A stretch of DNA of 64,000 nt from Blastocatellia bacterium (GCA_963765495.1 CAVXWP010000009.1:269653-333652), one strand, 5' to 3'; numbered from the stretch's first letter, positions 1 through 64,000 are shown. Made by a program: numbers and translations. Notes: generated from the letters alone by a model not told the origin.

Positions 1-303
1 ATCGCGATTGATCTTTGCCGGGTGCAGATGCAGAAATACGTTTGTGAGCACCCCGAGCGAGCGAGAGCGCGGCGTGGGTTCGTGCTTGACGCGGAAGATC
101 GATTTATAGACCTGAGTCCTGGTCGGGTCTTTGAGGTTCTCAAGCTCTTCCTTGACGTTACCCTTGTTGATCTTCTGCTTGAGCAGTTCCAGGTCTTCCT
201 TAAACCCGGTTTTTTCGTCCACAACTTCGACGCCCGCGACCGGCTTGTCATCAGGCTTTTTGATTTGCGGCTTATCAGGCTTATCAGGCTTATCAGGTTC
301 CAT
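1..303 (-). CDS. Cytochrome b subunit of a bc-type complex, N-terminal fragment running off the window edge (partial). Low-complexity PDKPDK N-terminus.
   Basis: Minus-strand reading frame starting at ATG 303..301 translates MEPDKPDKPDKPQIKKPDDKPVAGVEVVDEKTGFKEDLELLKQKINKGNVKEELENLKDPTRTQVYKSIFRVKHEPTPRSRSLGVLTNVFLHLHPAKINRD with no stop before position 1. It lies immediately downstream of a Rieske gene on the same strand (qcrA-qcrB order). The motif before the first TM region is cytochrome-b-like; the identification is tentative. Confidence 0.5.
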   Translation of the reverse strand, partial: MEPDKPDKPDKPQIKKPDDKPVAGVEVVDEKTGFKEDLELLKQKINKGNVKEELENLKDPTRTQVYKSIFRVKHEPTPRSRSLGVLTNVFLHLHPAKINRD

Positions 304-401
304 ACTTAACTCCCAGATGGCTTATTCGCCCAAAGATTCAGGATGCTTTTTGGCAAGAACAAATACTGCTGGAACAGCAGAGCCGATTTACACCAGTAGA
401 C

Positions 402-1133
402 TTACACCTGCAAGAACGCCCCGGGGTCGTTGAAGTGCGACGTCTCGCCTTTGGGCCATTGGTAGAGATGGCTCGTATCAACGACGATCTGGCCCGACGG
501 GTCAATCTCGACGTGCGCCCGGTCCATGGGCCGGGGCGCGGGCCCCTCGAAGTTTATGCCTTCGCTTGTATAGCCGCTGCCGTGACACGGGCATTTGAAC
601 TTGTTCTCGCTGGGCTTCCAATCAGGTGTGCATCCGAGGTGAGTGCAACGCGCATAGATGACAAAGAGCCGCTCGGCGTTGCGAACGACCCAGACGCGAT
701 AGTCCTGTTGGAATTTGGTGTCTACTCCGAAACCGAAGTCCGAGGGGTAACCGATGCGAAATACAGTACTGGGCTCGAAGAGTGTGCGCGGGAGGAAGAA
801 TCGCAGAAACATCAGGAAGCAGGTGGCAAGAAAACCACCTATAGAAATCCATATGATGCGGCGGCGCACCTTGTTTACGGGGTCCGGGGGCTCGGTCTCG
901 ACCGTTTTGGTCCTGGCACCTGCCGAAGTCCCGACCGCCTTTTGAGCGGGCTTAGCGGGTTTATCTGCGGTTGTTGCCGATGCCTTTGCCGCCGGTACCG
1001 GAGCTTTAGGCTTCACTTCAACCTTTGGCTTTTCTGCTGTTTTCGTCTCGCCTTCAACTGTTGGCGTTGCTACTTGCTTCTCCTCGACCGTCTGGTTTGT
1101 ATCTTGCTCGGTGTCCATGCCGGAGGTCTCCAA
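402..1133 (-). CDS. Rieske [2Fe-2S] iron-sulfur subunit of a cytochrome bc/b6f-type complex, with a long Pro/Lys/Ala-rich N-terminal extension
   Basis: 243 aa ORF with the two Rieske boxes CTHLGC and CPCHGS, one TM helix and an acidic/PK-rich N-terminus. A plausible SD (GGAGACC) lies upstream of the ATG at 1133. Confidence 0.85.
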   Translation of the reverse strand: METSGMDTEQDTNQTVEEKQVATPTVEGETKTAEKPKVEVKPKAPVPAAKASATTADKPAKPAQKAVGTSAGARTKTVETEPPDPVNKVRRRIIWISIGGFLATCFLMFLRFFLPRTLFEPSTVFRIGYPSDFGFGVDTKFQQDYRVWVVRNAERLFVIYARCTHLGCTPDWKPSENKFKCPCHGSGYTSEGINFEGPAPRPMDRAHVEIDPSGQIVVDTSHLYQWPKGETSHFNDPGAFLQV

Positions 1134-1472
1134 AAAGGCGTCTATAAAGACGATTATTACAAAAGTTCTGACCTGAGACGCAAGACGCGCCTCTTCGACC
1201 TATACTGTATGAAACCTGCATACCGACCATTCAACCTTTTCCTACTTTGTCGCTGTGACTTCGATATAATGAATTGCTAAGGCTTGTAACATGCGGCCAT
1301 TACCTTTGTCAAGCAACGCAAAATAGAGAACAGACCTGTATGTTCTGACACGCTTGCCAATGCGTGAGACGTGATGCGTGAAGAGTGATTCGTGACTTTC
1401 AGACAGGCCGCCTGTCAAAGACCTCTCGCAAGCCTGCTTGCGTCGCGGATCACTCTTCACGCATCACTCTTC

Positions 1473-1693
1473 CAGGGCCATTCAGTTTTTGAGTAGCGGA
1501 CAACAGACGGAAGAAATGTTAAAAGTTGTATTCAAGCAAAGGCGAGTTGAAATAGGCCGGGACGGACGCGGATGCGGCGGATTTTCGCGGATCTGACCCA
1601 ATTAGGTTTAATCCGCGAAAATCCGCCGCATCCGCGTCCGTCCCGGCCTATTCCCAGTTTCCTTATCTACACTTTGAAAACTGAATGGCCCTG
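1473..1693. mobile_element. MITE-like non-autonomous element copy 1 (~220 bp; terminal inverted repeats GGGCCATTCAGTTTTTG ... CAAAACTGAATGGCCC; internal ~93-bp perfect hairpin 1556-1648)
   Basis: Same architecture recurs at about 13448-13649, 15548-15750 and 33487-33707. A solo inner hairpin sits at about 21203-21244. This copy is inserted inside a CACGNATCACG-type palindromic unit. Confidence 0.7.
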
Positions 1694-1792
1694 TCACTCT
1701 TCACACATCACTCTTCACGCATCACGCATGCCCTTTTGAGATCGCGGCCCCCGTGCTATAAAGCCTCTGAGCCTCTATCAGGTTATTAACCC

Positions 1793-2737
1793 ATGTCGAA
1801 AATGCGAGAAAAAGCGCCTGAGCCGGGCACTGCCGCTGTGCTGGCGGCTATGGGGTTTGCCGTCATCGCGCTGGCCTTCTCTTCCATATTTATAAGACAA
1901 CTCGACCGGGCCGGAGTCGCTCCCCTAGCAATAGCTTTTCACCGCATGATGCTTGCCACGCTCCTGTTGATCCCGGCGGCGCTCCTGTTCAAGCGGCGCG
2001 AAATCATGAGTCTCAACCGTCGCGATCTTTTTCTGCTCGCTCTGGGAGGCTTCTTTCTTGCCGTCCATTTCGGCGCATGGATCACATCGCTCAGCTATAT
2101 CCCCATAGCCACTTCTGTAGTGCTGGTAAACAGCCATCCGCTCTTTGTAGTCGTTGCGTCTTATCTGTTTCTCGGAGAAAGACCCGGACGCCGCAGCCTG
2201 TTCGGGACGGCCACGGGGCTTGCGGGGATGATAATAATAAGCGGCGACGGGTTGAGGGATGTGCAGCAGGCGCTCGTGGGCGACGCGCTTGCGCTCGTGG
2301 GCGCTCTCGCCGTTGTAGGATATTTCATAATAGGTCGCAGCGTTCGCGCCCGCGTGAGCCTGCTCGGCTATGTCACACCGCTTTACGCCGTCTCGACGGT
2401 CTTCCTGCTGGGATGGGCTCTTGGGACATCCACCCGGCTTTATCCCTACGAGGCTAAAGAGTGGGCTCTGTTTGCGGCGCTTGCCGTGGTGCCGACGATA
2501 CTCGGGCACACCGTCTTCAACTGGGCGATCAAACACGTTCGGGCCTCGGCCATATCAATCGCCTTCTTAGGCGAGCCGGTCATTGCCTCGGCGCTCGCAC
2601 TGGCCTTCTTTGGCGAACGCCCGCCCCTTGCTACCTTTATCGGCGGGGCGCTTGTGCTTGCCGGGATATACCTGACCACGTCTTCTCCAAAATCGGCGCG
2701 CGCGCAATCGGATCGTCTCACCACGGCTACCGAATGA
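1793..2737 (+). CDS. EamA/DMT-family (drug/metabolite) transporter
   Basis: 314 aa, about 10 predicted TM helices, two EamA-like halves. The antisense ORFs overlapping it are judged spurious. Confidence 0.75.
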   Translation: MSKMREKAPEPGTAAVLAAMGFAVIALAFSSIFIRQLDRAGVAPLAIAFHRMMLATLLLIPAALLFKRREIMSLNRRDLFLLALGGFFLAVHFGAWITSLSYIPIATSVVLVNSHPLFVVVASYLFLGERPGRRSLFGTATGLAGMIIISGDGLRDVQQALVGDALALVGALAVVGYFIIGRSVRARVSLLGYVTPLYAVSTVFLLGWALGTSTRLYPYEAKEWALFAALAVVPTILGHTVFNWAIKHVRASAISIAFLGEPVIASALALAFFGERPPLATFIGGALVLAGIYLTTSSPKSARAQSDRLTTATE

Positions 2738-2805
2738 CCCGACGGGGCGCGGGCTATATGCGCCTGCCGTATGCTATTATTGCCCAAACAAAAAAGGAGG
2801 CTAAA

Positions 2806-3000
2806 ATGGCATCTGACAAAGCCGACCTCTCAAAATTGCGAGAGATTTTACACACTGCTATGGTCGAAGTAGAGGTGGCCCTTGATACAAACACCTACCC
2901 GGATTGGGCCGATACCAAAGAGAGCCTGCTCAGAGCAATCGAGATAGTTCGCAAACTTGAACGCGATCAGATGTGGACGATGCTCTCAAAGAAAAAATGA
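2806..3000 (+). CDS. Small hypothetical protein (64 aa), helical, acidic
   Basis: Strong SD AAAAAGGAGG 6-8 nt upstream of the ATG at 2806. It is the downstream part of the listed ORF 2461..3000. No recognisable domain. Confidence 0.5.
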   Translation: MASDKADLSKLREILHTAMVEVEVALDTNTYPDWADTKESLLRAIEIVRKLERDQMWTMLSKKK

Positions 3001-3034
3001 TCCGTTTTTTGATAAAGTGTTTTGCAAACTTCGC

Positions 3035-4615
3035 CTACAGATTAACCTGCTTGACCGAAATCACATCCGTAAGCGCCGTAAGCCCCGCAAGCGCTGCGTC
3101 AGGCATAGACTGGTCAATCTGTATGATCGCAAGCGCCGTTTCGCCTATTTTCTTGCGGCCCAGATACAGACGGCTTATGTTTATGCCGTTCTCGCCGATG
3201 AAAGTCGCTATGCGACCGAGCACGCCCGGCACATCGCGGTTGAAGATGATCAACATGTGCCCTCTCGGGATCGCTTCCAGATTGAATCCGTTTATGCGGA
3301 CTATGCGACCCTGATTGTTACCAAACAGCGCGCCGGCCACCTCGCTTTCGTGGTCGGTTGTGACGGCGCGCACTCTCATCATGCTCGTGAAATCGCGCGC
3401 CCGCCGCGAAGACGATACAGATACCTTTATGCCGCGCTCTTCGGCCACTATTGAAGCGTTGACCATATTGACCCGCTCAATCACCGGACCCAGCAACCCC
3501 GCCAGCACCGCCTGAGTTATCGGCTTGACATCGTGCGCGGTCACTTCGCCGGAATACTCTATATCAATAGCTCGCAGGTCGTGCCCGAAGACCTGCCCCT
3601 GAAAGAATCCTATCTTTTCGCCAAGCGTGATGTAAGGGCCGATGGCAGCGAGCAATTCCCCGCTGACGGCAGGAATATTGACCGCGCCTCGCACCGTCCC
3701 GGTCTTCAGATAATCCAGAACCTGTTCGGATATCATAGTCGCTACGCCGAGTTGAGCTTCCTGCGTAGAAGCCCCGAGATGCGGCGTTGTGATGACCTGA
3801 TCCATCGCAAGCAGCGGGTTATCGGCGGGGGTCGGTTCCTGCTCAAACACATCGAGCGCAGCGCCCGCAACCTGCCCCGAACCGATGGCTTCGGCAAGCG
3901 CCCGCTCTTCAATCAGACCGCCGCGAGCGCAGTTGATTATCCGCACGCCGGGCTTCATCTTTGCAATGGTCGAGGCGTCTATCATCCACCGGGTCGCATC
4001 AGTAAGCGGGGTATGCAGAGTTATGAAATCCGCCTGCGTGAATACCTCGTCAAGCGTGGTCATCTCGATGTCGAGGTCGCGCGCGGCTTCGGGTGTGAAG
4101 TAAGGGTCAAAGGCGACGATGTTCATGCCGAACCCGCGCGCCCGCAAAGCCACGGCAGAGCCTATACGACCCAGGCCGATAATGCCGAGCGTCTTTCCTC
4201 TCAACTCAACGCCCAGAAAACGGGTCTTTTCCCACCTACCCGCTTTCGTCGAAGCAACAGCCTGTGGAATCCGCCGGGCAAGCGACAAAAGCATTGCCAT
4301 CGTATGCTCGGCGGTAGTGACGGTATTTCCCGCTGCGGCATTCATAACGACTATGCCGCGCCGGGTGGCCGCCGCAACGTCTATGTTATCGACTCCGGTT
4401 CCCGCGCGCCCTACAACACGCAACCGAGCGGCGCGCTCGATCAACTCGGCGGTAACTTTTGTCTTGCTACGCACAATCAGCCCGTTGTAATCGCCTATTA
4501 TCTGAGCAATTTCCTCGGCGTTCAAGGAGGGGCGCTCGTCAATTTTCACGCCCTGGGCCTGGCGCAATATCTCGACACCCGTCTCTTCCAACCCATCGCA
4601 AACAAGTATTTTCAT
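3035..4615 (-). CDS. serA: D-3-phosphoglycerate dehydrogenase with C-terminal ACT domain
   Basis: 526 aa; starts MKILVCDGL; 2-hydroxyacid dehydrogenase NAD-binding G-x-G-x-x-G region; C-terminal ACT-like regulatory domain; SD AGGGG upstream. Confidence 0.9.
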   Translation of the reverse strand: MKILVCDGLEETGVEILRQAQGVKIDERPSLNAEEIAQIIGDYNGLIVRSKTKVTAELIERAARLRVVGRAGTGVDNIDVAAATRRGIVVMNAAAGNTVTTAEHTMAMLLSLARRIPQAVASTKAGRWEKTRFLGVELRGKTLGIIGLGRIGSAVALRARGFGMNIVAFDPYFTPEAARDLDIEMTTLDEVFTQADFITLHTPLTDATRWMIDASTIAKMKPGVRIINCARGGLIEERALAEAIGSGQVAGAALDVFEQEPTPADNPLLAMDQVITTPHLGASTQEAQLGVATMISEQVLDYLKTGTVRGAVNIPAVSGELLAAIGPYITLGEKIGFFQGQVFGHDLRAIDIEYSGEVTAHDVKPITQAVLAGLLGPVIERVNMVNASIVAEERGIKVSVSSSRRARDFTSMMRVRAVTTDHESEVAGALFGNNQGRIVRINGFNLEAIPRGHMLIIFNRDVPGVLGRIATFIGENGINISRLYLGRKKIGETALAIIQIDQSMPDAALAGLTALTDVISVKQVNL

Positions 4616-4633
4616 GAATTCTAACCCCTATCG

Positions 4634-4768
4634 GTGAATCGTAATACGTGATGCGTGACCGAACCTGTCAGGTAATCACCGATTGCTGATAATTCTGCTA
4701 TAAGTCACGAATCACGAATCACGGTTCACGTTTCCCGCATCACGCATCGCTCTTCACGAGTCACGGAA
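4634..4768. repeat. Representative unit of a dispersed intergenic palindromic repeat family: [GTGATNCGTGA]n - 40-60 nt spacer containing CCGRACCTGWCAG - [TCACGNATCACG]n
   Basis: Further copies at about 1366-1476 plus 1694-1735 (split by a MITE), 7082-7187, 22594-22693, 25271-25360, 33395-33486 plus 33708-33740 (split by a MITE), 40139-40234, 45585-45700 and 62455-62532. All are intergenic and occur in either orientation. Confidence 0.75.
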
Positions 4769-4843
4769 TTGTACCCGACAGACAGGCACGTCGCCACTCG
4801 AAGCCATAACCTGTGTTATATTAGGCGGCATCGGAGGTGTCTT

Positions 4844-5296
4844 ATGCCGTCAAAGTCGGAGTGTCGAATGGATGTGGTTCTGAAGGTTATCAGCGATCAA
4901 TGGACGCTCAGCATCATCCATAAACTCAGCGACGGACCGCGCCGCACATTGGAGCTTTTCGGCGCATTTACCGGAATGAGCACAAAGACATTGAACGCCC
5001 GTCTCAAGAAACTTGAGCGCGACGGCGTAGTGACGAGAATCTCTTACCCGGCATCGCCGCCGCGAGTCGAGTATTCGCTGACCGAAAAAGGGCGCGAGCT
5101 TATTCCTGTACTCGATGCGATAGCAAGGGTGGCATTCAAGTGGAGCGGGCCGTTTCAAACCGACAAAGCAGAAACGCCGTGCCGCGTGTGCGGCAGCTCT
5201 TACAACAGACTGGCATACGAAGAAAAAGCGTCACCCTCGCCCGAGCCTCCCCCCAGACCCCGGTCCCGCAAACTGACCGACGTGACACTACTTTAG
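4844..5296 (+). CDS. HxlR-family winged-helix transcriptional regulator with an unusual Cys/Pro-rich C-terminal tail
   Basis: HxlR-type HTH (VLKVISDQWTLSIIHKLSDGPRRTLELF...YSLTEKG). A GGAGG SD lies 7 nt before the ATG at 4844, so the listed ORF start at 4769 is probably an N-terminal over-extension. Confidence 0.75.
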   Translation: MPSKSECRMDVVLKVISDQWTLSIIHKLSDGPRRTLELFGAFTGMSTKTLNARLKKLERDGVVTRISYPASPPRVEYSLTEKGRELIPVLDAIARVAFKWSGPFQTDKAETPCRVCGSSYNRLAYEEKASPSPEPPPRPRSRKLTDVTLL

Positions 5297-5419
5297 AGGG
5301 ATGAGGGATGAGGGATGAAAAAGATTCTGGCGCATGATCTTGATTAAAAGCGGCTTGCTGATTATCAGAAGAGTTCCTGAGAGTCCTTTTCATCCCTCAT
5401 CCCTCATCCCTCATCCCTT
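5297..5419. repeat. Heptamer-armed palindromic element: (GGGATGA)3 - ~70 bp conserved spacer - (TCATCCC)3; likely bidirectional terminator between convergent hxlR-like and HD-GYP genes
   Basis: Perfect heptamer arms. The spacer is about 85% identical (in inverted orientation) to the spacer of the second copy at about 51703-51900. Confidence 0.7.
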
Positions 5420-6647
5420 AAGAGAGTTCTTCGATCATTGAATTGAGAATTTCGCTTATTTTGTCGTGGTCAAACCGGATGCCAATGGCTGGAAGCAAGA
5501 CCCGCTCGCGGGTAGTGCCGTCGATCTCTTTTAAGAGCAGGCGGCAAAAGGCTGCTACGATTTTGCCGTCGAATTGCTTGCCGGAACTGCGCCACAGGTC
5601 TTCGAGAGCTTTATCGAGCGCGAGCCGCGAGCGGTAAGGCCGGTCGGTCATCATCGCATCAAACGAGTCGGCCACCGTCACGATTCTTGAGCCTAGCGGA
5701 ATCTCTTCGCCTTTGAGCCCCTGCGGGTATCCCGTGCCGTCTACCTTTTCGTGATGGCATTTCGTCATGTAGGCGATCTCTTGCCACGGGTCGCGTATGT
5801 TGGAAAGTATCTCGTAGCCCGTGGTGACGTGCCTGTTCAACTCGGCAAATTCGCGGTCGGTCAGCGGTCGCGGATTGTTTATGATCGCTTTATCGACGAC
5901 TATCTTTCCTATGTCGTGCAGAAAACCGGCTACGCCGATATATTCCAGATCGCTGCCTGTAATGCCCATCTCGCGCGCGATTGCCTCCGAATATTTTGCC
6001 ACCCGCTCAGAATGGCCTTTAGTATAGGCATCTTTCAAATCAATCGCCGCTCCAAATGCGCGGACCGTGTCGTGATAAATCTGCCGCATATTCCGATACA
6101 TCCGGCGGTTCTCATCCGCGCGGCGTTTCAGCGATACCATTAAACGATGATTATGAAACGCCATCCCTATATGTTGCGAGATGGTGTTTATGATCTCCAG
6201 GTCTTCTGCGTCAAACTCTTCGCGGGTAAATTTTCCGGCCAGGAATATGACCCCGATCAGGTCGCCGCGCACGACCATCGGAATTGCCATATGCGCTTCC
6301 ATCAGATTGAACAGATCACGATTGCGCGAGACAAATTGCGACAGGCCGTTTTGTTCAGCCGCAAGCAGGATGGGATGCGCGTGAGAAGCGAGGCGGGCAA
6401 CATCATCGTCGCCCAAAATGATCTTTCGGCCTGCTGTGTCTTTCATCCCGCGAGCCGCGATTACCTTCAGTTGGCGAGGCTTTTCGCTGAAGCGCGATAT
6501 TGCGCCTCTGGTTATCGCGAGTGTGCCAAGCAAAGTGTACAAAGAAGCCCGGATCACTTCATCGAAATTGTGCGTCGAACTGATTTCGGTTCCCAGCTCT
6601 GTCAGAGCGCCCAGATTGTGCAGTATCTTCCTGGTTTCGAGGCTCAT
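5418..6647 (-). CDS. GAF-domain / HD-GYP domain protein (putative c-di-GMP phosphodiesterase)
   Basis: HD motif (FLHDIGK) and GYP motif (DGTGYPQGL) in the C-terminal half, GAF-like N-terminal half. The ATG at 6647 has SD AGGAGAA; the longer listed start at 6725 is less likely. Confidence 0.8.
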   Translation of the reverse strand: MSLETRKILHNLGALTELGTEISSTHNFDEVIRASLYTLLGTLAITRGAISRFSEKPRQLKVIAARGMKDTAGRKIILGDDDVARLASHAHPILLAAEQNGLSQFVSRNRDLFNLMEAHMAIPMVVRGDLIGVIFLAGKFTREEFDAEDLEIINTISQHIGMAFHNHRLMVSLKRRADENRRMYRNMRQIYHDTVRAFGAAIDLKDAYTKGHSERVAKYSEAIAREMGITGSDLEYIGVAGFLHDIGKIVVDKAIINNPRPLTDREFAELNRHVTTGYEILSNIRDPWQEIAYMTKCHHEKVDGTGYPQGLKGEEIPLGSRIVTVADSFDAMMTDRPYRSRLALDKALEDLWRSSGKQFDGKIVAAFCRLLLKEIDGTTRERVLLPAIGIRFDHDKISEILNSMIEELS

Positions 6648-6694
6648 TCTTGTTCTCCTGAATGGGTGCAGTCTATTTTGCAATTCTCTGCGGA

Positions 6695-7063
6695 TCAAAG
6701 CGCGGCAGGGGCAGCCCTCTCGCACATGCTGGCGAGCGCGCGCTCCTCGGTTTCGGCCATCCTTACGTGCGAGAGCAAACCCAGCATTTCAAAAAGTTCC
6801 CGGTTCGAGTCGTTCAGATTCGAGAGCATCAGCGTCCCGGAAGCTTCGTTGACCGCCTCTATCACGCCGAGCAAAATCGAGATGCCTATGCTGTTGACCA
6901 GTTCCGTCTCTTCGAAATTTATCACCAGATGTCTTACGCCCCGGGCGAGCAATTCCTGGCAACACTGCTCTATGCCTTCGCCCCTGAGCTGGTTCAGATA
7001 GGGACCGGGATAGATTATTCCGACCCCAGATACAAGCCTGGACCCTACTTCAATAGCTTTCAT
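6695..7063 (-). CDS. STAS-domain anti-sigma-factor antagonist (SpoIIAA/RsbV-like)
   Basis: 122 aa; STAS fold signature with the conserved phosphorylatable Ser region (NSIGISIL). Sits between the kinase-fusion gene and the HD-GYP gene on the same strand. Confidence 0.8.
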   Translation of the reverse strand: MKAIEVGSRLVSGVGIIYPGPYLNQLRGEGIEQCCQELLARGVRHLVINFEETELVNSIGISILLGVIEAVNEASGTLMLSNLNDSNRELFEMLGLLSHVRMAETEERALASMCERAAPAAL

Positions 7064-7188
7064 GAAGAATCCCCTGTTGAAAGTGATTCGTGACGAGTGA
7101 GGAGTGACGAGTGACGCAAGCAGGGTGGCAGGTTATCAAAAACCTGCGCCTTGCCCGATAGTCACGCATCGCGCATCACGCATCACTA

Positions 7189-9588
7189 TTATTCCTGCGG
7201 GCGTTTGAAGAACTTGGTCATCACGAGGCTTGTGCCGTCATCGGCACGCTCGAAACGCACCTCGTCCATCAATCTGCGGATTATATGCAATCCGCGTCCA
7301 CGCAATGCCACGGGCGAGGGGGCGCCGGCAGCCGCAAAACCATCTCCGTTTGCCGAGCCAAAGGTCTTGCCTTTGTTCGATACGGTGATCGTTATGCGGT
7401 CGTCTTGTATGGCAAAGCGCTGGTAAATCTTTCGGTCGGGGCTGTCGCTGTGCTCGGCGGCATTCAGACAGGCTTCGATCAACGCGGTCTTGATCTGATT
7501 GATCGCCTCCTGATCGAAATCAGCCGCGCGGGCTATCTGTTCTACCGTGCGGGCGGCGATCAACTCGGCATCCGCTTCGATAGGTATTACCAGTTCGAAT
7601 TCGCTCAGGGGCTGGCGGAAGGCGAACGATTCCGCAAGCTTGAGGATGTGATCGTAAAGCAGATCGAGTTGAGAATAAGTGGAACAGTAAGCGCGTATGG
7701 CTGATAACCTTTCGACTGTCGCAGCCGAAAAGCCTTCCTTGCTTATATACCATCGAATGATCCGCGCGTGCTGGTTGTTTCTGGCTGCCCGCGCGCCCGT
7801 CTCCAATCGTTGATCGAGACGGCTGAGGGTCTCAAGATCGAGCGGCTCTTTAGAGTTTATGAGCGCGATCAGCCATAAGACTTCGTTGGCTTCGCTGTAG
7901 ATGCCGCCTTCAAATCCGCTGCCCGCAAACAGACGCCAGCTTATTCCGGGCTGCTCGCCCGTGCCCAGGTTTGTGACCATCACTATTTGCGGCAGACGGA
8001 TTTTTTCCTGTTCGTCTTCGAGCGAGCGGCGCACCTGCACGCGACTCATGCCGCGATAGCGATTGTCGAAAGCGGGATGGTCGAGCAGGCTCGCCGGTAC
8101 ATTCTGAAAATCGAAGCTCGATAAAGTCTCTACCAGTTGAGATTCAATCGAGCGATTGTAGCGCGACATCATCAGGCGATAAGAGTGCTTCAGCTTCTCG
8201 CTCAAGAGTTCTTCGCCCGCCACTGGGCGGCGCGCCCCCGCGATCTCGCTGCGGTATTTGGCCCTGACGTAATCGGCGAGCACCGGGTCCGAGGACGGAT
8301 TTACAAACCCGTAACTGATCTCAAGAAATTCGCGCGCGTGCAATCGCCGGAGCAATTCGTCGGGGTCCGAAGCATATTCGCTCATACGCTCGGTGACGGC
8401 TTCAATCGGGACAGCCGTATTGGCTTCGATCACAAGACCGAGCGCTTCAAGCACCGCCCGGCGCGCGCGCGACTCCGGCGCTATGTCGCGCAACAGCGCC
8501 CCTATGTAATGGCAGATGCGACCGTTCAGAACATCTTCCGTATAGACGCGCTCAAACTCCATGAAGGTGCGCAGGTTCGACCCGCGAGAGGCTGTCGCTT
8601 CAAGCAGAGCGCGGATATAAAAAAGATCGCGGTTGAGTTGTTGCAGCATAAGCTCGGTCGTCGAATCGCTTATCTCTATTCGAAACATCGAAGCCGTCGA
8701 GCGAATCATCTGCTCAAGCGGTTCTTCGGCCATCGGCTCGATGCGGATCATCTCGAGTCGGCTGAAGAACTCTTCATCAGGCGGTATCAATTCGATCAGC
8801 GCCCGGCGCAATCCGCATAGCGCATAAACAGGCCCGGCAGGGCTTGCCCCTCCCAGAGTCCGGCTCAGATGGTCGTGCGTGCTGAGCGCCCGCAAGACTT
8901 CCGACCGCAACCCGGCAAGCGATGCGCGCTCGACGGAAGAAGTGAATCCTTGCTCGGCCCGGCCTCCCGCATCCGTCAGCACGTGAAAATTGTCGAGCAT
9001 CACAAAAGGCGCTACCTTTGTGCGCGAAGCCGCGACCATAGGCGCAGAGAGCGCCGAACGCACCATCAGGGCCGTGTCGTCTGATTGCGCCGCCCGCGCA
9101 AAGGCGTCTACAAGTGCCCGCACCCAGAAATAATCTTCGGGCAGGGCAAAGCGCGGCAAGAGGGCAAGCGGCTCGTCGGCCTCGGCTATGAGCTTTGGCT
9201 CGTTGCGGCGAAAGGCTATGAACTGCGCCAGAAATTGAGAAAGATAATCGCGCGCAAACCGATCCGCCTCCATCGAATAGGCCCTGAAGGCGTAATAAAC
9301 GGGCGCGACCTCGCTTGAATCGTTAAAGAGCCGGTCAAAATTTTTGCGGAGCAACTCGGTCTTGCCTACACGCGGAGCGCCGAGCACTAGCGCGTTGGCC
9401 GCTCGTCTGACCCGCGGGGTCGCTCGGAGTCTTTGAAGCTCGCCGGGCGAGTTTTCAGCCTCGCGCGAGGCTGCGGGCGCGCGACGCGCTGTCGCAAGCC
9501 CGCGAAGCTGTTCAAGCTCGGCCTCACGGTCGAAAAACTCGTCATCCGGGAGCCGGCTCAGTACCTGTCTCGGGTCAGAATCACGCAT
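7189..9588 (-). CDS. Fusion protein: N-terminal P-loop AAA/STAND-like ATPase + long helical middle region + C-terminal RsbW/SpoIIAB-like HATPase_c anti-sigma kinase domain
   Basis: 799 aa. Walker A GAPRVGKT and Walker B FVMLDNFH in the N-terminal third. The C-terminal ~140 aa (LIEACLNAAEHS...GRGLHIIRRLMDEV) match the GHKL ATPase of partner-switching serine kinases. Confidence 0.7.
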   Translation of the reverse strand: MRDSDPRQVLSRLPDDEFFDREAELEQLRGLATARRAPAASREAENSPGELQRLRATPRVRRAANALVLGAPRVGKTELLRKNFDRLFNDSSEVAPVYYAFRAYSMEADRFARDYLSQFLAQFIAFRRNEPKLIAEADEPLALLPRFALPEDYFWVRALVDAFARAAQSDDTALMVRSALSAPMVAASRTKVAPFVMLDNFHVLTDAGGRAEQGFTSSVERASLAGLRSEVLRALSTHDHLSRTLGGASPAGPVYALCGLRRALIELIPPDEEFFSRLEMIRIEPMAEEPLEQMIRSTASMFRIEISDSTTELMLQQLNRDLFYIRALLEATASRGSNLRTFMEFERVYTEDVLNGRICHYIGALLRDIAPESRARRAVLEALGLVIEANTAVPIEAVTERMSEYASDPDELLRRLHAREFLEISYGFVNPSSDPVLADYVRAKYRSEIAGARRPVAGEELLSEKLKHSYRLMMSRYNRSIESQLVETLSSFDFQNVPASLLDHPAFDNRYRGMSRVQVRRSLEDEQEKIRLPQIVMVTNLGTGEQPGISWRLFAGSGFEGGIYSEANEVLWLIALINSKEPLDLETLSRLDQRLETGARAARNNQHARIIRWYISKEGFSAATVERLSAIRAYCSTYSQLDLLYDHILKLAESFAFRQPLSEFELVIPIEADAELIAARTVEQIARAADFDQEAINQIKTALIEACLNAAEHSDSPDRKIYQRFAIQDDRITITVSNKGKTFGSANGDGFAAAGAPSPVALRGRGLHIIRRLMDEVRFERADDGTSLVMTKFFKRPQE

Positions 9589-9608
9589 CTGGGATTATCC
9601 TGCCAGGG

Positions 9609-11261
9609 CTACTGTCCTTCCGCTTTGGGCTCTTCATAAACCGCGACACAATTGCGTCCGAGTGTCTTCGCGTGGTAAAGGGCGCGGTCGGCTGTCTCGA
9701 TTATCGCGAGGGGGCTTTGCCTGGTGGGGCTGAAAGAAGAAACGCCTATGCTGATGGTAACCTTGCCCATAGTTTCGCCGTGTTCGGTGCGGTACTCAGT
9801 CTGATTTATCGCCTTCCGCAATCGCTCGGCAATGCGCCCGGCATCATTGATCTGTGTTTCGGGCAGCACTATGCAAAACTCATCGCCCGCAAAACGGGCC
9901 GACATATCAATGGCGCGAATGCCTCGCTTGAGCATATGCGCCGTTTTGACCAGCACGCGATCCGCGTTCGTGTGGCCGTAGATGTCGTTGTAACCCTTAA
10001 ACCTGTCCACGTCAATAATCATAAAAGAGAGCGGCGTGTCGTGGCGCTTCGACCGCTCGACCTCTTCATAAAGCCTCTCTTCGAGATAACGGCGATTTGG
10101 CAGCCCCGTAAGCGGGTCGGTCAAAGACATCTGCTGATAGGCTTCGGCCTTGCGGTGCCATTCGGTGCGCTCGATTATGAGCGCGAGTTGCGGAGCCATC
10201 AGTTCGAGCAGTGAGAGGTCTTCGTTTTCATAGGCCGAACCGTCCACACGATCAGACAGATTGATGACGCCCACCTTGCGCGGGCCGAGCGTGATCGGAT
10301 AGCTGATGAATGAGCCGGTCTTATACTGGCCCCGGCGCGGTCGCGGAATCCTCTGGTCGGTCTCTACGTCGCGGACCATAAGCGCCGCCCCGCTGGCAAG
10401 CACTTCCCCGGCAATGCCCTCGCCGAGCTTTACGCGAACCGGCCCGAATCTCTGAAAATCGGCCCCCACAGCCGCCTCGAGCGCAAGCTCGTTTGACTGC
10501 TCGTTGAGGATCATAAGCGAACTGCGCTCCGATCTCATGATCTCGCTGAATTTGGCCAGCACCGATGAGTAAACCTTTTGCGAATCGAGCGTAGCGGCTA
10601 CGCTGCGAAGAAAGTCGTAGAACTGAGATATGGCCCGATTCTTGTTTTCGAGTTGATCGGCGAGTCTTATTACTTCCAGATGCGCATCAAGCAGAGCCGG
10701 AGAAATATCGGTCTCCAGTTCCGGCTCGGCCTCGCGTTTTGGCGCGGATTTGAAGTTGTATTCGAGAGTAGAGGCGACAAGGCTCGCGGCCTGGCGCACC
10801 TCGCGCAGATCGGCAAATCTCATATTGGTCAGGGCTTCGCCGGTTCTTATCGCGTCTGTGTCGCCGTGTTCGCGGAGAAAGCGTGTGTATTCAGCCGAAG
10901 AGGTAAAGGCGCGTCCGCCAAGCACTGTCAGTTGCCTCCCGGCTATTTCGACCGGGACGGCGAAACATTGCAACCCCGCGTGGCAGCGAAACTCCGTCGC
11001 CTCGCCTGCTTCGGTTGCCCGGCTGTGAGCGCCTCCGCAGTCGGCCGCGCACAGTGGCGCGTATTCTGAAGTGCTCTGTAGCGAGCGGCAAATGCTGTTG
11101 TCGTTTTCAACCTGAGAGATTGGCTGGCCGTCAGAACCGATTGTCGTTAAAGCCAGCCCGGTCTTTTCAGCAAGTGTTCGCTGAAGGCGAAACCATACGA
11201 CAACGGGATCGTCCGTTTCGCGCCTTGAAACGCTTGTACTTCTGGCGATTTCTTTGCTCAA
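9609..11261 (-). CDS. Sensor diguanylate cyclase: PocR-like Cys/His sensor domain + GAF + GGDEF (motif variant AGDEF)
   Basis: 550 aa. N-terminal CxxxxGG...CHAGL pattern resembles PocR; central GAF; C-terminal GGDEF fold with RFAGDEF. It has a TTG start and no clear SD, so the start is uncertain. Confidence 0.7.
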   Translation of the reverse strand: MSKEIARSTSVSRRETDDPVVVWFRLQRTLAEKTGLALTTIGSDGQPISQVENDNSICRSLQSTSEYAPLCAADCGGAHSRATEAGEATEFRCHAGLQCFAVPVEIAGRQLTVLGGRAFTSSAEYTRFLREHGDTDAIRTGEALTNMRFADLREVRQAASLVASTLEYNFKSAPKREAEPELETDISPALLDAHLEVIRLADQLENKNRAISQFYDFLRSVAATLDSQKVYSSVLAKFSEIMRSERSSLMILNEQSNELALEAAVGADFQRFGPVRVKLGEGIAGEVLASGAALMVRDVETDQRIPRPRRGQYKTGSFISYPITLGPRKVGVINLSDRVDGSAYENEDLSLLELMAPQLALIIERTEWHRKAEAYQQMSLTDPLTGLPNRRYLEERLYEEVERSKRHDTPLSFMIIDVDRFKGYNDIYGHTNADRVLVKTAHMLKRGIRAIDMSARFAGDEFCIVLPETQINDAGRIAERLRKAINQTEYRTEHGETMGKVTISIGVSSFSPTRQSPLAIIETADRALYHAKTLGRNCVAVYEEPKAEGQ

Positions 11262-11957
11262 GCGTAGTCGGAATCTCGGGAGAGTTCCTTACCTCCGGTG
11301 TAATAGCCTGGCTGAAGGTCAATACAGCCGGGCCGCCGGTTCCTGCACCTGGCTAAACATCAGTTCTCAGAACTTGAGCGATTACCTGTCGCATATCCCC
11401 ACATCACAAGTTCGAGCATCTGGCTATTATTTTCGCTTTCAAAATTAACGCCGCCGGGGCTGGCTCAAGCTCAATTTCTTACATCTGGTTATCAAAGGCC
11501 AAAGTAGCATATAGCAAAGTACTTTGCAACAGAAACTTAAGGTACCCTATCAGGTAATAAGCCCCCTCTCCCGCCGGTCTGTTGGGGCAATTTAAAAGGC
11601 TGTGCAAGATAGATTACCAGCTTCACTCGCGGTCAAGGCTTGCCTCCCGGGGGTCTGTGGAATAAACTTGGGTTAGCGAAATTACCGGTTGAAACATACA
11701 AGGCTTTGACCCGAGCGGCGGAATTATTTTTGATTCCACGATGCCGAACAGGTCAACATTTCATACCGGGTGCCTCAGATATATTACCTCAATCGCTGCT
11801 TTTAGGGGCAAAGCCGTGGAGCGTGCGGGGCATTAAGCCACAGCGATAAGTTCGCCTCCGGGCTTTAACTCAACAAATGTGGTGATTTAAGATGACAGAT
11901 GAAACGGCACGGCTATTGCGATCTCCCTCTGTTGTAAAAAAAGGCTCGGGGGGTGTA

Positions 11958-13313
11958 ATGAAAGTACTTGTAATTGATGATGAGGATATGGTGCGGAATC
12001 TGGTCCGAGAGGCCATGTCAAATCAGGGATATGATGTCTACACCGCATCAAACGGCAGCCAGGCTTTGCAACTGGCCATAGCGCACGATTTTGATCTGGT
12101 CTTTTGTGATGTGGTAATGGACGGTCTTACGGGTTTCGACGTGCTCAAGGAGTTCCGGCAAAACTTGCAATCCAAGACGGAGATCGTCCTGATGACGGGG
12201 CAGGCATCGGTAGAGGCAGCCATCGAAGCGGTTCAGCAGGGAGCCAACGACTACATCTGTAAGCCTTTTTCAATCGGGGTGCTTCAGGCTATAGCCTCTT
12301 CGGTCGAGCAGCGCCGCTATCCGAGCAAACTCATCGAAGTTGGGGCCGAACAGGAGATTTCGCAAGAGATACTGGGCACCTCTCCGATCATGATTGAGGT
12401 AGTAAAGACGGCGGCGCGGGTCGCTTTGACCGAACTGCCCGTGATGATTCGGGGCGAGTCGGGGACAGGCAAGGAATTGATTGCGCGACTGATACACCGC
12501 AAGAGCACGCGAACCGATAAGTCGTTTGTAGCGGTCAACTGCGGCGCTCTGCCCGATACTCTGCTCGAAAGCGAGCTTTTCGGTCACACGCGAGGCGCAT
12601 TCACCGGGGCCGACAATGCCCGGCGCGGATTATTCGAAGAGGCCGACGGCGGCACGCTTCTGCTGGATGAAGTGACAGAGACCAGTCCGGCCTTTCAGGT
12701 AAAGCTTCTGAGGGTTCTGCAGGAAGGCGAATTCCGCCCGCTTGGAACCAGCAACAGAAAACGGGTAAACGTGCGTGTGCTTTCGGCTACAAATCGCGAC
12801 CCGCAGGCGCTTGTCGAACAGGGGTCATTTCGTCAGGACTTGCTCTATCGCCTGCAGGGCACATCCATTATGCTGCCGGCGCTCGTCGAGCGGCGCGAAG
12901 ACATTCGCCCGATGTCGCTCACCTTTCTTGCCAGGTTCAGCCCCGGGGGCCGCAAGCTTTCTATAACAAAGGAGGCTATGCTTGCGCTTGAGCGTCACAA
13001 CTGGCCGGGCAATGTCCGCGAGTTAAAACACCTCATGCAGAGGTTGGCGGCGCTCAGCAGCGGCGTGATAAGACTCGAAGACCTGCCATCGGAGATCGTA
13101 TCCAATCCAAAGATAACTTCGGTGATGAATGACTGCATCCCCGAAGGCGACCTTCCCACGCTTGAACAACTCGAATCGACCTATCTGCTTCGGGTGCTCA
13201 GCGCCGTCGGCGGTAATAAATCGCGGGCGGCCCAGATCATGGGCGTTGACCGCAAGACGCTTTATCGAATGATAGACAGACAGGTGAAGCAAACGGCCGA
13301 TAAAGTATCTTGA
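11958..13313 (+). CDS. Sigma-54-dependent NtrC/Fis-family response regulator (REC + AAA sigma54-interaction + HTH)
   Basis: REC domain (MKVLVIDDED...D), sigma-54 activator motifs GESGTGKE and ESELFGH, C-terminal Fis-type HTH. The ATG at 11958 is preceded by GGGGGG; the listed longer ORF begins at 11892. Confidence 0.85.
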   Translation: MKVLVIDDEDMVRNLVREAMSNQGYDVYTASNGSQALQLAIAHDFDLVFCDVVMDGLTGFDVLKEFRQNLQSKTEIVLMTGQASVEAAIEAVQQGANDYICKPFSIGVLQAIASSVEQRRYPSKLIEVGAEQEISQEILGTSPIMIEVVKTAARVALTELPVMIRGESGTGKELIARLIHRKSTRTDKSFVAVNCGALPDTLLESELFGHTRGAFTGADNARRGLFEEADGGTLLLDEVTETSPAFQVKLLRVLQEGEFRPLGTSNRKRVNVRVLSATNRDPQALVEQGSFRQDLLYRLQGTSIMLPALVERREDIRPMSLTFLARFSPGGRKLSITKEAMLALERHNWPGNVRELKHLMQRLAALSSGVIRLEDLPSEIVSNPKITSVMNDCIPEGDLPTLEQLESTYLLRVLSAVGGNKSRAAQIMGVDRKTLYRMIDRQVKQTADKVS

Positions 13314-13351
13314 GTCGGGGCCGTTGCGCGAAAAGCGAAACGGAATGAGAC

Positions 13352-13431
13352 AGGATAAACAGGATTAGATTGGATTAGACAAGAATTTTGTCTAATCCAA
13401 TCTAATCCTGTTTATCCTGTCTAAGAAAATT
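13352..13431. terminator. Perfect ~37-bp-arm inverted repeat (AGACAGGATAAACAGGATTAGATTGGATTAGACAAGAATTTTGTCTAATCCAATCTAATCCTGTTTATCCTGTCT), 40 bp downstream of the sigma-54 regulator stop
   Basis: Very stable hairpin with a 5-nt loop. Internally it is made of (GGATTAGAT / ATCTAATCC)-like repeats. Confidence 0.55.
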
Positions 13432-13447
13432 CAACTCTTCACACACT

Positions 13448-13649
13448 CAGGTCCATTCAGTTTTTGACTTGCGAGCTGTATGCGACAAAATTTTGCAGGT
13501 TAATTCGAACGAAAGGCGAGTGGGAATAGGCCGGGACGGACGCGGATCTGACACTATTTGGACGAATCCGTGCTAATCCGCCCGATCCGCGTCCGTCCCG
13601 GCCTATTTCTATTTTCCAATTCTACATTTTGGAAAACTGAATGGCCCTG
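13448..13649. mobile_element. MITE-like element copy 2 (TIR GTCCATTCAGTTTTTG ... AAAACTGAATGGCCC; inner hairpin 13530-13603)
   Basis: Conserved frame AAAGGCGAGTGGGAATAGGCCGGGACGGACGCGG ... CCGCGTCCGTCCCGGCCTATT as in copy 1, with a different loop. Confidence 0.7.
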
Positions 13650-13926
13650 TCACACACTGGATTAATCTCCATTCTTTGTAGAATATCCTACAAAACCAAT
13701 TTCGATTATGGTATGCTCGCTCACGAAATATCCGACAGGGTGTTGGGACTTGATCTACCGATTTTCAATTGAAGCAACTTGATAAACTATGCACGACGCG
13801 TGGCTCGCCGCAAATTCGTCAACGATGTATTGGACAATCTAGCGACACATTCCAACGCGCTTTGAGAACTAATACCGGCGGCCCTGCCGCAAGACAATTC
13901 ACCTACTTAGTGGAGGAACACGAAAC

Positions 13927-15522
13927 ATGGCTGATGAAAATATAGACGTTGCTATTGTGGGAGGCGGAGTTTCGGGTGTCTATAGCGCCTGGCGTTTAAG
14001 AAAGGCGAACCCGAAGCGCAAGATCGTCGTCTTCGAAGGCAGCAATCATATCGGCGGGCGGCTGCTATCGGTAACGCCGCCCGACATTCCGAACATGGTA
14101 GCCGAGCTTGGCGGGATGCGCATTCTTCCGGCGGTGCAGCCTCTAATCAAACGACTCATAGATGTATTGAATGAGGAGCTTCCGGCAAGTCAAAAGATCG
14201 AGCTATACGACTTTCCCGTAGACCAGCCGCAAAACATCGCCTACCTGCGAGGCATCTATTTGCGGCTCTCGGATTTCACCGCAAAGCCCGACAAGGTGCC
14301 CTATCATCTCTCTTTTCTGGAGCGCGGCCAGTCTCCCGGCAGCATCATCGTCAACGCCATCGAGCAGATCGTGCCCGGAATCACAAATCCCGATCTCGAC
14401 GAGTATCAACGCCGTCAGATGGTCAAGAATGCAAGTTTCGCCGGAGTGCCGCTCTATAAGCAGGGGTTCTGGAACGTTTTGATGCGCGTCATCAGCGGCG
14501 AGGCATATCAACTCGGCGTTGATGCGGGCGGTTACAACTCGACGCTTACCAACTGGAACGCTGCCGATGCTATCCCGTGGTATCTCTCCGACTTTGGCGT
14601 AGACCCGCAATACAAGGGTTTCAAGAAGGGATTTCAGCAAGTGCCGCAGTCGCTTGCGGAACTCTTCAAAAACACCAAAGACGATATTCGGCTGAAGACG
14701 CCGGTTGACGGATTTAACTGGACGAAGGGAGGGGTTCAGTTGCGAGTCAAAGGCAAGACGATCAACGCGAAGACGCTGATACTGGCCATGCCCCGCCGCT
14801 CGCTCGATCTCCTGGCTCCAAACAGCCCGCCGCTCAATGAGATCAGAGAGATGATTGCAAGCGTTACGCCGCGCCCGCTCTTCAAACTCTTCACGACCTA
14901 CAGCAACCCGTGGTGGCTCGCCGCCGGATACACTGCGCCCGACGGCACCTTCGTCCCCGTCGAAGCGGGACGCACGGTCACCGATCTTCCCGTGCGGCAG
15001 ACTTACTACTGGCCGGAGGATGACGGCTCTCCGGCAACCGATGGCCCGTCTATGTTGATGGCAAGTTATGATGACGGTACGAATATAGGCTTCTGGGACG
15101 GCCTGCGCCCGCGTCGTCGTGAAGCGTGGAAAACGGGGCTTGAGGTTGCGGAACTGGAAGATCCGTTCGTAAGCGAAGATCGAGAGAAGAGGCCGAAACT
15201 CTCCTGGTGGCAGTATAAAGCGCCGCGACGGATGGTCGCCGAAGTGGCGCGCCAGCTTGGGGTGATTCACGGACTCACATACACACCGGCTGTTCGCAAC
15301 GCGGCATTCCGAGATTGGGGAGATGATCCGTTTGGCGGCGGCTGGAACAGTTGGAACATCGGCGTGAAAAGCTGGGAAGTAAAACGGCAGATCATCCAGC
15401 CGTTTGACAAGCGCCCGCTCTACATTTGCGGCGAAGCCTATTCGGATGCTCAAGGGTGGGTCGAAGGCGCGCTGCAAACGGCAGATATGATGCTGGAAAA
15501 GATGGGAATCGGCTCGCTATAA
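13927..15522 (+). CDS. FAD-dependent amine oxidase-family oxidoreductase (flavin monoamine/L-amino-acid oxidase-like)
   Basis: 531 aa; N-terminal dinucleotide fold VAIVGGGVSGV; amine-oxidase-like length and C-terminal FAD region; SD GGAGGAAC upstream. No signal peptide. Embedded in AT-rich DNA between two MITE-like repeats. Confidence 0.7.
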   Translation: MADENIDVAIVGGGVSGVYSAWRLRKANPKRKIVVFEGSNHIGGRLLSVTPPDIPNMVAELGGMRILPAVQPLIKRLIDVLNEELPASQKIELYDFPVDQPQNIAYLRGIYLRLSDFTAKPDKVPYHLSFLERGQSPGSIIVNAIEQIVPGITNPDLDEYQRRQMVKNASFAGVPLYKQGFWNVLMRVISGEAYQLGVDAGGYNSTLTNWNAADAIPWYLSDFGVDPQYKGFKKGFQQVPQSLAELFKNTKDDIRLKTPVDGFNWTKGGVQLRVKGKTINAKTLILAMPRRSLDLLAPNSPPLNEIREMIASVTPRPLFKLFTTYSNPWWLAAGYTAPDGTFVPVEAGRTVTDLPVRQTYYWPEDDGSPATDGPSMLMASYDDGTNIGFWDGLRPRRREAWKTGLEVAELEDPFVSEDREKRPKLSWWQYKAPRRMVAEVARQLGVIHGLTYTPAVRNAAFRDWGDDPFGGGWNSWNIGVKSWEVKRQIIQPFDKRPLYICGEAYSDAQGWVEGALQTADMMLEKMGIGSL

Positions 15523-15547
15523 AGGCCTCAGGACCATTCAGTTTTTG

Positions 15548-15750
15548 GCCCGCGAGCATTTGGCGTCAAAAACCTTAAAGGTTAATTTGACCGAAGGGTT
15601 TCCGCTAATAGGCCACGGATGACACGAATCGGACGGATTTACGCGGATCGAGTCATATAAGCTTCAGATCAGTGTAAATCCGTCCGATTCGTGTCATCCG
15701 TGGCCTATTCCCATTTCCATTATTTATATTCTGAAAGCCGATTGGACCTG
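15548..15750. mobile_element. MITE-like element copy 3 (left TIR GACCATTCAGTTTTTG; degenerate right TIR; inner hairpin 15611-15705 with diverged stem sequence)
   Basis: Same framework and spacing as copies 1, 2 and 4. Together with copy 2 it flanks the FAD amine oxidase gene. Confidence 0.6.
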
Positions 15751-16003
15751 GCCGCCGACCCCGCATTCCCTGCTTCTATGACCGCTATCTTGACAATGCC
15801 TATGCAGTGATATAATTTCGGTACGGGAGAGTACTCCCAGACTCAACAGTTATCCGAGCAAGAGCAGCGGGCCATACTATCGTGCAAATCGAGATTGCTT
15901 GATTTGCGCGCACCCTTTTGAGATTGGCAGATGGCTTCTTTCGATCAGGGTTTTCAGCCTCAGCCGATTGAGTCTCACTGTTCGCCTTTTAAGATTCAAA
16001 AAC

Positions 16004-17323
16004 ATGAAGATTTGCCCACAATGCGCCGGCAGTTTTGATGATAAACTCACGATTTGCCCTAATGATAACGCCGAACTGATCCAGAGCACGGCCGGTCCCC
16101 CTGACCCTATGATCGGGAGAGTCCTTGCCGGGCGCTATCGCCTCACTCAAAAGATCGGCGAAGGCGGGATGGGCGTGATCTACAAAGCAATCCACGTGAT
16201 GATGGGCCGCACCTGCGCCATCAAGCTTCTCACAAACATCTCGGCGGACCACCAGACCGCCGTCGTCCGCTTCAACCGCGAGGCGAAGATGGCCAGCAGC
16301 ATAGATAACCCCCACGCGGTGACGATATTTGATTTCGGCGAAAATGAAGAAGGGGTGCTCTATCTGGTCATGGAGTTTATCGACGGCAAACCGCTTTCCC
16401 AGTTGATGATAAAGGAGAAGCAGGTTGATCCGAAACGAGCCGTCAATATAACGAGTCAGATAGCCGAAGCGCTGGAGGCCGCTCACCGCCTCGGGATAGT
16501 TCACCGCGATCTCAAACCCGACAATATAATGCTTTGTCAAAAGCCCGGCGAACCCGATTACGTCAAGGTGCTCGACTTCGGCATAGCCAAATCCGTCTCC
16601 GACGACGGATCAGACAATGTGACCAAAACGGGTTATGTCCTGGGCACGCCGGTCTATATGTCGCCCGAGCAACTGGCGGGCGAAAAGGTTGACGGTCGGT
16701 CGGACATTTATAGTCTTGCCATCATCGTCTACGAGATGATCTGCGGAGGTCTCCCCTTTGAAGGCGAAAACAGCCAGGCCATAATGATCAAGCGGATAAT
16801 GACCGATCCCGTTCCGCTCAGAGACCGCCTGCCCTCGGTAAACGATGCGCTCGAACGAGAGGTGATGGCGGCGCTTTCCCGCGATCCTGAAACCCGAACT
16901 CAAACGGTTCAGGCCTTCGCTTCTCAACTTCAAACGGCTCTCCAACTAAACACACAGATCATGGGCAGCCGCAACACTTCGGAGATAAGCGACGGCCAGA
17001 CAAGGGAATGGAGCAGCGCCAAACCTGATGGCGACAAAGCTACCGAACAGGCTACGGTGGCGGGCTCGGCCACGTCATTCGACACGCCGTCCTTTAATGA
17101 AAGCGCACGACGGCCCACGCAGGAAGATAGGGAAGTCAGCGGGCGCACACAGAATTTCACATCACAAAAAGGACCGGAACAGACAGGGCCTGCTCCGGTC
17201 GTAATTCCCACGTTGCTTGAAGACTCGCCCGCACCCCCCCCCCCGGGCCTCCCGAGAGCAGGCGCGCCGTTGTTGAGTCCCGATCCAGAAAGACGGGGCT
17301 TGGCTGGTGGGCAGGCGGCGTGA
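16004..17323 (+). CDS. Ser/Thr protein kinase with N-terminal zinc-ribbon and Pro-rich C-terminus
   Basis: Hanks kinase motifs (GEGGMGVIYKA, HRDLKPDN, DFG, SPE). N-terminal CPQC...CPND zinc ribbon. The ATG at 16004 is more plausible than the listed 15899. Confidence 0.85.
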   Translation: MKICPQCAGSFDDKLTICPNDNAELIQSTAGPPDPMIGRVLAGRYRLTQKIGEGGMGVIYKAIHVMMGRTCAIKLLTNISADHQTAVVRFNREAKMASSIDNPHAVTIFDFGENEEGVLYLVMEFIDGKPLSQLMIKEKQVDPKRAVNITSQIAEALEAAHRLGIVHRDLKPDNIMLCQKPGEPDYVKVLDFGIAKSVSDDGSDNVTKTGYVLGTPVYMSPEQLAGEKVDGRSDIYSLAIIVYEMICGGLPFEGENSQAIMIKRIMTDPVPLRDRLPSVNDALEREVMAALSRDPETRTQTVQAFASQLQTALQLNTQIMGSRNTSEISDGQTREWSSAKPDGDKATEQATVAGSATSFDTPSFNESARRPTQEDREVSGRTQNFTSQKGPEQTGPAPVVIPTLLEDSPAPPPPGLPRAGAPLLSPDPERRGLAGGQAA

Positions 17324-18345
17324 TTGGAGTAATCCTGCTCGCGCTGATCCTATATTTGCTCTTTTCCGGCTCATCGGGTTATCGGCTGACGGTCAAAGGC
17401 GCTCCGGCGGGCAGTGATGTCTTTATCAACAATGAACGCAAAGGCGCTATCTCAAACGACGGGACCCTGACTCTTTCCAATCTCGAACCGGGGCAGATGT
17501 CGCTGAGAATCTCGCGGCAGGGCTACGCCGATTTCACTGCTACGCTGACAGGCGAGAAAGGCGAAACGAGGGCTATCGAGGCGGCGCTTTTGCCCATGGA
17601 GGTTGATTATGACGGCCAGATGGCGCTCGTCCCGGCGGGCGAATTCAGCATGGGGGCCAACGATCATGACGCCAACGAGAAACCCGCGCATCAGGTCACG
17701 CTGCCCGCTTACTACATAGACAAATTCGAAGTCACAAACGCGCAATACAAGAAATTCTGCGATGAGGCCTCCCGGCCTTATCCGAAGAACGCCTTCGACG
17801 AGAACTATTTCAAAGACAACCCCAATGCGCCGGTCGTGGGAATAAGCTGGGATGATGCGGCGGCATACGCCAGATGGGCCGGCAAGCGATTGCCTACCGA
17901 AGCCGAATGGGAGAAAGCCGCCTCGTGGGACCCCGCCTCGCAGCAGAAGAGGCAATATCCGTGGGGCGACAACCCCGAGGGCGCAAGCGCGAATGTCGGG
18001 CGAAACCCGAGTCAGCCGAAATTCGTCGCCGTAGGCCAGTATGCCGGAGATGTCAGCGCCTACGGCGTTCACGACATGGCGGGCAATGCCCCCGAATGGG
18101 TTGATGCATATTATAAAGCTTATGAAGGCAACCCTACGGCTGACTCAAACTTCGGAACAAAGTACAAAGTGGTGCGTGGCGGCAGCAACATAGCGCAATT
18201 GAGCGATGCAAGGACCACTCACAGGTTTTCTCACCCCTGGGAAGCCGAGTCGGATCAAAAGCCTTACTGGCTGGTTGGGTTCCGGTGCGCGATCTCTGCC
18301 GATGACGCTAAAATCCAGGAACGCCTGCGCGCCCGTAGTCAGTAG
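17320..18345 (+). CDS. Membrane-anchored PEGA-domain + FGE-sulfatase (SUMF1-like) domain protein
   Basis: N-terminal TM helix, PEGA-like beta domain, then a formylglycine-generating-enzyme-like domain (GANDHDANEKPAHQV...YKVVRGGS). Its start overlaps the kinase stop (ATGA), implying translational coupling. Confidence 0.75.
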   Translation: MIGVILLALILYLLFSGSSGYRLTVKGAPAGSDVFINNERKGAISNDGTLTLSNLEPGQMSLRISRQGYADFTATLTGEKGETRAIEAALLPMEVDYDGQMALVPAGEFSMGANDHDANEKPAHQVTLPAYYIDKFEVTNAQYKKFCDEASRPYPKNAFDENYFKDNPNAPVVGISWDDAAAYARWAGKRLPTEAEWEKAASWDPASQQKRQYPWGDNPEGASANVGRNPSQPKFVAVGQYAGDVSAYGVHDMAGNAPEWVDAYYKAYEGNPTADSNFGTKYKVVRGGSNIAQLSDARTTHRFSHPWEAESDQKPYWLVGFRCAISADDAKIQERLRARSQ

Positions 18346-18355
18346 GAAAGCAACT

Positions 18356-19138
18356 ATGAGAATCGACCGAAAACTATTCAAGGCTGTAATGCTTGCAGTC
18401 TCAATCGGAGGCTTCGTCGCTCAGGCGATTATCACCACACCTGCGCTCGCGCAATCGAATAACCCGCTTGTCTGGGAACCCCCTCCCGCAAAGATCAAGC
18501 GGGTGAAGAAGGTTGATCGCAAGCCGAAGCGTGTCATACGTACAGGAACGGTTGAGAAAGCCACGCTGCTGACGCTTCAGTATCAGGTTTACAAACGCGG
18601 AGACGGAAACGTCAAAGAAGAGGTAGACCCGCAGACGGTCTTTCAAGAAGGAGACCAGGTAAAATTTGCAGTAGCCACGAATCAGGACGGGTACCTCTAT
18701 ATCATCAACCAGCCGGAAGGAAAAGACGGCGTAGTGCTGTTCCCAAGCCCGCAAATCAATCAGGGTCAAAACAAGGTTAAGAAAAACGAGTTGTTTCTTA
18801 TCCCCTCCTACTGTAAGGAAGTTGAAGGATTGCAGAAACCCGAAGATTGCTGGTTTGAGATGAGACCCCCGGCCGGACGCGAAAGAATAATTATCATCTT
18901 CAGCCGCGATGAGATAACCACGCTTCCCAATCAGGTCGCAAAGGCATACGGCGCGGTCAAAGGGGAAATAATCGCCGGACTTATTAAAAGCTCGGGGCAG
19001 AATAAGGTGCAGGAAACCGGCGAGCTTCGCATACCCGGTCTGAGCGAAACTATGATGTTTGCCACGCGGGTGCAAAATACGAACCTCAAAGACAACGAAG
19101 AACTCATCGCGACGTTTGATATCAATCACGGAGAGTGA
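18356..19138 (+). CDS. Secreted DUF4384-domain protein
   Basis: Signal peptide, then the DUF4384-like core GDQVKFAVATNQDGYLYIINQPEGKDGVVLFP. ATG at 18356. Confidence 0.6.
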   Translation: MRIDRKLFKAVMLAVSIGGFVAQAIITTPALAQSNNPLVWEPPPAKIKRVKKVDRKPKRVIRTGTVEKATLLTLQYQVYKRGDGNVKEEVDPQTVFQEGDQVKFAVATNQDGYLYIINQPEGKDGVVLFPSPQINQGQNKVKKNELFLIPSYCKEVEGLQKPEDCWFEMRPPAGRERIIIIFSRDEITTLPNQVAKAYGAVKGEIIAGLIKSSGQNKVQETGELRIPGLSETMMFATRVQNTNLKDNEELIATFDINHGE

Positions 19139-19163
19139 GTTGATTGATGAAAGGAGCTATGAA

Positions 19164-19922
19164 ATGAAAGCGATTATCAGATTAATCATCGCTTCGATAA
19201 TGACGGCCAGCCTCGCTACGGCCGTTTCGGCCACCTCACAAAAGGGAGCAGAAACCGGAGCAAGAAAAAGACAGACCCGCCGCAGCGACAGCGCGCGCGC
19301 GCGCTCTCTGTTTGTCAACAAGAGCGCCGATGCCATGCGCGTCGTGATATTGAAAGCCGACGGCGATACCTATGTGCCTACGGACCCAGGTCAGGAATTC
19401 AAGCAGGGCGATCAGATCAAGGTCGATTTCTACAGTAATTTCAAAGGCTATGTTTATATAGTCAATGTTGCGCCGAGCGGACAGAAATGCGTGCTCTTCC
19501 CTTACGCCGAAGAGGCAGACAACCAAATAGCCCCGGACAAGGCTTATACGCTGCCGCGAACCGGAGCCATACAATTCGATGAAGAGAAAGGCACAGAGGT
19601 GCTTCAGGTAATAATGTCTCGCGACCGCATCGCGTTTCTTGATGCCGCGACAAAGAATGAAAACGGCTGTATAACAGATTCGGCTTCAAGTGTTGCAAAC
19701 GAGCTTGCCGGGAATAAAGGCGGTCTCGAAGCCGAAAAGACCGTATCTGTTCTACCAAAATCGGGACCGCATGCCCTCCGGTCGCGCGATATCATTCTGG
19801 CAGCAGGCAAAGACAAAGAGCCGGAAGGTTCATACGTAGCCATTTCCGACAGCAACGGTTCAAACGGCACGCTAAAATCGGGCGAGGTCGTCGTCTTTGA
19901 TATCCGGCTCAAACACAATTGA
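19164..19922 (+). CDS. Secreted DUF4384-domain protein (paralog of the previous gene)
   Basis: Signal peptide, then GDQIKVDFYSNFKGYVYIVNVAPSGQKCVLFP. SD AAAGGAG before the ATG at 19164. Confidence 0.6.
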   Translation: MKAIIRLIIASIMTASLATAVSATSQKGAETGARKRQTRRSDSARARSLFVNKSADAMRVVILKADGDTYVPTDPGQEFKQGDQIKVDFYSNFKGYVYIVNVAPSGQKCVLFPYAEEADNQIAPDKAYTLPRTGAIQFDEEKGTEVLQVIMSRDRIAFLDAATKNENGCITDSASSVANELAGNKGGLEAEKTVSVLPKSGPHALRSRDIILAAGKDKEPEGSYVAISDSNGSNGTLKSGEVVVFDIRLKHN

Positions 19923-19936
19923 GAGGACAGCTTTAG

Positions 19937-21166
19937 TTGAAACTCGAATTCCTCACCAAGAAAACCGGGCAACTCAAGCTCGGCTCTGTTTGTCTATTTT
20001 TGGCAATCTCTTTTTCCGCCGCGCACGCGCGTCCGCAACGGGCCGGCCCGCCTCCGCCGGGGAAAAAGTCTGTCCGGGCCAGAAACCTGACGCCCGAAGC
20101 ACGCGCTCAAATCCGGCAGGCCGTCTCTGCGGTAGGTATGATTCTGATTCGCAGCGCAAACGATCCTCGCAACCCCGAACCGAAGCCGCGAGGGTCAGGT
20201 GTCATCGTGCGATCAGACGGTGTGGTGGTGACCAATTATCACGTCATCGCAGATGATAGTACCAATCATTTTTACCCCGAAATCTTCTTCAACCTCGCAT
20301 CCTCCGGCGCAGAGGCTACATCGACCTCGCACCGTTATCGCTTGAAACCGATTTTGACGAGCAAGGATTATGATCTGGCGCTGCTGCGCATAGAATCCGA
20401 TAGCGAGGGAAACCTTGTTCCGGGTTCTATGGTCTTTCCTACAATCGAACTGGGCGATTCCAAATCGGTAGAGTTGCTCGATGATTTGACGATAATCGGG
20501 TTCCCGGAAAAAGGCGGGTTGACCGTAACGGTCAACCCCGGGGTGGTCGAGGGCAAAGATATTCTTGGGAACTGGATAAAGACCGACGCGCGCGTGATAC
20601 ACGGCAACAGCGGCGGCGCGGCGGTCAATAATCAGGGCAAACTCGTTGGCATCCCCACAAAAGTCTACGCCGATGCGCGACCGATTGATAAGAACGGGGA
20701 CGGATTCCCCGATGAAGTTCAACAGTATGGAGCGGTCGGGTTTTTACGGCCCTCTAATCTGGTTGCGGCCATGCTCGGACAACTCGATAACAGCGATATG
20801 TCGGCTGCGCCAGCGCGACCGGCAGCGCCGGACAGAAGACTGAGCAGCGTAGTTCCTAAAGAGCTTCCTTCAACACCCGGGGTTGAAGTGCGCGGCATAG
20901 TCAGGACAATACCCGGCGGCAAAGTGCTTGCGGGCGTGCGAGTCGGGTTGATTCCGCTCGGCAGCGACACCGTGACTAAAGATAATCTGCTGACATGGGG
21001 CGGGACAAATGCCGACGGCGAATTCGTCCTGAATCAGCCGGTGCCGCCGGGCCGTTATACCCTGAAGGCAACCGCGCTCGGATTCAAACCCTATTCGAGC
21101 GATGTCGAGATAGGCACCGAGATCACGCGTATTCTGATCGAGATGCAGCCGTCGAATAAACGATAA
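19937..21166 (+). CDS. Secreted trypsin-like (S1/HtrA-type) serine protease with C-terminal carboxypeptidase-regulatory-like beta domain
   Basis: TTG start with signal peptide; catalytic triad context (TNYHV, D, GNSGGA); C-terminal Ig/CarboxypepD_reg-like segment. Confidence 0.75.
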   Translation: MKLEFLTKKTGQLKLGSVCLFLAISFSAAHARPQRAGPPPPGKKSVRARNLTPEARAQIRQAVSAVGMILIRSANDPRNPEPKPRGSGVIVRSDGVVVTNYHVIADDSTNHFYPEIFFNLASSGAEATSTSHRYRLKPILTSKDYDLALLRIESDSEGNLVPGSMVFPTIELGDSKSVELLDDLTIIGFPEKGGLTVTVNPGVVEGKDILGNWIKTDARVIHGNSGGAAVNNQGKLVGIPTKVYADARPIDKNGDGFPDEVQQYGAVGFLRPSNLVAAMLGQLDNSDMSAAPARPAAPDRRLSSVVPKELPSTPGVEVRGIVRTIPGGKVLAGVRVGLIPLGSDTVTKDNLLTWGGTNADGEFVLNQPVPPGRYTLKATALGFKPYSSDVEIGTEITRILIEMQPSNKR

Positions 21167-21202
21167 GCGATAGTCATCCGGTCTCCCGCAACAGGTAGTT
21201 CA

Positions 21203-21244
21203 GGCGAATAGAAATAGGCCGGGACGGCCTATTTCTATTCGCCT
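21203..21244. terminator. Solo copy of the MITE inner-hairpin base (GGCGAATAGAAATAGGCCGGGACGGCCTATTTCTATTCGCC) downstream of the protease gene
   Basis: Perfect 19-bp arms that share the AATAGGCCGGGACGG motif of the MITE inner stem. Lies 37 bp after the stop at 21166. Confidence 0.5.
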
Positions 21245-21394
21245 TTCGTTCAACTTCATCTCAACTGTTATCTGTGCCGGACAGATCGTAAAGCCCTTGC
21301 GTCGAGAGCTTGCGACCACTGAAACCGCCGTGTTAGATTGAGTTTCACTGTAATACTTTTCAATTCCGCCTTACGGCAATGGGGGTAAAACCAA

Positions 21395-22579
21395 ATGACA
21401 CAATCTGCCACAGCACAATCTGAAAACGCGCCGCGCCCGCTCACTTCGCTCACGGACGAAGAGATGCTGTTTCGCCAGTCGGTGCGCGAATTCGCGGAAC
21501 AGGAGATTCGCCCGCTCGCACACGAAATGGATGAAAAAGGTAAATTTTCTTCCGAACTTATAAAGCAATTTTTCGATCTCGGGCTTATGGGCATAGGCAT
21601 CCCGGAAGAGTACGGCGGGCAGGGCGGCAACTTCTTTAACGCGATCCTTGCCGTCGAAGAGCTATCGCGCGTAGACGCATCGGCAGGCGTAATAGTTGAT
21701 GTGCAAAACACTCTGGTAAACAATGCCATCCTGCTGTGGGGCAACGAGGATCAGAAGAAGCGGTACTGTCCAAAGCTCGCAACCGACACCGTAGGCGCTT
21801 ACGCGCTTTCAGAAGCCGGTTCGGGAAGCGATGCCTTCGGGCTTGCCACTCGCGCCGAAGACAAAGGCGATCACTTCCTGCTCAACGGTCAGAAACTCTG
21901 GATCACAAACGGAGCCGAAGCCGGTCTTTTTATAGTCTTTGCCAATATCAACCCCGAACAGGGTTATCGCGGCATCACGGCTTTTCTTGTCGAAAGAGAC
22001 TTTCCCGGCTTCACCGTAGGCAAGAAAGAAGACAAGCTAGGCATCCGCGCAAGCTCTACGTGCGAGCTTATACTTGAAAACTGTGAAGTAAAAAAAGAGA
22101 ACGTGCTCGGCGAAGTGGGACGCGGATACAAGATCGCCATCGAAACGCTCAACGAAGGCCGCATAGGCATCGGCTCGCAGATGGTAGGTCTCTCGCAGGG
22201 CGCGCTCGAATACGGCATCGCCTATACAAAGGAGCGCACGCAATTCGGTCGCCCGATTGCAAAGTTTCAGGGCGTGCAGTTTCAGATCGCCCAGATAGCG
22301 ACCGAGCTTGAAGCCGCGCGATTGATGGTCTATAACGCGGCTCGGCTAAAAGACGCGGGCGAAGATTACGTCACACAGGCGGCAATGGCCAAGCTTTTCA
22401 CCTCGCAGGTGGCAGAGCGCGTCACCTCGCAGGTCGTCGAACTTTACGGCGGATACGGATACACCAAAGATTACCCCGCCGAAAAATACTATCGCGATGC
22501 AAAGATCGGCAAGATTTACGAAGGCACATCAAACATGCAGCTTCAAACCATCGCCAAACAGATAATCGGCGATGTGTAA
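21395..22579 (+). CDS. Acyl-CoA dehydrogenase (short/branched-chain type)
   Basis: 394 aa, canonical ACAD N/M/C domains and C-terminal YEGTSNMQ motif. Confidence 0.9.
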   Translation: MTQSATAQSENAPRPLTSLTDEEMLFRQSVREFAEQEIRPLAHEMDEKGKFSSELIKQFFDLGLMGIGIPEEYGGQGGNFFNAILAVEELSRVDASAGVIVDVQNTLVNNAILLWGNEDQKKRYCPKLATDTVGAYALSEAGSGSDAFGLATRAEDKGDHFLLNGQKLWITNGAEAGLFIVFANINPEQGYRGITAFLVERDFPGFTVGKKEDKLGIRASSTCELILENCEVKKENVLGEVGRGYKIAIETLNEGRIGIGSQMVGLSQGALEYGIAYTKERTQFGRPIAKFQGVQFQIAQIATELEAARLMVYNAARLKDAGEDYVTQAAMAKLFTSQVAERVTSQVVELYGGYGYTKDYPAEKYYRDAKIGKIYEGTSNMQLQTIAKQIIGDV

Positions 22580-22760
22580 AAGCCCTGCCAATGCATGATG
22601 CGTGATTATCGTGATGCGTGATTCGTGATTTAGCAGGCTTGCAAGTCGTTTAAAATCGGCGGCCTGCCTGAAAGTCACGAATCACGCATCGTTTCCCCCA
22701 TCTTTGAAGCAAGTAATCACTCGTGTTAATATGCGTTTCAGGGTGTTTTGGGAGGATGAT

Positions 22761-23024
22761 ATGAAACGCGCACCGGGTATTTTTCTGGGTTTGGTGCTTG
22801 CCGCCGGAATTGTCATAGCCACCGCCGTAGAGCCTCACCCGTCATCAGCGACAGCAACGGTTTCCGCGTCGAATCTTGTCTACGCGGGTCCGACGAGTAA
22901 AACTTATCACGCTCAGGAATGCAAAGCGCTCCGGCGTGTTCGCCCGGCAAAACTCATCAGAATGAATCGAGACGATGCCGAAGCCGCGGGCTATATCGCC
23001 TGTAATGTCTGCTTTCGCCGGTAA
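22761..23024 (+). CDS. Small secreted Cys-containing hypothetical protein (87 aa)
   Basis: GGAGG SD before the ATG at 22761; signal-peptide-like N-terminus; C..C....CNVC pattern; followed by a perfect 24-bp-arm hairpin terminator. Confidence 0.5.
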   Translation: MKRAPGIFLGLVLAAGIVIATAVEPHPSSATATVSASNLVYAGPTSKTYHAQECKALRRVRPAKLIRMNRDDAEAAGYIACNVCFRR

Positions 23025-23054
23025 GCAATCAGCCCGAAAAAATTCGCCACAGAG

Positions 23055-23099
23055 GCACAAAGACACAGAGAAAAGATTTTGATAAACCTCTGTGTCTTT
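23055..23099. terminator. Strong hairpin, probable Rho-independent terminator after the small Cys protein gene
   Basis: 24-bp perfect arms CCACAGAGGCACAAAGACACAGAG / CTCTGTGTCTTTGTGCCTCTGTGG with a 17-nt loop. Confidence 0.55.
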
Positions 23100-23251
23100 G
23101 TGCCTCTGTGGCTATTTCGACCTTTTAGAGCCTTCACGCTTTTGTCAAAACCTTGCTTCTCAGGTTAAAATATATCTTACGATGCAACGAGCCTTGAACC
23201 CGGCCGATGCTGCTCTGTCCTGGCTTTTCATTTTTTGTTGAGGAGACTTAG

Positions 23252-25264
23252 ATGATTGAAAGTTTGATTCATCGGGAGGTTGAGAAACGCCCGTCCAAAG
23301 TTCAGATCAAGGGCAGGATTCTCTTTCTTGCCGAAGAAGCCGAACTGGTGAGAACCCAGATTGAAGGCAATGATTTAGACATAAATAATATCCCTTCGCT
23401 CAGGAATGACATTTCCACAGACGAGATCACGCCAGCCTATATTTGCTATCATTTTGATGAAAAGCTGGGCGAGTTTGTCTATATCGGGCTCAAGTGCGGC
23501 GATGAGTTCCCCATAAAACGCGGCGATGTGAAAAACGGAGGTTTCGAAGTCTCCGTATCGGGCAAGCGACGGGGCAAGGGCTCAAGCCGCGAACAATCCC
23601 CTTACGCTGAAATCGCCGCGGGCATTCGCCTCGTAATAGCCGAAAACATCGAACGGATTTACAGGCAGAACTGCCAGAACCTCGGCCTGCTCACCTCGAC
23701 CGATTTCAGCCTCATCCCTCGCATAGCCCGGGGTGAAGAGATACCGCTCGAAGAATTCACGCGCGGCGAAGACGAGATAACACGCCAGATCATCGAGTAC
23801 GGCGGGCTGTTTACTTTCAACGTAGCGCGGCTTCAGGGCAAAGTCTCTTTGCCTGAAATCACGACCCAAAAACGTCCGATGACGCTGGCCGAAAAAATCT
23901 TTGCGAATCGCTTTGTCACCGATCCGGCAAAAGGCGCTACGGGAGTCGAAGCGGTCAAGCCGGGCGACACAGGTTTTGTCCGTACCGATATTCGGTTCAG
24001 CCACGAATACGTAACGCCGATGGCGGCGATTTTTTATGAATCGCTGGTCGGCAACGAACCCGTCAACGATCCGTCGTCAATATACTTTTTCCAGGACCAC
24101 CTGACTTTTCTTGACGACGTGATGCCGCCCGAGCGGCGCGCTATGGGATTGCTCGATCTGGCGCACGAGCTTATACGCAAACAGGCGGAGTTTGCCGACA
24201 AGCAGGGCATACGTCTGCACGGACAACTCAAGGATCGCAAAGGCTCCGAGGCGATCTGCCATAGCCTTATCCTTCAAAACTACGCCCTGCCCGGCCAGAT
24301 CATCATCGGCTCGGATTCTCACACGCCGCACGCGGGAGCCGTCGGATGCATAGCCTTCGGCGTGGGAACTACCGATATATTCAATTCCTGGATCACGAAA
24401 GATGTCCGCGTACGCGTGCCCGAACAGGTGCAGATAAAAGTCACCGGACACAAGCCCGACAACATCACCGCGAAAGATTTCATGCTTGCGATACTCAGGA
24501 CCGACTTTGTCCGAAACGGCGACGCTATCGGCAAGATAGTCGAATACACGGGTGAAGCCGTAAGCGACCTCAACATTGACGAGCGCGCCACGATGACCAA
24601 CATGGCCGCCGAGGTAGGAGCCTTCACAGGGCTTGTCGGGGCCGATGAAAAGACCGTCGAATTTCTTATGGAGCGAGGTCTCTCGCCGGATGAAGCCGCT
24701 CGATTATGCGAGGGGATGCAAAGCGACCCCGATGCCCAGTATGCGCTTACCATAGAGATCGACGCGAACCAGTTGCGCCCGATGGTGGCGACTCCCGGCG
24801 ATCCCGGAAACGGCGTCTATATCGACGAGTTGCCCGGCACGGTCAAGGTTGACATCGCATACGGCGGGTCCTGCACGGCGGGCAAAAAAGAAGATATGGA
24901 TATGTATGCGCGGGTGTTTCGTGAAGCCCTCGTTCGCGGGCAGCGCGTTCACCCCGACACCCAGTGCTTTATTCAATTCGGCTCGCAGGAGGTTCGCAAG
25001 CACTGCGAGCAGCAGGGCTACATTGACATATTCGAGCAGGTCGGCGCGACGATAATAGAGCCGAGTTGCGGGGCCTGCATCAACGCCGGTCCCGGGGTCA
25101 GCACCTTGAAGGAGCAGGTAGTTATCAGCGCGCAGAATCGAAATTTCCCAGGGCGCAGCGGACCCGGTCAGATGTATCTGGCCTCGCCCTATACCGTGGC
25201 TGCCTCCGCGATAGCCGGGCACATAGTCGAATACCGTCCCGCTTCGGCAGCCTCTGTCAAGTAA
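23252..25264 (+). CDS. Aconitase-family hydro-lyase with N-terminal LeuD-like swivel domain fused to a LeuC-like catalytic domain
   Basis: 670 aa; SD GAGGAG; aconitase-family signatures GSDSHTP and the Cys ligand region; domain order is swivel first, then the catalytic domains. Confidence 0.75.
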   Translation: MIESLIHREVEKRPSKVQIKGRILFLAEEAELVRTQIEGNDLDINNIPSLRNDISTDEITPAYICYHFDEKLGEFVYIGLKCGDEFPIKRGDVKNGGFEVSVSGKRRGKGSSREQSPYAEIAAGIRLVIAENIERIYRQNCQNLGLLTSTDFSLIPRIARGEEIPLEEFTRGEDEITRQIIEYGGLFTFNVARLQGKVSLPEITTQKRPMTLAEKIFANRFVTDPAKGATGVEAVKPGDTGFVRTDIRFSHEYVTPMAAIFYESLVGNEPVNDPSSIYFFQDHLTFLDDVMPPERRAMGLLDLAHELIRKQAEFADKQGIRLHGQLKDRKGSEAICHSLILQNYALPGQIIIGSDSHTPHAGAVGCIAFGVGTTDIFNSWITKDVRVRVPEQVQIKVTGHKPDNITAKDFMLAILRTDFVRNGDAIGKIVEYTGEAVSDLNIDERATMTNMAAEVGAFTGLVGADEKTVEFLMERGLSPDEAARLCEGMQSDPDAQYALTIEIDANQLRPMVATPGDPGNGVYIDELPGTVKVDIAYGGSCTAGKKEDMDMYARVFREALVRGQRVHPDTQCFIQFGSQEVRKHCEQQGYIDIFEQVGATIIEPSCGACINAGPGVSTLKEQVVISAQNRNFPGRSGPGQMYLASPYTVAASAIAGHIVEYRPASAASVK

Positions 25265-25373
25265 TTAATGACACTTGATGCGTGATGCGTGAGATTTGCG
25301 ACGAGTTTTTAATCAGCTACCTACCTGAAAATCACGCATCACGCATCAAGTGTCACTCTGAGGAGATAACTCG

Positions 25374-27494
25374 ATGGCCGTTCAACCACAGGCAGAAAAG
25401 TATCACGGGCTGGACCGCGAGACCATGTTGAAGATTTACCGTCTGATGTACACCTCTCGGCGGGTAGACGATAAAGAGATTCAACTGAAGCGGCAGAACA
25501 AGATCTACTTCCAGATCTCCGGCGCGGGCCACGAAGCCGTTCTGGTCGCCGCCGGACTCGCGCTCAGGCCCGGATATGACTGGTTCTATCCCTACTACCG
25601 CGACCGCGCATTGTGCCTTGCGGTGGGAGTGACGGCGACCGACATGCTCATGCAGGGAACGGGCGCGGCGGCCGATCCGAGTTCGGGTGGCCGCCAGATG
25701 CCGAGCCACTGGGGACATAAAGACCTGAATATCGTCACGCAATCATCGCCTACGGGGACGCAGTTCCTGCAAGCCGTGGGCTGCGCCGAGGCCAATTACC
25801 GGGCCGAATTGATTGGCAACCCCGAAAAACTTATTCGGGGCTATAAACCTGACTCTGTGGTTTACGTATCGGCGGGGGACGGCACGACGAGCGAAGGCGA
25901 ATTTTATGAATCTCTGAATACGTCCTGCAATCTGAAACTCCCTGTGCTCTATGTGATTGAAGACAACGGTTACGCGATTTCGGTCCCCGTTGAAGTTCAG
26001 ACCGCGGGCGGGAGCATATCGAAACTCGTGAGCGGGTTCCCGAATTTGATGGTCGAAGAGGTGGACGGCTGCGATCCCATAGCGAGTTACGAAGTCCTGA
26101 AGCGCGCTGTCTCGTACTGCCGCGAGCGACGCGGTCCGGCGCTTGTTCACGCGCATGTTATCCGGCCTTATTCTCACTCTCTTTCCGACGACGAAATGCT
26201 TTACCGGCCCGCAACCGAGCGTGAACGCGAAGCCGAACGCGATCCGACCCGCACTTTCGCAGCTTATCTGATCAATGAAGGGCTTGCGACTGAGGAAGAT
26301 CTCAAACGCCTGACCGAAGAGGTTGATGAGGAAGTCAACCGGGCGGCAGATGCGGCAGACGCCGCGCCAAAACCGGGCAAGGAAACCGTTACTTTGTACG
26401 TTTACTCGCCCGATGTTGACCCGACATCGAAGGAGTTCGACTCGGAAACATCTGAGCCTCCATCGGGCGATCAAAAGACGATGGTCGATCTTATCAACGC
26501 GTGTCTGACCGACGAGATGGCCAGAGACGAACGAATTGTCGTCTTTGGCGAAGACGTAGCAGATTGCAGCCGCGAAGAGAATATCGAAACCGTCAAAGGC
26601 AAAGGCGGGGTCTTCAAGGTCACGCACAACCTGCAACGCCGGTACGGAAGCGACCGGGTATTCAATTCGCCTCTGGCCGAGGCCAACATCATCGGGCGCG
26701 CAACGGGAATGGCTACGCGGGGGCTGAAGCCCGTGCCCGAAATTCAATTTTTCGATTACATCTGGCCCGCGATGCATCAGCTTCGCAACGAGATCCCGCT
26801 CATACGCTGGCGCTCAAACAACAACTTCAAATGCCCTATGGTGATTCGCGTGGCCACGGGCGGATACCTGACGGGAGGGGCGGTCTATCACAGCCAGTGC
26901 GGTGAGAGCATCTTTACACACACGCCGGGGATGCGAGTGGTGATGCCCTCGAACGCGCTCGATGCAAACGGACTCTTGCGCACCGCGATTCGCTCGGATG
27001 ATCCGGTGATGTTCCTCGAACACAAACACCTCTACCGCCAGACCCACAACAAGGGGGCATATCCAGGACCGGATTATATGATTCCCTTTGGCAAGGCAAA
27101 GGTAGTGCGGGCGGGCACCGACATTTCGATCATCACTTATGGGGCTACGGTCTATCGCTCAATCGTGGCGGCAAGAAAAGCAGAAGAAGAACACGGCCTG
27201 AGCGTGGAAGTCATAGACCTCCGATGTCTTAGTCCCTACGATTGGGAGACCATAAGCGAATCCATCGGCAAGACGAACAAGGCGCTGGTCGTTCACGAAG
27301 ACACCCGGAGCTGGGGCTACGGCGCTGAGATAGCCGCCCGAATCGCCGATGAGTTATTCGAATATCTCGACGGACCCGTTCGCCGCGTGGCCGCGCTCGA
27401 TACGTTTGTGGCCTACTATCCGGGGCTGGAAGACGCGATATTGCCTCAGGCGGATACAATCAAATCGGCCCTCCTCGACCTCGCGCGTTATTGA
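25374..27494 (+). CDS. Fused E1 alpha-beta component of a 2-oxoacid (branched-chain keto acid/pyruvate-type) dehydrogenase
   Basis: 706 aa; N-terminal TPP-binding E1-alpha region, C-terminal transketolase-like E1-beta region; SD GAGGAG. Confidence 0.8.
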
Positions 27495-27545
27495 TCGGAA
27501 AGCGCCCGGTCGATGCTTTAGCCGGGCGCAACTTTCAAGGTAAAG

Positions 27546-27957
27546 ATGAAGAATTGCTGGCTGCTCAAATCTGATCCTGACGATTATACCTTTGACGCTC
27601 TCGAACGTGAGGGCGAGACCGTCTGGGACGGTGTGAGCAACAACCTCGCCCTTCAAAATCTGAGAAAGATCAAAATGGGCGACGATCTGTTGATCTATCA
27701 TACCGGCAGCGAAAAGGCGCTCGTCGGACTTGCCCGCGCCGCAAGCGACCCTTACCCCGATCCGAACGGCGACAATCCAAAACTCGTCGTAATAGATGTA
27801 AAACTATCTTCGCCGCGCAAAGCGCGCAGTTACGCTCGCAGAGATCAAACAGATGCCCGAATTTTCATCCTTTCAGCTTGTCCGACTGCCGAGGCTTTCG
27901 GTGGTTCCCGTTGATGAACAGGAACGAAAAAGTCTCTTCAAGATGGCCGGACTTTAA
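27546..27957 (+). pseudogene. EVE (PUA-like) domain protein gene with an apparent +1 frameshift near 27828
   Basis: Frame A (27546..27914) gives a typical EVE N-terminus and core but ends in non-EVE sequence. The +1 frame from about 27829 to the TAA at 27955-27957 gives a canonical EVE C-terminus VTLAEIKQMPEFSSFQLVRLPRLSVVPVDEQERK. Joining after codon AGT(27825-27827, Arg) by skipping A27828 restores a full EVE protein. Confidence 0.6.
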
Positions 27958-28067
27958 ACACTCCCCTAATTTTCACAGGCGCGAACCGCTTTGATCCGAA
28001 ACAGACATTTGGCGACTGCCTGCCGGTCTATGTTAGACTAACCGTCTTGATAGCGCGGGGCGAATCT

Positions 28068-28250
28068 ATGAAGATCAGTTTTATTCTCGCGGTGCTCGGA
28101 ATTGTGGCTTTGTTAATTGGCTATGTGCGAGTAGAAAAGCGAATAAATCAGAGGGCCTGTCCCAGTTGCAAATACGGTATTTCCGTAGATTCCGCCGACC
28201 GGCAATGCCCTCGCTGCGGCGCGATACTTGAAGAAGAAAACAACCTGTGA
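28068..28250 (+). CDS. Small membrane protein with C-terminal zinc-ribbon (CPSC...CPRC)
   Basis: One TM helix then CxxC-x15-CxxC. The start is uncertain (28047 or 28068) and the SD is weak. Confidence 0.4.
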   Translation: MKISFILAVLGIVALLIGYVRVEKRINQRACPSCKYGISVDSADRQCPRCGAILEEENNL

Positions 28251-28276
28251 GAGGAAAGCTCTCCAGCCTGGCGCAT

Positions 28277-28675
28277 ATGACTATGAAACGATTCATAAAT
28301 GCCATCCCGAAGCTTGCGTTCATTTATCTGCCGCTATGCATTATCGCAGTAGACGCGGCGGTGCTCGTTTCAGAGCGGCTGCAACCCGAAACGGAAAAGG
28401 CCATCAGAATGGTTCAGGAAAGCCCCTCGCGCAAAGAGGAATTCACCATTCAACAACATTTCTACACCACCGTCTATTATCAAAAATCGAAGGGAGAAGA
28501 CGTAACCATAGAAGGATGGGACGCCGATCAACCTGCGGGTCCGAACACTCCGGTGATGGTGGTATTCGGCTATGAAGACAGTCAGGGCGACCACACGGCC
28601 CTTTGGGAAGTAGACGTAAAAAAGAAAAAGATCACTCCGCGAAATGAAATGGCCGTCAACATATCTCGCCAATGA
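28277..28675 (+). CDS. Hypothetical secreted protein (~130 aa)
   Basis: Signal-peptide-like N-terminus (MTMKRFINAIPKLAFIYLPLCIIA). No recognisable domain. Start ambiguous among 28247, 28277 and 28283. Confidence 0.4.
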   Translation: MTMKRFINAIPKLAFIYLPLCIIAVDAAVLVSERLQPETEKAIRMVQESPSRKEEFTIQQHFYTTVYYQKSKGEDVTIEGWDADQPAGPNTPVMVVFGYEDSQGDHTALWEVDVKKKKITPRNEMAVNISRQ

Positions 28676-28931
28676 CAGCCGAGGCCATGCAGTTCTCAAA
28701 TTTCCCAGCCTGAATCGCAGAAAACTGCCGACAGCTTTAATTAAAAGCTTTGTGTTTCCCTGTTCACTTCACGTATTGGCGAGCTACAGGTTTTCAATCG
28801 AAATGCCCAAGCCCGGTCATGCCCGGGCTGTGCGCGCCGTCCCACTGGCCCGTGATCGCTCGGGGGCTGGAATTCGGCTGCGCGATGTGCAAGCATCCAC
28901 AGACAGCGCTCGACCTTCGAAGGGGACGCAG

Positions 28932-29786
28932 ATGATCGAAGTCGCAAATCTTCAGTTCACATACAGCAAGACCGATAAGCCCGCCGTCAGGGGCTTGACC
29001 TTTGATGTCAAGCAAGGCGAAGTATTCGGGTTCCTCGGCCCAAGCGGCGCGGGCAAATCGACTACGCAAAACATACTCATACGTCTGTTGAAAGATTATC
29101 AGGGCAACGTTTCGGTCTTCGGAAGAGACCTGACCTTGTGGAAATCCGATTATTATGAACGGGTGGGAATATCCTTCGAATTTCCCAATCACTATCAGAA
29201 GCTCACGGCCCTTGAAAACCTGACCTACTTCGGTTCGCTCTATAGCGGCAAGGTTGCCGCCCCGCAAACATTACTCGAACGGGTCGGTCTCGGCGCGGAT
29301 GCAAACCTTCCGGTGTCGCAGTTTTCAAAGGGCATGAAAGTGCGTTTGAGCGTCGCCCGCTCGCTCCTTCACGACCCGGAATTGATCTTTATGGATGAAC
29401 CGACATCGGGGCTCGATCCCCTGAATCAGCGGCTAATCAAAGAGTTGATCGGGGAACGGCAGCAGGCAGGCAAGACCATCTTTCTTACAACGCACAACAT
29501 GACGGTGGCCGATGAATTATGCGACCGCGTAGCCTTTATCGTGGACGGAGAGATACGACTCATAGACTCGCCTCGCCAGTTGAAGCTCCGCTATGGAGAG
29601 CGCAAAGTGCGAGTCGAGTATCAGCAAAACGGGCATACCAGGAACAAGGATTTCGCGCTCGAATCTCTCGGCGCGAACGCGGATTTCCTCTCCCTGCTTC
29701 GCGGCGGAAATATCCAGACCATACACACGCAGGAAGCTACGCTTGAAGACATTTTCATTCGCGTAACGGGCCGGAGGCTCCTATGA
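28932..29786 (+). CDS. ABC transporter ATP-binding protein (ABC-2 exporter type)
   Basis: Walker A GPSGAGKST, signature FSKGMKVRLSVA, Walker B IFMDEPTSGLD. The ATG at 28932 has a GAAGGGGA SD, so the listed ORF start at 28644 is over-extended. Confidence 0.85.
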   Translation: MIEVANLQFTYSKTDKPAVRGLTFDVKQGEVFGFLGPSGAGKSTTQNILIRLLKDYQGNVSVFGRDLTLWKSDYYERVGISFEFPNHYQKLTALENLTYFGSLYSGKVAAPQTLLERVGLGADANLPVSQFSKGMKVRLSVARSLLHDPELIFMDEPTSGLDPLNQRLIKELIGERQQAGKTIFLTTHNMTVADELCDRVAFIVDGEIRLIDSPRQLKLRYGERKVRVEYQQNGHTRNKDFALESLGANADFLSLLRGGNIQTIHTQEATLEDIFIRVTGRRLL

Positions 29787-30487
29787 AACGACTGGCGGCA
29801 ACCTTGCGCTGGGATGTTCAGCTACAGATACGAAACGGCTTTTACCACGCTACGGCCTTCGTGCTGATAGTCTGGGCAGCGATCATCTGGCGGCTTCCGG
29901 CTATAGACCTGGGATGGTTGCTTCCGGCGCTCGTGCTCGGCAACCTGATGATAAACACCTTCTATTTTATGAGCGGGCTTGTGCTGCTTGAAAAAGGCGA
30001 AGGGACGCTTGCGGCTCAGGTGGTCACTCCGTTAAGAACCTGGGAGTATCTTGCGGCCAAATTGATAACGCTCGGGGGGCTCGCGCTCGCGGAGAACATA
30101 TTGATTGTCTGTCTGTTTTACGGGTTTGGATTTAATCTACTGCCTATGATCGCGGCGATTATTCTGGCTTCGGTGATCTACACGCTAGCGGGGTTCATAG
30201 CCGTTGCCAGATTTGATTCAATCAACGAATTTCTGATGCCGTCGATTTTATACACCTCCCTGCTTACCGTGCCGCTTATGCCTTACCTTGCGCGGTGGGA
30301 AAGCCCGCTGATTTACCTCCACCCGGTCCAAGCGCCGCTCGTGCTCGCCGAGGCGGCCTTTCAAAGTGTTCCAATGTGGCAGATCGCCTACGGCGTATTC
30401 TATTCCGCGCTCTGGGGATTTCTGCTTTATCGCGCGAGCCTGCGGACATTTCACAGATTCATCATCGCGCGGGCAGGAGCGAATTAG
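29783..30487 (+). CDS. ABC-2 type transporter permease
   Basis: 6 TM helices; overlaps the ATPase stop (ATGA). Confidence 0.7.
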   Translation: MKRLAATLRWDVQLQIRNGFYHATAFVLIVWAAIIWRLPAIDLGWLLPALVLGNLMINTFYFMSGLVLLEKGEGTLAAQVVTPLRTWEYLAAKLITLGGLALAENILIVCLFYGFGFNLLPMIAAIILASVIYTLAGFIAVARFDSINEFLMPSILYTSLLTVPLMPYLARWESPLIYLHPVQAPLVLAEAAFQSVPMWQIAYGVFYSALWGFLLYRASLRTFHRFIIARAGAN

Positions 30488-30488
30488 G

Positions 30489-31229
30489 ATGTACGCGCTG
30501 AAGATCATCAAGGCGCTTGGGCCGATAGACGCCAAGAGCGTGAGCCGCGATTCGCTGCTTCGCTGGATGGCGATTGTGCCTCTGGGGCTGGCGCTTGCGG
30601 CCAGGTGGCTTTTGCCCACGCTCATCAGCCGGGTAGGTGAAAAGGCGGGGTTCGACCTTTTGCCTTACTATCCTTCCTTCATGAGCTATGCGCTCCTGCT
30701 TTTAGCGCCTTCCCTGTGCGGAATGGTCATCGGCTTTATTCTGCTCGACCAGCGCGACGACCGAACCCTGACCGCGTTGCAGGTCACGCCGATGTCGCTG
30801 AACAGTTATCTGGTTTACAGACTGGCTGCGCCGATGGTGTTGAGCGTGGCAATGACGCTCGTGGTTTTTCCTGTGGCCGGGTTAATGCTAATCAGTTTTC
30901 CCGCGCTCATAATCGCGGCTGTGGCGGCGGCTCCGACGGCTCCGATAATTGCGCTAGCGCTCGGGTCGTTTGCGTCAAACAAGGTACAGGGCTTTGCCTT
31001 GACCAAGGTGTCGGGCATTCTGATGATCGCGCCGATGATCGCCTATTTCGTCCATTCCGGCTGGCAATTGATGTTTGGGCTGGTTCCCACCTACTGGCCC
31101 GTGAAATTGTTCTGGACGCTCGAAGCAGGTCGGTCAAACGGGTGGATATACCTTGTGGCCGGTCTCGCATATCAGGGGGCACTGACGGGGCTGCTTGTGC
31201 GCCGATTCAACAGAGTGATGACACGGTGA
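30489..31229 (+). CDS. Second ABC-2 type transporter permease
   Basis: 6 TM helices; its ATG lies immediately after the TAG of the preceding permease gene. Confidence 0.65.
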   Translation: MYALKIIKALGPIDAKSVSRDSLLRWMAIVPLGLALAARWLLPTLISRVGEKAGFDLLPYYPSFMSYALLLLAPSLCGMVIGFILLDQRDDRTLTALQVTPMSLNSYLVYRLAAPMVLSVAMTLVVFPVAGLMLISFPALIIAAVAAAPTAPIIALALGSFASNKVQGFALTKVSGILMIAPMIAYFVHSGWQLMFGLVPTYWPVKLFWTLEAGRSNGWIYLVAGLAYQGALTGLLVRRFNRVMTR

Positions 31230-31288
31230 TTTGCCCGCAGGTTGGCGGATAAGGCGGGGTTTCAGGATAATACGAGCAGAGGGAAATA

Positions 31289-31990
31289 ATGAGCGAAACA
31301 CCTGTTATTGGAATAAGCGTCAGTCTTGATCACGGCAGGATCATAAAGAGAGATCACGATTATCTCTACATCAAGAGGGCCTATTCAAAAGCGGTCAGTA
31401 AGGCGGGCGGGCATCCCGTCCTGCTCACGCCTGATCTGGCGGTCGAGGCGGTTTCAAGGATCTGCAATGCGGTGATCATATCGGGCGGTGACGACATTGC
31501 GCCCGAGCTTTACGGCGAGCAGGCAAGTTCTCAGATAAATCCCGAATCGGCGGAAAGGATCGAGTGGGAGCGCCGCCTGCTTGATCTTTTTTCGGGGCGC
31601 GAGAAGCCTGTACTTGGAGTCTGTTACGGGATGCAGCTTATCAACGTACATTTCGGCGGCAGTCTTTATCAGGATATTTCCGATGCCTTCGACAATCCTC
31701 TCGATCACGGAGGAATGGGTAAGGCCACAACCCACGCTTTGAGGATCAATCAGGGATCGTCTCTCTTCCCCGTGCTGGGCTCCGAGGCTACGGTTTGCTC
31801 GACACACCATCAGGCGATAAAGCGGGTAGCGCCGGGGTTCAGCGTGGCCGCGACATCCGAGGATGAGATTATAGAAGCCATCGAGAGGGAAAACATTCTC
31901 GCCGTCGAGTGGCACCCGGAGGCCGACGCTACGGGAGAGCAGATTTATTCACTGCTCGTAGAGAGGGCGAAAAGATTCAGGCAGGCTTGA
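31289..31990 (+). CDS. Class I glutamine amidotransferase-like peptidase C26 (gamma-glutamyl hydrolase family)
   Basis: Catalytic Cys in VCYGMQL and the His/Glu region (HHQ) are present; 233 aa. Confidence 0.75.
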   Translation: MSETPVIGISVSLDHGRIIKRDHDYLYIKRAYSKAVSKAGGHPVLLTPDLAVEAVSRICNAVIISGGDDIAPELYGEQASSQINPESAERIEWERRLLDLFSGREKPVLGVCYGMQLINVHFGGSLYQDISDAFDNPLDHGGMGKATTHALRINQGSSLFPVLGSEATVCSTHHQAIKRVAPGFSVAATSEDEIIEAIERENILAVEWHPEADATGEQIYSLLVERAKRFRQA

Positions 31991-31993
31991 GTT

Positions 31994-32506
31994 TTAGTAT
32001 TTTATCTCCAGCCGCATGACGAAAGCGTCTTCGGTCGGCAGGCGATAATAGTCGCGGCGGCGGCCTACGTAGTTGAAACCCATCTTTTTATAGAGCAGTT
32101 GCGCCGCCTCATTCGAGGCCCGGACTTCGAGCAGTATAAAAGTGATGCCCCGGCGCTTCCCTTCTTCGACGCCCTCTTCCATCAGTGACTGGCCTATGCC
32201 GATTCTACGATAATCGGGATGCGCCGCGATGTTATTGATGTGCATTTCGTCTTCAACGGTCCAGCCCGCCAGAAAACCTACCACGCCGGGGCTGTAAGGG
32301 TCTCTGGCAAGGTTTCGCGCCACAAGCATCACCGACCCGGCATTCTTCAGCAGTTCGCGTCTGTAGGCGTCATAGCCCCATTTGTTCAACCCGCTCGCCT
32401 CTTCGATGTTCACTACTTCGAGGAGGTCCATCTCTCCCATCGGCTCTACACGGTAGGGCCGGATCATCGGCCACGGGTTCTGGTATACGGAATCACTTAA
32501 TGACAA
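31994..32506 (-). CDS. rimI: GNAT N-acetyltransferase, ribosomal-protein-alanine acetyltransferase RimI-like
   Basis: GNAT motif A region (RRIGIGQSLM). Lies downstream of tsaB, as is typical. TTG start with a GAGGAG SD. Confidence 0.65.
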   Translation of the reverse strand: MSLSDSVYQNPWPMIRPYRVEPMGEMDLLEVVNIEEASGLNKWGYDAYRRELLKNAGSVMLVARNLARDPYSPGVVGFLAGWTVEDEMHINNIAAHPDYRRIGIGQSLMEEGVEEGKRRGITFILLEVRASNEAAQLLYKKMGFNYVGRRRDYYRLPTEDAFVMRLEIKY

Positions 32507-32569
32507 GGCATCACTCCTCAGATTTTGTAACAGCTTTTGAGTGTAACTTGCAGACCGCGCTGATGCAAT

Positions 32570-33394
32570 CTATTCCCTGCCGGCCTCTCGTTTGACTTTG
32601 GACCCCAACAGCCCGAGCGACAGCTTAACCTCGGCTTCGGACGGGCGCACATAACAGGCGCGCAGGGTTTCAGCCGTTTCGGTATCGCCCTGCGAGAATT
32701 TCAAGAAAGCGAGCTGCGCGATGTGATCGGCGAGAAATTTCGGAGACGGCCTCAAGTCGGGTCTGAAGGATATTTGCGAAGAATCAGCCCGCCGGTGAAT
32801 CTCTTCCATAGAGGCGTTGACCGCGTCTCCGGCAAAGACGAGATCATCGAAGTGAGCCAGTCGCTCTACGGCCTCGGGCGCTCGCGTCACAGCAGGCTCA
32901 TCTTCGGCTACGGGAATGCCCGCCTCATCGAATGTGAATAGTTGGGAATAAACTTCGCCTTTGTACGCGCCCACGAGCGCGCAGACCCGTCTTGCAGGTC
33001 GGGCGGCAAAGGCCGCAGTTTCAAGCGAGGTCACACCGACGACGGGGCGAGCGGTTGCGGCGGCAAATCCCTTGATCGCGGCTATTCCAACTCTCAAGCC
33101 GGTGAAGCCCCCCGGCCCCACGCAAACGGAAAACAGCGATACATCTTTTATCGAGAATCCCGCTTCGCCAAACAGAAAATCAATCTCAGCCCATAGCCTT
33201 TCAGAACGCTTCTCTTCGGTCTCTACGCCGAAACTTGCGACAATCCGCTCGCCTCTCGCCAGAGCCATGCTTGTCACTTTGGTAGAGGTGTCGAGCGCAA
33301 GGATAAGCGGGTCGGTCTGTGTGATTGTGTTGCCGTTTGATTTATCAGCCATCGCTACAGGCAGATTATATATGCTGATGATTTGCGGGGCCAT
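32570..33394 (-). CDS. tsaB: tRNA threonylcarbamoyladenosine biosynthesis protein TsaB (YeaZ)
   Basis: ASKHA-fold N-terminus LILALDTST...VCVGPGGFTGLRVG. Start uncertain (33394 or about 33352). Confidence 0.8.
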   Translation of the reverse strand: MAPQIISIYNLPVAMADKSNGNTITQTDPLILALDTSTKVTSMALARGERIVASFGVETEEKRSERLWAEIDFLFGEAGFSIKDVSLFSVCVGPGGFTGLRVGIAAIKGFAAATARPVVGVTSLETAAFAARPARRVCALVGAYKGEVYSQLFTFDEAGIPVAEDEPAVTRAPEAVERLAHFDDLVFAGDAVNASMEEIHRRADSSQISFRPDLRPSPKFLADHIAQLAFLKFSQGDTETAETLRACYVRPSEAEVKLSLGLLGSKVKREAGRE

Positions 33395-33486
33395 TATGAT
33401 GCGTGATTATCAGGAAGGCTGTTTGTAAAGACCAACTCCCAAGCCTGCTTGCGTCACGCTTCACGCATCACGAATCACGAGTCACG

Positions 33487-33707
33487 CAGGGCCATTCAGT
33501 TCTTGAGTTGAGGGCAATAGGCGGAAAAAATATTAAAGGTTGAATTGACGCAAAGGCGAGTTGAAATAGGCCGCGGATGACGCGGATGCGGCGGATTTTC
33601 GCGGATCTGACCCAATTAGGTTTAATCCGCGTAGATCCGCTCGATCCGCGTTATCCGCCGCCTATTCCCCTTATCCTTTTCTACATATTGGAAAACTGAA
33701 TGACTCT
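33487..33707. mobile_element. MITE-like element copy 4 (TIR GGGCCATTCAGTTCTTG ... AAAACTGAATGACTC; inner hairpin ~33570-33662 nearly identical to copy 1)
   Basis: The inner-hairpin loop GCGGATCTGACCCAATTAGGTTTAATCCGCG is shared with copy 1. Like copy 1 it is inserted in a CACGNATCACG unit (between tsaB and mutS). Confidence 0.7.
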
Positions 33708-33819
33708 GCGAATCACGAATCACGCTCCGCGAATCACGCCAATGGCGCTGGCCATTCTTTCCTTCGCGGTTTAATATAAATTTCCTAAGCCGAAATACTC
33801 AGGACCTGTTCCGAATCTT

Positions 33820-36483
33820 ATGCCACAAAGTACACCAATGCTCAGGCAGTATCAGGAAATAAAACGCCAGCACCCGGGCACGCTTCTCTTTTTTCGCCTC
33901 GGCGATTTCTATGAACTTTTCTTCGACGACGCGGTGATCGGAGCCCGTGAACTTGAGATCACTCTGACAGCCCGCAATCGAGAGCACGGCGCGCCTGTGC
34001 CGATGTGCGGAGTCCCCTATCACGCGGCGAGCGGCTATATCGCAAAGCTCGTGCGCAAGGGGTATCGCGTGGCGATTTGCGAGCAGACCGAAGACCCGAA
34101 AAAGGCCACAAAGCTCGTACGCCGCGAAGTGGTCAGGATAGTCACGCCCGGCACGGCCATAGACGCGCAGTTACTAGAGGCTCGCGAGAACAACTATCTC
34201 GGGGCCATAGCGGGCGCGGGTCACGGATTCGGCGCGGCATTTCTGGACCTGTCCACGGGTGAGTTTGTGGCTACGGAGTTTTCAGGAGAGGCGGCCTGGG
34301 AGCGGGTGCTTGAGCAGTTGGATTGTTTCGCGCCGCGAGAGATCATCTTTGCGAAATCGCTTGAGCCCCTGTTCAAATCGGGCAAGCAGCGCGACGAGCA
34401 GTCAAACATAGTCACAGCCGATCAAACCGGCACGCAGTCGCCCTCGCTTTCGGGGCGCGAGACCTCGCTCAATCCGCTCGATGACTGGTTGTTTTCCTTC
34501 GAGCATTCAAGGGATTTGTTGCTCTCGCATTTTGATGTGGCCTCGCTTGACGGGTTCGGATTGAACAGGCGCGAGATGGCTACTTCGGCTGCGGGCGCGG
34601 TTCTCAGTTATGTGCGAGAGACGCAGAAGGAAGATGCAGATCACATAACGGGGCTTTCATATTTCGAGCCGGGCGATTTCCTGATCCTGGACGGGCCTAC
34701 GGTTCGAAATCTTGAGCTTGTAGAATCGCTCGACGGCACGCGCGCGCGCACACTGCTTGGCGTGCTCGATGAATGTGTAACGGGAATGGGGTCGCGGTTG
34801 CTCAAGCAATGGCTCCTGCGCCCTTCGATGAGGCTTGGCGAGCTTACGGCTCGGCTCGACGCGGTAGACGAATTGAAGACCGCGCTCATATTGCGCGACC
34901 GGCTGCGCGCAGAGCTAAAGAAAGTTTCGGACCTTGAACGGCTGATGGCGCGCATCAGCATGGGCCGGGCCATGCCGCGCGATCTGGTCTCGCTCAAGAA
35001 TTCAGCCGACTGCATACCCGACATCAAGGTATTATTGTCGGATGCGACCGCATCCTTACTTGAAATTCTGGCCGAAAACCTCGACGAATTGCCCGATCTG
35101 CGCGATCTGATCGGAGCGAGTCTCGACGATGAGCCCCCGGCAAGTCTGGCCGAAGGCGGTTACATACGCGCAGGCTACAACGCGGAGCTTGACGAGTTAC
35201 GCGAGCTTGCGACATCCAACAAGAGCGTCATCGCGCAGATCGAATCACGCGAGCGGGCGCGCACCGGGATAGCTTCGCTCAAGGTGAAGTTTAACAACGT
35301 CTTCGGCTATTTTATCGAGATCAGCAAGTCAAACCTTAAGAACGCGCCTGAGAATTACGAACGCCGCCAGACGCTCACGAATGCCGAGCGATTCACTACG
35401 CCCGAGCTAAAGGAATACGAGGGCAAGGTGCTGGGCGCGGAAGAGCGAATCTCGGAGCTTGAGCAACAGCTTTTCTCTACCATAAGGCAGGCGGTGGCAA
35501 TCGAGACCCGGCGCGTGCAGACCGTAGCATCTGCGCTTGCGATGCTCGACGTTTTGTTGTCGCTTGCCGAGATAGCGGCGCGGCGCAATTACTCGCGTCC
35601 TCTGCTTACGGAGGAAGATGAGATTTACATCAAGGCAGGCCGCCACCCGGTGATCGAAGCGACCGGCGAAAGGTTCATCCCCAACGACACTTATTTGAAC
35701 AACTCGACCGACCGGCTCGTGGTGCTGACGGGCGCGAATATGGGCGGCAAGAGCACCTATTTGCGCCAGATCGCGCTCATTTCGGTCCTTGCTCAGATAG
35801 GCTCTTTTGTGCCCGCCGAAGAGGCGCGGCTCGCGATAGTAGACCGCGTATTCACTCGCGTAGGCGCGTCGGACAATCTGGCGCGCGGGCGTTCGACCTT
35901 CATGGTCGAGATGACCGAAACGGCCAACATACTCAACACCGCGACTCCGCGCAGTCTGGTCCTTCTTGATGAAGTGGGGCGGGGCACGGCCACCTTTGAC
36001 GGGCTTTCGCTCGCGTGGGCGATAGCCGAATATCTTCACGACAACCCTCATCACGCGGGCAAAACGCTGTTTGCCACGCACTATCACGAGATGACCGAAC
36101 TTGCGAAGCTTCTGCCCGGAGTGCGCAACTATCAAATGGCGATCAAAGAGTCGGAAGGCTCTATAGTCTTTCTTCGGCGCGTAGTCGAAGGAAGCGCGTC
36201 AAAATCCTACGGCATAGAGGTAGCAAGGCTTGCGGGTCTTCCGCAAACGGTTATCGAGCGGGCAAGAGAAATACTCGGCAACCTCGAAGCCAACGAGTTG
36301 GATGTGACGGGGCGGCCCAAGCTTGCGCGCCATCTGCCTTCGCGCAAAGGCGCGCCCCAGCCTACGTTGTTTGAAGTAGCCAACGACGCGGTCATCGAAG
36401 AGCTACGAAACATCGACACGGAAGACCTTGACCCGGAGCAGGCAATGAAGGCCCTGAAGAAATTGAAAGAAGGGCTGGTTTAA
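33820..36483 (+). CDS. mutS: DNA mismatch repair protein MutS
   Basis: 887 aa; N-terminal mismatch-binding domain, Walker A GANMGGKST, C-terminal HTH region. Confidence 0.95.
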   Translation: MPQSTPMLRQYQEIKRQHPGTLLFFRLGDFYELFFDDAVIGARELEITLTARNREHGAPVPMCGVPYHAASGYIAKLVRKGYRVAICEQTEDPKKATKLVRREVVRIVTPGTAIDAQLLEARENNYLGAIAGAGHGFGAAFLDLSTGEFVATEFSGEAAWERVLEQLDCFAPREIIFAKSLEPLFKSGKQRDEQSNIVTADQTGTQSPSLSGRETSLNPLDDWLFSFEHSRDLLLSHFDVASLDGFGLNRREMATSAAGAVLSYVRETQKEDADHITGLSYFEPGDFLILDGPTVRNLELVESLDGTRARTLLGVLDECVTGMGSRLLKQWLLRPSMRLGELTARLDAVDELKTALILRDRLRAELKKVSDLERLMARISMGRAMPRDLVSLKNSADCIPDIKVLLSDATASLLEILAENLDELPDLRDLIGASLDDEPPASLAEGGYIRAGYNAELDELRELATSNKSVIAQIESRERARTGIASLKVKFNNVFGYFIEISKSNLKNAPENYERRQTLTNAERFTTPELKEYEGKVLGAEERISELEQQLFSTIRQAVAIETRRVQTVASALAMLDVLLSLAEIAARRNYSRPLLTEEDEIYIKAGRHPVIEATGERFIPNDTYLNNSTDRLVVLTGANMGGKSTYLRQIALISVLAQIGSFVPAEEARLAIVDRVFTRVGASDNLARGRSTFMVEMTETANILNTATPRSLVLLDEVGRGTATFDGLSLAWAIAEYLHDNPHHAGKTLFATHYHEMTELAKLLPGVRNYQMAIKESEGSIVFLRRVVEGSASKSYGIEVARLAGLPQTVIERAREILGNLEANELDVTGRPKLARHLPSRKGAPQPTLFEVANDAVIEELRNIDTEDLDPEQAMKALKKLKEGLV

Positions 36484-36523
36484 ATTGCTCTGGAAAGCGT
36501 GACGCATGGAGACCAAAACTCAC

Positions 36524-38020
36524 CTAAACCTTTACGATTTTTTTCACCGAAGCTAAATCGTCCGGCCCAAGTTCTCTAGTGAGCAAAAGCGCGCCCACGT
36601 AGATCAACGAAAGAACAACAAGCTCTATCAATATCACTGGTTTTGATGTCGAAGAATATGCCCGCGAGGCCAGATAGACTACTCCCGCGGAGGCGGCGAT
36701 TCGCAATACCGACAGCATCGGGATTATCGAGCCAAACTTGCTGATGAGATAAATGCTCCCAACGACCGTCCCCAATAACATTGCGGCAGTCGTAGCGATG
36801 GCCGCCCCCCTGAGCCCGTAAGCCGGTATCAAGACCGCGTTGAGCGCGGCGCTTGCCACAAGCGTCAAGGCCGCAAGCAGGACCGAAACCGCAGGCCGCC
36901 CGCTCGCAGATATTATAGTCGTCAAAACGTATAGCAACCCGAAAAGCAACATCCCGTAAGCGACTATCACAAGCGCGGGGCTGCCCGCCTGATAGTCCTC
37001 GGGCAAGGCGACTCGCAAAACCTCAGAGGCATTGGCCGAAAATAACGTCGCCACCAGAGCCATTATCATCAACGAATACCTGATCGTATTGGCTATGTAC
37101 CCCTGTGTTCTCTGTCGGTCGTTTGCAAAAGTAGATTCCGAGACGAGCGGAAAAATGACAAACGTTGCCGAGATTATTATCTGGTAGGTGATATTCGCGA
37201 TATTGATCGCCGCGCCGTAGGAGCCTACATTCGCGCTCGCGATTATCGGGTCGTCGGATGAAAGAGCCTTGATAAATAACGTGTCAACTTTCTGAAGCAG
37301 GTTCAGGATAAAGGTAAAGAGCAACAGATAACCCTGAAACCTGATCAGGTCCGAGGCGCGAACTTCTCCCGTTCGCTCAGCCCTGCCTGCCACGATCCAC
37401 GACACGGCGAGCACGCTTGCAGCAGCCAGCGCAAATCCTCCCACGCCGCCCATAACCCCATAGCCAAACCACACAAACGCGACTATGAAGATGAGTTTCA
37501 GAGTCGAATAAGTCATATCGAGCGCGGCCTGCGAAAGGAATCGTCTCTGCCCGTTGAAATAGCCCGTAAAGACCGCATAGAAGGAATACGAGAGCGTGAT
37601 CAGCGAAGCGAGGCGCAAGTAATTGACAAGGCTCGGGTCGTTGAGTTGATCGGCAATGAGCGGAGCGAGCAGAAAAAAGCCGAGCGAAGCCCCGCCGCCT
37701 ACAAGCGTCTGCAACCTGAACGCCTTCGCTTTCACAGCTCCGGCTTTTGTCGGTTCCTGCGAAATATATTTCGATACGGTCTGGTATGTGCCCGTGATGA
37801 TGACGGCATTTACGACGGAGACGGCCCCTATAACGACCTGATAATTCCCCACCTCCGCCTTGCTTATCAGGCGCGTCATTATCAGATAAATGCCGTACCC
37901 GCTCAGCATAAACCAGAGCTTTGCTGCCGTGATATAGATAGTTCCGCGCCCCGCGACTCTGGCTACATCAGTTGGCGGTGTTTGCGGTTCTACTCCCTTG
38001 ACGGTTGATAACTGGCTCAT
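36524..38020 (-). CDS. MOP-superfamily polysaccharide biosynthesis protein (Wzx-like oligosaccharide flippase)
   Basis: 498 aa, about 12-14 TM helices, SD GAGGAA. Confidence 0.7.
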   Translation of the reverse strand: MSQLSTVKGVEPQTPPTDVARVAGRGTIYITAAKLWFMLSGYGIYLIMTRLISKAEVGNYQVVIGAVSVVNAVIITGTYQTVSKYISQEPTKAGAVKAKAFRLQTLVGGGASLGFFLLAPLIADQLNDPSLVNYLRLASLITLSYSFYAVFTGYFNGQRRFLSQAALDMTYSTLKLIFIVAFVWFGYGVMGGVGGFALAAASVLAVSWIVAGRAERTGEVRASDLIRFQGYLLLFTFILNLLQKVDTLFIKALSSDDPIIASANVGSYGAAINIANITYQIIISATFVIFPLVSESTFANDRQRTQGYIANTIRYSLMIMALVATLFSANASEVLRVALPEDYQAGSPALVIVAYGMLLFGLLYVLTTIISASGRPAVSVLLAALTLVASAALNAVLIPAYGLRGAAIATTAAMLLGTVVGSIYLISKFGSIIPMLSVLRIAASAGVVYLASRAYSSTSKPVILIELVVLSLIYVGALLLTRELGPDDLASVKKIVKV

Positions 38021-38026
38021 TATTCC

Positions 38027-39343
38027 TCAATGTATTTTTATGATTTGCAAAAAACTCTCGCCCAGACGCGACCAGTCGTAAGCGGCAACCGTTTGCCTTG
38101 CGTTTTCGGCAAGCCGCAGGCCCATCTCGGGATTGCTCAAAATAAGGTTCAACTTATCGGCCAGCATCCGGTGATTCCCCGGCTCGAAAAGCAGGCCGTT
38201 CTGCCCCTCAACGATGATTTCGGCAAGCCCGCCCACATTTGATGCAATGACGGGACACCCCAGAGCCATAGCCTCAAGACAGACGACCGGCAATCCTTCG
38301 GTCCTTCCGCAGGGTAGCACAAGCGAAGGAATCACCACCACGTCGGAGGCGGAAACCAACCGTTCACGTTCATCCGCCCCGACCCTCCCCAAAAACGTCG
38401 CATCCACCGATAAGCGCCTTGCACGCGCTTCAAGCTTCTGCCTCAACTCCCCGTCACCCGCTACGATGAGCCGCGCACCATCAAGATATTGCAAGGCTTC
38501 GAGCAGCACCTCGACTCCCTTGATCTCAATCAATCGACCTATGAACAAAACATTTTTACCGGATGACGATTGATTGTAGGGGCGATTGACGCATGATGTG
38601 CTAACGCACGGCGCGGGCTTATCCCCGTCCGAATCCGCCGTTGGCGCGATGGCAGTCATCGCCCTTCGGGCGATCCGGGCAGGGACAAGCCCTGCCCCTA
38701 CATTCGCCTCGCATGGTTGATTTAGGTTTACGCCCATCGGCAGCACATCTATTTTATCGTCTGCATCGGGGCAGAGGCCGAGGAGTTTGTCTTTCAAATC
38801 TGCGCTCACGGTGATGACGCGGCGACTGGAATTGACTATGAAACGGGCGAGCAGGCGGCCCCCCTTCATTCGAATAAGCAGGTGCAGCGCGCCGGAATGT
38901 TCGATGACGATGTGGGGTTTTCGAGTGAGCCGGGCTATTACCGCACCCGTCAGACCCGAAGGCAGCATCCAGTGGGAACAGATCACATCTGCCGAAAGCG
39001 CCTCTCTGAAAGCTGCTATGAAGAAAGACAGAACAGAAACCAGCGCGGCGATTTTGACCGGCCAGCGCCTTCCGAGCGCGAGATTGAAATCCGCACTCGC
39101 CTGCAAAGGATCAAGAGCCCGGGGCAAAAGCGCGGGCGCGCGTGTCAGGGTGAAGACATCAGGCGGATGGCCATCCGCCTGATGGTCTTCCGCCCGATTA
39201 TCAGAGGGCGCGAGCACGCGGACCTGAAAATCCGAACCGATGCGGCGAGCAAATTCTCGAACATAGCCGCAGGTCTCATCCTCCGGCCCGCGCGGGAACG
39301 AACTGGTGAGGATGAGTATTTTAGGTCTTCTCTGGTTCTTCAA
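38027..39343 (-). CDS. GT4-family glycosyltransferase carrying a ~50-aa insertion encoded by a REP-like palindromic element in the interdomain linker
   Basis: C-terminal GT4 motif EGLPVVCLEAMALGCPVIASNVGG. The segment PCEANVGAGLVPARIA...VNRPYNQ is encoded by the palindrome at about 38640-38705, which recurs intergenically at about 47468-47553. TTG start. Confidence 0.75.
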   Translation of the reverse strand: MKNQRRPKILILTSSFPRGPEDETCGYVREFARRIGSDFQVRVLAPSDNRAEDHQADGHPPDVFTLTRAPALLPRALDPLQASADFNLALGRRWPVKIAALVSVLSFFIAAFREALSADVICSHWMLPSGLTGAVIARLTRKPHIVIEHSGALHLLIRMKGGRLLARFIVNSSRRVITVSADLKDKLLGLCPDADDKIDVLPMGVNLNQPCEANVGAGLVPARIARRAMTAIAPTADSDGDKPAPCVSTSCVNRPYNQSSSGKNVLFIGRLIEIKGVEVLLEALQYLDGARLIVAGDGELRQKLEARARRLSVDATFLGRVGADERERLVSASDVVVIPSLVLPCGRTEGLPVVCLEAMALGCPVIASNVGGLAEIIVEGQNGLLFEPGNHRMLADKLNLILSNPEMGLRLAENARQTVAAYDWSRLGESFLQIIKIH

Positions 39344-39347
39344 TCTC

Positions 39348-40115
39348 TTACTTTGCGCTGGTGCTTTCGCTCTTTTGCGGCAACAGAAAGCCCGGGGCCG
39401 GGTCAGATGACAGCTTGCTTCGAAAATAACTCTTCGCGATGAGATATATGATCGCAGGCACGGCCGTCAACGGATTGATGCCCGAGACCTCATCGCCGTA
39501 GATACACCTGACCGGCACGCTTTCGACCGCAAGCCCCGTTCGAGAAGCGGCAAAGACCATTTCGTTTGGGAAGCCATAGCGGTCATATAACTCGTCAAGC
39601 TCGATCTGTTCGAGCGCCGCCCGCCGAATGACCGTGTATCCGCATTGCGCGTCGAGCGGAATTTCGAATTCTGCCGCATGCCTTGTGAGCCAGCTAAAGA
39701 TCGTATTGCCGATGAACCGGGCCACGGGCATACAGCCTATGGTTTCAAGATGCAGGAAGCGATTGCCCTTCACATAATCGATTCCGCCGACGGCGCGATC
39801 AAGCAGCGCGCTCAAATCCCGTCCGTCCATCTGCCCGTCCCCATCCATTACGCCGATCAGATCGACATCCGCCCTCAGACAATATCTGTAACCTGTTTTC
39901 GTAGCCGCTCCCACACCGCGATTCGCCCCGTGACGAAGCCTGATCAGATTGCCGTTGTCGATCTCGGAGAGCCGCTGCCACGTATCGTCCGTACTTCCGT
40001 CATCAACGGCGACGATCAAATCAACAAAGGAGGGAACTCGACGGATGGCCCGCGCCAGATGATCCTGTTCGTTATGAATCGGCATCACAACCGCTATACG
40101 ATGACCTTTGTACAT
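39348..40115 (-). CDS. GT2-family glycosyltransferase (polyprenyl-phosphate sugar transferase-like)
   Basis: GT-A fold motifs (VVMPIHNEQD, DDGSTDDT, DGDGQ). The ATG at 40115 with a GGAG SD is preferred over the listed TTG at 40127. Confidence 0.75.
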   Translation of the reverse strand: MYKGHRIAVVMPIHNEQDHLARAIRRVPSFVDLIVAVDDGSTDDTWQRLSEIDNGNLIRLRHGANRGVGAATKTGYRYCLRADVDLIGVMDGDGQMDGRDLSALLDRAVGGIDYVKGNRFLHLETIGCMPVARFIGNTIFSWLTRHAAEFEIPLDAQCGYTVIRRAALEQIELDELYDRYGFPNEMVFAASRTGLAVESVPVRCIYGDEVSGINPLTAVPAIIYLIAKSYFRSKLSSDPAPGFLLPQKSESTSAK

Positions 40116-40229
40116 TCTTCGCTCCAAAGATAAGGGTAAGTGAATCGTGAATCGTGATTCGTGAAATAGCTGATTACCTGTTAATTGCCATCAGCCTGTC
40201 AGGTCCGGTCACGCATCACGCATCACGAT

Positions 40230-42023
40230 TCACTTCTCGCGTCTTTTATAAACCGCGATATCGGCTGTTTTTCCTATCTGATCATAGCCCGCGCTCACCA
40301 GATCGCGCACGTTTCTATCTTTCAATTTGTCTTCCATAAGAATCAATTTGAATTGCCTGCCTTCTATCTGCTCAAGCACGGCTTCTCTGTCGCCGCCCTT
40401 CAGACCCACTGAATGCCACCATACAAATCGAGTGGGATTGCTGCGGCCTGTAAGAAAATAAAATGCGGTGCCTCGCTTTGCAAAAGAGAAAATGTAATCA
40501 TCCGTCGAGCTATTGCTTTCAATCAAACTCGCCAGCCCCTCTATCAATTCCGCCTGTCTTCGTCTTACGAGTATTCCGCGCGCGCTATTGATTTGCAGCC
40601 CGGTTCGCTCAATAAAATGAAGGCTTGAATCGAAATGCGGCTGCCAGGTGTCTTTGATGCCCGTCGCAAAGAAAAATACCAGCGGAGCCGCCGCGCAAAG
40701 TAATGTCGCGCGTTTGGAGAGAGGCAAGCGCATTTGAAAATAAGCCAGCAATGCGGGCAGCAATCTTGCCGCAAACAAGGTTGCGAGAAGAAACACGAGA
40801 GGCAGCACTCGCACAAGATGATAGTAATCGGCTCGCGGGTAGAGTTCCAGATATGCGCCTATCGCAAAAAGAGCCGTGAAGACGATTGCTCCGTGCAAGC
40901 GCCACCAATCGCGCCTCAAAGCGTCATTTCGATAAATTCTCTTCAATTGAAAGAAGGCGATTATCACTGCCAGAAAGAATAGAAAGATCGGGAAATAAGC
41001 GACCGCCGCCGAAGCCGATGCTTTAATCCGGTAGAGGCGGCCGGGAATCAAAACGGCCACGGCTCCGGCGCAAACAGTTAAGCCCGCGTAAAGCATAAAG
41101 AGTTTTGGAGCTTTGGTGAGCACTATAAATCCACCCGCAATTATTACGAGCGAGGCGAGCGCAAACGCAGCGACCAGCTTGATCGAGGGAAGCGGAACCG
41201 ATTTCTCTTCCCCATATGCCAGCGCGTGATGCAGGAAATGATCTACCATAGCTCCCAGCGCATTGTTGAAAGCCAGATACAAAACCATCGCCCCGGCGAG
41301 AATCGCAAAGCCTATCCAGTAAATCGCAGCCCGCTTTATGACGACCGAAATCAATCGCGGACGGAAGGCTGATTCGCCCGCGATCATCGCCTCCCTGATC
41401 GCAATTGCCAGCGTGCCCGATCCAAGCAAAAAGATGCCCACGTTGTATTTGAAGACAAAGACTACGCCCGCCGCCATTCCGCCAAACAGTATCCAGCGCA
41501 TCTTTTCGCTCTCGTCATAGTTGAGCATAAAGATCAGACCGCACAGGATAAAGAGCATAGAATATTGAGTCGGAACTATGGCGTAGATGTAATTGTGACC
41601 TAGCCAGAAGAGTGTCAGAGCTACGGGGATGAGCGCGACCAGGGGCGAAGTCAATCTTTGCCCGATGTAAAACACCGCCACGAGCGTGCCCAGCTTGAAG
41701 GCAAAGAGCCCTGCTCTCGCTGTCATGACAGTTGCGCCAAACAGCTTCATAAGCAAGGCGTTTAACCACAGCAGGCCGGGCGTGTAGTTGTAGAGGAAAT
41801 CTCTGTAAGGGACTTCTCCGTTCAAGACTCGTTCGGCGGGCGCAAGGCTATAGCCTATGACCGAAAGCCACAGACCGCGATTTATAAAGATGCCGTAACA
41901 GACAATCCCGGCAAGGAGTGTTATCGCAAGCGGGACAACTCGATTTAAGCCTTTGAGCCGTTCCTGCTTTGTTGAGCGTTCATCCAAACGCGCGGGCTTG
42001 CTTTGCATCGTAGAGCTTTGCAT
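40230..42023 (-). CDS. GT-C fold membrane glycosyltransferase (ArnT/PMT family 39/83-like)
   Basis: 597 aa, more than 10 TM helices. The conserved N-terminal loop GEVPYRDF is shared with the downstream paralog. Confidence 0.55.
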   Translation of the reverse strand: MQSSTMQSKPARLDERSTKQERLKGLNRVVPLAITLLAGIVCYGIFINRGLWLSVIGYSLAPAERVLNGEVPYRDFLYNYTPGLLWLNALLMKLFGATVMTARAGLFAFKLGTLVAVFYIGQRLTSPLVALIPVALTLFWLGHNYIYAIVPTQYSMLFILCGLIFMLNYDESEKMRWILFGGMAAGVVFVFKYNVGIFLLGSGTLAIAIREAMIAGESAFRPRLISVVIKRAAIYWIGFAILAGAMVLYLAFNNALGAMVDHFLHHALAYGEEKSVPLPSIKLVAAFALASLVIIAGGFIVLTKAPKLFMLYAGLTVCAGAVAVLIPGRLYRIKASASAAVAYFPIFLFFLAVIIAFFQLKRIYRNDALRRDWWRLHGAIVFTALFAIGAYLELYPRADYYHLVRVLPLVFLLATLFAARLLPALLAYFQMRLPLSKRATLLCAAAPLVFFFATGIKDTWQPHFDSSLHFIERTGLQINSARGILVRRRQAELIEGLASLIESNSSTDDYIFSFAKRGTAFYFLTGRSNPTRFVWWHSVGLKGGDREAVLEQIEGRQFKLILMEDKLKDRNVRDLVSAGYDQIGKTADIAVYKRREK

Positions 42024-42053
42024 CAGATTCAGCGTCCGGGCATTCAGGCGAAA

Positions 42054-43757
42054 TCACTTTCGCTCGAATATGAGCATCTCGCCAAACTCTTTGCTCAGAG
42101 TGAAATTCTCGCTTATATAATTCCGCATAGGCGGATACTTTTCAGCATCCATGTCTTTTCGGCTCGTGACTATCAGGCAGACATCTTTTTCCTGCACCGA
42201 TCTCAGGGTCTCGGCCCGTTCCGTGTCGCTCACGCCGACGCCTCCCCAGAACTGCGCGCCCGATGGATTGTTTCTATCGGCGAGAAACAGAAGAGACGAA
42301 CCGGCATAGGATTGAGCAAAAAAGTACCCGTCCGGCGCTACCTGCTGTTGAATATAATTTACCGCCGAATCGATTTCGCTCGCTTTGTCTTCGGGAAAAT
42401 AGACACCTCGGCCACGCGCAACGGTCAACTCCGTATTGCTCTTAAATCGAAGGTGATCGTCAAAGTAAGTATTGAAAAACAGCCGCGCACCCATAAGCCA
42501 AAAGATCATCGGCAAGACGCTCAACACGAATCCGGCTCTCTTTGCCCCCCCGAAAAACTCAGGGATGGACGACCTGAAGATGTAGTGGAAGTAAAGTAAA
42601 AGCAGGACTACGAAAGGCATCGCGCCAACAGCTTGTTCGCGTGCAAATCGCGGAAACGATTCCATAAACGCCGCCGCCGCCGCCACAGTCACGGCGAGTA
42701 AAACGGATCGGTCTGTAACTCCGATTTTGCTGCCCAGTATGAACCCCGTAATCCCGGCAGCGATGACGATCATAGGCGCATAAAAAATAAGTCCGTCTAT
42801 CAAATCCTGATCTAAGACCAGTAGGGAAATAATTACAAGTGCAACAATCGAGGCCCAGATCAGGCTCGCTTCCTCGCGGTATCTGAACTTATAAGCAGCC
42901 CACACGCAGGTGGCCAGTAACAAGACAAACATCAAAGGAACCAGAGGCGAGGGCAACCCGGCTAGCCTGCTGACAAGGAACTCGCCCGGCCCGAAAAGCA
43001 GCGTCTTTGCCATTGCCCCGAGCGCCCCCTGAGTCTTCATGAAGATGAGCGCGGGTATGATCAAAACTGCGAATCCTGCCGAAAGCACAAGTGCGCGTCT
43101 GTAATTCTTTATCGCTCGCCTGAGGTTCAGACCTGTCTCTTCGGTATCGAACAGGACCACGGCGATTGATCCGATCAGCGCGTAACCGCCGATGTTATGT
43201 TTGAAGAGCGCGAGCGCGCCCAGCGCCACTCCTGTCGCAAAAAGATAAGCGCCCTTGTGATCGCGCAGAAACCGGATCAACAGATACAGACCCAGCGCGA
43301 GAAACAATTCGCCGTAATGCATGGGCACGGCCTTGAAAGGCCCGTTTGGCCTCAACCAGATGAGCGAATAGAGCGCGGCACTAAACGCCCAGCTTCGCGA
43401 CATTATCTGTCGCGCGCTCAGATAGATCATCAGCGTTGTGAGCGTTTTGAACAGGGCTACGCCAAGCATCGCGTTATACAAAGAGATACCCATTAATTTG
43501 AATATCGCCGCGTTGAGATAAATTATCGCGGGCGGGTAAAGAGTATGAAAATCTCTATACGGCACCTCTCCGGCAAGTATTCGTTCCGCGCCGAAAAGGT
43601 TATATCCGATTGAATAAGAGAGTCCGCTTTCGTGGTTGAAGAGTAATCCGAACAGCGTTCCGGCGAGAGCAAGCACGAGGAAGGCAGTCGCCACGTCCTT
43701 CAACTTTTCGGCGTGGGCAGGAACCCCATTTTCGATTTGCATAGCGCGCGAAATCAT
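42054..43757 (-). CDS. GT-C fold membrane glycosyltransferase paralog (ArnT/PMT-like)
   Basis: Loop GEVPYRDFHTLYPP; polytopic. The ATG at 43757 with a GGAAGAG SD, 14 nt after the upstream stop, is preferred over the listed 43961 start, which would overlap the upstream gene. Confidence 0.55.
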   Translation of the reverse strand: MISRAMQIENGVPAHAEKLKDVATAFLVLALAGTLFGLLFNHESGLSYSIGYNLFGAERILAGEVPYRDFHTLYPPAIIYLNAAIFKLMGISLYNAMLGVALFKTLTTLMIYLSARQIMSRSWAFSAALYSLIWLRPNGPFKAVPMHYGELFLALGLYLLIRFLRDHKGAYLFATGVALGALALFKHNIGGYALIGSIAVVLFDTEETGLNLRRAIKNYRRALVLSAGFAVLIIPALIFMKTQGALGAMAKTLLFGPGEFLVSRLAGLPSPLVPLMFVLLLATCVWAAYKFRYREEASLIWASIVALVIISLLVLDQDLIDGLIFYAPMIVIAAGITGFILGSKIGVTDRSVLLAVTVAAAAAFMESFPRFAREQAVGAMPFVVLLLLYFHYIFRSSIPEFFGGAKRAGFVLSVLPMIFWLMGARLFFNTYFDDHLRFKSNTELTVARGRGVYFPEDKASEIDSAVNYIQQQVAPDGYFFAQSYAGSSLLFLADRNNPSGAQFWGGVGVSDTERAETLRSVQEKDVCLIVTSRKDMDAEKYPPMRNYISENFTLSKEFGEMLIFERK

Positions 43758-43771
43758 CTGCTCTTCCGGGA

Positions 43772-44857
43772 TCAAACCTCGACGCCCTTGGCGGTCACAT
43801 CTCTGATAGGCCTCTCTGTGCGCACAAGGTCTGCGCGAGAGATATAGATAAATCCGCCCGCGATGGCGTTCAGCAATATGGGCGCGAAAGCCAGAAACGA
43901 AAACATTAGCGCCTGCTCGCGCGCGATGCCTGCGCCAGCAAACAGGACTATGAGGGCCCATTCGCGAACGCCAAGCCCGCCCACTGAAATCGGCATCATC
44001 CTGATCAAATCAACAAGCGAGATAAAAGCAAAGATCAGCGGCAATCCGAGCGGCAAGCCCATAGCCTCTGCCACCACGTAACATCCAAGACTCCAAACCA
44101 CCCTTATCAAGACCGATACCAGAACGGTCGAGACGAGCATCCACGGATATTTTCTGAGTTCCGATATTGCTTCAAGCGTGCGCGAGGCGGCTTCGCCAAG
44201 ACGCTCGGCCTTAAATCGCCCGGTCTTAAATCGCCCGGTCTTAAATCGCCCGCCCATCCATCTAAACAATCGCGCGAGCCGCGACGAGACGTAATCGCTC
44301 ATCAAAAGCGACAGCGCGAGGAAGGCGAGCGCGAGCAGCGCCTCGCCCAGGTAGATCAATCGCCCCTCGGGCAGACGACCGTGGCTTGCAACCATTGCGC
44401 CCAGACCTATCAGCAACAGAACGAACAGCCCAACCGTCCTCTCATACACAAGCGTAGAGAGCACGAATGCCTTGTCGTGTATTTCGCGATCTACATAGAC
44501 CAGCCGCGCCACATCGCCGCTTACGCTTCCGCCAGGCACAAAATTGCTGAAAAAGATTCCGATAAGATAATAAACAAAAAGCCGATTTGTATTGATCCTG
44601 TGGCCGCGAACCCTCAGTATCAGGCCCCAGCGATAGGCCATCAGCCAGTTGACCATCACAGTAGCAAGCACCGCAAGCGGCAAAAGCGACACCCGCGTAG
44701 CCCGTATCGCCTCGGCCAATCCGCGAGCATCGGACCTCAGTATGACAATCGCAAGCGCGGTTATGCCTACCGTGATTTGAAGCACTCCGCGCAGGTTCAA
44801 TCCGCGCCGCCGCTCTACTACGGCAACCTCGTTTTCAGAATGACTTTGCGTACTCAT
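43772..44857 (-). CDS. Flippase-like domain protein (UPF0104 / lysylphosphatidylglycerol-synthase TM-region family) carrying an in-frame TGRFK x3 tandem repeat
   Basis: 8 TM helices and the conserved GGSVSGD loop. A 15-bp unit CTTAAATCGCCCGGT repeated 3 times at about 44210-44254 encodes GRFKTGRFKTGRFK. Overlaps the upstream GT2 (ATGA). Confidence 0.65.
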   Translation of the reverse strand: MSTQSHSENEVAVVERRRGLNLRGVLQITVGITALAIVILRSDARGLAEAIRATRVSLLPLAVLATVMVNWLMAYRWGLILRVRGHRINTNRLFVYYLIGIFFSNFVPGGSVSGDVARLVYVDREIHDKAFVLSTLVYERTVGLFVLLLIGLGAMVASHGRLPEGRLIYLGEALLALAFLALSLLMSDYVSSRLARLFRWMGGRFKTGRFKTGRFKAERLGEAASRTLEAISELRKYPWMLVSTVLVSVLIRVVWSLGCYVVAEAMGLPLGLPLIFAFISLVDLIRMMPISVGGLGVREWALIVLFAGAGIAREQALMFSFLAFAPILLNAIAGGFIYISRADLVRTERPIRDVTAKGVEV

Positions 44858-45582
44858 TACTTTGACTGCTGCTTTCCGCGAGGCTTCGAATGAATGTTGA
44901 TCCAGATGCGCGCAAGCTCGGCAAGCGTAGAAAAAACATGACTCGGACGGATGGTTGAACGACCCGCCGGTCTCGGGTAATGCCGCACTCCTATTTCGGC
45001 CATCCTGAAACCGTAGTATCTGGCCTTTGCCAGCACCTCGGCATCGACAAAGAACTTCTTCGATTCGATCTTTATCCGATCAAATATTTCGCGGCGAAAC
45101 AGCTTGAACGCGCAATCAATGTCTCGCACCTTTATCCTGAAGATTATCCTCACAATCAGGTTGAATACCCAGCTTATCACGAGCCGGGTCAGGGGGTCGA
45201 AGCGGTATATGCGGAACCCGCAAACCAGATCGGCGTCCTCGATCAGCGGAAGTAAATCGGTAAGCTCTCGAACATCGAATTGATTATCCGAGTCGGTGTA
45301 AAAGATGAGTTGATGGCGGGCGCTTGTAAAGCCTGTCTTTAGCGCCTCGGCGTACCCTTTGTTTGGATTATGATGCAGCACGCGGATATGATCGGGGTCA
45401 TTACGCGCCAGATGGTCGGCGATCTCGCCCGTGCGATCCCGCGAGCCGTCATTTACTACGATAACCTCCCAATCCTTGAGCGGAAGCGACCGCAGCACAT
45501 CGGCCATTCGGGTTGTGGCCGTCTCGATATTCTCTTCTTCGTTATAGGCCGGAAGTACGGCTGAGATGCTGTCAAAAGGCAT
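44857..45582 (-). CDS. GT2-family glycosyltransferase (dolichyl-phosphate glucosyl/mannosyltransferase-like)
   Basis: AVLPAYNEEENI, VVNDGSRDRT and TDSDNQ motifs of GT-A polyprenyl-phosphate glycosyltransferases. Confidence 0.8.
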   Translation of the reverse strand: MPFDSISAVLPAYNEEENIETATTRMADVLRSLPLKDWEVIVVNDGSRDRTGEIADHLARNDPDHIRVLHHNPNKGYAEALKTGFTSARHQLIFYTDSDNQFDVRELTDLLPLIEDADLVCGFRIYRFDPLTRLVISWVFNLIVRIIFRIKVRDIDCAFKLFRREIFDRIKIESKKFFVDAEVLAKARYYGFRMAEIGVRHYPRPAGRSTIRPSHVFSTLAELARIWINIHSKPRGKQQSK

Positions 45583-45698
45583 AGAGTGATCCGTGATGCG
45601 CGATACGCGATACGTGATTCGTGATTCGTGACCGGACCTGACAGCCAGTCAGCGTTTCCCTGCTATCTCCCTATAAATCACGCATCACACATCACGCA

Positions 45699-47378
45699 TT
45701 ATCCAAGGTATCCCCAGCCGCGCAGACGCTCGCGTATCTCTTCGCTCTCTTCATCGGTCATCGCACCGGCTTTCTCGGCTTCCACTTCGGCAACGGCGTC
45801 GGAAATTCTCACGGGATTGGCCCGCATGTACTCTTCGGTGAAGATCTCTTCCAGCACGCGGCCGTCCATATCCGACGGCACTTCCACGCCAAAGCTGTGA
45901 AGGATGGTCGGCGCGTAATCGATTATTCGCGCTCCCTCAACCGTAGCGCCGCGACGAAGCTCCGGCCCGCGCCCAAGCATTATGCCGTGCATGCGGTGGT
46001 CGCCTGAATTGCCGTAGACCTGAGTGATGAATTTGTTCGATGTGAGATCGAGCGTGCCAAGAGGTTTGTTCGACATATCGGCGGGCAAAAACTGTATGTC
46101 GGGCGACTCGTCGCTGTGCGGCCCCGTGTAGAGGTCTTCGCGCCGCCAGATGGGGCCGATCAACGCCTGGCCGGTTTCGGGGTCCGAGAGCGCGCCAAGC
46201 TTGCCGATGATCGACTCCAGTGTGCGATCATACTCAGCGCCCGGCTCGACTATCCCGTGCTTTTCGCGCCCGCGCAGGTTGATAAATATCTGCCCGTAAT
46301 TGCCCTTTGAAAAGGCCGTTGTCCGCGACCAGTCTACGTCTTCGAGCGAAAGCATCAGCATATTGGCCAGCTTCATCAGGCTCGAGCGATTTGTCACGCC
46401 TACGGAAAGACGCAAGTGAGCAAGCCCCAGTTTCATAGCCGAGCGATAGGCCAGATCAGGCGTAAGCCCGAGCCTGAACAGCACCCGCTTCATCCGCGTC
46501 ATCGCATCGCGCTTCAACACAAGCAAGCCTTCGTTTATCAGCCACACGTTAAAGCAGAGGAATTTCTTTATAGGCCCGAATCCGTGATCCGATCCCATAT
46601 AAATAGTCGCGTCCTCGCCTGCTTCATCAAACATCTCGCCAAGCGTAGTGTCTACCGCGTGCCAGTATTCGTGAATGCGTCCGATGTGGGCCAGATGCTC
46701 TTTGCGATTAAAGAAAGGGTGCGTCTCGTCGAGCAGATGCCACAGTTCGTGCTGAAACCTGTCGGTCCCCCAGTAGTGAGTGGCAAAGACATCCCAGCCG
46801 TATTCGTTCATCAGGTAGCGGTTGACTTTGGTCTTATATTCGAGTTCTTCAAATAGCTGGTTGAGAATCTTATCCACATTGCCGGGCGTATAGACCTCGG
46901 TAATGTAAAGCTGGTACGGGCCGAATCGCGACTCGATTTCCTTTAGCAGGCTCTCGGGATAGGTGAAGTCCTGGCGGCCTCGCGGGGTGAGAAAATCCGA
47001 GACCATAAGTCCGTTTGCCATCATGGGCGGATAGGTGCAGGGCATATTCGTGACTATGGCCTGCCGACCCATGCGGCCAAGTATGTCCCAGAAAGGAAGC
47101 CCGTCGCGCGCCCTGGAACTGACGGGCATATCGGGCAGTTCGCCCGAATCCTTGCGCCGGAGCAAAAACTCGAATATGCCGTGTTTTCCGGGATTTTTGC
47201 CGGTCATCCACGACACCCAGGCGGTCGGCGTGATCGGCGGAATAGTGGTTTCAAGCAATCCGCGAACGCCTTCACTGATAAAGGCGGAGAGTCGGGGCAT
47301 CAAGCCCTCTTTCATCAACGGATCGAGAACGTCGAATGTCGAGCCATCAAGGCCGATGAATAGAACTTTTTTACTCAT
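45699..47378 (-). CDS. Cytoplasmic alkaline-phosphatase-superfamily enzyme (type I phosphodiesterase/NPP-like), paralog 1, with the C-terminal EE..RERLRGWGYLG tail
   Basis: AP-superfamily metal ligands: GLDG near the N-terminus, nucleophile region PPITPTAW and SDHGFG. No signal peptide. ATG at 47378 (MSKKVLFIGLDG). Confidence 0.7.
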   Translation of the reverse strand: MSKKVLFIGLDGSTFDVLDPLMKEGLMPRLSAFISEGVRGLLETTIPPITPTAWVSWMTGKNPGKHGIFEFLLRRKDSGELPDMPVSSRARDGLPFWDILGRMGRQAIVTNMPCTYPPMMANGLMVSDFLTPRGRQDFTYPESLLKEIESRFGPYQLYITEVYTPGNVDKILNQLFEELEYKTKVNRYLMNEYGWDVFATHYWGTDRFQHELWHLLDETHPFFNRKEHLAHIGRIHEYWHAVDTTLGEMFDEAGEDATIYMGSDHGFGPIKKFLCFNVWLINEGLLVLKRDAMTRMKRVLFRLGLTPDLAYRSAMKLGLAHLRLSVGVTNRSSLMKLANMLMLSLEDVDWSRTTAFSKGNYGQIFINLRGREKHGIVEPGAEYDRTLESIIGKLGALSDPETGQALIGPIWRREDLYTGPHSDESPDIQFLPADMSNKPLGTLDLTSNKFITQVYGNSGDHRMHGIMLGRGPELRRGATVEGARIIDYAPTILHSFGVEVPSDMDGRVLEEIFTEEYMRANPVRISDAVAEVEAEKAGAMTDEESEEIRERLRGWGYLG

Positions 47379-47439
47379 AACAAAAGACCGGAAAATATAA
47401 CTGATGAGTGCGCGGATTTCAACCGCACCCGTCCTGGCG

Positions 47440-47580
47440 ACAGGGCTGTAACAAAGTCGGGTGGAAATGTAGGGGCAGGGCTTGTCCCTGCCCGGATCGC
47501 CCAAAGGGCGATGACAGCGATTCGGGCAGGGACAAGCCCTGCCCCTACATTACATTTCAAGCTACTTTGTTATAGCCCTG
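47440..47580. repeat. Nested ~140-bp palindrome containing two inverted copies of the GGGCAGGGACAAGCCCTGCCC(CTACATT) REP-like hairpin plus a GATCGCCCAAAGGGCGATGAC mini-hairpin, bounded by CAGGGCTGTAACAAAGT / ACTTTGTTATAGCCCTG
   Basis: Intergenic, between AP-family paralog 1 (start 47378) and the Wzx stop (47669). The same REP-like unit occurs inside the GT4 coding sequence at about 38640-38705. Confidence 0.7.
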
Positions 47581-47668
47581 GTCTTGGCGAGAAGTTCAGT
47601 TTCCCGCAAAAAATTGATCAGGATTGTCACGTGATACGGGCAGGCTAAAAACTGACCTTCCCACCCAT

Positions 47669-49141
47669 TCAATCCTTCAATCCCAACTGGGTTTCATTCC
47701 AACTGCGATGCTTCAACAAAACCAGCGCCCGGCTCCAGTATTCCGACATCCGGCGCCGCTCTTTCTCGTCATAGAAACGCAAGCCGAAAAGCAGGAGCGG
47801 AAACGACAGCGCGAGCACTACCTTGATCAATATTGACAGATAGAGCCTGCCCCGGCTTTGCGTTTCGCCCCGCAGAAAATCTATCAGATAAAAGAGCGCC
47901 GTAATCCCTCCGCCAACCATCCCGATTGTAAATACCCTCCCCCACTCATAACGGACTTTGAAGAAAAGATTCGAGACCTTGTACCTCAAAACGCAAAAGA
48001 AGAGGTATGAGAGCAATGTAGCCACCGTAGCGCCCAGCACGGCATAACGCGGTATCAACAGAAAATTCAACGCTATGTTTACAAGCAGCGCGGCTGTCGT
48101 CACGATTGGCGCGTAGATGGTCCGCTTCCTGAGCGTTATGCCTATGTTCAGCACGCGAGTGGCGCTATCGAGCACGGCAGACATCGCAAGCAAGGGGATG
48201 ATGGTCGCGGCGGGCCAGTAGCTTTTCAGGCCATAGAGTCTCAGGCCGTCCCCGGCTACCGATGATATGCCGAGCGCCAGAAACATGCTGACGAGCGCGA
48301 TATAGGTGAGCACCCGCGAGTAATATTCTTCGGCTCCCTCTTCATTCATCACCGAAAATCGCATGACGGTCCAGACCTGGCTGAAGGGAACGGTCACAAG
48401 GATAGTCACTACCGAAATCAGCGTGTTCGACATGGCATAGACGCCAAGCTCTTTGTCGGTGCCGTATCGTTCGAGAAAGAAGCGGTCGATCATCATAAAG
48501 AGCGTGAACGATATCTGTCCGAATATCAGCGGCGTGCCAAAGGTGAGCATTCCGCGCAACTCTGAAAATGAAAAGGTGAGCCTCAACTCGCGCCAGACGA
48601 CAAGGAAAAATATCACCGCCTCAAAGATGGTTCCCGCAAGCCGGCCTATCAAAACATTTTCAACCGAGGCATCGACCACTACGACAAGGTAAGAGATCGC
48701 AAGCAACTGAAATACGAAGGCTATGATGTTGAGTATCGAATAGCGTGTCGAGCGAAAATTCACTCTCAGGATCGTATCTGGGATGAGCGTTATGATGTCG
48801 AAAAACCCTATATAAAAAATCAGGCGTAAGAGGTTTGCCCGGCTCGCGTCGCCCGAAAATACAAGCCAGGAAATCTGCGGCGCGAGCATGTATAATGCGC
48901 CTGTGAATAGCGCAGACGACAGGAGCAGAAAAATGAGCGTAGTGCCTACGATACGATGGCGATGCTCGGGGTCTTCCGTGTCATAGTAATGGCGGAAAAA
49001 TGCCTGATTCAGGCCGAATTTCAGCACTATGGTCTCAAGCGTCAGCACTATCATGACAAGCGACAGAATGCCGAACTCTCTGGCCGTCAGGTGCCGCGCA
49101 TAGATCGGGACCAGGACAAGGCCGAAGGCGCTGTTTACCAC
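47669..49141 (-). CDS. MOP-superfamily polysaccharide/O-antigen flippase (Wzx-like)
   Basis: 490 aa, about 14 TM helices, GTG start with a GGAAG SD. Confidence 0.7.
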   Translation of the reverse strand: MVNSAFGLVLVPIYARHLTAREFGILSLVMIVLTLETIVLKFGLNQAFFRHYYDTEDPEHRHRIVGTTLIFLLLSSALFTGALYMLAPQISWLVFSGDASRANLLRLIFYIGFFDIITLIPDTILRVNFRSTRYSILNIIAFVFQLLAISYLVVVVDASVENVLIGRLAGTIFEAVIFFLVVWRELRLTFSFSELRGMLTFGTPLIFGQISFTLFMMIDRFFLERYGTDKELGVYAMSNTLISVVTILVTVPFSQVWTVMRFSVMNEEGAEEYYSRVLTYIALVSMFLALGISSVAGDGLRLYGLKSYWPAATIIPLLAMSAVLDSATRVLNIGITLRKRTIYAPIVTTAALLVNIALNFLLIPRYAVLGATVATLLSYLFFCVLRYKVSNLFFKVRYEWGRVFTIGMVGGGITALFYLIDFLRGETQSRGRLYLSILIKVVLALSFPLLLFGLRFYDEKERRRMSEYWSRALVLLKHRSWNETQLGLKD

Positions 49142-49206
49142 GCTTCCGATCCCGAATATGAGCGTGTGCTTTACGGTCTTTTTTATCTTGTCGTAAATCG
49201 TAACCC

Positions 49207-51873
49207 TTACTCCTGTCGAGCCGCGCGTCTCTGTCTTCGCACAAACGCTATGATCAGAAACGCAAAGACGACTCCCGCCCCGGCCAGGCTCGCATAAACG
49301 GAAGACCAGAAGGCTGCGGGCGCAAATTGAAATGATACCACATGACCGCCGGGCGGCACTCTTACGGCCCGCATGGTGATATTGGCTTGCAGGATGTCGG
49401 CAGGCTCCCCGTCAATCGTAGCCCTCCAGCCGGGATAGTAATTATCGCTCAGCACCAGCAGGCCGCCCTGTTCGCTTTCCGTAGAGATCACAACCCGGTT
49501 GCGAGCGTCTTCGGTTATCCGAGCCTCGCCGCCGGATTTGAGATTTGAGATTTGAGATTTGAAATCTGGGGTTTCAGATTGCGAATTATCAGGCGCTTCG
49601 ATGACGGCAGTCGTGTGAGGGTCGAAACCCGGATCGTTCATCGCCGAGATCGCATACGAATGGTTGGGAACCGTCTCCGCCTGCTCCGCAAAGAACGCGC
49701 GCGGCAGGGCCTGTTTGTTCTCATAAACCGCGATTCCCTCTTCCGAGGCAATCAGGTCATAGCCTTCAAGAGGCGGGAGCGAACTGTGAGTCAGCACATA
49801 CCTGACATTCAACAGGTCGAAATATCGAGAGCGGGCCTGATCGAAGACTACGTGGCTCAAGTAGGGCTGTTTCTCGATGAGCGCGGCATACTGGCGATAC
49901 CACTTTGGAAACTGCTGATTCTTTCCCGTCACGGTCGAGATGCGATAGGGCAGCAGAGTGTTTGGCGGGGCGATGATCTTCTCTCTATCGGGCAAATCCG
50001 ACGCCCGGCGATTCGTGTCGAGATCGGAAGGGACTATGAGCACGCGGCCCGGTGGGAGCCGGTGCAACAATTCGGTTATCTTTGTTTCGGGAAAGACACG
50101 CGAGCGATCAAAGGTCGGGTTGAATTGCGCGCTGTTCCAGAAGAGGTCTACTAAAAGCATTAGCATCAACAGGGCAAAAAAAGCTCTGCTACTCAACTGC
50201 GACGAAGCGAATTTGCTCAGCAGGATTACAACTCCGACAATCAGCGCGAGCGGTATGATCAGCGCGGCATCGGGCGGCGTAAACTGAGCGGCAAGCGCGG
50301 CTGCCGATCTTCGCAGGAAAGCGATTTTACCCGATTGCTCGTTGTCCAGGGCGAATCCGGTTAGCTCTAACAGGTAAGACGCGATGACTCCTAAAATCAC
50401 AAATGCGATTGCTCCCCACAGAAACTTTCGAGCGATGCGGGCAAAAGAAGCTAGCAGGTCCGGCTTCGCACTCAAGAGCAAATCGATTCCAAACGCGGCA
50501 AGCACAGCCGCCGCGAATATGAACAGTACCCAGGCGCGAACTATCACGCGAATGACCTGCAAGACGGGGATAAACCTCGTCATATGAACATAAATCGGAG
50601 CCGCAATCATTATGACCAGAGCAAGGGCGGCAAGCAGGGCGAAGAAGACGACGCGGGGACGCTGAGACGCTGAGAGGCGGCGATTCTGTTTCAGCCAGAA
50701 AAGGCCGAAGCCGAGCGGGGCAAGCGCGGCAATGCCCATATACAGGATGTGGTCGTGCGAGACTCCGAGCGCGGTAAAGATTCTGACTATTTCGGCGTCG
50801 TCGGCCGTGCCAAAGAGATTAGGAAAAACCAGCGTAAACAGATACCACGGGGGCAAGTAGATGTAACCCAGTTCCGTTGGCACTATGCGCCGGTTTGAAA
50901 ATCTGAGCAATTGCATCACGGGAATCCACGCGGGGGCCGCAAGCAGGAAACCTACCACGAGAGTTACGGCAAGCATCCCGAGCGCATTCAAGTTTTTCTT
51001 TGACCGCCAGTTCTTGAATTCGAATGCAAAGAATAGGTAGTAGAGCGCAATCGCGCCTACGTAATAAATCTGGTTCTGCATCCATCCGCAATAAAATTGC
51101 AGCGCCAGGAAGACGCCCGCGATAATCGCCTGCGTGTAGCTCTGCTGCCTTGCGGCGCGGTCTACGAACAGCAGGATCAGCGGCAGCCACATAAGCCCGC
51201 CCCACCATCCAAGCCCCGTAACGTGTAATAACGAATGCGACGACAGAACGAATACGAGCGCGCCAAGCAGGCTGGCGGGCTCGCTCGCGCCCACTCCGAT
51301 AAGAAAGATGTACATGAAGATTGCCGCAAGCATCAGTTCAAAGATGCGGGCGAGTGAATAGCCTAGCGGCACGTCAAAGAATTTATAGAAAAGCAGAAAA
51401 GGCGAAAGCGTTCTGGTCACTCCGTCGGCATAGATGGGGTGCCCCGCCATCGTGTAGGGATTCCACAACGGCATCTCTCCATCGCGGTACGCCTGAACCA
51501 CAAAGTAATCGCGCGTTATATAGGTATCGGTCAGATCGCGGCGGTTGTAGTTGTAATCGATGCTCTCGCCCGCGTAGTACCCCCAGGGAAGCTGATTGTT
51601 GAGCGTGGCTACATCGACAAAAGTCTCGCCAAGAAAGAGCACCCGCCAGAACAGGGCTATGATAACCAGCGCGAGAAACGAGGCATTTACAGCGTGGCGC
51701 TGAAAGGATGAAGGATGAGGGATGAGGGATTTCAGGAGGGATAAGGGATGAGGGATGAGGGATTTCAGGAGGGATGAGGGATGAGGGATGAGGGATGAAA
51801 AGGACTCTGAGGAATTATCCTGATAACCAGCGGGCCGCTTTTCATCAGACTGTCGCGTCAGAATCTTTTTCAT
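49207..51873 (-). CDS. YfhO-like large polytopic membrane protein (putative GT-C glycosyltransferase); N-terminal boundary uncertain
   Basis: Multi-TM N-terminal body and the conserved YfhO-type C-terminal region LSDNYYPGWRATIDGEP...GGHVVSFQF plus a final TM. The 5-prime ~170 nt of the listed ORF is built from the GGGATGA heptamer-repeat element (SLIPHP repeats), so the true start may be downstream. An in-frame TTTGAGA heptamer block sits at about 49531-49565. Confidence 0.55.
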   Translation of the reverse strand: MKKILTRQSDEKRPAGYQDNSSESFSSLIPHPSSLLKSLIPHPLSLLKSLIPHPSSFQRHAVNASFLALVIIALFWRVLFLGETFVDVATLNNQLPWGYYAGESIDYNYNRRDLTDTYITRDYFVVQAYRDGEMPLWNPYTMAGHPIYADGVTRTLSPFLLFYKFFDVPLGYSLARIFELMLAAIFMYIFLIGVGASEPASLLGALVFVLSSHSLLHVTGLGWWGGLMWLPLILLFVDRAARQQSYTQAIIAGVFLALQFYCGWMQNQIYYVGAIALYYLFFAFEFKNWRSKKNLNALGMLAVTLVVGFLLAAPAWIPVMQLLRFSNRRIVPTELGYIYLPPWYLFTLVFPNLFGTADDAEIVRIFTALGVSHDHILYMGIAALAPLGFGLFWLKQNRRLSASQRPRVVFFALLAALALVIMIAAPIYVHMTRFIPVLQVIRVIVRAWVLFIFAAAVLAAFGIDLLLSAKPDLLASFARIARKFLWGAIAFVILGVIASYLLELTGFALDNEQSGKIAFLRRSAAALAAQFTPPDAALIIPLALIVGVVILLSKFASSQLSSRAFFALLMLMLLVDLFWNSAQFNPTFDRSRVFPETKITELLHRLPPGRVLIVPSDLDTNRRASDLPDREKIIAPPNTLLPYRISTVTGKNQQFPKWYRQYAALIEKQPYLSHVVFDQARSRYFDLLNVRYVLTHSSLPPLEGYDLIASEEGIAVYENKQALPRAFFAEQAETVPNHSYAISAMNDPGFDPHTTAVIEAPDNSQSETPDFKSQISNLKSGGEARITEDARNRVVISTESEQGGLLVLSDNYYPGWRATIDGEPADILQANITMRAVRVPPGGHVVSFQFAPAAFWSSVYASLAGAGVVFAFLIIAFVRRQRRAARQE

Positions 51874-51900
51874 CCCTCATCCCTCATCCCTCATCCCTCA
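51703..51900. repeat. Second, expanded copy of the GGGATGA-heptamer palindromic element (internally duplicated left arm)
   Basis: GGATGAAGGATGAGGGATGAGGGATTTCAGGAGGGATAAGGGATGAGGGATGAGGGATTTCAGGAGGGATGAGGGATGAGGGATGAGGGATGAAAA - spacer - TTTTTCATCCCTCATCCCTCATCCCTCATCCCTCA. Confidence 0.7.
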
Positions 51901-53541
51901 AAGGTATCCCAGGCTGCGTAGTTTTTCTTCGATTAATTTTTCTTCCGATTCGGTCAGCCTGCTTTCAGGCGCGGACGAAGTGGAAGCGGGTGAATCGGTT
52001 TGCAAAGGATGTTGAGCCAGAAAATCATCGGCGCAGGCTTCCGTTAAGACGCGCCCGTCGAGGTCGCCGGGTACGGGAAGCCCGGCCAGATACATAATCG
52101 TTGGAACAAGGTCGTAAACCGTGGGCGAAGCAATCGCGGCTTGCGGGCGTATGCCGGGCCCTTTGCAAATCAGGATGCCTTCCTGTCTGTGGTCGCCACT
52201 CCACCAGAACCCGCGAGCGCGCACCTCGTCGGGCGGCTCGCCAAGATTCGCCTGCGTATTCCAGTAAACATACAGGTCGCTTGCTCGGGTGGTGAACGGG
52301 CCTCGGTAGACCTCATCGCGCATGGCTACGCGCTCGACCACAGGGTTGCCGCGCGCATCGGTCCACTGGCTCAATTTTTCGATGATCTGTTTGCAGGTCT
52401 TTTTATAGTCTGCGGCAGGGACGCGGCCTTCCGCATTGCGTCCGGCAAGATTGATGTTTATAACGTGGCGGCCCGGTTCCGTGTAAGCCATGGTGCGCGA
52501 CCAGTCGATTGATGAGTAAAACGAATCTTTTTCAACCGCCTGCAATCTTTCGACGCGAGATGCGCCCATGCCCGATTTGATCTTTTCTCTGATCGAGGGA
52601 GGCAGCAGAGTGCGCGCCGCGCGTTTGCCCGCGCCTATCAAAGAGGCGCGAGTCTGAGCCTGATTGCTGCGCGTCATGAAGCCGTTTGATTCGAGCCATT
52701 CGGCCAGATGATAAGACGCGCCCGTGTGCGGTCCCATACCATGATCTGAAATGACGTAGACCTGAGTGCTGCTGTCTGCGTGCTTCAATAAAACGGCCAT
52801 CGCAGAATCGAGCGCCTTATAGATCGAAAGCAACGCATCGCCCGACCCAACGGCCCCGGCCTTTTCAGGCTCGTCTTGATTATGGTCGAGATACCTCCAG
52901 AGGTTATGGCCGCCCCAGTCGCTTGCGGTGTAAACGGTCATGAAAAAATCTGTGGAGCGCGACTCCAAGAGGTATTCGGCGGCGGCGGTCTGAGCTTCGA
53001 TCAGCTTCATCCAGAGGGCTATCGCATCATCGATCCGACCCGCGCTCATCAAATCGCCAAGCCCCTGCGGCGTGAAGTGATAATCGGGAACGCGCGCGAG
53101 CAACTGAGAGCGAAGCTCTGCGGGAGAGAACGCATCTTCATTTAGTGCCGGAGCATCGAGACCACTCACAAGGAATCCGCCCGGCGCGCACTCGGCCGGG
53201 TAAGTCATCGGCACGTTGAGAAACCCCGAGGTCAAACCGTGTCGGTGAAGGTGCGCGCCTACGAGTTCGCCGTGCCGGTCTCCGCCTTTGAAAAAGACCT
53301 GGCGGCCTGTCTCGAAATCCCGATCCGAAAAGACAAACAATCCGTGGCGACCGGGATTGAGTCCCGTAAGAATGGAGGTCCACGCCGATGCGCTGTGCAT
53401 ATTCGGGGTTGATAGAAAACGCGAGCTTGCGCCTTCCTCGATCAACCCGGCGATGACAGGCAACTGGCCCGCCCGACACCACGGCTCAATCAAATCCATC
53501 GTAGCCGCATCGAGTCCGATGACTAAAATCTTTGGCTTCAT
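51898..53541 (-). CDS. Cytoplasmic AP-superfamily (phosphodiesterase/NPP-like) enzyme, paralog 2, ending ...SEEKLIEEKLRSLGYL
   Basis: MKPKILVIGLDAAT, nucleophile region STPNMHSASAW and SDHGMG. No signal peptide. Confidence 0.7.
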   Translation of the reverse strand: MKPKILVIGLDAATMDLIEPWCRAGQLPVIAGLIEEGASSRFLSTPNMHSASAWTSILTGLNPGRHGLFVFSDRDFETGRQVFFKGGDRHGELVGAHLHRHGLTSGFLNVPMTYPAECAPGGFLVSGLDAPALNEDAFSPAELRSQLLARVPDYHFTPQGLGDLMSAGRIDDAIALWMKLIEAQTAAAEYLLESRSTDFFMTVYTASDWGGHNLWRYLDHNQDEPEKAGAVGSGDALLSIYKALDSAMAVLLKHADSSTQVYVISDHGMGPHTGASYHLAEWLESNGFMTRSNQAQTRASLIGAGKRAARTLLPPSIREKIKSGMGASRVERLQAVEKDSFYSSIDWSRTMAYTEPGRHVININLAGRNAEGRVPAADYKKTCKQIIEKLSQWTDARGNPVVERVAMRDEVYRGPFTTRASDLYVYWNTQANLGEPPDEVRARGFWWSGDHRQEGILICKGPGIRPQAAIASPTVYDLVPTIMYLAGLPVPGDLDGRVLTEACADDFLAQHPLQTDSPASTSSAPESRLTESEEKLIEEKLRSLGYL

Positions 53542-53582
53542 AGAAAACTTCGGGTCTCAAATCTCAAATCTCAAACCTGAGA

Positions 53583-55196
53583 TCATTCGATGTATCCGAG
53601 TGCTCGCAATCGCTCGCGCAATTCGGCCTCTTCACCTTCCTTGTAAACCGGCTCAGACTCGGGGCCGTCTTTTCCGCCCTGCCTGTATGAACTCCCCTGC
53701 CGCGCAAGTTCTTGATGGTCGGTGAAGATTTCTGTGAGCGCCCGCCCGTCCATGTCTTCGGTGAGCGGAGAGCCGAGCGAGTAAAGCGCCGTCGGGCCTA
53801 CATCGCGGAGGTTTGGCAAAGGGTCGAAATCGGTCTGACTCTTTATGCCCCGGCCCCAGGCGATAAATATCCCGTCGCGCGAGTGCGTACCCGTAGTCGA
53901 ATCGGCCGGGACTATCAGGTCGCCATAGCTCGGGCGTTCGTTGTATACGTATTCGTCTCGTCTGGGGATCATCACAAGATCGGGCAGGCGGTCGGCCCAT
54001 CGCCCTCGAAATGCTTCCTTGCGGCTCATTACTTTCTCAAATACCGGCTCGCCGTCTTCGGGCGAGATCAATTTTTTTAACGCCGCTCGCGCTTCTTCAA
54101 GCACTTCATCAAACCGGCTTTCGCTCACCCTTCCCTGCGGCTCGCGTCCCGCCAGATTTACCCACACGCCCTTGTCTTGAGCGAAAAAGGCGCGGGTGCG
54201 TTTCCAGTCGATTTCGTCCAGGAACGCGCTGCCGTAAGCTACCTTGCGATCGAGCACGCTGCCCGAGGGGGTCGAGGGCAAGAGCCGCCGCGAGATTTTT
54301 TCTTTTAGCGATCTCACCTTTGCCCGGCCTTTTCTTGAAGCCGGGGTCTTGAATGCTAGCAACCCCGCAGATGCCAGCACTTCATTTACGCGCACCTCGA
54401 ATAGCTCCGAGCAGAAACCGTGATCCGACACTATGAAGACCCGCGCATCGGCGGGTAAACGTTCGATCAGGCGACCGAGCGCCGCGTCGAGTTGTTCGTA
54501 TGTCTCGTGGATAAACGAGCGAAACTCGCGTGGCGCGTTTGGGTCGTGGCGCGGATGCAAAGGGTCCATGTCGGCCCAGTAATCGTGCTGCGCGCGGTCG
54601 AGCACGGAAAAGACCATCATCAGAAAATCCCATTCGCCCTTATCCATCAAAAATTGAGTGACGCGCTCGTGCATAAGTGTTGCTCGACGGAATTCGTCGG
54701 CGCGGGCGCGTTTATCGGGGTTTCGAGTCGGCTCTATGATGTAATCGGGCAGTCGGGCCAGTATCTCTTCCTTAAGCGAGTGCGGGTGCGTGTAATCCGA
54801 TGACGCGCCGGGCGTGAGCATCCCCGTGACCATAAAGCCGTTTATCGCTTCGGGCGGATAAGTGGTCGGAACGTTTACCACGATTGAACGCCCTCCGCCG
54901 CGCTCGGTCAGCAAATCCCAGACGGGCCGGGTCATTATATCGCGCCCGCTCATGGCGTGTACGCCGTAGCTTGCCCTGTCTTTTATAAAAGGCGAAAAGA
55001 CGCCGTGCATCCCTTCGCTTGTTCCCGTAGTGCAGCTTGCCCAGCCCGGAAAGCTGTTTGGCAGAATGGTCGAACGAAGCGGCGCGTGACACCCTTCTGC
55101 CATCAGGCGAGACAAAACGGGCAGGCGTCCCGCTTCCGCTAGAGGCGTGATCAGATCAAAAGTCGCGCCGTCGAGTCCTAAGATTACTGTCTTCAT
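53583..55196 (-). CDS. Cytoplasmic AP-superfamily (phosphodiesterase/NPP-like) enzyme, paralog 3, ending ...EGEEAELRERLRALGYIE
   Basis: MKTVILGLDGATFD, STILPNSFPGW and SDHGF motifs. Overlaps the stop of paralog 4 by 4 nt. Confidence 0.7.
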   Translation of the reverse strand: MKTVILGLDGATFDLITPLAEAGRLPVLSRLMAEGCHAPLRSTILPNSFPGWASCTTGTSEGMHGVFSPFIKDRASYGVHAMSGRDIMTRPVWDLLTERGGGRSIVVNVPTTYPPEAINGFMVTGMLTPGASSDYTHPHSLKEEILARLPDYIIEPTRNPDKRARADEFRRATLMHERVTQFLMDKGEWDFLMMVFSVLDRAQHDYWADMDPLHPRHDPNAPREFRSFIHETYEQLDAALGRLIERLPADARVFIVSDHGFCSELFEVRVNEVLASAGLLAFKTPASRKGRAKVRSLKEKISRRLLPSTPSGSVLDRKVAYGSAFLDEIDWKRTRAFFAQDKGVWVNLAGREPQGRVSESRFDEVLEEARAALKKLISPEDGEPVFEKVMSRKEAFRGRWADRLPDLVMIPRRDEYVYNERPSYGDLIVPADSTTGTHSRDGIFIAWGRGIKSQTDFDPLPNLRDVGPTALYSLGSPLTEDMDGRALTEIFTDHQELARQGSSYRQGGKDGPESEPVYKEGEEAELRERLRALGYIE

Positions 55197-56539
55197 TTAT
55201 ACATCGAGCGCCCATCCATCCCGGCAGGCACCTGAAGCCCCATCGAGGAGAGCAAAGTCGGAGCAACATCCGTTATGTGAGGCTTATCAGAGCGCAGTTC
55301 GCCGGCCTGCGAGCTTATGAATAGCGTAGCGTCATCCTGCGTGTGCATCCCCGTAAAGATTTCGCGGTCCATCAACTCCGTCTTATTTACCGCGCCCTTC
55401 AGATCGTAGCCGTAGACGGGCTGCGCGCACAGATCGGGGGCCGACAAAAGAGCGGGGCCTCGAAATAACTCGTCGCGTTCGTAAACCCGACCGACTACCC
55501 TCTGCCCTTCATCGCTTATCTCCGAAAGCCCCTGCTTTATCTCTTGGATCAGCCTTCCCGCATCCTCAGGGTCGACCGTGCCGCCCGGATACCTGCCCTT
55601 CAGATTTATGTAGACGCGACCGGGGTCCATAGCAAATGCCCGCGAGCCTTCGGCTATCTCTTCAATCGAGCGCGCATTATCTTTGAGGTTGAGATAGCCG
55701 TGATCGGCAAGCCATCGGTTCAAATAGACCTGTTTCTTTATCCCCGTAAAACCGTGATCGCTCATCAGCATAACGGTCTCGTCGCGCAATCGTTCGCCAA
55801 TCTGCCCGATAAAATGATCTACGCGGCTGTAAAACTCTCTGAAGGCCGAATGGTATTTGTGATTCTCGTCTTCAATCGCGTCCATGAAGAAATGCTGCAA
55901 GCGGTCGGTTTCGGTCACTACGCCTACAAACAGGTCCCACGGCTCGTTGTCATACAGATCGAGCATCACAGCCACGCGGCGTTCGAGCGCCTTAAGGATG
56001 TCGTCCATCAGCGCATCGTGCGACTGCTGCACTTTGCGCGCATCAACGTCGATGCGATAATCCATCCGTTCGAGCTTTGGAACAAGCTCTGCCGGGTAGG
56101 TGGCTTTCTTTATATCAATAGCCACAAACCCTGAAATGAGTATGCCGTTCAAAGGCTTTGCCGGATAAGTCGAAGGCACGTTGATGACGATTGAGCGGCG
56201 GCCCTGACTGCCCACGGCGTCCCAAAGCGTCTGGCTCTTGATGTGGCGCGAATTTGGGAAATAGATTTTGTAGCTGTTCGGCTGAAGATCGAGAAATCCG
56301 TAAATACCGTGGCGTCCGGGGTTTGCGCCGGTCATAAAAGATGTCCACGCCACAGATGAGATGTCCGGGATGGAAGTGTCCATCTGGAGCAGGGTTCCGC
56401 GCCGGGCCATCTCACCCATTCGCGGCATGGTGCCGTCTTCGATAAAGCGGCGCATCAGCGTGCAGGGAGTGCCGTCGAGCCCGAGAAGTACGGCGCGGCG
56501 CGGCGACTCCTTTGATTTGAATCTGTCAAACAGTCCCAT
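55193..56539 (-). CDS. Cytoplasmic AP-superfamily (phosphodiesterase/NPP-like) enzyme, paralog 4, lacking the C-terminal tail
   Basis: LLGLDGTP, TSIPDISSVAW and SDHGF motifs. Ends ...GRSMYK. Confidence 0.7.
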   Translation of the reverse strand: MGLFDRFKSKESPRRAVLLGLDGTPCTLMRRFIEDGTMPRMGEMARRGTLLQMDTSIPDISSVAWTSFMTGANPGRHGIYGFLDLQPNSYKIYFPNSRHIKSQTLWDAVGSQGRRSIVINVPSTYPAKPLNGILISGFVAIDIKKATYPAELVPKLERMDYRIDVDARKVQQSHDALMDDILKALERRVAVMLDLYDNEPWDLFVGVVTETDRLQHFFMDAIEDENHKYHSAFREFYSRVDHFIGQIGERLRDETVMLMSDHGFTGIKKQVYLNRWLADHGYLNLKDNARSIEEIAEGSRAFAMDPGRVYINLKGRYPGGTVDPEDAGRLIQEIKQGLSEISDEGQRVVGRVYERDELFRGPALLSAPDLCAQPVYGYDLKGAVNKTELMDREIFTGMHTQDDATLFISSQAGELRSDKPHITDVAPTLLSSMGLQVPAGMDGRSMYK

Positions 56540-56545
56540 GCTAAA

Positions 56546-56604
56546 ATCCAGAGTTTTGAGTTTTGAGTTTTGAGTTTTGAATTAACTCAAAATTCAAAAC
56601 TCAA
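56546..56604. repeat. Heptamer-armed hairpin (GAGTTTT)4 GAATTAA CTCAAAATTCAAAACTCAAAACT between AP-family paralog 4 and cysC
   Basis: Near-perfect inverted repeat of tandem heptamers. A sister copy at about 57351-57416 lies upstream of cysC. Confidence 0.7.
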
Positions 56605-56611
56605 AACTTGC

Positions 56612-57217
56612 TTAAACGTAGCCGAGAGATTCGAGGCGGCGGCGCACTTCCTCGTCGTCATCTTCGGAGTAGATTTCAGACTCGACATAAGGAATCAGCA
56701 TCATCTCTTCGAGTTTGTTGATGATGCGAAGGGCGCTTTGTTCCGGCGTCTCCAGATTTGTTTCGACGATCACATCGGGCGAGAGAGGCTCTTCGTAAGG
56801 GTCGTCGATGCCTGTGAAATTCTTGATCTCGCCCGCGAGAGCTTTTTTATAAAGGCCCTTTACATCGCGGTCGGCCAGCACGTCAATCGGGCATTTAACA
56901 AAGACCTCTACGAAATCGCCGATCATCTGACGCACCTCATCGCGCACGGCGCTGTAAGGCGAGATCGCCGCCGCTATGGCTACGACATCATTGCGTGTCA
57001 GCAGGTTGCAGACAAACCCTATGCGGCGGATGTTTGTGTCGCGGTCCTCTTTTGAAAAACCGAGCCCCTTTGAAAGATTGGTGCGAACTATATCGCCGTC
57101 AAGGACTTCGACCTTATGATCGCGCCTTTTCAACTCGGCTTCGATTCTGCGCGCAAGCGTAGTCTTGCCCGCCCCTGAAAGCCCTGTAAACCAGATAGTA
57201 AATCCTCTTTGTGCCAT
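56612..57217 (-). CDS. cysC: Adenylyl-sulfate (APS) kinase with an appended C-terminal tail ...[17 protein letters not shown]
   Basis: P-loop GLSGAGKTT and canonical APS kinase core over ~170 aa, then a ~30 aa extension. The ATG at 57217 with a GGAGATTAT SD is preferred over the listed 57295. Confidence 0.85.
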
Positions 57218-57350
57218 ATAATCTCCGTAAAAAAATTCCGGGCCCCTAAATTCTATTAGCGAAGCCCCCTTTATGCAAAGCTGCTGAATATACACGAACC
57301 CGCGAGATTACGAAAGTCCACGGCAGGCAGCAACGGATTAAGAGATGATT

Positions 57351-57416
57351 AGTTTTGAGTTTTGAGTTTTAGGTTTTGAGTTAATTCAAAACTTAAAACT
57401 CAAAACTCAAAACTTA
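57351..57416. repeat. Second GAGTTTT-heptamer hairpin (TTTTGAGTTTTGAGTTTTAGGTTTTGAG TTAATT CAAAACTTAAAACTCAAAACTCAAAAC)
   Basis: Same family as 56546-56604. The two copies bracket cysC. Confidence 0.7.
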
Positions 57417-57506
57417 ATTGCGCTTGACATGCCAGCGGCTCGAAGTTAATAATCGCGGCGCTTCCTTAAATTTACCCGTGCAAAACCTCTGAGGGGAAAA
57501 GATCGA

Positions 57507-59459
57507 ATGGAGACCAAACAGGCTGACAAGACGGGCGTGGACGTTATGACTTTTCGCGGCTTGTTTCGCATCAAGACGCTCGATTCCATTCTTGCAGACG
57601 CCGAAGAGCCTGAGCATCAGTTGAAACGGGCTCTCGGCCCGTTGCAATTGATACTGTTCGGCGTCGGCGCGGTCATCGGAGCAGGCATATTCGCCACAAT
57701 AGGCACTGCCGCGGCGGGCGATTCGGCTCGTCCGGGCGCGGGTCCGGCGCTGATGATCTCTTTCGTAATCACGGCAATCGTCTGTGGATTTACCGCGCTC
57801 TGCTATGCCGAATTCGCCTCGATGGTTCCAATATCGGGTTCGGCTTATACCTACTCATACGCGACGCTTGGCGAAGTCGTGGCCTGGATAATCGGGTGGG
57901 ATTTGATCATCGAATACGCCGTCGGAAACATCGCGGTCGCCATAAGCTGGGCAAACTATTTCAAGACCCTTATGAAGGGCATAAAGATTCAGGCCATCGG
58001 CCTAAACGGGATCAATATCCCCGACTGGATTTCGATGGATTATCGCACGGCGGCCAAAGTGCCCGGCGTCTATGAAAACGCCCCGCATATTTTCGGCGTG
58101 CCGATAATCTTCAACTTTCTCGCCGTATTCATAGTCGCCGCCATAACGCTCGTCCTGATCTGGGGCATACGCGAAAGCGCCCGATTCAACGCCATAATGG
58201 TCGGGATAAAAATCATAGTGCTGACCTTTTTCGTCATAATCGGATTCACTTATGTGCAGCCCGCAAACTACACGCCGTTTGCGCCAAACGGATGGGCGGG
58301 CATAAGCGCCGGGGCGGCTATAATCTTTTTCGCCTACATTGGCTTTGACGCCGTTTCGACCGTCGCCGAAGAGACCAGAGACCCGCAGCGCAACATGCCT
58401 ATAGGGATAATAGGCTCGCTCATCGTCTGCACGATCTTCTACATCGTCGTGGCCGCCGTCTTCACGGGGCTGATCTCTTACCCCGACCTTCAGGCAAAGC
58501 TTGCGACCGAGCAGGCCGAACCGCTCACGATGGCCCTCGATCACGCGGGACAGGTCTTTAACACCGATCTCGGATGGGCCGTCGGGCTTGTGGCCTTCGG
58601 ATCGGTCGTAGCTCACACGGCCGTTCTGTTTGTATTTCAACTCGGGCAGCCGCGCATCTTCTTTTCGATGGCCCGCGACGGGTTGCTTCCAAAGACCTTC
58701 AGCAAGGTTCATCCCAAGTATCGAACCCCGCACGTCTCCACGATACTGACCGGCGTATTCGTAGCCTCGTTTGCCGCCGTCGCAAGCATTGACGAAATGG
58801 TGGACCTCACCAATATCGGCACGCTCTTCGCCTTTATACTGGTCTGCGCCGGAATAATCGTCCTGCGCGTGAAAGACCCCGACCGGCCCCGCCCGTTCAG
58901 AGTTCCCGGCGGCCTGATCATTCCTGTGCTGGGCATAATCTCGTGCCTTTACCTGATCTACTTCCTGCCGCCTACATCGTGGCTCAGATTCGCCGCGTGG
59001 CTCAATTTCGGATTTGTGATCTATGTAGGCTACGGATCGGTGCACAGCCGTCTGACCGGCAGGCACCATACCGAGGCAATAGCGGAGCACAACGCGCATA
59101 CGGCTTTCACGGGCGCGTGGCTCGGGGCCGTCGGCACCTTGCTGCTTTTCTTTATGCGAGGTTTCGATCTGTGGCTGCTTGCGCGGTCCGAACAGGAATC
59201 GAGCGGGCGAGCGTTTGGAGACTTATTCAATTCAGAGCCGTGGCTTGAGAAGTCATGGTTTTTGATAATCCCGCTTGCCTTGAACGCTCTTGTGCTTTGC
59301 CCCATCGTAATCCGGCGCTCGCTTACGGCAAAGCGGCAGAGCGATTCCGAAAAGGTGGCCGCGAGCGCAACAATAAGTCTGATCGTCGCAGTGATTCTCG
59401 CGGTCCTGAGCCTTGGCTATTTACTGATGGTATTTCTGCACAACCCCGGCGCAAGGTGA
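57507..59459 (+). CDS. APC-superfamily amino acid permease (cationic amino acid transporter-like) with C-terminal extension
   Basis: 650 aa, 12 core TM helices plus 2 extra, APC consensus GAGIFA. SD GAGGGGAAAAG. Confidence 0.8.
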   Translation: METKQADKTGVDVMTFRGLFRIKTLDSILADAEEPEHQLKRALGPLQLILFGVGAVIGAGIFATIGTAAAGDSARPGAGPALMISFVITAIVCGFTALCYAEFASMVPISGSAYTYSYATLGEVVAWIIGWDLIIEYAVGNIAVAISWANYFKTLMKGIKIQAIGLNGINIPDWISMDYRTAAKVPGVYENAPHIFGVPIIFNFLAVFIVAAITLVLIWGIRESARFNAIMVGIKIIVLTFFVIIGFTYVQPANYTPFAPNGWAGISAGAAIIFFAYIGFDAVSTVAEETRDPQRNMPIGIIGSLIVCTIFYIVVAAVFTGLISYPDLQAKLATEQAEPLTMALDHAGQVFNTDLGWAVGLVAFGSVVAHTAVLFVFQLGQPRIFFSMARDGLLPKTFSKVHPKYRTPHVSTILTGVFVASFAAVASIDEMVDLTNIGTLFAFILVCAGIIVLRVKDPDRPRPFRVPGGLIIPVLGIISCLYLIYFLPPTSWLRFAAWLNFGFVIYVGYGSVHSRLTGRHHTEAIAEHNAHTAFTGAWLGAVGTLLLFFMRGFDLWLLARSEQESSGRAFGDLFNSEPWLEKSWFLIIPLALNALVLCPIVIRRSLTAKRQSDSEKVAASATISLIVAVILAVLSLGYLLMVFLHNPGAR

Positions 59460-59670
59460 TTTGATTTTCACCCGTCGAACTATTAGTATTCAGGTACCCG
59501 GTGAAGCGGGTTGAGCAGATGGGTCTTGCAAGCATCAAACATCAGTGAAAGATTGAATCTTTTGTCAACGCTGCCTATGAAAGACGCGCAACAGATCGGC
59601 TTGATCCATTTTGCCGGCAGAGTGTACTATAGCCTCCCTTCAGGTCTTACTGAGAAAGGACACGAGCGAT

Positions 59671-60513
59671 ATGGCTGAGGTAAAGACTATTCTCTTTCCG
59701 ACGGATTTCTCCGAGCATTCAAACAAGGCATTTCCTTACGCGACCTCGCTTGCGCAGGGGTACGGCGCAAAGATCGTCATGATGCACGTAGCCGAGCTTG
59801 AAGAAGAAGACCCGGCAAACCCCGCGCATACTTTTCCCGCGCTCGACTCTTATGACGGAGTGGTCGAGACGGAGCGCGTTATTATCCGAGGCCACGCGCC
59901 CTACAAAGATATTCTCGATGTATCGCGAAGCAGGAATTGCGACCTGATAGTAATGGCTACGCACGGGCGTTCCTCGCTCTCACAATTCTTTCTCGGCGGA
60001 AGCATTGCCGAAGACGTGGCGCGGTTCTCGAAGATACCCGTGCTCATCGTCAAGATAGAGCACGATGAGCCTGCCGAAAGCTACACGGGGCGGTTGAAAG
60101 AGATACTCTTTACCACCGATTTTTCAGAAGCCGCAGACAGCGCGCTTCCCTTCGCCGTGTCGTTTGCTCAGAAATTCGGCTCAAAACTCTTTGCCCTGCA
60201 TGTCATCGATGACGACAGCGTAGAGTTCTACAAAGCGGCGGGGATAAACAAAGACGAGGGTTTCAAAGACAGGATCGAAGAATTCCTGAAGACTCGTCTG
60301 GCATCTCTGCCGGGCGGTGAAGCAATCGCTTCCGTAAACGTGGCGGAAGGGCGCGCCGAACGCGAGATCGTAAAATTCGCCGACGAAAATGAGATAGACA
60401 TGATCGTTATGGCTACGCAGGGACACGGTATTCTCGAAGACGAGATACTGGGCACAACCACGGATCGCGTGATCCGCCACGCGTCCTGCCCGGTCTTGAC
60501 CGTGCGAAGCTGA
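59671..60513 (+). CDS. Tandem-domain universal stress protein (UspA x2)
   Basis: Two Usp domains, each with a terminal ATP-binding G-x2-G-x9-G(S/T) region (VMATHGRS...GS). ATG at 59671. Confidence 0.8.
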   Translation: MAEVKTILFPTDFSEHSNKAFPYATSLAQGYGAKIVMMHVAELEEEDPANPAHTFPALDSYDGVVETERVIIRGHAPYKDILDVSRSRNCDLIVMATHGRSSLSQFFLGGSIAEDVARFSKIPVLIVKIEHDEPAESYTGRLKEILFTTDFSEAADSALPFAVSFAQKFGSKLFALHVIDDDSVEFYKAAGINKDEGFKDRIEEFLKTRLASLPGGEAIASVNVAEGRAEREIVKFADENEIDMIVMATQGHGILEDEILGTTTDRVIRHASCPVLTVRS

Positions 60514-60587
60514 ATAACTCGACTGGATAACTCGACTGGATAACTCGACTGGATAACTCGACTGGATAACTCGACTGGATAACTCTA
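60514..60587. repeat. Tandem array of a 13-bp direct repeat ATAACTCGACTGG (5 full copies + partial) between the usp gene and the NSS transporter gene
   Basis: Perfect 13-bp periodicity, starting 1 nt after the usp stop codon. Confidence 0.8.
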
Positions 60588-60617
60588 GCCCGCAAATTCG
60601 AGAGGAGATATTGATTT

Positions 60618-62294
60618 ATGGCCATAGAGACCAATGCGCCGCCTGATTCACGAGAAAGCTGGGGATCACAACTCGGCCTCGTGCTGGCGATGGCAGGCAA
60701 CGCCGTGGGGTTGGGTAACTTCCTGCGCTTCCCGGCCCTTGCCGCAAAAAACGGCGGCGGCACCTTCATGATTCCTTACTTCATATCGCTTTTGCTTCTC
60801 GGCATACCGCTGATGTGGATCGAATGGGGCATAGGCCGTTACGGCGGGAAATTCGGCTACTCGACCTCGCCCGGCATGTTCCAGAAACTCTGGAATCACC
60901 CTATGGCCAAATACCTGGGCGCGCTCGGCGTCTTCATCCCTCTGGCCTTCGTAATCTATTACACCTATATCGAATCCTGGACCCTGGGCTATGCGGTGCG
61001 GTCATTCACAAACCAGATTCCGAGCATCGAGGGGCAGACTCCTGCGCAGGCTTTCGATACCATGGGAAATTATCTGGCCAGCTATCAGGGAACAAACAAC
61101 GCCTCGCACCTGTCGGGCACGTGGACAAGCTGGATATTTTTCGCCATCACGCTTTTCTGCAACGTCTTTGTCATCTCGCGCGGCGTAGCAGCCGGGATCG
61201 AGAAGATGGCTAAGATTGCCATGCCGCTTTTGATACTGTTTGCCATCATCGTAGGGATAAGAGTGCTGTCGCTTCCGGGCGCGATGGGCGGCGTCGCGTT
61301 TGTGTGGAACCCGGATTTTTCAAAGATCACAGACGGCGCGATATGGCTTGCGGCGGCGGGGCAGATATTCTTCACCCTCTCGCTTGGGACCGGATCGATT
61401 GAGACCTATGCCAGCTATCTGAAAGAGAACGACGACATAGTGCTTACGGGTCTGGCCACCTCTTCGATGAACGAGTTCTGCGAAGTGATCCTTGGCGGTT
61501 CGATAGCGATCCCGGCGGCGGCGGCCTTTTATGGAGCGGGCGCGGCGACGGCCATCGCCAATTCGGGCACATTCAATCTGGGATTTCAGACCATGCCCGC
61601 GGTCTTTTCAGGCATACCGGGCGGGTTCCTCTTCGGCGGCATCTTCTTTACGCTCCTCTTTTTCGCGGGCATAACCTCTTCGCTCGCGCTCGCGCAGCCG
61701 GCTATGGCTTTCCTGCAGGACGAGATGAAGCTGACGCGCAAGAAGGCGGCGTTGTTTGTCGGAGCCGTTATGCTCGCCGGGGCTACACCGATCATACTCT
61801 GGCTGCAATACGGCTTCCTGGACGAGTTCGATTTCTGGGCGGGAGCGCTTCTGCTGCTGGTCTTTTCGCTCATAGAATCGATTCTCTTCTTCTGGGTATT
61901 CGGCGGGCGAAAGGCGTGGGAAGAGATCCGCAAGGGACAGCAGATAAACCTGCCTTCGTTCTTCTACCCGATCATGAAATTCGTCGTGCCTATCCTGCTT
62001 GTGGTCATCCTCATCAAAGGCATAATCGACGACATGTTGCCGCGCATAACATTCCAGAAGTGGGAAGACTTGCCGGGATGGAGCAAAGTCACGGCCTCGG
62101 CCGGAGAGCGCATCGCGTATGAATTCGGCATGGCGGGCCGACATCTGGTCGAAAATACCGATGAGATTGGAAACTTCTGGTTTCACTGGGGGGCGCGGAT
62201 CGAGATGCTCGCGCTTTACGTTATGTTTATCGTAATGGTTGCCATCGCCTGGCGAAAATACAGGCGGGGCGAAACCGATAAAGTGGAGGCATGA
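60618..62294 (+). CDS. Sodium-dependent transporter of the NSS (SNF) family
   Basis: N-terminal NSS signature LAMAGNAVGLGNFLRFP; 12 TM helices; GAGG SD. Confidence 0.85.
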   Translation: MAIETNAPPDSRESWGSQLGLVLAMAGNAVGLGNFLRFPALAAKNGGGTFMIPYFISLLLLGIPLMWIEWGIGRYGGKFGYSTSPGMFQKLWNHPMAKYLGALGVFIPLAFVIYYTYIESWTLGYAVRSFTNQIPSIEGQTPAQAFDTMGNYLASYQGTNNASHLSGTWTSWIFFAITLFCNVFVISRGVAAGIEKMAKIAMPLLILFAIIVGIRVLSLPGAMGGVAFVWNPDFSKITDGAIWLAAAGQIFFTLSLGTGSIETYASYLKENDDIVLTGLATSSMNEFCEVILGGSIAIPAAAAFYGAGAATAIANSGTFNLGFQTMPAVFSGIPGGFLFGGIFFTLLFFAGITSSLALAQPAMAFLQDEMKLTRKKAALFVGAVMLAGATPIILWLQYGFLDEFDFWAGALLLLVFSLIESILFFWVFGGRKAWEEIRKGQQINLPSFFYPIMKFVVPILLVVILIKGIIDDMLPRITFQKWEDLPGWSKVTASAGERIAYEFGMAGRHLVENTDEIGNFWFHWGARIEMLALYVMFIVMVAIAWRKYRRGETDKVEA

Positions 62295-62449
62295 TGACTT
62301 TTATTCCGGGTCTGTTACTGGCTCTTCAACAGCAAGCGGCCGAACAACCGCCGATGACAGCGGGCGGATGGGTCTTCATGGCCTGCGCGTGGTTTTTCAT
62401 CCTGACGCTGGTTATCTACACGTTTTCGAAGATACTACGCGGAAATTGA
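62291..62449 (+). CDS. MetS-like small membrane subunit (52 aa) coupled to the NSS transporter
   Basis: Not in the ORF track because it is shorter than 60 aa. Its ATG overlaps the NSS stop (ATGA). It has a single TM helix (WVFMACAWFFILTLVIYTF). Small subunits of this kind are typically encoded directly after NSS-family methionine/alanine importers. Confidence 0.55.
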   Translation: MMTFIPGLLLALQQQAAEQPPMTAGGWVFMACAWFFILTLVIYTFSKILRGN

Positions 62450-62550
62450 TAATTGATGAGTGATTCGTGATTTGTGATTCGTGACCGGACATAGCAGTCT
62501 ATCAAAACAACGGATCACGCATCACTCATCAAGCTTCTCGCACCTTGAGC

Positions 62551-63144
62551 ATGTCGAGCGCAAATACAAGGACAGGCAGGCAAAAAACACGGCGCAATCT
62601 TCCAGCAGATGCCGACACTCTGCTCAATCTGCTCATAAAGGAGATCGAAGCGCCTGCCGACATGCAGACCCTCCTCGAACAAATGCCCGCAACGACCAAC
62701 TGCCGTGAAGAGGCCAGCCAGCTTCTTAAGGCAAAAGACCGCTTCAATCGCCGCGAGTCTTATCTCAAAAGCGAGCCCATGTGGTTCAATAAATACGGCT
62801 GGTTTATGGCCCGAATAGTCGGGTTGTTTGGCATACTGGTTTTCATCTACGCAATGTTTACTCGCGGCGTGGGAGTCGATTTCACCATATCCATGATATT
62901 GGGCGCGGCCTGCTATTATCTGTTGCTTGTCACTCTATCAAACATCAAATACCGCGACAAAAACAGAAAGCGACAAAAACTCGTCCAGCGAGAAGAACAA
63001 CGATATCAAAGAGATATAGTCCCCATAGCCGCCGCGCTCATGAAGCGATTCGATATTGACCCGCAAACCTATCCCCTGACCAATCCCACAAATAAGGCGG
63101 GGCTTGAAGAGAACGAAAAAGGCATCTTCATTCCTGTAGATTAA
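62551..63144 (+). CDS. Hypothetical membrane protein (2 TM helices, basic C-terminal half)
   Basis: ORF with no recognisable domain; start at ATG 62551 or TTG 62545. Confidence 0.45.
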   Translation: MSSANTRTGRQKTRRNLPADADTLLNLLIKEIEAPADMQTLLEQMPATTNCREEASQLLKAKDRFNRRESYLKSEPMWFNKYGWFMARIVGLFGILVFIYAMFTRGVGVDFTISMILGAACYYLLLVTLSNIKYRDKNRKRQKLVQREEQRYQRDIVPIAAALMKRFDIDPQTYPLTNPTNKAGLEENEKGIFIPVD

Positions 63145-63807
63145 GTGCCTGTGCTATCTGGTGACTTGACCGTATAGGAAAGAAATCAAATGCGACACCT
63201 GGTTTCATCCTCTCTACCCGCCCTTTATTCTTACGGCCCGGTTTATCTCTCCCCTCGCGCTTTGTAATAATGCATGTTACGTCAAAGTGACGGCATATTG
63301 TGGCCGAGTTCGGGCAATGTTAACGATTCTATAAGTTTTATCTGTCGGGATTTTCTCCATTACGTCACTACAAGAGCAAGACTACCTTATGAACTTCCTG
63401 ATATGTGTACCAACCACGACCCGATTTAACTCAACGAAATAGTTGAATTATTACATTTTATCTAATATATAAATACCAATGGCTTTGATATATTCTATTA
63501 ATTTTACATGTACAATAATATTAACAACTCACAAAGAGATCGTGACTGGATCAACAGGTATAAAAATTCGATCTTTTTGATTTCCGTTCTTAACTGGTAC
63601 GATCTTTGCTGATTGCAGATGCGTTAACCGTATGATGCCCTCGGCCCGAAATAGCTGATGTTTTCAAGCTAAATATTTTGAATGAAGCTCCTCGCAGCAA
63701 GCTGCGAGGTATCGCGCAAGAGGGGAGGAAATGGAGCCGCAGCAAGCTGCGGGGAATTGCCTGACCCTCCTCAGATTAAATTCGTTGACCCTGTTTAGGA
63801 AACGCCT

Positions 63808-64000
63808 ATGCGGAATACTTTATCTACGATAGAGCAGGACATATTTGCAAAAAGCCGGTTGGATGATTTGCGATTTGTGATCGACTCCATCAGGTCGCCC
63901 ATTCTGGTACTTGATTGTGGAGGCAGGGTAGCAGGTTTTAATCAAGCGGCTAAAGCGATTATTCACCTTTCGGACGAAGCTATTCAGGGGCAGCCCATCG
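63808..64000 (+). CDS. PAS-domain sensor protein, N-terminal fragment (partial, continues past the window end)
   Basis: PAS-like start (FVIDSIRSPILVLDCGGRVAGFNQAA). Preceded by a ~650 bp AT-rich region. Confidence 0.5.
   Translation, partial: MRNTLSTIEQDIFAKSRLDDLRFVIDSIRSPILVLDCGGRVAGFNQAAKAIIHLSDEAIQGQPI

Follow-up and report, generated by a model that had tools for sequence, protein, structure and literature searches.

The question raised by this locus is why an APS kinase (CysC) and three neighbouring AP-superfamily enzymes, proteins of unrelated fold, end in the same short peptide. The genes lie in a window (the whole stretch of Blastocatellia bacterium DNA analysed) of 64,000 nucleotides, and the coordinates of the relevant features are presented in Table 1. 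The glycan locus comprises, in order, a YfhO-like GT-C, a Wzx-type flippase, a GT2, an LPG_synthase_TM protein, two PMT_2 GT-C proteins, a GT2, a GT4 and a MurJ/Wzx-like flippase.

Table 1. Positions of the tailed genes, their C-terminal helices and the accompanying genes, in window coordinates
Feature	Position	Strand	Evidence or remark
Other co-directional glycan-locus genes (AP1 excluded)	36524..51873	-	Pfam and NCBIfam matches
AP1, PF01663 enzyme, AP-LGY subfamily	45699..47378	-	Pfam E=6e-34
AP1 LGY helix MTDEESEEIRERLRGWGYLG	45702..45761	-	C-terminal end of AP1
AP2, PF01663 enzyme, AP-LGY subfamily	51898..53541	-	Pfam E=6e-30
AP2 LGY helix LTESEEKLIEEKLRSLGYL	51901..51957	-	C-terminal end of AP2
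AP3, PF01663 enzyme, AP-LGY subfamily	53583..55196	-	Pfam E=2e-43
AP3 LGY helix YKEGEEAELRERLRALGYIE	53586..53645	-	AF2 helix 520-532, pLDDT ~74
AP4, tail-less AP-superfamily (PF01663) enzyme	55193..56539	-	Pfam E=2e-46
cysC, APS kinase (201 aa), extended by a linker and the LGY helix	56612..57217	-	Pfam APS_kinase E=6e-62
CysC LGY helix, 19 residues	56615..56671	-	AF2 helix 185-197, pLDDT ~74

Translation of the genes confirmed the initial annotation in that AP1, AP2, AP3 and CysC, all on the minus strand, share one C-terminal motif, which the fourth paralog, AP4, lacks, stopping at the end of the AP core (...MDGRSMYK). The proposal that the tail is an amphipathic helix carried by two unrelated folds within one operon was likewise borne out. 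The motif as first described is present but was drawn too short, the real element, termed here the LGY helix, extending over ~20 residues in a fixed register with the consensus hydrophobic-[S/T]-x-[DE][DE]E-x-x-[IVL]-x-x-R-L-x-x-L-G-Y-[ILV], followed by 0-1 residues. A hydrophobic residue occupies position -16 and S/T/N position -15, followed by an acidic turn, I/V/L at -8, R at -5, L at -4, L/W at -1 and the terminal G-Y-hydrophobic. A six-frame regex search of the window identified the motif only at the C-termini of these four proteins and at none of the ~40 other gene ends. The DNA segments encoding the four tails are 39-63% identical and differ at synonymous sites, which rules out gene conversion as the source of the likeness and indicates that it is maintained at the protein level. 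For the LGY helix, no description in the literature and no family model were found.

CysC scores 280.7 bits against the curated NCBIfam APS kinase model PRK00889 (cut-off 244) and its P-loop, GLSGAGKT, is intact. That the tail extends past the catalytic core holds, as the match to the NCBIfam APS-kinase model reaches only to residue 175 of 202. In the AF2 model (mean pLDDT 85) the last core helix, residues 158-171, is separated from the tail helix by a low-confidence linker (residues 172-184; pLDDT ~54 on average, dipping below 50). The tail is present in all 120 best CysC homologs (75-100% identity), with the pattern EE[VI]R[RKS]RL[EK][AS]LGY[VIA] intact in 118 and point substitutions in the other two, while the linker varies; as judged from these alignments, the tail is under strong purifying selection. 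Nor is it foreign to the kinase, as it reproduces the helix in which archaeal-type APS kinases natively end. The solved APS kinases 7YQ0 and 8A8H end in ..KLMELGYL and ..AQKLGYL, respectively, and archaeal CysD ends in [KR]LRxLGYM; these proteins of the same pathway thus resemble the window tails in displaying [KR]-L-x-x-L-G-Y-[LIVM] at the extreme C-terminus, whereas Proteobacterial CysD (1ZUN) retains just ..KKRQGY(F). In the archaeal-type kinase, the LGY helix completes the folded core and no linker precedes it. The window tails, by contrast, are additional copies tethered by a flexible linker; they possess an extra N-cap and an acidic turn, and unrelated folds bear them too. The window CysC has retained a degenerate native last helix (..KLEEMMLIP) and displays a free LGY helix anew beyond a 13-residue linker.

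AP1-AP4 match Pfam PF01663 with 105-160 bits (gathering cut-off 23) and share invariant columns of metal-ligand type, D9, D200, H204, D258, H259 and H438. By sequence they are assigned to the PF01663 branch of the AP superfamily, with a predicted NPP/PhnA-like fold; the closest Foldseek matches of the AP3 model (mean pLDDT 86) are Xac NPP, PhnA and ENPP1, all at no more than 16% identity. For AP1, an ATG at 47378 is favoured as the start over an upstream TTG, the alignment beginning at MSKKVLFIGLDG, and AP4 overlaps the start of AP3 by 4 nt. The tails are conserved in each case: AP1 orthologs from metagenome fragments keep MTDEES[DE]EIRERLRGWGYLG while the linker varies, AP2 orthologs of loci L086, L087, L100 and others keep the tail, and so do the AP3 homologs listed, truncated sequences excepted, with linkers again variable among orthologs. 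The idea that the tail was convergently appended to the AP paralogs fails, as AP1-AP3 come from a large subfamily that is tailed in many lineages. These AP-LGY proteins are widespread cytoplasmic AP-superfamily enzymes encoded in glycan clusters, and it is from this subfamily that AP1-AP3 inherited their tails. AP4 belongs to a separate, tail-less subfamily, and its nearest relatives (40.5% and 37% identity) are tail-less APs of archaeal loci encoding the small LGY proteins described below.

A profile built from the tails alone was searched against 1.84 billion proteins and returned 194 matches at E<=1e-3, with best E-values down to 5e-9. R(-5), L(-4), L(-1), G and Y are conserved at 97-100%, with R(-5) at 97%, the Gly preceding Tyr at 100% and the Tyr invariant; Arg is also common at positions -7 and -3. 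The sequence ends 1-2 residues past G-Y in 142 of the 146 newly retrieved matches, with endings such as IE, L, VE, LD, LE, V and LG, among others. This conserved extreme C-terminal position would suit a tag for degradation or for chaperones, or an amphipathic helix that targets membranes. Whereas degrons are short peptides without structure, however, the LGY element combines a conserved N-cap and a helix cap with a fixed register of 17 residues, and the strong acidity of its N-terminal half speaks against association with anionic membranes. The motif is also found internally and at N-termini, and it is not the HbYX proteasome motif, as Gly precedes Tyr in every match and two residues follow Tyr in 102/146. 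Such a tag is thus very improbable.

Carriers of at least 120 residues retrieved by the tail profile include PF01663 proteins (20), APS kinases (4), RHH and DUF4214 proteins. The search also retrieved a new RHH-like family of ~75 residues (sm-LGY or RHH-LGY), found in 80 GTDB genomes from many archaeal and bacterial phyla and composed of an RHH-like N-terminal domain, a linker and the C-terminal helix. RHH_5 matches three of 15 members (best E=2e-4), matches to the NikR N-domain are weak, and typical members of 70-80 residues match no RHH model at its curated cut-off; P0345, which contains two RHH-LGY modules, matches RHH_1 with E=2.8e-6. The small genes usually lie directly upstream of sat or cysDN-cysC operons: Sat is encoded by the very next gene in 34/66 loci, and Sat, CysD, CysN or CysC within five genes in 51/66. 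This retrieval, by a profile that contained only tails, of proteins that usually head such operons firmly supports the earlier proposal of a link to PAPS production.

A C-terminal regex applied to the sm-LGY genomes was positive for 72/72 small proteins, 11/18 CysD, 6/40 CysC and 5/1029 other ORFs, these five being either second small proteins beside the sm gene or, encoded between cysD and cysN, DUF2061 proteins. Outside the sulfate-activation families, none of 1024 ORFs from these 80 unrelated genomes ends in the motif, and profile matches are nearly all C-terminal; as surmised initially, the tail is no general C-terminal feature. L-x-x-L-G-Y is also a generic helix-capping pattern, and the tails weakly match helix 1 of PG_binding_2, POTRA and designed helical proteins, as would be expected if the likeness reflected chance or composition, i.e. 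a generic cap past an acidic linker. Against this stand the 4 of ~44 window gene ends compared with 0/1024 unrelated ORFs, the E-values reached in so large a database at nearly exclusively C-terminal positions, and matches that prove linked to one pathway. Chance or composition is effectively refuted.

The LGY ending is also displayed by DUF2061 membrane proteins and by pseudo-APS kinases, which lack the P-loop and the LDGD motif and retain the tail, suggesting a function independent of catalysis. In four membrane AP proteins both termini display the motif, and the carriers extend to DPANN archaea, with their tiny genomes. The helix might alternatively sense PAPS, PAP or APS, its Arg ladder and Tyr forming, on docking or oligomerisation, part of a nucleotide-sulfate site that would feed back on the enzymes and the RHH regulator. 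The conservation of R(-5) and Tyr and the frequent Arg at -7 and -3 are compatible with this, as are the confinement of the motif to proteins making, using or regulating APS/PAPS and its presence on RHH regulators, whose C-terminal portions frequently serve in effector binding (MetJ, NikR). A 20-residue helix is nevertheless too small to bind a nucleotide alone and no ligand-binding precedent was found, leaving a sensor function distinctly unlikely.

The gene order CysC-AP4-AP3-AP2-YfhO-flippase-AP1 is conserved in other Blastocatellia. Tail-less AP4 comes next after a tailed CysC in 17 of 18 metagenome loci, mostly from close relatives and hence not independent samples, some of which contain only that pair, and also in L086 and L087; AP4 is almost always the neighbour of CysC-LGY. 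Hints to a partner for the helix are this adjacency, the absence of the tail from all 50 AP-superfamily ORFs located beside sm-LGY genes, the doubly tailed membrane APs and the two modules of P0345.

Across bacteria and archaea, the LGY helix is nearly confined to proteins encoded in sulfate-activation (PAPS) operons and thus probably ties those proteins together. We lean towards reading it as a portable, self-capped, ~20-residue amphipathic helix for docking or assembly, borne on a flexible linker and specific to sulfate-activation and sulfation systems. The motif and its conservation, distribution and genomic setting are observed, whereas binding, its partner and the channelling of substrate are what we infer: LGY helices would gather the kinase that makes PAPS and the AP-family enzymes into a single assembly, PAPS or APS may be passed directly to the AP enzymes, and these could modify the glycan built by the products of the adjacent GT, flippase and YfhO genes. 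Binding might involve antiparallel LGY-LGY pairing or docking of the helix onto a groove of tail-less AP4 or of ATP sulfurylase. Counting against docking, no one candidate receptor is common to all locus types: in ~25 Thermoplasmata loci sm-LGY is accompanied by Sat, DHH, CysC and ST while an AP is absent, cysC is frequently missing from DPANN loci, and the AP-LGY loci L088 and L090 encode a single LGY protein with no sulfate-activation gene within 10 kb.

The helix could instead act within its own enzyme, packing on it or clamping its homodimer as a lid, stabiliser or autoinhibitor, and bridge no different proteins. In 7YQ0 and 8A8H it closes the fold as its final helix, which would be compatible with a purely structural role; the AP-LGY genes of L088 and L090 are the sole LGY carriers in their 10-kb surroundings; and AF2 confidence is moderate rather than in the disordered range for the tail helix and, in AP3, for a portion of the linker with conserved GSSY and VY. 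The ~75-residue RHH-like and the DUF2061 membrane proteins have no enzyme core to regulate, however, the window CysC combines its native last helix with a second, tethered one, pseudo-kinases keep the helix, and the distribution follows the pathway and not the fold. An intramolecular or homo-oligomeric role is therefore rather unlikely.

In format, the tails resemble the peptides that target cargo to bacterial microcompartments (BMC), terminal amphipathic helices of ~18 residues on linkers of low conservation: several enzymes of the locus end in such a helix, placed by AF2 at 520-532 in AP3 and 185-197 in CysC. Encapsulins and dockerins had also been invoked as analogies. A protein compartment or cohesin-like scaffold is nonetheless extremely improbable. 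Pfam matches of the 40 window ORFs include no BMC shell, encapsulin or cohesin, the genes that recur nearby in over 110 related loci include none of these families, and no BMC-H/BMC-P shell genes (PF00936, PF03319) were detected in the window or related loci; the tiny DPANN genomes among the carriers also speak against it. The consensus, ...R-L-x-x-L-G-Y-[ILV], lacks the G-S-L or LTVGSL-type motif of encapsulin cargo-loading peptides, and the single helix, lacking the pattern of a Ca-binding loop, matches neither dockerin nor cohesin in Pfam.

Comparison with known systems reveals partial resemblances to the docking helix proposed here. BMC encapsulation and encapsulin cargo-loading peptides are likewise short terminal helices or peptides on variable linkers, shared by several co-encoded enzymes, but the LGY sequence is far better conserved across phyla. 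The C-terminal tail of CysE docks into CysK in the cysteine synthase complex and is mimicked by CymR partners and CdiA toxins; there too, the C-terminal peptide of one sulfur-assimilation protein binds another and is copied by unrelated proteins. The CysE tail, however, consists of a few unstructured residues whose essential end Ile enters the active site, whereas the LGY element is a capped helix of 20 residues, in which Tyr is followed by 0-2 variable ones; its varied endings and predicted helix, without an invariant C-terminal Ile, exclude a CysK-docking tail of the CysE type. An account of the cysteine synthase complex is given in PMC6829319. RHH antitoxins and repressors (ParD, CcdA, FitA and Mnt, with its tetramerisation helix) resemble sm-LGY in having a C-terminal tail, which in their case serves partner binding or oligomerisation, but sm-LGY has no toxin gene behind it and is the first gene of an operon that continues with sulfate-activation enzymes. 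Physical coupling of sulfate-activation modules is known from fused PAPS synthases (Sat-CysC) and from fungal ATP sulfurylase, with its allosteric pseudo-APS-kinase domain; like the latter, in which a dead APS-kinase-like module is kept for regulation or assembly, LGY pseudo-APS kinases lack catalytic motifs. In contrast with the covalent coupling of the fused synthases, coupling through LGY would be non-covalent, via a portable helix.

Four proteins of the window, AP1, AP2, AP3 and the APS kinase CysC, carry the ~20-residue C-terminal LGY helix (the tail), and their genes belong to a single co-directional cluster bounded by MutS and an amino-acid permease (Table). The cluster combines glycan genes with CysC and four AP paralogs, without a canonical sulfotransferase, and the order cysC-AP4-AP3-AP2-YfhO-flippase-AP1 was found again in other Blastocatellia. 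AP1 to AP4 share a mutual identity of ~30% and all have Pfam scores far over the PF01663 cut-off. As reported in the initial annotation, the translations of AP1, AP2, AP3 and CysC close with the same motif, while AP4 ends where the AP core ends. In a six-frame regex search of the window, matches in genuine ORFs were limited to these four tail ends, with none in the other ~40 gene ends. The DNAs encoding the four tails present pairwise identities of 39-63% and differ at synonymous sites, thus excluding recent gene conversion between tails as the source of their likeness.

Coordinates of the features described in the text
Feature	Location	Strand	Content or evidence
Gene cluster	window 36.5-57.3 kb	-	Transcription order by Pfam/NCBIfam: cysC, AP4, AP3, AP2, YfhO-like GT-C, Wzx-type flippase, AP1, GT2, LPG_synthase_TM, two PMT_2 GT-C, GT2, GT4, MurJ-like flippase
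AP1, longest ORF	window 45699-47504	-	TTG start
AP1, alternative start	window 47378	-	ATG
(GGGATGA)n-based element	window 51706-51900
Direct repeats of the element	window 51706-51804		three, 33 nt each
Inverted repeat of the element	window 51769-51833 / 51835-51899		65 nt, 82% complementary
Kinase/peptidase gene set	window 15794-21166	+	Ser/Thr protein kinase, PEGA + FGE-sulfatase-domain protein, two DUF4384 proteins, trypsin-like peptidase with CarboxypepD_reg
Signalling block	window 5418-13313		GAF-HD phosphohydrolase, 801-aa protein with C-terminal HATPase_c_2, PocR-GAF-GGDEF diguanylate cyclase, sigma-54 response regulator
sm-LGY genes	related loci L006-L085, e.g. L039:9959-10201, L030:9995-10228; also L002:2091-2315
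Tailed DUF2061 proteins	related loci L007:9696-9950, L049:966-1220
Pseudo-APS kinases	related proteins P0266, P0272, P0294, P0316, P0342, P0395; related locus L003:10001-10600		P-handles: alignment A11

Some further features of the window were recorded. The longest AP1 ORF begins 41 codons 5' of the conserved MSKKVLFIGLDG start, and the ATG listed in the Table is a better fit to the family alignment than the TTG. A (GGGATGA)n-based element begins directly at the AP2 stop codon and spans the stretch annotated as N-terminal in the YfhO-like ORF (the SLIPHPSSLLK x3 peptide), so that this ORF may in fact start further downstream. The hairpin of the element may act as a terminator or attenuator, or may be REP-like. 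Outside the cluster, the window contains a signalling block and the kinase/peptidase gene set, the latter being recurrent and functionally obscure.

All four window tails align in one register (G of LGY = 0), comprising a hydrophobic residue at -16 (Y/M/L), S/T/K at -15 (S/T/N in the wider family), an acidic turn, I/V/L at -8, R/K at -5, L at -4, L/W at -1 and G-Y-[ILV] followed by 0-1 residues. Judged from sequence, the tail should form an N-capped helix that bears a hydrophobic stripe and is C-capped by Gly, which is exactly what AF2 predicts for AP3 and CysC. The predicted tail helix of AP3 extends from residue 520 to 532 (pLDDT ~74), while in the CysC model the last core helix (158-171) is followed by a linker (172-184) that falls below 50 pLDDT and by the tail helix (185-197, pLDDT ~74). 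The NCBIfam APS-kinase model stops at residue 175 of the 202 residues of CysC, which upholds the earlier description of this tail as an extension past the catalytic domain. About a centre at -8.5, acidic positions -14, -12 and -10 mirror Arg -3, -5 and -7, as Y(-16) does L(-1); this symmetry would suit antiparallel helix pairing, and helix-dipole stabilisation would explain it equally well.

The tail is strongly conserved among relatives. It is present in all 120 of the best 120 CysC relatives (75-100% identical), with EE[VI]R[RKS]RL[EK][AS]LGY[VIA] intact in 118 and point substitutions in 2, and the linker preceding it varies freely. In the best 120 AP3 relatives, EEAELRERLRALGYI[EK] is retained with slight variation, truncated sequences excepted, and AP1 ortholog fragments keep MTDEES[DE]EIRERLRGWGYLG.

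A 32-position profile derived from tails alone and searched against 1.84 billion representative proteins revealed 194 matches at E<=1e-3. In the newly retrieved matches, conservation reaches 97-100% at R(-5), L(-4), L(-1), G and Y, and the protein ends 1-2 residues past G-Y in 142/146. Since HMMER local alignment is blind to protein ends, the motif is genuinely C-terminal. Matches of at least 120 residues (n=44) include 20 PF01663 proteins and 4 APS kinases, the others being for the most part fragments of AP C-termini or chimeras created by gene calling, together with one RHH and one DUF4214 protein. The median scores of AP1-3 were 196-264 bits against tailed AP proteins and 99-152 bits against tail-less ones, while the nearest relatives of AP4 are tail-less archaeal APs (40.5% and 37% identity). 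AP1-3 are thus closer to tailed APs and AP4 to tail-less APs, indicating that AP tails were inherited within a subfamily and not, as initially proposed, convergently appended to each paralog. In other lineages tailed AP genes sit in Wzx/Wzy-type glycan clusters; in one such cluster another tailed AP is encoded as well, together with a sulfatase and a sulfotransferase. Structurally, AP3 comes nearest to NPP and PhnA, with which it shares <=16% identity. Neither the alignment of the four AP paralogs nor that of 17 diverse tailed AP proteins displays a conserved run of 7-10 columns.

Many other profile matches are proteins of 65-80 residues, termed sm-LGY, in which an RHH-like N-domain is followed by a linker and the tail, and to which no Pfam or NCBIfam family corresponds. 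The tentative RHH assignment derives from matches of 3/15 members to RHH_5 (E<=2e-4) and of a two-module relative to RHH_1. A search of one genome per species identified 80 loci, the ORFs of which were called and clustered and the representatives checked by Pfam. They are distributed over archaea (Thermoplasmata, Woese-, Nanohalo-, Aenigm-, Heimdall-, Hod- and Hadarchaeota, Methanosarcinales, Altiarchaeales) and bacteria (Aminicenantes, Dehalococcoidia, Dojkabacteria, Eubacteriales, Deferribacteres). sm-LGY is usually the first gene of one of two types of operon, comprising either sm-LGY, Sat, DHH and/or AP, CysC and then a sulfotransferase or epimerase, or sm-LGY, CysD and CysN. Sat directly follows sm-LGY in 34/66 loci, and a sulfate-activation gene lies no more than five genes away in 51/66. 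The small proteins are likely regulators or adaptors of sulfate activation. The DHH protein of such archaeal loci is, by experiment, a PAP phosphatase (PMC10322725). None of the L006-L085 operons combines an AP gene with a canonical sulfotransferase gene (AP only 23, sulfotransferase only 15, neither 26; Fisher p=5e-4, with kinship of loci ignored), and a negative correlation was likewise noted between AP and the DHH PAP phosphatase. One of the two functions, sulfotransferase or PAP phosphatase, may be taken over by the AP enzymes.

A simple C-terminal regex applied to the 1297 ORFs of the sm-LGY loci matched 72/72 sm-LGY proteins, 11/18 CysD, 6/40 CysC and 5/1029 of all other ORFs. The latter five comprise three second small proteins adjoining the sm-LGY gene and two DUF2061 membrane proteins, and the motif is therefore found on 0/1024 unrelated ORFs. 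The DUF2061 proteins, which are small and whose genes lie between cysD and cysN of DPANN archaea, display an extra C-terminal ..KKLRDLGYI beyond the Pfam domain. Native versions of the motif terminate two enzymes of the pathway. Archaeal-type CysD ends in [KR]LRxLGYM, whereas P. syringae CysD (1ZUN) retains just ..KKRQGY. Many APS kinases of canonical length end in ..KLKELGYVE, and the solved APS kinases 7YQ0 and 8A8H end in ..KLMELGYL and ..AQKLGYL, respectively. The window CysC keeps this native last helix in a degenerate form and carries, beyond a linker, a second, new LGY helix. Pseudo-APS kinases with a degenerate P-loop and no LDGD motif still have the C-terminal helix and LGY tail.

The interpretation with the best support is that the LGY helix serves docking or assembly, as a portable module that is specific to systems of sulfate activation and sulfation and is patterned after the native C-termini of APS kinase and CysD. 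In the window it would most likely hold CysC and the AP-family enzymes together, thereby supplying PAPS or APS for glycan modification. The chief alternative, a role confined to the molecule itself or to its homodimer, is weakened by the occurrence of the helix on small proteins and on membrane proteins and by its re-display on CysC. Membrane-anchored AP proteins with 4-6 hydrophobic segments (P0325, P0332, P0377, P0384) display the motif at both the N- (..ALREKLRALGYLD..) and the C-terminus, and one protein contains two RHH-LGY modules in tandem. Further clues to the partner of the putative docking helix come from gene neighbourhoods. Tail-less AP4 follows tailed CysC in 17/18 metagenome loci with downstream sequence, which are closely related to one another, and the pair stands alone in three of them; the tail is present in 0/50 AP-superfamily ORFs beside sm-LGY genes. 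None of the candidate receptors, AP4-type proteins, Sat, CysN and CysC, was found in all locus types. AP is absent from ~25 Thermoplasmata loci, which speaks against AP4 as a universal receptor, and CysN and Sat are each missing from some locus types.

The targeting to encapsulin-, BMC- or dockerin-type systems evoked by the initial annotation is disfavoured, because no shell genes were detected among 40 scanned window ORFs and the recurrent neighbours in related loci and the motif does not conform to encapsulin cargo signals. It likewise departs from HbYX motifs and from the CysE tail, and a degron, a membrane anchor and chance are also disfavoured.

The tail has no counterpart among Pfam or NCBIfam models, and a PDB profile search with it returned no appended-type copy of the helix. 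In the searchable literature, motif strings retrieved only casein peptides or unrelated papers, neither the small proteins nor the function of this AP branch (COG3379) is described, and nothing relevant was found on AP-superfamily sulfotransferases, RHH with ATP sulfurylase, or a CysDN tail. The helix suggests that the small RHH-like family probably regulates sat/cysDN-cysC operons or provides adaptors for them, and it ties a large uncharacterised alkaline-phosphatase-superfamily branch, common in polysaccharide clusters, to PAPS metabolism, raising the possibility of new sulfotransferase chemistry in glycan modification. The motif is also a simple sequence marker of sulfation-related genes in metagenomes and, if it is a docking module, would provide a handle of 20 residues by which the machinery of sulfate activation and sulfation, poorly understood in Acidobacteriota and many uncultured archaea, could be pulled down and mapped. 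A far broader scheme, which we consider unlikely, would make the helix the universal zipper of a bacterial and archaeal sulfation metabolon. It would hold together the enzymes that form APS/PAPS, COG3379-type AP enzymes and an RHH regulator sensing the state of the complex; the AP enzymes would stand in for canonical sulfotransferases, as a hitherto unrecognised class that either transfers sulfuryl groups using APS/PAPS or processes PAP.

Among known systems, the tail-bearing pseudo-APS kinases recall the allosteric pseudo-kinase domain of fungal ATP sulfurylase. Short docking helices are already a known kind of module, and the LGY helix presents a broad cross-domain distribution and an unusually clean link to one pathway.
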